The position numbers were made by a program, and so were the translations under genes. This document shows positions 1 through 23,847 of a DNA stretch of 23,847 bases, in pieces. The number at the start of each line of letters is the position of its first letter. Within the stretch, counting starts at the first letter, position 1. Location: assembly GCA_038127595.1 (NCBI GenBank), contig JAYPIC010000014.1, positions 1 through 23,847 on the forward strand, read 5' to 3'. This DNA comes from a bacterium. Its GTDB lineage: Bacteria > Fidelibacterota > Marinisomatia > Marinisomatales > UBA1611. Under the pieces are notes generated by a model. The model ran no database searches and was not told the DNA's origin. It saw nothing but the letters and a program-made list of their open reading frames with translations.

Positions 1-55
1 AACAAAGAATAAAACCAGACATCAAAAAATTACATATATCAAATAGGAGTTAATT

Positions 56-223
56 ATGAAAAAAAAATACTATGTGATACTAAATGCATTAATTGTGAAT
101 GCTACTATCTTTGCTCAGGGAGTTGACTTCCCATCTGAACCCGCTCAGGCACCAATCGGAGGATTAGGGCTCTTAGCGGCTGGAGGTGCAGCACTGGCAT
201 ATAAAAAATTAAGGAAAAAGTAA
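56..223 (+). CDS. 55-aa exported microprotein with a PID-CTERM/PEP-CTERM-like C-terminal sorting segment (not in ORF track)
   Basis: Manual translation MKKKYYVILNALIVNATIFAQGVDFPSEPAQAPIGGLGLLAAGGAALAYKKLRKK. AGGAG RBS at 45-49, signal peptide ending IFA-Q, then Pro-rich linker, PIGG, hydrophobic helix and basic tail. Confidence 0.8.
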   Translation: MKKKYYVILNALIVNATIFAQGVDFPSEPAQAPIGGLGLLAAGGAALAYKKLRKK

Positions 224-240
224 AAAAATCTATATTTAAA

Positions 241-268
241 AGCCCCACATTCGTGGGGTTTTTTGTTT
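241..268 (+). repeat. 28-bp island repeat, copy 1 (hairpin + T-tract; terminator-like, candidate recombination site)
   Basis: AGCCCCACATTCGTGGGGTTTTTTGTTT, 17 nt after the stop of 56..223. Confidence 0.95.
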
Positions 269-351
269 ATGGCCTAAACGCACTGGTAATACACTGGTCA
301 TTTTATAAAGTGTAATTGTTCGTATATTAAATCAAGATTAGGAGCATAGGA

Positions 352-603
352 ATGATATTAAAAACAATATTAGGTATAGCACTATTCATTAGTGGTGGTC
401 ATATAGTAAGTACTAATTTGAAATTGCACCACTACAGCGATGATGATTTCAAAGATATTTTTTACCTTAAACACAATAAATCAATTACTAAGCATTGTGA
501 GAGGCATTCAGAATTGGAAGATATTAAAAAAAAGAAATCATATCATAATCAAGAACCAAACACAGTTTATAAAGTAACTAAACACAAGGACAAGGCTTCT
601 TAA
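352..603 (+). CDS. Hypothetical 83-aa protein with N-terminal signal/TM segment
   Basis: ORF with AGGAG/AGGA RBS upstream and hydrophobic N-terminus; sole gene between repeat copies 1 and 2. Confidence 0.7.
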   Translation: MILKTILGIALFISGGHIVSTNLKLHHYSDDDFKDIFYLKHNKSITKHCERHSELEDIKKKKSYHNQEPNTVYKVTKHKDKAS

Positions 604-650
604 AAAAATCTACCCAGAAGTCTTAACATAATACTAGAATAATTATAAAG

Positions 651-678
651 AGCCCCACATTAGTGGGGTTTTTTGTTT
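651..678 (+). repeat. 28-bp island repeat, copy 2
   Basis: AGCCCCACATTAGTGGGGTTTTTTGTTT; one loop mismatch to copy 1. Confidence 0.95.
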
Positions 679-919
679 GTGGAATGATGTTTTTTTCATT
701 TGGGGCTGGAGGGGCTTTTCATGCCCCAGATTCTACTATGAGTGAAAGCATGCGACAATTTGGTGGTGTTATGGGTAAAATATGTATAGCAGCAGGATTA
801 TTTTATGCAAGTCGTATCCTTCGAATAGGTCCAAAAGGTTTAAAATGGATCACTAAGACAGATGCAGGAAAACAATTTGAAAATGAAAAAATATTCAAGA
901 TGAAAATGCTACAAAAAAA
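679..919 (+). pseudogene. 5' part of an interrupted hypothetical membrane protein gene, possibly also 5'-truncated at the repeat
   Basis: The frame of ORF 663..956 is open from inside the repeat. Joining nt 919 to nt 1960 gives a continuous frame ...KIFKMKMLQKNERIDALYEELPD... Confidence 0.55.
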
Positions 920-952
920 ATATCACAAAAAATCACAAATTAAAACAACAAA

Positions 953-1918
953 ATGAAAGCTGTTATATGGAGAAAATACGGAGATACTAAAAAAGCATTA
1001 AGTGTTGAATCTGATATTGCAATCCCAGAAATAACAAAAGACAATCAAGTATTAGTCAAGATCGAATACGCAAGTTTACACCCAGGGGATGATCATATCA
1101 TGAGACCATTAATGTTTCCAATCCGATTTATGTTTGGTTTATTTTCTCCAAAAAATCGTGTTTTTGGAATGAATGGATCAGGAATTGTACACAAAGTTGG
1201 TGATAGTGTAACAGAGTACAAGGTTGGTGATAAGGTGTTTACTGATTCTATAGGTTTGGGTGCATTAAGTGAGTATCAACTTGTTACTGATAAAAGATGT
1301 TGCAAAATTCCAAGTCATATGAGTACAAAAGAAGCAGCAGCATTAGGAACATCGTCTAGTACTGCACAATACATTGTTGATTTATTGGATATTAAAGAGA
1401 ACCAAACAGTACTTGTAACCGGGGCATCTGGTGGTGTTGGATCATCATTGGTTATGTTATTCAATCAAGCTGGTGTTATTGTAACAGGAGTTGCATCTGG
1501 AAAACATGAAGAATCGATTCGAAAACTCGGTGCCAATGAGTTCATTGATTATAAAAAAACAGATTGGGCAAATGATGATAATAAGTATGACTACATTGTG
1601 GACTGTTATAATACATTGAATTCAAAGGGTATCAAAACAATGGTTGCAAAAAAAGAATCCATTTATTATCATATTGGTGGTAATGCCTTCATGTCAGCTG
1701 TGTGGGCATCCATTACAGATAAGAAGGTTAATTTGTTAACATATGATACAAATCATGAAACAATGAAGAATCTTGTTAAGAATCTTGAAAAAGATGAATT
1801 AAAAGTGCCAATTGCAAAGGAATTTGATTCGTTGGAAAAAGTATTTGATGCAATGGATTTCTTGATGAATTCTAATAAGTCGGTTTTAGGAAAACTCGTC
1901 ATAAAAGTTCAACAGTAA
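953..1918 (+). CDS. Medium-chain dehydrogenase/reductase (MDR), zinc-independent NAD(P)H quinone-reductase-like
   Basis: MKAVIW...YG start, GroES-like domain (ASLHPGD, GIVHKVGDSVTEYKVGDKV), Rossmann motif TGASGGVG, C-terminal GKLVI; no catalytic Zn-ligand GHE motif. Confidence 0.9.
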   Translation: MKAVIWRKYGDTKKALSVESDIAIPEITKDNQVLVKIEYASLHPGDDHIMRPLMFPIRFMFGLFSPKNRVFGMNGSGIVHKVGDSVTEYKVGDKVFTDSIGLGALSEYQLVTDKRCCKIPSHMSTKEAAALGTSSSTAQYIVDLLDIKENQTVLVTGASGGVGSSLVMLFNQAGVIVTGVASGKHEESIRKLGANEFIDYKKTDWANDDNKYDYIVDCYNTLNSKGIKTMVAKKESIYYHIGGNAFMSAVWASITDKKVNLLTYDTNHETMKNLVKNLEKDELKVPIAKEFDSLEKVFDAMDFLMNSNKSVLGKLVIKVQQ

Positions 1919-1959
1919 ATATTGTGTGTACTCTATATATATATTTTAATTTAAAAAAA

Positions 1960-2173
1960 TGAGAGAATAGATGCTTTATATGAAGAGTTACCTGATATAG
2001 ATAGTTTGACCAAATTCCAAAAGCAATTTCGGCCTTCTATAGATGCTAGGATAGATAAAATGCGAATCCAAATGACAATTGAAGAAAAGGCTTTAGATGA
2101 TTACTTAAACCAGATACCTATCGGAATTACGGACCTCGTGGACATGGTAAGACCATCCTTTAAGCGCATCTAA
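1960..2173 (+). pseudogene. 3' part of the interrupted hypothetical gene (no own start)
   Basis: Stop-free frame ERIDALYEELPDIDSLTKFQKQFRPSIDARIDKMRIQMTIEEKALDDYLNQIPIGITDLVDMVRPSFKRI*, ending 9 nt before repeat copy 3. Confidence 0.6.
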
Positions 2174-2182
2174 TTTGTACTT

Positions 2183-2210
2183 AGCCCCACATTTGTGGGG
2201 TTTTTTGTTT
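2183..2210 (+). repeat. 28-bp island repeat, copy 3
   Basis: AGCCCCACATTTGTGGGGTTTTTTGTTT; followed by GTGGCCT, similar to ATGGCCT after copy 1. Confidence 0.95.
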
Positions 2211-2295
2211 GTGGCCTCACACACATTGTAGGGTAATTTTTTTGAGTTCTTTTTTAACTTTTTTAATATGTGCGTGTCTAAAGATTAACAACATA

Positions 2296-3132
2296 ATGAA
2301 ATTTTGTTTCCATATATTATTAATCTTTTTCATTCCATTTTTTTCTTCCTGTGCTGAAGATGATGAGAACTTACAATATGAAACAGATGGTTATAAAATG
2401 GTATTGTTTGGACATAGTTTTTTTAGACCATATGCTGAAAAATTTAATGAAATTGCATTAGACGCTGGCTTTGATAATCATGATGGTGTGGTTATATCTC
2501 ATGGAGGGGAAACAGGAAGTCCTGTTAATCTGTGGAGTGATTCAACACTATCACAGCATAGATTAATTAAAGAAGAATTAAATAAGGGTGGTGTCGATGT
2601 ATTAGGCATGTCCGCTGACATATTACTTGAAAACCCAACAGATGGTTATAAAGATTGGATAGAATATGCTTTGACAAATAACCCTGATATAACAGTTTTT
2701 TTATCAATGATACCTCCAAGATATCCTGATGATTGGGACTCAATTTCAAATGCGTTAGGCTATGAATCAATGCAACATACATATGATAGTTTTCTCAATT
2801 TTAGAAAAGATAGTTTGGTAGATGTATTGCGTGCTGATTTTCCTGAAAATAATATTTTTTCTATACCTACGGGTCAAGCAACATTAACATTGTATGACTT
2901 ACAACGAGATAGCCTATTACTTGATGATATCTTATACAGAGGCAATAGAGAGTACTCTCTTTTTACTGATGAATTGGGACATCAAGGAGATATAATTATA
3001 AACACTGGTGCATTAATGTGGTTAGAAAGTATTTATAGTGTAGACCTTGATGAAAACGATTATGAGACAGGTTTTAATACAGACTTACACTCTATCGCTC
3101 AAGATATTCTTGATTCTTATAATCAGAATTAG
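2296..3132 (+). CDS. Lipoprotein, putative SGNH/GDSL-hydrolase-like
   Basis: Start re-called at ATG 2296 (MKFCFHILLIFFIPFFSSC, lipobox). Block-I-like LFGHSF and a C-terminal D-x-x-x-H-like segment TDELGH. Confidence 0.65.
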   Translation: MKFCFHILLIFFIPFFSSCAEDDENLQYETDGYKMVLFGHSFFRPYAEKFNEIALDAGFDNHDGVVISHGGETGSPVNLWSDSTLSQHRLIKEELNKGGVDVLGMSADILLENPTDGYKDWIEYALTNNPDITVFLSMIPPRYPDDWDSISNALGYESMQHTYDSFLNFRKDSLVDVLRADFPENNIFSIPTGQATLTLYDLQRDSLLLDDILYRGNREYSLFTDELGHQGDIIINTGALMWLESIYSVDLDENDYETGFNTDLHSIAQDILDSYNQN

Positions 3133-3227
3133 AAATATATTACATAAATTTTATTCAGTCGTTAATCTCAACTTAATTAGACCCCACCAACCAATAAAGC
3201 ACGGGGGTAGGTATGTGTATATAATAG

Positions 3228-3255
3228 GCTCATACATTCGTGGGGTTTTTTGTTT
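3228..3255 (+). repeat. Island repeat copy 4, partial: right 22 bp identical to copy 1, left arm replaced
   Basis: gctcat-ACATTCGTGGGGTTTTTTGTTT; 3234-3255 equals 247-268; 32 nt from the integrase stop. Confidence 0.9.
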
Positions 3256-3287
3256 TAAGTGGGAGCATTACACTCCCCCCATAATCC

Positions 3288-4166
3288 CTATAACACAAAG
3301 TCATCAATCTCCGTAGCAAGTAAAGGAGCATAATGACGCTCTGTTGTGGTCACAGATGAATGACCTAGTAGCTTGCTCACTTCATAGATAGGCCTGCCTT
3401 GTCTGATTAGATTGTAACCAAAGGTTCTCCTAAGGTCGTGGAACCTGATATCAGGGATACCAAGCCTTCTGGCTTCCTTCTTGAACTTGTGTGATACAAA
3501 GTCCTTGGTATAATCCCAGAGCTCATCAAGTCCATCCAATATCTCCTGAGCTTGGTTATTCAGTTTGATTAGTCTTTTACCACTTTTACCATATGCGACT
3601 ATATGATTGGAGAATATGTTTTCCCTCGATATAGAGCGTATTTCACCGCTTCTAGCACCAGTGTAGTAAGCGAATCTGACAAACAAATTGAAGCGGTTAT
3701 CTCTTATATTATCAAGCAGTGTCTTTAGTTCAGAATCACTTAGTACTCTGTTTCTGGACTCGCCTTTTGTATCACCTTCAAGCTTGTATGCCTTAGTGAT
3801 TAGACCTTGTTTTAAACCCCAATTCCAACAAATGTTAATCACTCTAGTATGTATTGCTTTCGTAGTTGGGTGAGCTGGCAGAGGTTTACCCGAGATGTAA
3901 GCTTTTAGTATTTGAGTATTGAGTTCTCTTGTTCTAGATGTCCAATCGTGTTTGGTGAAAAGATACCTATCCACAATTTCATCAAATGACAGGTTTCTTT
4001 TTCGAGTTTTTACTCCTGTCAGTTCTGCAAGCAATTCAAGCTCAACAACTGGTTTGAGCTTTTTAGCAACTTTCTTATCTTTCGTTCGAAGGCTTCTGGT
4101 AAGCCTTTGGTTATCATAGGATGTAGTGATGTACCATACACCACGGTTTTTATAGATTGTAGCCAT
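3288..4166 (-). CDS. Tyrosine recombinase / phage-type integrase
   Basis: Catalytic motifs TGARSGE (R), GKSGK (K), FHDLRR (HxxR), LLGHS (H), TERHY (Y). Arm-binding-like N-terminus (IYKNRGVWYI...RLTRSLRTKDK). GGAGG RBS at 4171-4175. Confidence 0.95.
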   Translation of the reverse strand: MATIYKNRGVWYITTSYDNQRLTRSLRTKDKKVAKKLKPVVELELLAELTGVKTRKRNLSFDEIVDRYLFTKHDWTSRTRELNTQILKAYISGKPLPAHPTTKAIHTRVINICWNWGLKQGLITKAYKLEGDTKGESRNRVLSDSELKTLLDNIRDNRFNLFVRFAYYTGARSGEIRSISRENIFSNHIVAYGKSGKRLIKLNNQAQEILDGLDELWDYTKDFVSHKFKKEARRLGIPDIRFHDLRRTFGYNLIRQGRPIYEVSKLLGHSSVTTTERHYAPLLATEIDDFVL

Positions 4167-4229
4167 AATTCCTCCAAATTATGACTGTTTTTGCTACATA
4201 TATACTTGCGTTACTTAGTTTTCCGACGG

Positions 4230-4292
4230 AGACACGCCAGATTTAGGATCTGGTGCACTTTGTGCGTGAAGGTTCGAGCCCTTTCCGCGGTA
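4230..4292 (+). tRNA. tRNA-Leu(TAG) 3' fragment lacking the 5' acceptor strand and most of the D-arm; probable att site
   Basis: AGACACG, anticodon arm CCAGA-TTTAGGA-TCTGG (TAG 4244-4246), long variable arm GCAC-TTT-GTGC, T-arm GAAGG-TTCGAGC-CCTTT, acceptor 3' strand CCGCGGT-A. No complementary RCCGCGG or TGGCGGAA upstream. Confidence 0.85.
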
Positions 4293-4300
4293 CTTTAATT

Positions 4301-4340
4301 AAGCCTTTTTTCTTATAAAGAAATAAGGCTTTTTTATTTT
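4301..4340. terminator. Intrinsic terminator after the tRNA fragment, convergent with the DUF420 gene
   Basis: AAGCCTT(tttt)CTT-ATA-AAG(aaat)AAGGCTT followed by a T-run. Confidence 0.7.
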
Positions 4341-4371
4341 GCTTATATCTTGACGAATGAATGGTGGAGAT

Positions 4372-4890
4372 TTATAAATATAGCATAACAAAAATAATAA
4401 TCCCTGTTATTGAAACGTAAAGCCAAATAGGGAATGTAATTTTAGCAATTTTTTTGTGCTGCTGAATTTGTAAAACCATACCTCTGTAAACGCTTATCAT
4501 TGCTAAAGGCAAAATTGACATCGCTAATAGAATGTGAGTTAGGAGTACCGGATAATAAATGAAACCAAGCTCCCCTACATATGGTTTTGGTCCACTTTTA
4601 AACCAATGGTATACAACATAGCTGACTAAAAATAAAGCAGATGTGAAAAAAGCAGATAGCATAACACTTCGATGCTGCTCTCTCTTTTTTTGTCTAATTA
4701 AAACGTAGCCTGTAATCAATAATATTGTCGTCACTAAGTTTAAAAGCGCATTAACAAATGGTAAGCTTGATACATCTATCGACCCTTCAATCCCCTCAGG
4801 CCGAGGGCCAAGTATCAAAAATCCTACAGCTAAGCTTAACACAGCAGATAAAATATAGATAATCTTTAACCAGAAATTTTCTTTTTCCAT
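4372..4890 (-). CDS. DUF420 family membrane protein (oxidase-assembly associated)
   Basis: LPFVNALLN, HRSVMLSAF, LFLVSYVVYH, THILLA, HKKIAKITFPIWLYVSITG motifs; follows ctaB. Confidence 0.9.
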   Translation of the reverse strand: MEKENFWLKIIYILSAVLSLAVGFLILGPRPEGIEGSIDVSSLPFVNALLNLVTTILLITGYVLIRQKKREQHRSVMLSAFFTSALFLVSYVVYHWFKSGPKPYVGELGFIYYPVLLTHILLAMSILPLAMISVYRGMVLQIQQHKKIAKITFPIWLYVSITGIIIFVMLYL

Positions 4891-4894
4891 AATC

Positions 4895-5776
4895 TTAACT
4901 ATTTAGATCTATAAAAATGACAATAAGGAGTGCAGGGAGATATATGACTGATGTTTTAAGTAGGAGTTTTGCATTATCAACAGTTGTGTCTTTCAGTAGA
5001 GGAATCCCTGATATGAGATATCCAAATCCCAGAGCAGATGCGCCCCAAAAGTAAATTTCACCTAATATGCCAGTTACAACAAAAAATAAGGATACCGGGA
5101 TGAGTAAAAAAGCATGCCACAATATTTGTCTATTTGTCCTATCGGGCTCATTTTCAATTACTGGGAGCATTTGGAATCCCGCTTTTTTATAGTCTTCTTT
5201 GCACATCAATGCTATTGCATAAAAATGAGGGTGCTGCCAAAGAAATAAAATTGAAAATAATATCCAAGCATTAGGATTTAATTCATTTGCAGATGCCGCC
5301 CACCCACCTAATGCTGGCATTGCTCCTGGTATAGCACCGATCGTTGTGTTCAACCATGTTATTTTTTTCAAAGGGGTGTAAACAAAAATATAAAGCAGTA
5401 CAGTGATTAGTCCTAAAGCTGCGGTAAGTTGGTTCACGAAAATAATTAATATTATTAGTCCAATAATTGATAAACAAAGCCCAAAAATAAGGGCATTTTT
5501 ACTTGATATAATTCCTGCTGGTATTGGCCTAGCTTGAGTTCTGTCCATTAATTTATCTAGGTCCTTTTCGACAAAGTGATTGATTGTTCCTGCTCCTCCA
5601 GATAATAGGAAGGTCCCAATCATTGTTAAAGCAAACAGGATAATATCCATTTCATTTTGGTTTCCAAGGTAGTAGCCCAAGGCTGTAGAAACTAAAATTA
5701 GAAAAGTGATTCTGGGCTTTGTTAGTTCAACAAATGCACTAAATTGGTTTTTAGCTGGTAAAGGTTTCCTCTTCAA
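4895..5776 (-). CDS. ctaB: Protoheme IX farnesyltransferase (heme O synthase)
   Basis: LTKPRI, DLDKLMDRTQARPIP, YTPLKK, GAIPGAMP, LWQHPHF motifs. Confidence 0.97.
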   Translation of the reverse strand: MKRKPLPAKNQFSAFVELTKPRITFLILVSTALGYYLGNQNEMDIILFALTMIGTFLLSGGAGTINHFVEKDLDKLMDRTQARPIPAGIISSKNALIFGLCLSIIGLIILIIFVNQLTAALGLITVLLYIFVYTPLKKITWLNTTIGAIPGAMPALGGWAASANELNPNAWILFSILFLWQHPHFYAIALMCKEDYKKAGFQMLPVIENEPDRTNRQILWHAFLLIPVSLFFVVTGILGEIYFWGASALGFGYLISGIPLLKDTTVDNAKLLLKTSVIYLPALLIVIFIDLNS

Positions 5777-6381
5777 ACTGATTCTTTTTTAAGATTTTTG
5801 AGAAAGGAGTTAATGTGTGTTCTTAAAATAGAGATACTGCCATCATCAGTGCCGTTGTAATATTGCCTTACATCACCATTTTCGTCAATTAATACAAATT
5901 TTACAGAATGGCCAGCGGGTAAACTTTCTGACATGAACATAAACCCATCTGTGCTTAGTTTTTTTACTGATTCCATATCAGCTCTAAGAAATTTCCAACG
6001 TTCGTCTTTAACGCCATTAGCATCTGCATAATTTTTTAAAACTTCTTGAGTGTCGTATTCAGGATCGACTGATATTGAAATGAATTGTAAATCTGGATGT
6101 AATTTGTATTGTCTATATAATGTACGCATATTATTTGACATTATCGGGCATGGACCAGGGCAACTGGTAAATATAAAGTCCAATATTGAAATTTTGTTTA
6201 GTAGGCTATCCTGATTAAAATTTTTCCCGATATGGCTAGTCATGCTAAAGTCAGGGACTTTTTTTATTACTGCAGGAAGTTCATTTATTGATTCATTGGC
6301 TTTTGAAATTACCCATGTCGCACTTATTCCAAGAAAACTAACGATGACAACGATAGATATTATGTAACTTTTTTTAATCAT
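5773..6381 (-). CDS. SCO1/SenC copper chaperone
   Basis: FIFTSCPGPCP, ISVDPEYDT, distal His (GHS). Start re-called at MIKKSY (6381), overlapping the ctaA stop. Confidence 0.92.
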   Translation of the reverse strand: MIKKSYIISIVVIVSFLGISATWVISKANESINELPAVIKKVPDFSMTSHIGKNFNQDSLLNKISILDFIFTSCPGPCPIMSNNMRTLYRQYKLHPDLQFISISVDPEYDTQEVLKNYADANGVKDERWKFLRADMESVKKLSTDGFMFMSESLPAGHSVKFVLIDENGDVRQYYNGTDDGSISILRTHINSFLKNLKKESV

Positions 6382-7307
6382 TTTTCCATTGAGATTTTGT
6401 AAAATGTAAAACTTGCAACAGATAAGCCCACTAAAAGAGAAGAAAACCACATATGAAATAATTGCATCAAAGGTTTTACCTCCAAGAACACTAAAGCTTC
6501 GCCTAAAATTATCTGTGTAATTATAAGTCCCATTATAAAATTCACAGAATTTACCATAAATGAAGAAGATATAAATTTAATATCATTAACTATTTTCCAT
6601 AAATAGATAGTGAGGCCTAGTAATGTAAATCCTAGAATGGTATGCATGTATTTAAACGGACCAAGCATTTTTAATAGTATTACACCTTCAATTAAGGGAT
6701 TCTCCTTTCTGCTCATATCCAAACCACCCCGTATTTCTGTGCCTATTATTATCTCAATGAATATGCATATTAAAATTCCAAGTATGACAGGTTTAGTATG
6801 AGGGTGGTAAGAACTTTTGCTTTCAAAATTTCCAGCAATTGCATAATAGGCTTGAATAGCGCTATGTATAATGAGGCCGATAATTACGAGAGCTAGTAAT
6901 AAATGAATTGTAATTGTTACAGGGTCAAGTACTGTATCAACAAGTTTAGCACCAACCCATCCTTCCAGCAGAGTTAAAAAAAATGCTACTGTAATTGGTG
7001 CAAATACTTTTTTTGATTTTTTAAAATGTATATACCCAAAGATGAATGTTATTAAAATGATTAGACCAACTAAAGCGCCAAATAATCTATTGAGATACTC
7101 AACCCATGCTAGTACCAGATTAAATTTTTCCGGATCAATGTAATCAGGAAGTTGACTAAGGCTAGTCGGTGGAATCCACCTTCCAAAACATTTTGGCCAG
7201 TCAGGGCATCCCATACCTGCTCCTGAAACGCGGACTAATCCGCCAATGAAAATAAGCAGGTAAGTAAACACCATTGACAGTAATGAAAAATTAAAATATC
7301 GATTCAT
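6378..7307 (-). CDS. ctaA: Heme A synthase (COX15/CtaA, type with Cys pair)
   Basis: GGLVRVSGAGMGCPDWPKC, EYLNRLFG, conserved His-bearing helices; start re-called at MNRYF (7307). Confidence 0.93.
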   Translation of the reverse strand: MNRYFNFSLLSMVFTYLLIFIGGLVRVSGAGMGCPDWPKCFGRWIPPTSLSQLPDYIDPEKFNLVLAWVEYLNRLFGALVGLIILITFIFGYIHFKKSKKVFAPITVAFFLTLLEGWVGAKLVDTVLDPVTITIHLLLALVIIGLIIHSAIQAYYAIAGNFESKSSYHPHTKPVILGILICIFIEIIIGTEIRGGLDMSRKENPLIEGVILLKMLGPFKYMHTILGFTLLGLTIYLWKIVNDIKFISSSFMVNSVNFIMGLIITQIILGEALVFLEVKPLMQLFHMWFSSLLVGLSVASFTFYKISMEK

Positions 7308-7435
7308 AGTATATTGACAAATTATAAACCAAACGCCCAATAAATCTTATTACTTTTACTATCGACTTCTAATTGACCTTTATGGTAATATTGAATCTAG
7401 TTTTTACTGCGAAAATAGATATTTAATCAACATTT

Positions 7436-8941
7436 ATGTCAAAAGCTTTAAATCAAATTGAACTTGGTACAACATGTATCATCAAAGAAACTGGACAATC
7501 AGGTACTTTGCAGAGGATTTTTCATTATCCAACTAAGTATTTGGTAGAGAATGAAGAAGGTGAATTTCAATATTATTCCACTCACGAAATATCATTTGAG
7601 GGGTATGATAGACCAAAAACAAGCTTAAGTATCCCAGATATACCCTATGAAGGTATTGGAACCAGTTTTGCAAGATGGGTTCCATTTGAATCAGAAAGTC
7701 AAGTGGAACATCATTTTCTTAGTTCAAAAGAAATTGTTTGGGACATGATCACATCATTGGAGCTTTATAATATTTGGTTTGATGGCGTCCAAAGAGCGAT
7801 AGCAGATGTGGACTCTGATAGGTACGTACATAAATTCTCTTTTGATAAATTAGATCTAAAGCCAGGTTCATTTTTCAAAATTAGACCAGCAACCTTAGCA
7901 CCGTGGTTTCGTTGTCGAATTATCACAGTAGAAAAAGAAAAAGAGTTCGGCTTTGATTTTCAGATGATGCCTTTTGTAACTGAATATGTATCATTTAAGC
8001 TTGAAGAATCAAAGAATGGTGTCTTTGTCATTTGTAATCGATATAGCAAAGGACCATTTTCTTTTTTAGCACTTTTAAATTGGAATAAAAGTAAATCAAA
8101 AATCTTACAGAAGCTTGCTGAAATAACCCCAACTATTGAGTTGAAAGAAGATGACATTGCAGGCGGAGATGTAAAAGGGGCAGGAGAGCCTCAATTGAAC
8201 AGAGATCAGACTGTTGCTTTTGTTGTAAACAAATCTTTAGATGGTGATAATGACCCACTAAATGCTTTGCCGGATAAGGTGACTAGAGGTATTGCAAAGG
8301 CTCTTTTGGTGAGGATAAAAAGAGGCTCCGCTGAAAGACCTCCTATGCCAGACCTATCTGCAGCTGCAGTTCCTGCACAAGCTCCTGTCGTGGCTGAACT
8401 AACTCAAGAGCAGACGATTGCTTTAGTGGTTAATAAATCTTTGGACGGTGACAATGATCCATTAAACGCCATCGAGGATAAAGTCACCAGAGGCAAAGCA
8501 AAAGCTCTGCTGGTAAAAATTAAAAGAGGTGCCGCAGAGAGACCTGCAATGCCAGAGATGCCCTCCGCTCCTTCGTCTACCTCTTCTGCTGGCTCAACAG
8601 AACTTACCTCAGAGCAGATTTTTGCTATTGCTGTTAATAAGGCAGTTGAAGGTGACATGGAGGCGGTTAATGCTATAGATGATAAAGTTACGAGAGGAAA
8701 AGCAAAAGCATTATTAGTTAAAATTAAAAGAGGAACTGCTGAAGCGCCGCCTATGCCAGACTTATCAGCACCAAATAATGAACCTGTAATTAGCGAAGAG
8801 TCTGAAACTGAGGAACAGCTTATGGAAAGATTGATTGCCGAAGGTTTGAAAGGTAATATGGAAGAAATTAATAGCCTTGATAACAAAGTACTTCGAGGCA
8901 AGATCAAGGCTGCAATTGTAAAAGCGAAAAGAAACAAATAA
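7436..8941 (+). CDS. Hypothetical 501-aa protein: small N-terminal beta domain, SRPBCC/START-like domain, four C-terminal helical repeats
   Basis: SSKEIVWDMITSLELYNIWF resembles the SRPBCC first helix; repeats visible by eye. Confidence 0.7.
   Translation: MSKALNQIELGTTCIIKETGQSGTLQRIFHYPTKYLVENEEGEFQYYSTHEISFEGYDRPKTSLSIPDIPYEGIGTSFARWVPFESESQVEHHFLSSKEIVWDMITSLELYNIWFDGVQRAIADVDSDRYVHKFSFDKLDLKPGSFFKIRPATLAPWFRCRIITVEKEKEFGFDFQMMPFVTEYVSFKLEESKNGVFVICNRYSKGPFSFLALLNWNKSKSKILQKLAEITPTIELKEDDIAGGDVKGAGEPQLNRDQTVAFVVNKSLDGDNDPLNALPDKVTRGIAKALLVRIKRGSAERPPMPDLSAAAVPAQAPVVAELTQEQTIALVVNKSLDGDNDPLNAIEDKVTRGKAKALLVKIKRGAAERPAMPEMPSAPSSTSSAGSTELTSEQIFAIAVNKAVEGDMEAVNAIDDKVTRGKAKALLVKIKRGTAEAPPMPDLSAPNNEPVISEESETEEQLMERLIAEGLKGNMEEINSLDNKVLRGKIKAAIVKAKRNK
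8195..8938 (+). repeat. Four intragenic repeats with a ~68-aa (~204-nt) period
   Basis: Units start near aa 254, 322, 390 and 457; consensus LTxEQxxAxxVNKxxxGDxxxxNAIxDKVTRGKAKALLVKIKRG. Confidence 0.92.
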
Positions 8942-8942
8942 A

Positions 8943-9050
8943 ATGGAAGAAAGAAAACCAAATCCAATGTCAACTTCACAGCTTTTATCAATGGTTGTTT
9001 GCACAATTCTGTTAATAGTATATGTTACTTTGGTTACTTGGGTGCTTTAA
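8943..9050 (+). CDS. 35-aa single-TM microprotein (not in ORF track)
   Basis: MEERKPNPMSTSQLLSMVVCTILLIVYVTLVTWVL*; starts 1 nt after the previous stop. Confidence 0.6.
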   Translation: MEERKPNPMSTSQLLSMVVCTILLIVYVTLVTWVL

Positions 9051-9053
9051 TAA

Positions 9054-9200
9054 TTGAATTTTGATTGGCTAACAATGTCATGGATACAGCAAAATTTAGA
9101 ATGGGCTGTAGGTTTGTTACTTGTGGGTATTATTGTTTTATTCTTTTTTCCACTTTTGTTAGGCTACCAGCTAAAAGAAGAAGAAGACTCCAATGATTAG
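9054..9200 (+). CDS. 48-aa single-TM microprotein (TTG start; alternative ATG 9075)
   Basis: MNFDWLTMSWIQQNLEWAVGLLLVGIIVLFFFPLLLGYQLKEEEDSND*; tightly packed between neighbours. Confidence 0.6.
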   Translation: MNFDWLTMSWIQQNLEWAVGLLLVGIIVLFFFPLLLGYQLKEEEDSND

Positions 9201-9363
9201 TGAAAATGGATCGTTGCCAATTATATCAATTCTAGTTTTGGCATTTTGAATTCTATTGATAACCGAGGTTTTTAAACTAAAAAAAGTTCAAAGAAGACTA
9301 GTGAAAAAGATAGACATTATAAAAAAAGAATTAGACGCTCTTAAAGGGGAAAAAAGAAGATAG
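9193..9363 (+). pseudogene. CcmD-like small TM + coiled-coil protein with an in-frame TGA at 9247-9249
   Basis: MISENGSLPIISILVLAF*ILLITEVFKLKKVQRRLVKKIDIIKKELDALKGEKRR*; the stop falls mid-TM where Trp would fit. Confidence 0.55.
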
Positions 9364-9406
9364 CTTTTTGAGTTTTTTGAGGTTTTTTTGCTAATATTAA
9401 TTATCT

Positions 9407-10300
9407 ATGGAAAATAATAACTTAACTGACGAACAGAAAAAAAGTGAAAATAGTAGGATATATGTCCTTTTTTACTCTTTTTTTTTAATACCATTTATGA
9501 TTGCCGTATTTGGCGCAGTCTTTTTTCTTCTTTTTAAATTTGTTACATATGAGACAAATGATGTTGAAGAGCTTTTAAATCAAGTAAAAATTGGCTCTGC
9601 ATCTAAAAGATGGCAATCAGCCTTTGAACTTGCCAAGGTTCTCAATAATCCTGACTCAGACCCTCTGTCATCCTCTTTTAAAGATCAACTTTCTTCAGCA
9701 TACGAAAGGTCTATCCATGATGACCCTCTTGTTAGATCTTATTTAGCAATGGCTATGGGCGCCACTCAAGATACTGCATTTGGCAGTTCATTAATTAATG
9801 GCTTAGAAGATAAAAGTCTTGAAACAAGAATTGCCGCAATCCAGGCACTTGGTATGATAAAATATGCTGCGGCTGTTAATCCCATTAGTCAATTAATCGA
9901 AACTGCAGATAATGAATCTGAAAGATTATCTGCAACGATTTCTTTGGGAATGATAGGAGATGATTCTGCTGTTCCTCATTTAGTTATGTTATTAGAAGAT
10001 GAGGAGGCAAATATCAGATGGGATGCTGCTATTGCATTGGCAAAAATGGGGAATGATAGTGGGGCATATATAATTGAAGGCCTATTGGACAGAGACTATT
10101 TAAATAAGTTTAGTGAGATTGACCCCGTCGAGCAAAACAAAGTATTAATGGTTGCAATAAAAACAGCATCTATTTTGTTTGATAAAAGGTTCGAAGATAA
10201 CCTAATTTCTTTATCTAAAAATGATAAAGATCTAAGCATTAGAGATGCAGCGATCAAAGCTTTAGAGAAAAATTATAGTAACGGAACCAATAAATTATGA
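9407..10300 (+). CDS. Membrane-anchored HEAT/PBS-lyase repeat protein
   Basis: N-terminal TM, then repeated units such as RIAAIQALG, RLSATISLG, IRWDAAIALAKMG. Confidence 0.88.
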   Translation: MENNNLTDEQKKSENSRIYVLFYSFFLIPFMIAVFGAVFFLLFKFVTYETNDVEELLNQVKIGSASKRWQSAFELAKVLNNPDSDPLSSSFKDQLSSAYERSIHDDPLVRSYLAMAMGATQDTAFGSSLINGLEDKSLETRIAAIQALGMIKYAAAVNPISQLIETADNESERLSATISLGMIGDDSAVPHLVMLLEDEEANIRWDAAIALAKMGNDSGAYIIEGLLDRDYLNKFSEIDPVEQNKVLMVAIKTASILFDKRFEDNLISLSKNDKDLSIRDAAIKALEKNYSNGTNKL

Positions 10301-10851
10301 GTGATCAAAAAGAAATAGTTGCACCAAGAGCAGCTGTTGGGTCGGTGAGTAAAAGCCGGAAAACATCGATGGAAAGACGTAGCTTTTTTAGCTGGCTTGC
10401 TGTCGGTTGGCTTGGTTTTGCCGCAGCAACCGGAGGATTTTTTACAGTTATCATTAGGTATCTTTTTCCAAATGTGCTTTTTGAGCCGCCTCAATCTTTT
10501 AAAATAGGTTTTCCTGAAGATTTTGCTCCAAACTCTGTTGACATTAGATACAAAAAAGAATTCAATGCATGGATTGTTAGGGATGATGAATCTATATTCG
10601 CTTTATCTACTGTATGTACTCATCTAGGGTGTACCCCAAACTGGTTACCTACAGATAATAAATTTAAATGCCCTTGCCATGGTAGTGGTTTTAGAATGAC
10701 TGGTATTCATTTTGAAGGTCCTGCCCCTAGGCCTCTTGAGCGTTTTAAAATTGGTTTAGCTAATGATGGCCAAGTATTGGTAGATAAAACAAAAAGCTAT
10801 AAATGGGAAAAAGGTGAGTGGGAAAATAAAGATTCCTTTCTCAAAGTTTAG
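10297..10851 (+). CDS. qcrA: Rieske 2Fe-2S subunit of a cytochrome bc complex
   Basis: Tat-like ERRSFF + TM; CTHLGC and CPCHGS boxes; GPAPRPL. Confidence 0.96.
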   Translation: MSDQKEIVAPRAAVGSVSKSRKTSMERRSFFSWLAVGWLGFAAATGGFFTVIIRYLFPNVLFEPPQSFKIGFPEDFAPNSVDIRYKKEFNAWIVRDDESIFALSTVCTHLGCTPNWLPTDNKFKCPCHGSGFRMTGIHFEGPAPRPLERFKIGLANDGQVLVDKTKSYKWEKGEWENKDSFLKV

Positions 10852-10853
10852 AA

Positions 10854-11645
10854 ATGAGTGAGAAAAATAATAAATCTATTTTAGAAAAAATGGGCGAGTC
10901 CCAAGTTTGGAAATCTATCATACGTTCTGGTGTTCCTCGTACAAGAAGGCAACGTATGCATGCAATTTTAGGAAGCGTTTTTCTACACCTTCACCCTGCG
11001 CGTCTTCCCAAACATGCTGTTAAGGTAGGTTACACATGGTGTATGGGAGGGTTGTCATTTTTCTTATTTGTGAACCTCACTATTACAGGTATACTGCTCA
11101 TGTTTTATTATAGGCCAACCGTAGAATATGCATTTACCGATATAATTGACCTATCAGAGCAAGTTCCCTTAGGCATCATGCGCGAGCTGCACCGTTGGGC
11201 AGCGCATTCAATGGTTTTAATTGTATGGCTTCACATGGTTAGAGTTTTCATGACCGGTTCATATAAGCCCCCAAGAGAATTTAACTGGGGTATAGGCGTC
11301 ATTTTGATGACTTTAACTATGTTATTATCATTTACAGGATATCTATTACCTTGGGATCAATTAGCTATATGGGCTGTAACTGTGGGGTCAAATATGGCCA
11401 GAGCCACACCGTTCCTTGGTAATGAAGGTCCGGGTGCAGCGTTGCTAGCTATAGGTGACATCAATCTAGTACATGTTGGTTCCGATGTCAGGTTCGCTCT
11501 ATTGGGCGGTAGGTTTGTAGGCGAGGCAACACTGCTTAGATTTTATGTTCTGCACTGTATTGCGATACCGTTTGTTGCTATGATTTTTATGGCTGTTCAT
11601 TTTTGGAGAATCAGAAAAGATGGAGGTATTTCAGGTCCTCTGTAG
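10854..11645 (+). CDS. qcrB: Cytochrome b6-like N-terminal subunit
   Basis: TWCMGG, RELHRWAAH, WLHMVRVF, PREFNW, TGYLLPWDQ, RFYVLH...HFWRIRKDGGISGPL. Confidence 0.95.
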   Translation: MSEKNNKSILEKMGESQVWKSIIRSGVPRTRRQRMHAILGSVFLHLHPARLPKHAVKVGYTWCMGGLSFFLFVNLTITGILLMFYYRPTVEYAFTDIIDLSEQVPLGIMRELHRWAAHSMVLIVWLHMVRVFMTGSYKPPREFNWGIGVILMTLTMLLSFTGYLLPWDQLAIWAVTVGSNMARATPFLGNEGPGAALLAIGDINLVHVGSDVRFALLGGRFVGEATLLRFYVLHCIAIPFVAMIFMAVHFWRIRKDGGISGPL

Positions 11646-11666
11646 AGAGTTTCTGTTTTTCACGTT

Positions 11667-12788
11667 ATGAATTTAGTAGCTATAAAATCTGCGATTGATG
11701 CGCTTTCAGCTCCAACAATCAGTTTTACAATTTTAACTGTTATTTTCCCATTTATTTTTCCTCCATCAGACTGGTTTGAAAAAATTCATAGGAAAACTGG
11801 TTTATGGAGAATGTGGACCAAGCCTGGAGGTGTAATTGGCATGATCCTAATTACAGCTTTTTTTGTGATCGGTTATTTTGATCCATACTTCAATAAAACG
11901 TTAACCAAGGCTGACAATTTTCCTATAGTCTTAATGATATATTCTATGTGGTTTTACATTTGGCTTGGTATGTTTAAAGCTTACCGAAATGATATTAGAA
12001 TCGAGCAAGGGTTAAAGCCTGAAGAATATAATGATCCAGATGACAAAGTATTAGTATGGCCAGATCTTGTTTACATTGAGTTCATATGTTTGATATTATT
12101 TCAAGTGTTCTTAATAGTTTGGTCTATTTTAGTTGCAGCACCTATTGAAGAACCAGCAAATCCTGCAGCAACCCCTAACCCCTCAAAAGCTCCTTGGTAC
12201 TTTTTAGGATTGCAAGAAATGTTAGTTTATTATGATCCATGGATTGCAGGAGTATTACTTCCTACTTTTATTATTGTTGGATTAATGGCGATCCCATATA
12301 TGGATATTAATAAAAAAGGTGATGGATATTACTCATTTAAAGAGCGAAGAGTAGGTATGTTCATTTTCATGTATGGATGGGTTGTTCTTTGGTTATTTTT
12401 GATAATTATTGGAACATTTTTTAGAGGCCCGAATTGGAACTTCTTTGGTCCTTTTGAATACTGGGACACGCACAAAGTAGAAGCGCTTACCAATGTGAAT
12501 TTGTCTGAAATTTTATGGGTAAAGTGGTTGAACCAGGGTTTGCCATCTAACATTCTAATTAGAGAAGGGTTAGGTTTTGTAATCACAGGAGCATACCTTT
12601 TTGTTCTTCCTGTGATTTTAGCGAAGACGTATTTAAAAGATATGTATACCGCTTACGGTCCTACTAGATTTGTGAGTTTAATGATCTTTGGTCTTGTTAT
12701 GTTGGCATTGCCTATAAAGATGTACCTGCGGTGGATCTTTAATCTTCAGTACATAATCGCTATTCCTGAATGGTTTTTTAATATTTAG
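11667..12788 (+). CDS. Cytochrome b subunit IV-like protein with extra TM helices
   Basis: VWPDLV, PANPAATPNPSKAPWYFLGLQE (PEWY-equivalent), PYMD. Confidence 0.88.
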   Translation: MNLVAIKSAIDALSAPTISFTILTVIFPFIFPPSDWFEKIHRKTGLWRMWTKPGGVIGMILITAFFVIGYFDPYFNKTLTKADNFPIVLMIYSMWFYIWLGMFKAYRNDIRIEQGLKPEEYNDPDDKVLVWPDLVYIEFICLILFQVFLIVWSILVAAPIEEPANPAATPNPSKAPWYFLGLQEMLVYYDPWIAGVLLPTFIIVGLMAIPYMDINKKGDGYYSFKERRVGMFIFMYGWVVLWLFLIIIGTFFRGPNWNFFGPFEYWDTHKVEALTNVNLSEILWVKWLNQGLPSNILIREGLGFVITGAYLFVLPVILAKTYLKDMYTAYGPTRFVSLMIFGLVMLALPIKMYLRWIFNLQYIIAIPEWFFNI

Positions 12789-12803
12789 TATTGAGTAAAA
12801 TTT

Positions 12804-15785
12804 ATGTTTAAAAACGACGAACGATATTGGGATATTAACTTATTAAACAAGTGGTTTGCTATTTCCTCTGTAGTATTCCTTGTAGTAATGGTATGGGTGT
12901 TCATAGATGATAATGATGATGAGTTTAAAGAATATCAAAAAGAATTTCGAAAGCTTCAGATTGAAATAACCAAAGAAAAGCTAAATGAGGAGCAGTCACT
13001 TGTTGATGGAAAATCAGAAGAGTATGAACTTGAACTTGCCAGAGCTGTAAAATTATTTGATGATAAGTCAGAAGAAGTTGAAAAAATTAATGGTGAGTTA
13101 GGTGAGTTAAGAGCTGGTTTCTACAAAACAAATTTAAAGTTTAAAGGGGAGAAAGCTGAGCTTGATGTACTAAAGTTTAAACTTGAAAGTGCAAATTTAA
13201 AAGGTGGAAATGAGTCTGATGCGGTAAGAAAAGAATACAAAGAGAAATCTTCTGCTTTTAATGAACTTAAATTAATTAAAGAGCAGTTCGAGATCGACAT
13301 TGCTAGCCGTGAAAAGAAGATCAAAAGTTTAAAAGCCGATATTAAGGCTGTAAAAGATGAAAGAGATAAAATACTCAAAAAAGTTGACTTAGCTCAAAAT
13401 AGGCTAGCATCACTAGATAGATCCAAAATGTCATTTATGAACAAGCTTGGAGATATTGTCAGAGATCTACCTATTTTAGATTTTATGGATCCTTATTACA
13501 AAGTTAAGCAGACCGTTGTTAAGGATGTATTATATGATGTTAATTTCACTGCTATGCCCGCTGTTGATCGTTGTACTAGTTGTCATCTTGGTATTGCTAA
13601 TCCTGATTTTAAAGATGCAGAGCAGCCTTACACGACGCACCCAGATTTAGATTTATATTTAACGAGTAAATCTCCGCACCCTGAAGAGTCATTTGGTTGT
13701 ACGTCCTGTCATTCAGGTAGAAGTAGGGGTACGTCTTTCTTATCGTCTGCTCATACGCCTAATACACCTGAGCAGAAAAAAGAATGGAAAGAGAAATATG
13801 ATTGGAAGCCAGTAAAGCATTGGCTCCAACCAATGTTACCGACTAGATATACCCAAGCAAGCTGTTTCAAGTGTCATCAAAATACAAGTGACCTTGCTGG
13901 AGCTGAAAAAATAAATCTCGGTTTAACCTTAATTGATCGCTCTGGTTGTAATGGCTGTCACGTATCAGCAAACTGGGAGTCCAAAGGCAAATCTGGCCCA
14001 GATCTTAGAAAGTTAAATGAAAAATCGCACCCAGAATGGGTTGCAAAGTGGATCAAAAATCCTCGAGCTTTTAGATACAACACTCGTATGCCTCATGTTT
14101 TTGAACAAGCGAATCAAGAAAAACCAAATATTGCTAAAAGAAATGTAACAGAAATTGCATCGATTACGCATTATCTCTTTGAAGGTAAGGAAGTCAAAAA
14201 ATCTAAAAATCCTTCCAAGTATTTAGGAGATCCGTCTAATGGAGAGAAATTATTTTCCGCTGTGGGCTGTATGGGTTGTCACGTCAAAGAGCAGGATCCA
14301 TCTTTAGCTCCACAAACAACAACCTTTAAAGAGCTAACCAAATTGCAAGGTCCAAATCTTATAGGTATGGGATCAAAGGTTACTCCAGAATGGCTTTTTA
14401 ATTGGTTGAAAAAACCTCATGAATATATGCCTTCGACTAGGATGCCAGATCTTCGATTAAGTGATAGTGATGCAAAAGATATCACTGCTTACCTTTATGA
14501 TAATAAAAATTATGATTTTGATCAATTAGATGCTCCAGAAGCAGACAATGATGTCCTTGATGAGCTCACACTTGACTGGCTCATGAAAATGAATCCAGAA
14601 AAGTATGCAATAGAGAAAGCATCTAAAATGTCCAAAGATGAGAAGATGTCTTTTGTTGGGGAAAAAAGTATTAGACATTACGGATGCTATGGATGTCATA
14701 ATATTGATGGGTTTATGGATGCTAAACCAATTGGTGTAGAAATCACCCAGGAAGGGTCTAAGCCTGTTGATAAGTTTGATTTTGGTTTGTATCATGATAT
14801 TCCTCACACTATACATGATTGGATTGAAAATAAATTACGCACACCTAGGATTTACGACAGAGGTAAAGAAAGTGAGCCACTAGACTTACTCAGAATGCCT
14901 AATTTTCATTTTACAGAAGAAGAAATAGAAGCAGTAACTATGGCTGTTTTATCCTTCAACACTGATAAAGTGGGAGAGCCACTACTTGCTCATAATAAAG
15001 TTCCAGATTATAATAAAGAGGGTCATAGGCTAGTCAAAAAATATAATTGTCAAGGTTGTCATTTGATTGAAAACAGAGGTGGTCAGCTAGTAGAGCAAAT
15101 CGGAGCTCCTGAATATGGTCCTCCTAATCTTCATTCACAAGGAAGAAAAACAAACCCGAACTGGTTGATTAAGTTTTTTAATAATCCAATGACTGTTAGG
15201 CCAAATCTTCAGGTTAGAATGCCTAGTTTCCATCAAATAAGTGATAAAGAGTGGGATACTATTATTAAGTACTTCCAGAGCATAGACGATGAAAATACTG
15301 GTTATAGAGCTCCTCACCAATTTGCTTCAAGCAGCAGTAAATTTAAAGCTGGTGAAAAAGTGCATGAGTTAGGTGCTTGTAATAATTGTCATTTTTATGG
15401 TACTGAGTTTCCTACGCAGGTTGCATCTACTTGGGCTCCAAATTTAGCTTTGACCAAAGAAAGATTAAACCCAGAATGGGTTGTAGATTGGCTTAGAGAG
15501 CCGCAAACTATTATGCCGGGTACAAAAATGCCTGCTCCTTATTTGCCTACGCCTGACGTTTTAGAGACTGATGATGCGGTAGAAACGTGGGGTAGAGATC
15601 TTGTAAAGCTTAAAGGTAATCAAGAGGCAATGCTAGAAGGTTTACGAGACTACATGTGGAATATTAAAGGTAAAGTAGATATCAGCGCTGAGATCAAAGA
15701 GTATTTCGACGAAAATGGATATGATTTTTCTGATGGATCTGAAGATTATGATGATGAAGACGATTGGGATGATGAAGACTGGTAA
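12804..15785 (+). CDS. Membrane-anchored octaheme cytochrome c with coiled-coil stalk (bc complex c subunit)
   Basis: Eight CxxCH motifs (CTSCH, CTSCH, CFKCH, CNGCH, CMGCH, CYGCH, CQGCH, CNNCH); N-terminal TM; repeated GPxL...W...P...RMP class-I c domains. Confidence 0.92.
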   Translation: MFKNDERYWDINLLNKWFAISSVVFLVVMVWVFIDDNDDEFKEYQKEFRKLQIEITKEKLNEEQSLVDGKSEEYELELARAVKLFDDKSEEVEKINGELGELRAGFYKTNLKFKGEKAELDVLKFKLESANLKGGNESDAVRKEYKEKSSAFNELKLIKEQFEIDIASREKKIKSLKADIKAVKDERDKILKKVDLAQNRLASLDRSKMSFMNKLGDIVRDLPILDFMDPYYKVKQTVVKDVLYDVNFTAMPAVDRCTSCHLGIANPDFKDAEQPYTTHPDLDLYLTSKSPHPEESFGCTSCHSGRSRGTSFLSSAHTPNTPEQKKEWKEKYDWKPVKHWLQPMLPTRYTQASCFKCHQNTSDLAGAEKINLGLTLIDRSGCNGCHVSANWESKGKSGPDLRKLNEKSHPEWVAKWIKNPRAFRYNTRMPHVFEQANQEKPNIAKRNVTEIASITHYLFEGKEVKKSKNPSKYLGDPSNGEKLFSAVGCMGCHVKEQDPSLAPQTTTFKELTKLQGPNLIGMGSKVTPEWLFNWLKKPHEYMPSTRMPDLRLSDSDAKDITAYLYDNKNYDFDQLDAPEADNDVLDELTLDWLMKMNPEKYAIEKASKMSKDEKMSFVGEKSIRHYGCYGCHNIDGFMDAKPIGVEITQEGSKPVDKFDFGLYHDIPHTIHDWIENKLRTPRIYDRGKESEPLDLLRMPNFHFTEEEIEAVTMAVLSFNTDKVGEPLLAHNKVPDYNKEGHRLVKKYNCQGCHLIENRGGQLVEQIGAPEYGPPNLHSQGRKTNPNWLIKFFNNPMTVRPNLQVRMPSFHQISDKEWDTIIKYFQSIDDENTGYRAPHQFASSSSKFKAGEKVHELGACNNCHFYGTEFPTQVASTWAPNLALTKERLNPEWVVDWLREPQTIMPGTKMPAPYLPTPDVLETDDAVETWGRDLVKLKGNQEAMLEGLRDYMWNIKGKVDISAEIKEYFDENGYDFSDGSEDYDDEDDWDDEDW

Positions 15786-15788
15786 AGG

Positions 15789-16634
15789 TTATTGAGCAAA
15801 CTTAACATAGTTCTCAATTTCCTTACTCACTGATCCTGCTAGCCAATCATCCCCTTCCCATATTTTTAATAGAGTTTTATCGGGTCCTATTAAGGCAGAC
15901 CTTAGATTGTGTCCAATGTTATTCTTTTCTATTCCCCAATACTCGCACCCAATCTCTGAAGATAAAGTATATAGGTCACTTACTTTTCCTACGCTTGAAA
16001 GGACGTCCCAGTTCGGAAAATCTTCTATCGAGCTTCCGTAAAATGATTTTAAAATCTCAGGTGTATCATATAAATAATCAAAGCTGACCATTACTAGTTT
16101 TATATTATCATAATCTTTAAAATTTCGTGCAATGACTCCGTTTTTTATTACTACAGCTGGACACATGTTTGGAACGGGGCACCTAGTAAAAATAAAAGAT
16201 ATAAAAACATAATTTCCAGAATAGTTATCTAGACTAGTTTCTTTGGCATTAATATCTAAAAGAGTTACGTTGCTAAGCTTTTCACCTATTTCTTTCTTCG
16301 AATATTCATCGTCTTCCCAAAAATTATCACCATCATTATTTCCAATATGTTTTCCTATGATGTTAAAATCCGTTGCATAGCTAGAAGTTTTAGTAATTAT
16401 GAATTTGAATTTTACACTATCATTTTTATTTAAACTTTTTACTACGTTCCTATTTTCTATGTTGAAATGCATAACCATAGGCATCATAAAATTTGGAATT
16501 GAATCGTGGTCGATTAATATTTTCTTATTATCTAAATTAATGTCTAATACTACGCCAGTAACATCATAAATTTTCTTAGAATCTGAACAAGATGATCCAA
16601 TAAAGATAACTAGTATTATTATAAGCTTTTTCAT
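15789..16634 (-). CDS. Lipoprotein: CusF-like copper-binding domain fused to a SCO domain
   Basis: Lipobox GSSC; HDSIPNFMMPMVMHF; FIFTRCPVPNMCP; VSFD..YDTP; GHNLR. Confidence 0.88.
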   Translation of the reverse strand: MKKLIIILVIFIGSSCSDSKKIYDVTGVVLDINLDNKKILIDHDSIPNFMMPMVMHFNIENRNVVKSLNKNDSVKFKFIITKTSSYATDFNIIGKHIGNNDGDNFWEDDEYSKKEIGEKLSNVTLLDINAKETSLDNYSGNYVFISFIFTRCPVPNMCPAVVIKNGVIARNFKDYDNIKLVMVSFDYLYDTPEILKSFYGSSIEDFPNWDVLSSVGKVSDLYTLSSEIGCEYWGIEKNNIGHNLRSALIGPDKTLLKIWEGDDWLAGSVSKEIENYVKFAQ

Positions 16635-16665
16635 AAAAAAAAAGGCGAACAGAGTGCTCGCCTTT
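16635..16665 (-). terminator. Intrinsic terminator between the cupredoxin-like gene and the CusF-SCO gene
   Basis: Minus strand AAAGGCGAGC-ACTCT-GTTCGCC then T9 directly before the next ATG. Confidence 0.7.
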
Positions 16666-16686
16666 CCTTAATTTATTTTTTCAGAT

Positions 16687-17394
16687 TTACTTTTTCTTTG
16701 GTCTAGTAAAAGTAAAATCTTTAGTCACCGAACCGGAGCCAACAGTAACTTTATCAACGATGACTTTCTTTTTAAATTTTTCCTGCCAACAAACAACTTC
16801 ATATGTACCTGCTGGCACATTTTTGATTTCATAATCACCGTTAGAATCTGTTACAGCATAATATGGATGATCTGAAACAAGAACCCAGGTTTTCATCCAA
16901 GGATGGACATCACACTTAATATAAAAAGGGTCCTCAGATGAGTCAAATTTTGCCTTCTTCTCTTTAACTACTTTCGGCATAGCAAAGTTAAACTCTTTAT
17001 TCTTTTTGGGGATAGAATGAATGTTGTGAAGAGTAGCATCGCTATTTTTAATCAACAGATCTTGCCCAGCCTGAATACCAAAAACATGTGGTGTGTAGAT
17101 ACATCCCTTCTGATCAAGAACTACAGCTTCTTTAGGTACGCCTCCATTATACTTAACGTCGCGGAGGTATACAATGCACTCAGCAAGCTCACCTTTAGAG
17201 TTTACTTTGAAACTTTCTGAAAAAACTTTCTCAGAATGAGATGCGCCACAAACTGGATCAGCATCCATGCGTAGCGGTCTATTTTTTGGAGCTTTCCCAT
17301 TATATTTAACTTTACCTTTAATATCACCAGCACTTAGATCGCTAGCAAAACAAAAAAGTATGAGAAATGTTAGGATACTTTTAAATATATTCAT
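16687..17394 (-). CDS. Secreted protein with carboxypeptidase-regulatory-like and cupredoxin-like domains
   Basis: Signal peptide (LSA-G); DQKGCIYTPHV, NSDATLHNIH, CDVHPWM (type-1 Cu-like ligands), HPYYAVTD...VPAGTY. Confidence 0.82.
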   Translation of the reverse strand: MNIFKSILTFLILFCFASDLSAGDIKGKVKYNGKAPKNRPLRMDADPVCGASHSEKVFSESFKVNSKGELAECIVYLRDVKYNGGVPKEAVVLDQKGCIYTPHVFGIQAGQDLLIKNSDATLHNIHSIPKKNKEFNFAMPKVVKEKKAKFDSSEDPFYIKCDVHPWMKTWVLVSDHPYYAVTDSNGDYEIKNVPAGTYEVVCWQEKFKKKVIVDKVTVGSGSVTKDFTFTRPKKK

Positions 17395-17516
17395 ATCAAG
17401 AATTCCTTATATATAATTATTTATAACTTAAATTTATTACAATAATGTCAATGACATCAATATTATTAAGATTGAATTGTGAGGTTCACTTGTTATCGAT
17501 TAGGGAGCGCACATAA

Positions 17517-18014
17517 ATGTATATATTTATGCTCTCTTGCTATCTACTAATGATAATTAATTTTATCAATTTCACTATTAGCGGTGCTATGGTCTTTTTT
17601 GATATCCAATTTTTCGGTGCTAACCATGCTCAATTTTCTTTACTTGCTATTTTAGTTTTTGTGCTCACTGAGACCATCGTTATGTATTTCTTCATTGCTA
17701 CTGGTAAGAGTATCAAAAATATTTTAATTGAAAATAATAGTAGTGAGTCTGAAAGACTGTGGGATAAAATTAAGTCGATAAAAGGGATAATATTTCCTCA
17801 AATAATGTTGACGATTACAATTGTCGGGACATTGTATGTATTTTATTTTGGCTATGTCACTTCAAACTCAAATGCTGAAAATATAAAATATGCTTGGATT
17901 TCAACTCCTTTATTTTTCATTGGTTACTTACATCATATATGGACATTGAAAGTAAAAAATGATTCTTTCAAGATGCAGATAGATATTGTAGGTGAACTTC
18001 CAAATAGTGAGTAA
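17517..18014 (+). CDS. Hypothetical 4-TM membrane protein
   Basis: Four hydrophobic segments; ETIVMYFFIATGKSIK; His residues in TM regions. Confidence 0.75.
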   Translation: MYIFMLSCYLLMIINFINFTISGAMVFFDIQFFGANHAQFSLLAILVFVLTETIVMYFFIATGKSIKNILIENNSSESERLWDKIKSIKGIIFPQIMLTITIVGTLYVFYFGYVTSNSNAENIKYAWISTPLFFIGYLHHIWTLKVKNDSFKMQIDIVGELPNSE

Positions 18015-18019
18015 ATCAA

Positions 18020-18178
18020 ATGTATTACATGGCAAAATCGCTTCAACTACTTGGAATTTTTTCTATACCGATAGGGGTCATTGTGAAATACCCAAAGCTT
18101 ATGGATCCTAAATTATTTTTAGCTTCTTTGATTATTTTTGGATCTGGAATGGCTATTGAGAAATACTTACTTAAATAA
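18020..18178 (+). CDS. 52-aa two-TM microprotein (not in ORF track)
   Basis: MYYMAKSLQLLGIFSIPIGVIVKYPKLMDPKLFLASLIIFGSGMAIEKYLLK*; 5 nt after the previous stop, same strand as the operon. Confidence 0.7.
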   Translation: MYYMAKSLQLLGIFSIPIGVIVKYPKLMDPKLFLASLIIFGSGMAIEKYLLK

Positions 18179-18243
18179 GTAATTATTTTATGTGATTTAT
18201 TCGTATTAAAATCATTAATTTTGACATCTAAATACTTATAATT

Positions 18244-18567
18244 ATGGCAGGATATAATCACTTAAAAGGAATCCCGGAATTACCCGATTCCCCCAATATC
18301 AAAAAGAAAAGGCCAAAGTCTGTTGCAGTTGTTGATGAAGATAATTGTACCGGATGCCAAGCTTGTGTTCCTTTTTGCCCTGTAGATTGTATCGAAACAG
18401 TTCCGAAAGACAAATACGACATCCCTATACCTCCTGTTCAAATACGATTTGACGAGTGTATTGGTTGTGTAGTCTGCGCTAGGGTTTGTACAAAAATGAC
18501 CTGGGATGCAATAAGAATGATTGATACAGATACTTTTGAAGAATTGTACGGAATGAAAATAAATTAA
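18244..18567 (+). CDS. 2x[4Fe-4S] ferredoxin
   Basis: CTGCQACVPFCP and CIGCVVCARVC. Confidence 0.93.
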   Translation: MAGYNHLKGIPELPDSPNIKKKRPKSVAVVDEDNCTGCQACVPFCPVDCIETVPKDKYDIPIPPVQIRFDECIGCVVCARVCTKMTWDAIRMIDTDTFEELYGMKIN

Positions 18568-18589
18568 AACAACTTTTTCGGAGTAAAAA

Positions 18590-20311
18590 TTGAGTTCAAG
18601 TTCAAATAACCATGATCACCATGAAGAAAATTTCATTCAGAAATATATATTTTCTGTTGATCACAAGGTTATAGGTATACAATACGGAATAACTTCATTA
18701 TTGTTTTTATTATTTGGTTTTTCGCTAATGGCTATAATGCGTTGGCAGTTAGCCTACCCTGGAACTGAAATTCCAATCGTAGGGTTTATTTTTGGTGAAA
18801 GTGGTGTATTAGCCTCTGAGCAATATAACTCGTTAGGAGCAATGCATGGTACCATAATGATATTTTTAGGCATAGTTCCGTTAGCAGTAGGTGCCTTTGG
18901 AAATTATCTTGTTCCTCTTCAAATAGGAGCTATCGATATGGCATTTCCTAAACTTAATGCAGCTAGTTATTGGACCTATTTTGTTGGCGGCGTTATTATG
19001 ATTTCTAGTTTCTTTATGCCTGAAGGTGCTGCTAGATCTGGTTGGACTTCATATCCACCGCTCTCAGTTTTTGAAAATGGTCAAACAATATGGCTCATTT
19101 CAATGATATTTTTAATCACCTCCTCGCTGTTGGGCTCGATGAATATTATTGTAACTATTGTCCAATTAAGAGCACCTGGTCTAACATGGATGAGACTTCC
19201 AATTTTTACTTGGGCTCAGTTTGTGACTTCTTTTCTGTTGGTTTTGGCTTTTCCTCCTTTAGAAGCAGCAGCGGTAATGCAACTTATGGACCGTGTTGCT
19301 GGTACGAGTTTCTTTCTGCCTAGCGGACTTGTTATGTCTGGTGAAATTGTTGATGTTGCAGGTTCCGGGTCTCCTTTGCTTTGGCAACATCTTTTTTGGT
19401 TTTTAGCTCACCCAGAAGTTTATGTTCTCATTTTGCCTGCATTAGGTATAGTTGGTGAGATTCTAGCCAATAATACTAGAAAACCAATTTGGGGATTTAA
19501 ATCCATTATCTATTCTATGGTATTTTTGGGTTTTATCTCTTTTATTGTTTGGGCACATCACATGTTTTTAACCGGTATGGGTCAAGCGATGAGTGCATTT
19601 TTTCAAACAACAACAATGATTATTTCAATACCATCTGTTGTTATTCTTACTTCTTATTTCTTATCGTTATGGGGTGGATCAATTAGGTTTAATACTCCAA
19701 TGCTTTTTGCATTAGCCTTTTTGCCCATGTTTGGAATTGGTGGTCTAACTGGTTTGCCACTTGGTTTAGCGGCTTCAGACATTTATTTACATGATACATA
19801 TTATGTTATTGGTCACTTTCATTACGTTGTTGCGCCAGGCACTATTTTTGCACTTTTTGCTGGAATATACTATTGGTTCCCAAAAATGACTGGTAAAAAG
19901 ATGAGCGAAATGCTGGGTAAGTTGCATTTTTGGCCTTCGCTAATTTTTATGAATGGTATTTTTATGCCTATGTTTATTCAAGGTTTGGCAGGTGTCTCTA
20001 GGAGGCTTGCAGATGGTGGGCAATCATACGCGCATGCTAGTGGTGTTCTGGAATGGAATGAGTTTATGTCAATCTCAGCTTTCTGCCTAGGTCTGGCACA
20101 AATACCTTTTATAGTGAATATTTTTATGTCTCTATTTTCTGGCCAAAAAGCCTCGAGAAATCCATGGGATTCTACTACGATTGAGTGGGCCGCGCCCTCT
20201 CCGCCAGTTGGTCATGGTAACTTTGATGGTCCAATAAATGTTTACCATACAGCTTATGAGTATAGCGTTCCTGATGATAAGAAAGATTTTAAACCTCAAT
20301 TTGAAAATTAA
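18590..20311 (+). CDS. ctaD: Cytochrome c oxidase subunit I (A family)
   Basis: DHKVIG, MHGT, DMAFP, HPEVY, WAHHM, HDTY...HFH, SRR. Confidence 0.98.
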   Translation: MSSSSNNHDHHEENFIQKYIFSVDHKVIGIQYGITSLLFLLFGFSLMAIMRWQLAYPGTEIPIVGFIFGESGVLASEQYNSLGAMHGTIMIFLGIVPLAVGAFGNYLVPLQIGAIDMAFPKLNAASYWTYFVGGVIMISSFFMPEGAARSGWTSYPPLSVFENGQTIWLISMIFLITSSLLGSMNIIVTIVQLRAPGLTWMRLPIFTWAQFVTSFLLVLAFPPLEAAAVMQLMDRVAGTSFFLPSGLVMSGEIVDVAGSGSPLLWQHLFWFLAHPEVYVLILPALGIVGEILANNTRKPIWGFKSIIYSMVFLGFISFIVWAHHMFLTGMGQAMSAFFQTTTMIISIPSVVILTSYFLSLWGGSIRFNTPMLFALAFLPMFGIGGLTGLPLGLAASDIYLHDTYYVIGHFHYVVAPGTIFALFAGIYYWFPKMTGKKMSEMLGKLHFWPSLIFMNGIFMPMFIQGLAGVSRRLADGGQSYAHASGVLEWNEFMSISAFCLGLAQIPFIVNIFMSLFSGQKASRNPWDSTTIEWAAPSPPVGHGNFDGPINVYHTAYEYSVPDDKKDFKPQFEN

Positions 20312-20318
20312 ATAGATT

Positions 20319-20918
20319 ATGGAAATACCTTATAGTATAGAAGAAAGAGAAGACACTGGACTGATCAATTCAAAGCTTGGAATTTGGATATTTTTAGCTT
20401 CTGAGGTAATGCTCTTTGGTGGCTTATTTTCTGCATACATCTTTTTAAGAATTGCTGCGCCTCCAGGAGATTTTGAATATTGGGCATCAAAGCTTAGTGT
20501 TCCTATGGCCACTGTAAATACAATGGTTCTCATTTCTTCTAGTGTTTCTATGGTCATGGCTTGGGCCTCTCTTAAATTGAAAGATTTTTCAAAATATAAG
20601 ATGTATATGGGTATAACATTGCTATGTTCTGCTCTTTTTATGATAATTAAATATTTTGAATACACTAGTAAGTTCAGTCACGATATCTTTCCTTCTACAA
20701 GTAATTTTATGGCGATCTATTTTACCTTAACAGGTTTGCATGGACTCCATATTTTAGGTGGTGTCATTGTAATGCTATATTTCTACCTTCCTATTAGTCA
20801 TAAATTATGGGAAGAACAGCCGGAGCATTTTACTAATAGAATAGAAGCTCTAGGGCTTTATTGGCATTTCGTAGACCTCGTCTGGATATTTTTGTTTCCA
20901 GTTTTATATTTATTATAA
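20319..20918 (+). CDS. ctaE: Cytochrome c oxidase subunit III
   Basis: WIFLASEVMLFGGLF, TGLHGLH, LYWHFVDLVWIFLF. Confidence 0.96.
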   Translation: MEIPYSIEEREDTGLINSKLGIWIFLASEVMLFGGLFSAYIFLRIAAPPGDFEYWASKLSVPMATVNTMVLISSSVSMVMAWASLKLKDFSKYKMYMGITLLCSALFMIIKYFEYTSKFSHDIFPSTSNFMAIYFTLTGLHGLHILGGVIVMLYFYLPISHKLWEEQPEHFTNRIEALGLYWHFVDLVWIFLFPVLYLL

Positions 20919-20928
20919 AGGGTTATTT

Positions 20929-21258
20929 ATGAGTAACGATCATAGCAAAGAATCAATACAAGAGCACATTAGAGTTTATTTAATGGTCTTTGGCGCACTT
21001 GCAGTACTTACTGTAATTACTGTTTTAGCATCATTTATCGAAGTAAGTACTTCGGAAGGAATATTCTTAGCATTAATTATAGCCTCTGTAAAAGCATCAT
21101 TAGTTGCTGGATATTTTATGCATCTAATAACTGAGAAAGGTATGATTATTTCAATACTTCTGCTTACAGTATTCTTCTTTTTCATAATGATTTTTCTTCC
21201 ATTAATATCTTATACTGATAGCGCTGGTACTCATGTACCATGGGTAGATGGACAATAG
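20929..21258 (+). CDS. ctaF: Cytochrome c oxidase subunit IV
   Basis: YLMVFGALAVLTVITV, IASVKASLVAGYFMHL. Confidence 0.9.
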   Translation: MSNDHSKESIQEHIRVYLMVFGALAVLTVITVLASFIEVSTSEGIFLALIIASVKASLVAGYFMHLITEKGMIISILLLTVFFFFIMIFLPLISYTDSAGTHVPWVDGQ

Positions 21259-21270
21259 AGGATTTGTTTT

Positions 21271-21468
21271 ATGATTGGCATTAAGTCATTTCACCTTTTT
21301 TTTATAGCTCTGTCAATTTTACTATCTGCTTGGTATGGTTATTTTGAGTTTGCTACTCCTTCAAACCCAGGAAATCTTTCTACATCACTAAGTGTAATAT
21401 CATTCATTGTAATGTTTGGATTAGTTTATTATGGGTATAGTGTTTTTAAGAAATTTAGAAATATATAG
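21271..21468 (+). CDS. Small 2-TM membrane protein in the cox operon
   Basis: 65 aa, KSFHLFFI start, two hydrophobic helices, GAGG RBS. Confidence 0.75.
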   Translation: MIGIKSFHLFFIALSILLSAWYGYFEFATPSNPGNLSTSLSVISFIVMFGLVYYGYSVFKKFRNI

Positions 21469-21690
21469 ATGCATATTCGGTTCATAATTTTTTTATCAGT
21501 TTTCATTTTTAATGCTATTTGGGCTTGTGGCACTTGTTACGGTGACCCTAATTCATCTGCAGTTAATGGAATGAATTGGGCAATTATCTTTTTGTTAGTG
21601 ACGACCGGAGGTGTGCTTTCAGGCATTAGTCTCTCCGTTATGAGTATAGCTAAAAAAGCAAAAAAATATAATAAATCTAAGGAAGTTTAA
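21469..21690 (+). CDS. Small exported/membrane protein with CxxC
   Basis: Signal peptide, then ACGTCYG, TM helix and basic tail. Confidence 0.78.
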   Translation: MHIRFIIFLSVFIFNAIWACGTCYGDPNSSAVNGMNWAIIFLLVTTGGVLSGISLSVMSIAKKAKKYNKSKEV

Positions 21691-21693
21691 GTT

Positions 21694-22536
21694 TTGTTAG
21701 AATTTCTACATAGTTTGGGCTTGCCCCAAAATCTTTCTCTACAAGGAGAATATATTGATAATGCGAATGTATTAATGCACTGGTTGATGCTCTATTTATT
21801 CATTGGTTGGGGAGCATTCTTTATTGTTAGTCTTTACAAGTTTCGCGCTTCAAAGAATAAAAAGGCTGATTATTATGGTGTTAAATCTCATTTATCGTCC
21901 GTCCTTGAGGGTGCTGTAGCAATAGTAGAGATAATTGCTTTATTTGGTTTCTCTTATCCAATATGGGCATATAGAGTAAATGAAGTTCCTGACAGTAGGG
22001 ATGCTGTTAATATTAGAGTAATCGCTCAACAGTTTGCATGGAATATACATTACCCTGGCGCAGACGGTGTATTTGGAAGAACTGATATTAATTTAGTAGA
22101 CGAGTCTGAGCAAAATTTTATTGGTATAGATAGGTCAGATGAGTTTGCTAAGGACGACATAATACTACAGAATCAAATGCATATTCCTGTAAATAAAAAA
22201 ATAAGAGTAGACCTATCATCAAAGGATGTAATACATAATTTTAAGTTGCCTGAGCTAAGAGTGTCGCAGGATGCAATACCAGGAATGACAATTCCTGTAC
22301 ATTTTACGGCTACTACCACATCTAAAGATTTTTTAGAGAGTGTCAAAGGAACTCCACGTGAAGGTAAAGGTTTAGAGATCGCATGTGCACAGCTATGCGG
22401 AATTACTCATTATAGAATGAGGGGATATCTTACTGTAGACACAGAAGAGGAATATAACGAATGGCTTGCTAGCGAGGCTGAGTATTTAGATTTTGGTGAT
22501 GGCGATGATGATGATTGGGGAGATGACGACTGGTAA
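21694..22536 (+). CDS. ctaC: Cytochrome c oxidase subunit II (CuA), no fused cytochrome c
   Basis: Two TMs, AQQFAW, SKDVIHNF, DAIPG, CAQLCGITHYRM. Confidence 0.95.
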   Translation: MLEFLHSLGLPQNLSLQGEYIDNANVLMHWLMLYLFIGWGAFFIVSLYKFRASKNKKADYYGVKSHLSSVLEGAVAIVEIIALFGFSYPIWAYRVNEVPDSRDAVNIRVIAQQFAWNIHYPGADGVFGRTDINLVDESEQNFIGIDRSDEFAKDDIILQNQMHIPVNKKIRVDLSSKDVIHNFKLPELRVSQDAIPGMTIPVHFTATTTSKDFLESVKGTPREGKGLEIACAQLCGITHYRMRGYLTVDTEEEYNEWLASEAEYLDFGDGDDDDWGDDDW

Positions 22537-22559
22537 ATTTTTAAAACTTTAATTTCAAT

Positions 22560-22588
22560 AAAAAAGCCCGATAAAACGGGCTTTTTTT
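22560..22588. terminator. Bidirectional intrinsic terminator
   Basis: AAAAAA-GCCCG-ATAAAA-CGGGC-TTTTTTT between convergent genes. Confidence 0.88.
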
Positions 22589-22681
22589 ATGTTCTAAAAG
22601 TATAGTTAATAGTTCTATTAGCAGTCGCTAAAACCATACGTATAATCTTGTTGGCATAACGCAAAAAAAGTCAAAATATAA

Positions 22682-23847
22682 TTATTTTAGATTTTTAACT
22701 AAACCACCAAAACTTTGATCTATTTCAAATCCTTGTTTATAAAAAAAGCTTTCATGATAAAAACCAACTGTCACTATTTTATGACCTGCTTGAGACATTC
22801 TATTAAAAAAATCATCCATAAGTCTTTTACTTAAATTACGATTTTGATATTTTTTCATTATAACTACCCATTCAAGATGTATTCTTAAATTGTTTTTCAA
22901 TTTATAGTAGAGTCCTCCAATTACTTTATTTCTGCTATTTAAAATAAATAAGAATTCATGGTCTGAAGTAAAAGTTACCGTCAAATTTTCTTTTGATATG
23001 ATTGTTTGAAATTTTGCAATTTCTTTCGGTTGAAACGGTGGCCTTACAGTATATAATTCTCCTTTTGAATCTTCTGTTTTAAATACAAGGTCAAGGTTTC
23101 TATTTTCTCCTTTACTTGTCCTCACCAGTTCTGCATAGTCTGCTGCATCTATGTGGGGGTATAACATCCTAGTCAAGAAAAATTCATCTTCCTTGTTTAA
23201 ATCTGTATTATTAGTTATTTCTTTAATTCTTTCCTTTAAATTCCAAGGACTTAGTATTTTCGATCTCATGTCTTGTATTATAGATTGGAAATGAAGGTTT
23301 AATTTTTCCCCTGATTCTTTGAAACATGTCATCATAAAAAATCTTACCCTAGTTTCTGGATATTCATCCAGTAAAGAATTCAAATTATAATCATGATATA
23401 ATTCTTTAAGAATCGAAGCTTTTGCTTTATTTGTTGCATTTGGATTTAATTCAAGCCATCTCTCATATCTAAGTGCTGCAAAAACAACTGGTTTTGTTAA
23501 TACTCCATATTTTTGAAAATCTTCTAAAAAACTAGTTATTCTATTTTTATCTAAGCCTAATTCTAGAAATTTATTTTTATACTCTTTTTTAGAAATATCA
23601 TCTTTTAAAACATTTAAAATTGGAATTCCTTTTCTCACTTTCATTGCTTCTAAAGTCGCTGTGAAAATTAATTCCCAATCTGCCATATGTTTTAGACCTG
23701 TAAATCTTGACTCTGTATCTAATATATAATTCAAGTAAAGATCTAGATAAAATTCTCCAACGGATGAAACTTCTTTTCTATCAGATATGGAAATAATTTT
23801 ATTACCAGTATTATAATCGTGAGGTGGAATGATTAAATTATCGGGAA
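22682..23847 (-). CDS. C-terminal part of a large protein ending in a GNAT acetyltransferase domain (5' end outside window)
   Basis: Frame stays open from 23734 to the window edge (...PDNLIIPPHDYNTGNKIISISDRK...). C-terminal VIGGLYY...HLEWVVIMKKYQNRNLSKRLM...FFYKQGF is GNAT-like. Confidence 0.8.
   Translation of the reverse strand, partial: PDNLIIPPHDYNTGNKIISISDRKEVSSVGEFYLDLYLNYILDTESRFTGLKHMADWELIFTATLEAMKVRKGIPILNVLKDDISKKEYKNKFLELGLDKNRITSFLEDFQKYGVLTKPVVFAALRYERWLELNPNATNKAKASILKELYHDYNLNSLLDEYPETRVRFFMMTCFKESGEKLNLHFQSIIQDMRSKILSPWNLKERIKEITNNTDLNKEDEFFLTRMLYPHIDAADYAELVRTSKGENRNLDLVFKTEDSKGELYTVRPPFQPKEIAKFQTIISKENLTVTFTSDHEFLFILNSRNKVIGGLYYKLKNNLRIHLEWVVIMKKYQNRNLSKRLMDDFFNRMSQAGHKIVTVGFYHESFFYKQGFEIDQSFGGLVKNLK

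Follow-up and report, generated by a model that had tools for sequence, protein, structure and literature searches.

Cassette-like gene arrays bounded by a terminator-shaped repeat in tRNA-linked islands of a Marinimicrobia family

Introduction

Integrons hold long co-oriented arrays of mostly single-gene cassettes, in which the open reading frame (ORF) fits tightly to the repeat. In T4-like phages, PeSLs (promoter/stem-loop elements) combine a conserved intergenic stem-loop with a promoter and a start codon and lie grouped in hypervariable regions, where they separate small genes that are unrelated; the units are where genes are gained, lost or swapped, mini-circles are demonstrated and no dedicated recombinase is identified (PMC2839356, PMC4122927). 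Tycheposons of Prochlorococcus are described as small elements that target tRNAs with a tyrosine integrase and join a short backbone to cargo (10.1101/2020.12.28.424599), and islands behind tRNAs with partial tRNA scars of repeated integration are reported for tycheposons and additive flexible islands (10.1101/2020.12.28.424599, PMC4033161).

The window, meaning the whole 23,847-nt stretch of DNA analysed here, begins with an array of genes divided by a terminator-shaped repeat, referred to below as the linker. The array resembles PeSLs as described there in that an intergenic stem-loop, a promoter-like module and a start codon stand together in hypervariable regions, with indels and swaps mapping to the unit, and in that no dedicated recombinase has been identified for either. 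Measured against the same descriptions, the linkers differ in being chromosomal and situated in tRNA-integrated elements of a bacterial family rather than in a T4-like phage genome (the viral matches are single terminators in 9 of 10 contigs), in lacking the TTGACA-N17-TATAAT consensus, and in that the terminator half is the best conserved and any of several modules may follow on its right; mini-circles have been demonstrated for PeSLs, whereas linkers are known from contigs. With tycheposons and additive islands as described above, the locus shares tRNA-targeting tyrosine-integrase elements, a short backbone with cargo, tRNA scars and a position behind tRNAs; those descriptions contain no repeated linker between cargo genes, and the likeness to tycheposons is one of description.

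The Marinimicrobia arrays are also integron-like, being long, co-oriented and composed mostly of exchangeable single-gene cassettes with a tight ORF-repeat fit and typical cargo, and a tyrosine recombinase adjoins many of them. They differ in that the linker pairs a terminator-like hairpin with a promoter-like module, and in that the integrase, besides being convergent, has its att site at a tRNA. No IntI scored over the TIGR02249 cut-off in G000 or in the array-rich genomes, and among 25 family genomes IntI occurs only in G020 and G023, the latter having no motif match; IntI acting in trans was rejected, as it does not co-occur with the motif. The earlier note on this DNA had found no attC cores (RYYYAAC/GTTRRRY), which was borne out, as both cores lie nearby in 1 of 402 copies when judged by core patterns rather than by a covariance model. 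A literature search on the motif or such arrays in Marinimicrobia returned no description, with supplements and most subscription papers outside its scope and a mention elsewhere possible.

Organization of the Window

Four linker copies, starting at 241, 651, 2183 and 3228, were recovered with the spacings of 410, 1532 and 1045 bp that the earlier note had given, and copies 1–3 follow stop codons ending at 223, 603 and 2173 by 17, 47 and 9 nt, as it had also reported (9–47 nt); copy 4 has a broken left arm (Table 1). Its statement that the motif was not seen in the rest of the window holds, as a scan found no fifth copy there. The motif is not limited to this island in the genome: C50 has three copies behind tRNA-Lys, C29 a single copy behind tRNA-Asp, and C10 and C70 one diverged copy apiece. 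The proposed unit of 28 bp proved too short, as each copy continues into one of several conserved modules. Copies were counted by plain mismatch count, and an Rfam scan gave nothing at gathering score. The window's first position is the contig start, so the left part of the island is absent; the segment of the 55-aa cargo ORF likewise has its upstream part beyond the contig edge.

Table 1. Features of the cassette array and of the adjoining end of the element, with the basis of each assignment.
Feature	Position	Strand	Basis
Cargo ORF, 55 aa, PID-CTERM-like sorting tail	56..223	+	NF046080, 22.9 bits, under the cut-off of 26
Linker copy 1, motif A (hairpin and T-tract)	241..268	+	Motif match, predicted RNA fold
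Module C, short direct repeat, elsewhere behind a tRNA-Pro end	274..304	+	Sequence comparison
Cassette 1, 83-aa ORF, no known family	352..603	+	Identity to L152 and L158 cassettes
Linker copy 2, then truncated promoter-like module B1	651..689	+	Motif match
Cassette 2, short ORF, oxidoreductase, short ORF or fragment	684..2173	+	Pfam ADH_N/ADH_zinc_N_2
Linker copy 3 and module B2	2183..2242	+	60-nt match to two C50 copies
Cassette 3, predicted exported protein, 278 aa, no family match	2296..3132	+	L228 comparison
Modules D and E, left-end remnants of tRNA-Lys/Asp-type elements	3163..3233	+	Sequence comparison
Linker copy 4, hybrid of module E/B2 (left) and motif A (right)	3228..3255	+	Comparison with C29 5018-5053
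Module I, small hairpin between linker and integrase stop	3258..3280	+	Conserved neighbour of integrase
Tyrosine integrase, 292 aa; R172, H243-x-x-R246, H269, Y279	3288..4166	-	phrog_1, E 2.7e-36
tRNA-Leu(TAG) 3' fragment (bases 21-84), right attachment site of the element	4230..4293	+	Identical to intact C10 gene

Module C may be a remnant of an integrase arm-site. The ORF of cassette 1 has no match in Pfam, PHROG or NCBIfam; positions 301-688 are 92% identical to a cassette in the L152 tRNA-Pro array and 86% identical to one in L158, the identity stopping at the linker. Cassette 2 opens with a short ORF (684-956); an NADPH:quinone-reductase-like oxidoreductase (953-1918) follows, and 2006-2173 holds a further short ORF or a fragment. 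The nearest relatives outside its own cluster are only 30–42% identical, and a eukaryotic or giant-virus origin, prompted by an AT-rich spacer, found no support; P0002 appears to be chimeric with ribosomal protein L2. The halves of copy 4 are joined within a common CACATT-like stretch, whereas in C29 module E continues into B2.

The Integrase and Its tRNA Attachment Site

The earlier descriptions of the integrase stood: it is convergent with the array, 71 aa separate R172 from H243 (about 70 had been claimed), and with 28 bits against a TIGR02249 cut-off of 265 it is not IntI. The tRNA-Leu of the island proved to be a fragment, the attachment-site duplicate, and ARAGORN found no tRNA in the window. 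The intact tRNA-Leu(TAG) gene lies on contig C10, which the assembly does not join to the window; no contig was found that links the start of C10 to the start of the window. With a tyrosine integrase, an intact tRNA for one end and a duplicated 3' part at the other, this is a tRNA-targeting integrative element, and complete elements with both ends were found at L283 (Leu) and at L163, L236 and L276 (Asp). As candidates for a replication module there are three conserved backbone ORFs, among them one of 166 aa with weak PHROG matches only (E 0.005-0.007) and one of 208 aa that matches only unnamed clusters.

Integrases of Asp-type elements are 91–94% identical to that of the window in the 3' half and 51–58% identical in the first third, with third codon positions at 83–84% and 41%, respectively. 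This mosaic is counted as pointing to exchange between elements.

Predicted Terminator and Promoter-Like Features

Copies sit a median of 21 nt behind a stop codon (n=281). The predicted RNA hairpin of copy 1 has -15.9 kcal/mol on the plus strand and -12.1 on the minus strand, and a G.T pair on the plus strand is seen in 271 of 402 copies against a single A.C, an excess which points to an RNA fold rather than a DNA palindrome. Within the stem, compensatory changes are rare (three G-C at one pair), so the sequence is conserved beyond the needs of a hairpin; this fits homogenisation and, equally, a binding protein. To the right, an ATG stands exactly 5 nt past TA(G/T)ATT in 69 of 161 cases. Genome-wide there is no leaderless promoter signal of this kind, TAnnnT lying 5 nt before the ATG in 41 of 630 genes with no excess over other spacings, and B1-like matches elsewhere in G000 were discarded as lying in coding sequence or arising by chance. 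The repeat is read as a terminator-shaped hairpin, usually followed by a module predicted to supply a promoter and the start codon.

Distribution Across Genomes

The motif is present in 21 of 24 genomes of the same family and in 2 of 16 others, and it is not a chance pattern because its reversed form gave no match in any of the 41 genomes. Arrays reach 21 copies, two of them with orientations of 21:0 and 16:0, and opposite-strand ORFs adjoin copies in about 1 in 10 cases upstream and 1 in 6 downstream. Cargo includes GNAT acetyltransferases, methyltransferases, HTH regulators and unknowns, with a FlgD/secretion-type C-terminal domain at 40 of 402 copies. G007 (10 contigs, 92% complete) has 13 of its 14 copies within a single tRNA-Pro island and the last in another integrase element. 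Copies are confined to accessory tRNA-linked islands, and no core gene of G000 or G007 was found to be followed by one. Three computable outcomes had been named in the earlier note as telling against its reading, namely dispersal after core genes, strain differences that do not break at the motif and integrase homologues lacking arrays; none of them was what the data returned.

Neighbour Changes at the Linker

Gene neighbourhoods change at the linker. Pairs of loci with a common upstream gene differ downstream in 52 of 57 cases (five are alike), and only 3 of 83 non-integrase pairs with a common downstream gene are also alike upstream. Shared C-terminal-domain genes were removed from the former count; an initial figure of 456 of 763 alignment ends at the motif was dropped as inflated by the common FlgD/secretion-type domain and was recounted without such pairs. 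Gene pairs are not independent, loci were mostly chosen by motif, and short-k assemblies may misjoin where a 50-bp repeat occurs; joints linking motif copies were short, with sides of 20–44 letters, and were left out of the evidence. In upstream-sharing pairs identity drops to background just past the T-tract, and in downstream-sharing pairs it is at background left of the stem.

Single loci show the same. L238 has the chromosomal site of the window (93% over 3234-6000) with other cassettes, its identity beginning inside copy 4; in L228, positions 2181-4168 recur at 87% beside a tRNA-Pro-type integrase, with identity beginning at the linker and a second CACATT-type hybrid; and L152 has one cassette twice with different right neighbours. 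Non-A T-tracts precede module B1 in 37 of 185 cases and module I in 10 of 82, among the latter tRNA-Asp terminators that pass directly into module I. Cassette 2 appears in two further DNA runs at about 99% identity and a depth of about 53-123 with flanking cassettes far thinner, and in run X5 one contig with the oxidoreductase gene departs from the window at 914 instead of at the linker. Gaps in the coverage of RNA run X15 were not taken as silence. A few informative alleles place some crossovers between +2 and +6, the palindrome centre, where a tyrosine recombinase would put them (two clusters, not significant in this underpowered mapping), and no convincing circular joint was seen in the contigs.

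Proposed Mechanism and Alternatives

The reading we favour, with moderate confidence, is that the repeat is the conserved half of a linker (a predicted terminator, then promoter and start codon) within satellite-like tRNA elements, where cassettes are likely added, lost and rearranged through homology-driven recombination inside the linker. The linker separates one- or two-gene cassettes within tRNA-integrated elements of one Marinimicrobia family; the integrase would carry the whole element into and out of a tRNA gene and may itself be exchanged like a cassette. Linker identity of 29–50 bp would allow host recombination, by RecA or microhomology joining, to swap cassettes between elements and islands, each cassette coming with its own expression signals, and new genes could enter via their own similar terminators. 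RecA is present; 29–50 bp is short for RecA. The elements may travel in phage particles or vesicles, and transformation is an unlikely route because a search of G000 (96% complete) yielded neither ComEC nor DprA.

The earlier note had proposed a gene-capture platform whose site doubles as a terminator, with the integrase as its enzyme. The cassette-like array, terminator-shaped boundaries, accessory islands and neighbour changes stand; the integrase in that role is not supported. In the broader form of this proposal, the linker would be the dedicated site of a site-specific recombinase, either the catalytic half of the integrase or another host enzyme, in an integron-like system without IntI or attC. 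Of 7 evaluable loci, 6 do have the motif 57 nt past the integrase stop, and it lies immediately before module I in 51 of 60 integrase sites (the pattern included the last four bases of the motif); where there is room, the integrase comes next after module I in 60 of 61 sites. The 59 integrase-adjacent copies have 55 different upstream clusters, primary sequence including the loop is highly conserved, allele linkage and the two hybrids indicate the palindrome centre, and the catalytic half is 84–99% identical across elements with different tRNA targets. However, the integrase already has its own tRNA att site; a 21-copy array lies directly behind tRNA-Pro on a contig without any integrase, and a 16-copy array adjoins one only 31% identical; close homologues occur in just 13 of 54 family genomes, and the motif is missing around a 58% homologue. 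Joins are seen at two places, CACATT and the T-tract, the latter also with unrelated hairpins, and the G.T pair speaks for an RNA fold. Most tyrosine recombinases require matching spacers, and one loop base is variable (C in 79%). A dedicated site is considered unlikely, and a family-wide, integron-independent capture system, with a site-specific recombinase (possibly the catalytic half that integrases of several tRNA targets have in common) acting on the terminator-promoter linker and a very large circulating cassette pool, is regarded as equally unlikely.

Tandem accretion, in which successive small elements at a tRNA each leave their terminator, is disfavoured as a general account and judged improbable. 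The same arrays do contain true att scars with modules F and C on their flanks (G007:C8 has six tRNA-Pro 3' fragments and G005:C10 two), the motif stands directly behind tRNA-Gly in L169, and modules C, D and E of the window are element-end remnants. Against it, most copies have no adjoining tRNA fragment (0 of 4 in the window), several copies lie within single attL/attR-bounded elements (three in L163), and a tRNA-Pro-scarred cassette pair sits in a tRNA-Asp element, so its cargo moved by another route. Accretion would account for some boundaries, not the linker-bounded ones.

Just as improbable is that the motif is the lineage's favourite terminator, with breaks arising from fast intergenic divergence or assembly misjoins. 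Its shape and position are those of a terminator, an identical 25-mer occurs singly behind tail-type genes in 9 of 10 viral contigs (labels read from translations), a similar terminator stands behind tRNA-Leu(TAA) on C34, and assembly graphs branch strongly at the motif: in one partly surveyed run at least 724 contigs touch a 4.7-kb stretch, with depth peaking at the motif. Yet it was not found behind core genes in the two genomes noted above, 3' UTRs and left-arm alleles follow the upstream gene as far as the stem before identity falls, the depth of cassette 2 is several-fold or more off its window neighbours in other runs, independent of joins, and hybrids with element-end modules require real recombination. 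That the motif copies a tRNA end was rejected, as tRNA ends lack it.

Implications

Integron detectors seek IntI and attC and would overlook these arrays, while the motif is a simple handle for gathering the pool of cassettes present in metagenomes. Hybrids in which an ordinary terminator is joined to a linker hint at a way for new cassettes to form, a matter still unsettled for integrons as well. If a site-specific recombinase did act on the linker, each captured gene would be an insulated expression unit and a very large pool would circulate among ocean Marinimicrobia. Homology-driven reshuffling at the linker offers a testable account of gene-by-gene turnover of the accessory genome in an abundant, mostly uncultured ocean lineage, by a route so far known mainly from T4-like phages and not from bacterial chromosomes.

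Distribution of the motif and organization of the window locus

The window forms the start of contig C14 in its genome (G000; 2.0 Mb, 96% complete), and all four copies of the 28-bp hairpin motif that had been claimed there are present, spaced 410, 1532 and 1045 bp apart, with the stop codons said to precede copies 1–3 lying 17, 47 and 9 nt away. Outside the window, three G000 copies lie behind tRNA-Lys, one behind tRNA-Asp and others among accessory genes near contig ends; none was found after core genes in this genome. Allowing one mismatch, 21 of the 24 same-family genomes contain the motif, as do 2 of the 16 from other families; a control pattern gave 0 matches in the same scan. One tRNA-Pro island of genome G007 holds 13 of its 14 copies, and two arrays reach 21 and 16 copies, each entirely on one strand. 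Pfam matches were obtained for 20 of 34 cargo proteins, including GNAT acetyltransferases, methyltransferases, HTH regulators and FlgD/secretion-tail proteins. The motif as a tRNA end was ruled out by direct comparison.

Profile tests bear out that the integrase is not IntI, its catalytic residues being kept. The tRNA-Leu gene placed in the island by the earlier note is only a fragment; the intact gene lies on contig C10, with three small backbone ORFs behind it and cargo reaching the contig end. Both parts probably belong to a single element, but no contig bridging them was found.

Features of the window and of related loci
Feature	Location	Coordinates	Remarks
Motif copies 1–4	Window	241, 651, 2183, 3228	
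Cassette 1	Window	352–603	
Cassette 2	Window	684–2173	Oxidoreductase
Cassette 3	Window	2296–3132	
Integrase	Window	3288–4166 (-)	292 aa
tRNA-Leu fragment	Window	4230–4293	Bases 21–84 only
Additional base in other runs	Window	885, 1952	Frame end of ORF 684–956 therefore differs in those runs
Respiratory cluster	Window	4372–22536	Heme A/O synthesis, SCO1, Rieske, cytochrome b, cytochrome c oxidase subunits; 993-aa multiheme cytochrome c
501-aa ORF in the cluster	Window	7436–8941	No Pfam match
Window's site in a relative	L136	1239–5381	Two more secreted-protein genes between tRNA-Leu fragment and DUF420 gene
Cargo with FlgD-Ig/secretion tail	L152; L153	6707–7837; 1259–3124	
Cassette pair with tRNA-Pro scar	L163	7779–8668	Inside tRNA-Asp element
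tRNA-Asp terminator joined straight to module I	L289	3358–3520	Zero cargo; also L280, L275
Selenocysteine tRNA (called)	G000, C46	1763–1854	
XerC-like recombinase	G000, C21	14035–14685	355 aa; ~44-aa insertion early in catalytic domain; in most genomes of the genus

Anatomy of the linker

The conserved core, defined from 402 distinct copies among the fetched loci, starts some 6 nt ahead of CACATT and extends to the end of TTTTTTGTTT. It lies at a median of 21 nt past a stop codon (281 copies); the hairpin folds better on the + strand, where 271 of the 402 copies carry a G.T pair. The right-hand modules comprise B1 (184), the integrase-end module I (63), B2 (26), others in smaller numbers and 100 unclassified. 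Modules C, D, E and F are pieces of element ends that elsewhere flank tRNA att sites. Of 161 B-type copies, 69 have an ATG exactly 5 nt past TA(G/T)ATT, an arrangement suggestive of a leaderless promoter; the promoter role stays putative because core genes show no such signal (41/630).

The same 25-mer is a lone hairpin in terminator position in 9 of 10 viral contigs (L209–L218), behind tail sheath- or tube-like genes, and L212 carries a full linker including module B1. These contigs are possibly phages of motif-bearing hosts.

Exchange of neighbors at the linker

The expectation that locus differences break at the motif is upheld by both cassette matches and pair counts. Cassette 1 recurs at 92% in a tRNA-Pro array, with identity stopping at the linker, cassette 3 is found again next to a Pro-type integrase, where identity begins at the linker, and L238 is the window's chromosomal site with different cassettes. 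Cassette 2 occurs at ~99% in three other sequencing runs, and its depth is ~53 and ~123 in the two DNA runs among them, where interior bins of its window neighbors lie between 0 and 25; one cassette-2 contig leaves the window sequence at 914, which counts against a clean break-at-linker rule. Where the upstream gene is shared the downstream gene is also shared in 5 of 57 pairs, and in the converse case in 3 of 83, counts in which pairs are non-independent, loci were mostly picked by motif and short-read assemblies may misjoin at repeats. The 59 integrase-adjacent copies have upstream genes in 55 clusters. An earlier alignment-end count was discarded as inflated by a C-terminal domain common to many cargo genes.

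A near-identical FlgD-Ig/secretion-tail domain ends 40 of 402 upstream cargo genes, and could provide a second homology anchor for shuffling.

Mechanism of exchange

Cassettes would be exchanged by homology-driven recombination at the terminator-promoter linker, a mechanism that we consider somewhat favored. Copy 4 and the L228 linker are hybrids joined at CACATT, and other joins fall in the T-tract, linking right-hand modules to tRNA terminators or to module C; as joins occur at two places, homology or microhomology joining fits better than a single fixed site. RecA is present in the genome; searches of it for ComEC and DprA found neither.

Site-specific gene capture at the linker, as first proposed, appears unlikely, although a few linked alleles placing the crossover at the palindrome center keep it alive. 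The predicted clustering near integrase homologues held at 6 of 7 evaluable genome loci, and the motif lies just beyond the integrase at 51 of 60 metagenome sites (the search pattern being partly biased), but the integrase was found in just 13 of 54 family genomes, the 16-copy array adjoins one 31% identical to the window's, and the contig with the 21-copy array carries no integrase. No motif was found near a 58%-identical homologue.

Elements and their integrases

Complete elements, read at Leu (L283) and Asp (L163), run from the tRNA through three backbone ORFs, cassettes, linker and module I to a convergent integrase and duplicated tRNA end; the Asp elements L236 and L276 retain at most one backbone ORF. 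The cargo-free loci tabulated would be empty or collapsed elements. Leu, Pro, Asp and Ala tRNAs are all targets of one integrase family. Between targets, the 3' half of the integrase gene is nearly identical and the 5' part is divergent, third codon positions included, a pattern that indicates exchange between elements. Among the window integrase and those of L228, L236, L246, L276 and L283 (tRNA-Leu, -Pro and -Asp targets), residues 141–292 are 84–99% identical and residues 1–140 just 49–94%; the N-terminal half may set the tRNA target. Tandem integration creates some boundaries, since arrays bear true tRNA-Pro scars; repeated tRNA-Pro(TGG) 3' fragments (~bases 28–76) flanked by modules F and C are seen in L189–L191 (G007:C8) and in the tRNA-Pro array of L152.

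Comparison with known systems

IntI and attC are the hallmarks of integrons. The linker arrays look similar but fail both tests; the IntI profile scored above cut-off in 9 of 41 genomes, two of them in G000's family. The linker appears to work like the promoter/stem-loop element (PeSL) of T4-like phages (PMC2839356, PMC4122927), and linker-bearing elements resemble tycheposons (10.1101/2020.12.28.424599). Islands that are tRNA-anchored or additive are reported in a 2026 Pelagibacter preprint (10.64898/2026.04.03.716430) and in PMC4033161, whose passages on them mention no such linker. No earlier report of the motif was found in literature searches covering main texts. The Marinimicrobia cassette system is real and family-wide.

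Follow-up and report, generated by a model that had tools for sequence, protein, structure and literature searches.

The window, i.e., the whole stretch of 23,847 nucleotides analysed here, opens contig C14 in a bacterial genome (G000; 2.0 Mb, 33% GC, 95.8% complete). Bases 1-4293 are island DNA and the contig begins inside that island; respiratory genes follow from 4372 onward. The island holds several copies of a 35-nt repeat, a tyrosine integrase beside a partial tRNA copy, and a small gene whose two pieces enclose an intact oxidoreductase gene of the MDR type:

241-275, plus strand: cassette-delimiting repeat (GC hairpin and T run), copy 1; hairpin z -3.1 against shuffles.
651-685, plus strand: repeat copy 2, left border of the MDR cassette; identity with metagenome contig L007 begins at 651.
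684-908, plus strand: 5' part of the disrupted small gene, a likely membrane protein (homologues P0139-P0142), with a 1-nt deletion near 885.
903-908, plus strand: left microhomology between target and donor; locus L004 shares sequence from 903, and an empty allele in run X4 matches to 908.
909-952, plus strand: foreign A/C-rich leader, including an A8 run at 913-920; its A+C share is reached by 1 of 795 host leaders, which may be that of the MDR gene itself, and an exact 22-mer recurs at a Flavobacterium gene start.
953-1918, plus strand: intact MDR gene of the zinc-free quinone/enone reductase type, encoding 321 aa; the Pfam domains ADH_N and ADH_zinc_N_2 both score above cut-off.
1919-1947, plus strand: foreign trailer; in locus L009 it opens a 59-bp spacer that leads to a convergent gene, and context B (see below) ends at 1926.
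1948-1959, plus strand: right microhomology, whose A7/A8 run also forms the target's Lys-Lys-Asn codons (as in the G058 homologue); L009 shares sequence to 1959, and the X4 allele resumes at 1948.
1955-2173, plus strand: 3' part of the disrupted gene, 72 codons without a start; 97% identity over 60 aa to P0140 and P0142.
2183-2217, plus strand: repeat copy 3, right border of the MDR cassette; identity with L007 ends at 2214.
3228-3262, plus strand: degenerate copy of the repeat immediately beyond the 3' end of the integrase gene, placed likewise in L065, L066 and L067.
3288-4166, minus strand: tyrosine integrase, 292 aa (PF00589, E 2e-18).
4230-4293, plus strand: 64-nt att-like copy of the 3' part of tRNA-Leu(TAG), the intact tRNA lying on contig C10.

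The preliminary description of this locus, made from the letters alone, placed a 321-codon MDR gene, with an A/C-rich leader free of a Shine-Dalgarno (SD) sequence and an AT-rich trailer, inside another gene, and each of these points holds. A search with the left-piece protein returned eight proteins from eight candidates. Two of them, P0140 and P0142, span the junction and match both pieces, as P0139 and P0141 do at lower identity; judging by this homology, the two flanking pieces belong to one gene, and full-length homologues of the rejoined gene do exist. A distant homologue is present in a Neomarinimicrobiota genome, and P0136, a protein with the same left junction as the window, bears the NCBI name Candidatus Marinimicrobia; on these grounds we assign the host to Marinimicrobia.

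The intact homologues P0140 and P0142 carry 19 codons that are absent from the window, and the empty allele in run X4, after aligning to 908, continues through 52 other letters, exactly the count predicted by the 19 absent codons, before it resumes. The event was a replacement and not the plain insertion first described: 1,039 bp (between 908 and 1948) took the place of 52 bp of the target, with no target-site duplication. Nor do A7 tracts bound the foreign DNA, as had been supposed, since the left tract is the A8 run lying within it, the right run matches codons of the target (an A8 run in the G058 homologue), and the left junction falls at 903-908 rather than 913-920. The stretch common to target and donor at the left measures 6 nt in the window, or 7 nt counting the A at 902 (L007, X15); at the right, where the target letters at 1948-1952 are not seen directly, it is an A-run of at least 7 nt. 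With breakpoints placed at random between these sequences, a match of 7 nt or more arises in only 0.17% of cases. Excising 920-1959 does leave one open frame, but this in-frame join is a coincidence, because the window carries a 1-nt frameshift near 885: L007, X15 and the X4 allele have one more base there, and P0136-P0138 read the other frame. The window's frame ending in KMKMLQK is thus a product of decay.

Junctions of this kind could be produced by an assembly or amplification chimera, a caveat raised at the outset, and chimeras of the MDR gene do occur: P0002, a single-contig fusion of the first 92 MDR residues with the C-terminal part of ribosomal protein L2, is probably one, and locus L003 has Ns at its left junction. 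For the window's arrangement, however, a chimera is refuted, and we give it virtually no weight. The same two junctions are present in L007 (98.8% identical over 651-2214) and in contigs of run X1 (276-1397 and 1399-2322), which may be the source sample of the window, and the left junction recurs in RNA run X15, in P0136-P0138 and in the protein clusters to which these belong. No RNA contig spans the window's right junction, and the raw reads of run X22 (about 4% of the run) do not cover the MDR gene. Loci L004 and L009, which extend the foreign DNA, could be chimeric.

The MDR protein falls in a cluster of 116 members, and at least half of its words occur in 20 of the 24 runs listed, those 20 coming from 14 studies and including 6 RNA runs. 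Copies in marine metagenomes are 97-100% identical and lie in at least four contexts. Among eight metagenome loci, one (L007) has the window's arrangement (context A), two are the extended loci L004 and L009, and five (L002, L003, L005, L006 and L008) have an arrangement, context B, that also occurs in runs X2, X4, X16 and X18. Context B is another repeat-bounded cassette and has just about 914-1926 in common with the window, and the sequence on either side reads as a decayed gene in two pieces. In G352, the first 7 nt of a homologue of its right piece are those that close the shared part, an alignment that suggests a second microhomology capture of the MDR gene. This is a limited test of the second microhomology, in that the G352 contig starts exactly at those 7 nt; no intact target of context B was seen, and L073, with its start exactly at the shared 7 nt, could itself be a broken MDR-carrying allele. 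Contexts A and B are separate captures into repeat-delimited, integrase-linked Marinimicrobia cassettes. RNA contigs carry the MDR gene in four of four runs, contigs being no proof of transcription, and those from X16 and X18 continue into bacterial sequence at either end.

Occurrence in at least four contexts at such high identity would also fit a small mobile element that has ends of its own and is moved by an enzyme encoded elsewhere. Yet the ends of the unit differ by context (903 or 910-914 at the left; 1926, 1959 or beyond at the right), each capture deletes or interrupts target sequence, and the absence of terminal inverted repeats around the unit, noted from the first along with that of a transposase, was borne out. 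We therefore regard a mobile element as very improbable.

The foreign DNA is also longer than the leader, coding sequence, trailer and A7 of which the insert had been said to consist. In locus L004 the upstream side consists of other AT-rich DNA, about 100-140 bp long, which follows a truncated gene and the tail of a recombinase; this DNA matched nothing in 121 genomes, and its junction was not located. In L009 the MDR stop codon is followed by 59 bp, a convergent frame of 124 codons and then a Marinimicrobia-family peptidase gene, i.e., there is about 400 bp of further coding DNA downstream of the MDR gene, past the A-run. A frame of this length was reached by 9 of 2000 shuffles. Host DNA starts at base 560 of L009, so that the frame owes its ATG to the host and the ORF represents the truncated end of a longer gene. 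It is rich in Lys, Arg, His, Ser and acidic residues, a share reached by 1 of 1134 host ORFs, and it encodes arginine by CGT or CGA in 10 of 12 cases, whereas the host uses AGA or AGG for 76%. The ORF fits a codon model derived from the MDR gene better than do 1127 of 1134 host fragments and 1987 of 2000 host-style recodings, and 12 of 260 single host-gene codon models fit it as well. This codon usage suggests that the MDR gene and the ORF came from one donor, the linkage being seen in a single contig that could be chimeric. No relatives of the ORF were found in viral or genome contigs, among longer proteins or phages, in Pfam or in five related genomes; its closest Atlas look-alikes are eukaryotic nuclear proteins, all below 0.9 and leads only.

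Processed retrocopies of the LINE type have an intron-less coding sequence with little flanking DNA, and an A-run follows on the 3' side. The MDR unit had been read in this way, as a polyadenylated mRNA of a eukaryote or giant virus that was reverse-transcribed and inserted at an A-tract, and two features agree with that reading: in two independent contexts, those of the window and L009, sharing stops exactly at the end of the A-run, and the leader is extremely rich in A and C. But the unit differs from a processed retrocopy in having no target duplication and no non-templated tail, in the loss of target bases, and in donor DNA that runs into another gene. The A-run belongs equally to the target's codons and in L009 is followed by more spacer and the convergent gene; context B, in five of the eight loci, ends at 1926 before any A-run; and the X16 and X18 RNA contigs enter bacterial flanks on both sides. 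The convergent ORF with MDR-like codon usage in the single contig L009 points to genomic DNA, and not processed mRNA, as the donor molecule. We reject the retrocopy, to which we attach hardly any probability, and of the proposed eukaryote-to-bacterium transfer there remain a foreign unit and a cross-domain reading whose odds we judge to be about even.

The captured gene encodes an enzyme that Pfam, alignment and a structure model (pLDDT 88.9) agree in assigning to the intact, zinc-free type: it has GroES-like and Rossmann domains and an intact glycine-rich motif, and lacks zinc ligands. Its best fold match is ceQORH (5a3j; TM 0.87). This Arabidopsis enzyme, strawberry enone oxidoreductase (4ida) and Coxiella quinone oxidoreductase (3tqh) all have the same fold as the MDR (TM 0.83-0.87), and share with it the glycine-rich nucleotide-binding motif and the lack of a zinc-ligand motif, but are just 25-28% identical to it. 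The predicted activity is the NADPH-dependent reduction of quinones or reactive enones. Differences among the copies comprise 7 synonymous and 18 non-synonymous changes (pN/pS 0.67), with no significant signal of purifying selection (p = 0.25). A promoter scan remained at chance level (18 vs. 20.7), and Rfam gave no match at gathering score.

By its sequence the MDR unit is foreign to the host lineage. The MDRs that this lineage itself possesses are 30-31% identical to it and, in a mixture-model tree, group with proteins of Saprospiraceae and Salibacteraceae with support, the foreign MDR falling outside. When 484 host ORFs are ranked by how far their codon usage deviates, the MDR gene stands at the 98th percentile, though the integrase deviates more. 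The missing SD is weak evidence of foreign origin, because most host genes are without one (by the test applied, just 150 of 795 have it) and because the 22-nt leader is a real start in Flavobacterium.

Apart from the near-identical copies, no relative of the MDR exceeds 42% identity, either among the best 120 of 169 matches or among the best 150 of 23,201, and in both sets nothing lies between 42% and 97%. Genome contigs held no donor match; viral contigs held one match of 16 residues and otherwise distant MDRs only, viral MDRs being just 27-35% alike over long stretches. At the DNA level, 400 other genomes of the phylum gave matches of only 27-58 nt. The viral folds in BFVD yielded no donor lead and no giant-virus relative. 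According to one report, genes of Mimiviridae have a palindromic hairpin at the transcript 3' end (PMC4402537); a hairpin of that type is absent from the spacer, 164 and 196 of 200 shuffles folding as well. The MDR carries a proline/arginine insertion typical of a mostly bacterial subgroup, among whose members are eukaryotic ones from Rhodosorus (a red alga) and Gorgonomyces (a chytrid). In three trees, built from a set with few labelled eukaryotes, it sits on a long branch with a different unsupported sister each time. A FastTree grouping (260 rows) with P0237 and P0081 (0.96) was lost in the mixture-model tree; the pairing with a giant-virus row in that tree joins long branches and was rejected, as was the placement at 52% in the third tree, made by a quick method.

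A donor of eukaryote type, i.e., a eukaryote or a giant virus, is in our judgment a matter of equal chances, a protist being a doubtful candidate and a giant virus an unlikely one. The same DNA-level capture at microhomologies might instead have drawn on an unsampled bacterium or phage, most plausibly of the Bacteroidota, a possibility that we consider appreciable while still thinking it more probably wrong than right. The exact 22-nt leader occurs once in species-representative genomes (596 billion bases), where it marks the start of a gene for 187 aa in a Flavobacterium MAG; the best named MDR matches, among the best 120 of 169, are from Saprospiraceae and Flammeovirga; two of the three top Atlas clusters are mostly Bacteroidota; and the MDR gene is without introns. 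Moreover, genes of this group have A-rich leaders; they lack an SD and use A at -3 (PMC6847099). We judge bacterium-to-bacterium transfer to have the higher prior. If the donor were bacterial, however, it is hard to see why dense bacterial sampling yields no relative above 42% among the best matches listed, and the MDR lies outside the supported group of Saprospiraceae, Salibacteraceae and Marinimicrobia MDRs. The product of the linked low-complexity ORF in L009 differs from host proteins and is reminiscent of eukaryotic nuclear ones, and a single 22-mer match in so many bases is near chance expectation. In viral contigs an 18-nt version of the leader is uninformative, because it stands at an ORF start in just 4 of 51 loci.

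The setting of the captures is an array of one-gene cassettes delimited by the 35-nt repeat, behind which a conserved tail often leads up to the next start codon. Of 61 genomes searched, 41 have the repeat, among them 34 of the other 36 members of the family, and its reversed control gave no match; it is also present on contigs C29 and C50 of the host genome. The cassette at 651-2214 has other neighbours in L007, and in reads and contigs alike the joints fall at the repeat, where hundreds of X22 reads leave the window sequence. The integrase is rarer, occurring at E 1e-40 or better in 9 of the 61 genomes and 7 of the 36 of the family. At eight other integrase loci, the repeat lies just past the integrase 3' end in three and a tRNA-Leu copy is present in three; the integrase adjoins the partial tRNA copy in the window, L065, L066 and L071. 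The intact tRNA-Leu is on C10 and the partial copy on C14, the contig that begins inside the island. In its tyrosine integrase and tRNA fragment the locus resembles tRNA-targeted genomic islands.

It resembles integron cassette arrays in having one-gene units between repeats, in varying order, beside a tyrosine recombinase, and by analogy the array may work like one, with the candidate integrase or another enzyme as the mover. There are clear differences, however. By profile score the 292-aa integrase is not an IntI (TIGR02249, the integron integrase profile, gives 28 bits where the cut-off is 265), the array is situated beyond its 3' end, and the repeat folds as a simple, terminator-like hairpin with a T run and is far more widespread in the family than the integrase (34 vs. 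7 of 36 genomes). A literature search that covered few subscription papers returned no description of a repeat-based array in Marinimicrobia or of this gene. In L067 (G024; 330-1441) a bacterial-type MDR that is 31% identical to the captured one occupies an ordinary cassette with an SD, directly behind a repeat and adjoining the same integrase family, which hints that MDR activity is a recurring cassette cargo. One cassette in the array of L005 (2237-3163) encodes a short-chain dehydrogenase at 52% GC, far from host composition, and arrays therefore take in DNA of very different origins; in L008 an inverted repeat copy (27-63) stands ahead of the repeat of context B, and cassettes can therefore face opposite ways.

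The capture of a foreign gene into cassettes is real and unusually well recorded: a gene split in two, the loss of target bases, short stretches shared at both ends, a second capture with different breakpoints and the reordering of cassettes are all directly shown. As to how it came about, the account to which we would assign a chance of about one half is that a foreign DNA fragment with an intact reductase replaced 52 bp in the middle of a small cassette gene, with illegitimate recombination as the likely mechanism and the compact AT-rich genome of a protist or giant virus as the likely source. Illegitimate recombination at short common A/T-rich stretches would have joined the foreign DNA into the cassette gene. 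The extra DNA in L004 and L009 points to one original fragment longer than either capture; its trimming into cassettes would place the MDR gene behind the cassette's own promoter, and the cassettes would then spread among Marinimicrobia by recombination at the 35-nt repeat.

Comparable processes are double illegitimate recombination and SPDIR in Acinetobacter baylyi, in which heterologous DNA likewise replaces resident DNA through microhomology joins and without duplication (PMC4437187; 10.1101/2023.11.22.568220). The SPDIR patches described in the latter source measure 3 to about 100 bp, a range that the 1,039 bp seen here exceeds. That source also describes DprA as suppressing microhomology insertions in Acinetobacter; in contrast to that system, the present case is a natural event in a genome (95.8% complete) in which neither ComEC nor DprA, which natural transformation as the entry route would call for, was found. 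Also similar is a laboratory case in E. coli, where microhomology-mediated promoter capture activated a gene of eukaryotic type (Li and Bock 2019, PMC6614815): the foreign gene is trimmed at microhomologies of 3-12 bp and lands behind a bacterial promoter. That case was engineered, whereas here promoter capture and eukaryotic origin are inferred and the product travels as a cassette.

At this locus the way in which a cassette is made can be followed at the level of single bases: foreign DNA takes the place of the central part of an existing cassette gene at microhomologies and inherits the borders of the cassette, and it does so twice for one gene. To our knowledge, the origin of new gene cassettes is an open question even for integrons. 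If the donor was a eukaryote or giant virus, the copies, still near-identical, represent a recent transfer across domains into marine bacteria that are abundant and free-living, and nature would here offer an equivalent of the laboratory result of PMC6614815. We put somewhat below an even chance the fullest version of this reading, in which a very recent transfer from a eukaryote or giant virus to a bacterium is seen at every stage, from a raw fragment with a truncated eukaryote-like gene (L009) through two independent trimmings to ocean-wide spread by an undescribed integron-like Marinimicrobia cassette system that turns stray DNA into exchangeable genes. If the donor was bacterial, the locus still documents clearly how a cassette forms, within a repeat-based array of a kind for which we found no Marinimicrobia description in the literature searched.

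Several other features of the window deserve mention. A 55-aa ORF at 56-223 has a weak match to a PID-CTERM sorting signal (E 5.5e-5, below cut-off) and ends just 5' of the first repeat. Between repeats 1 and 2, an 83-aa ORF (352-603), behind whose position 601 run X1 has an extra A, is possibly another decayed cassette gene. A lipoprotein-like cassette gene at 2296-3132 has strongly host-like codon usage and no match in Pfam or NCBIfam. Beyond the island, a 501-aa protein (7436-8941; no Pfam match) with three C-terminal repeats of 68 codons (161-nt copies at a spacing of 204) is encoded between heme-assembly and cytochrome bc genes.
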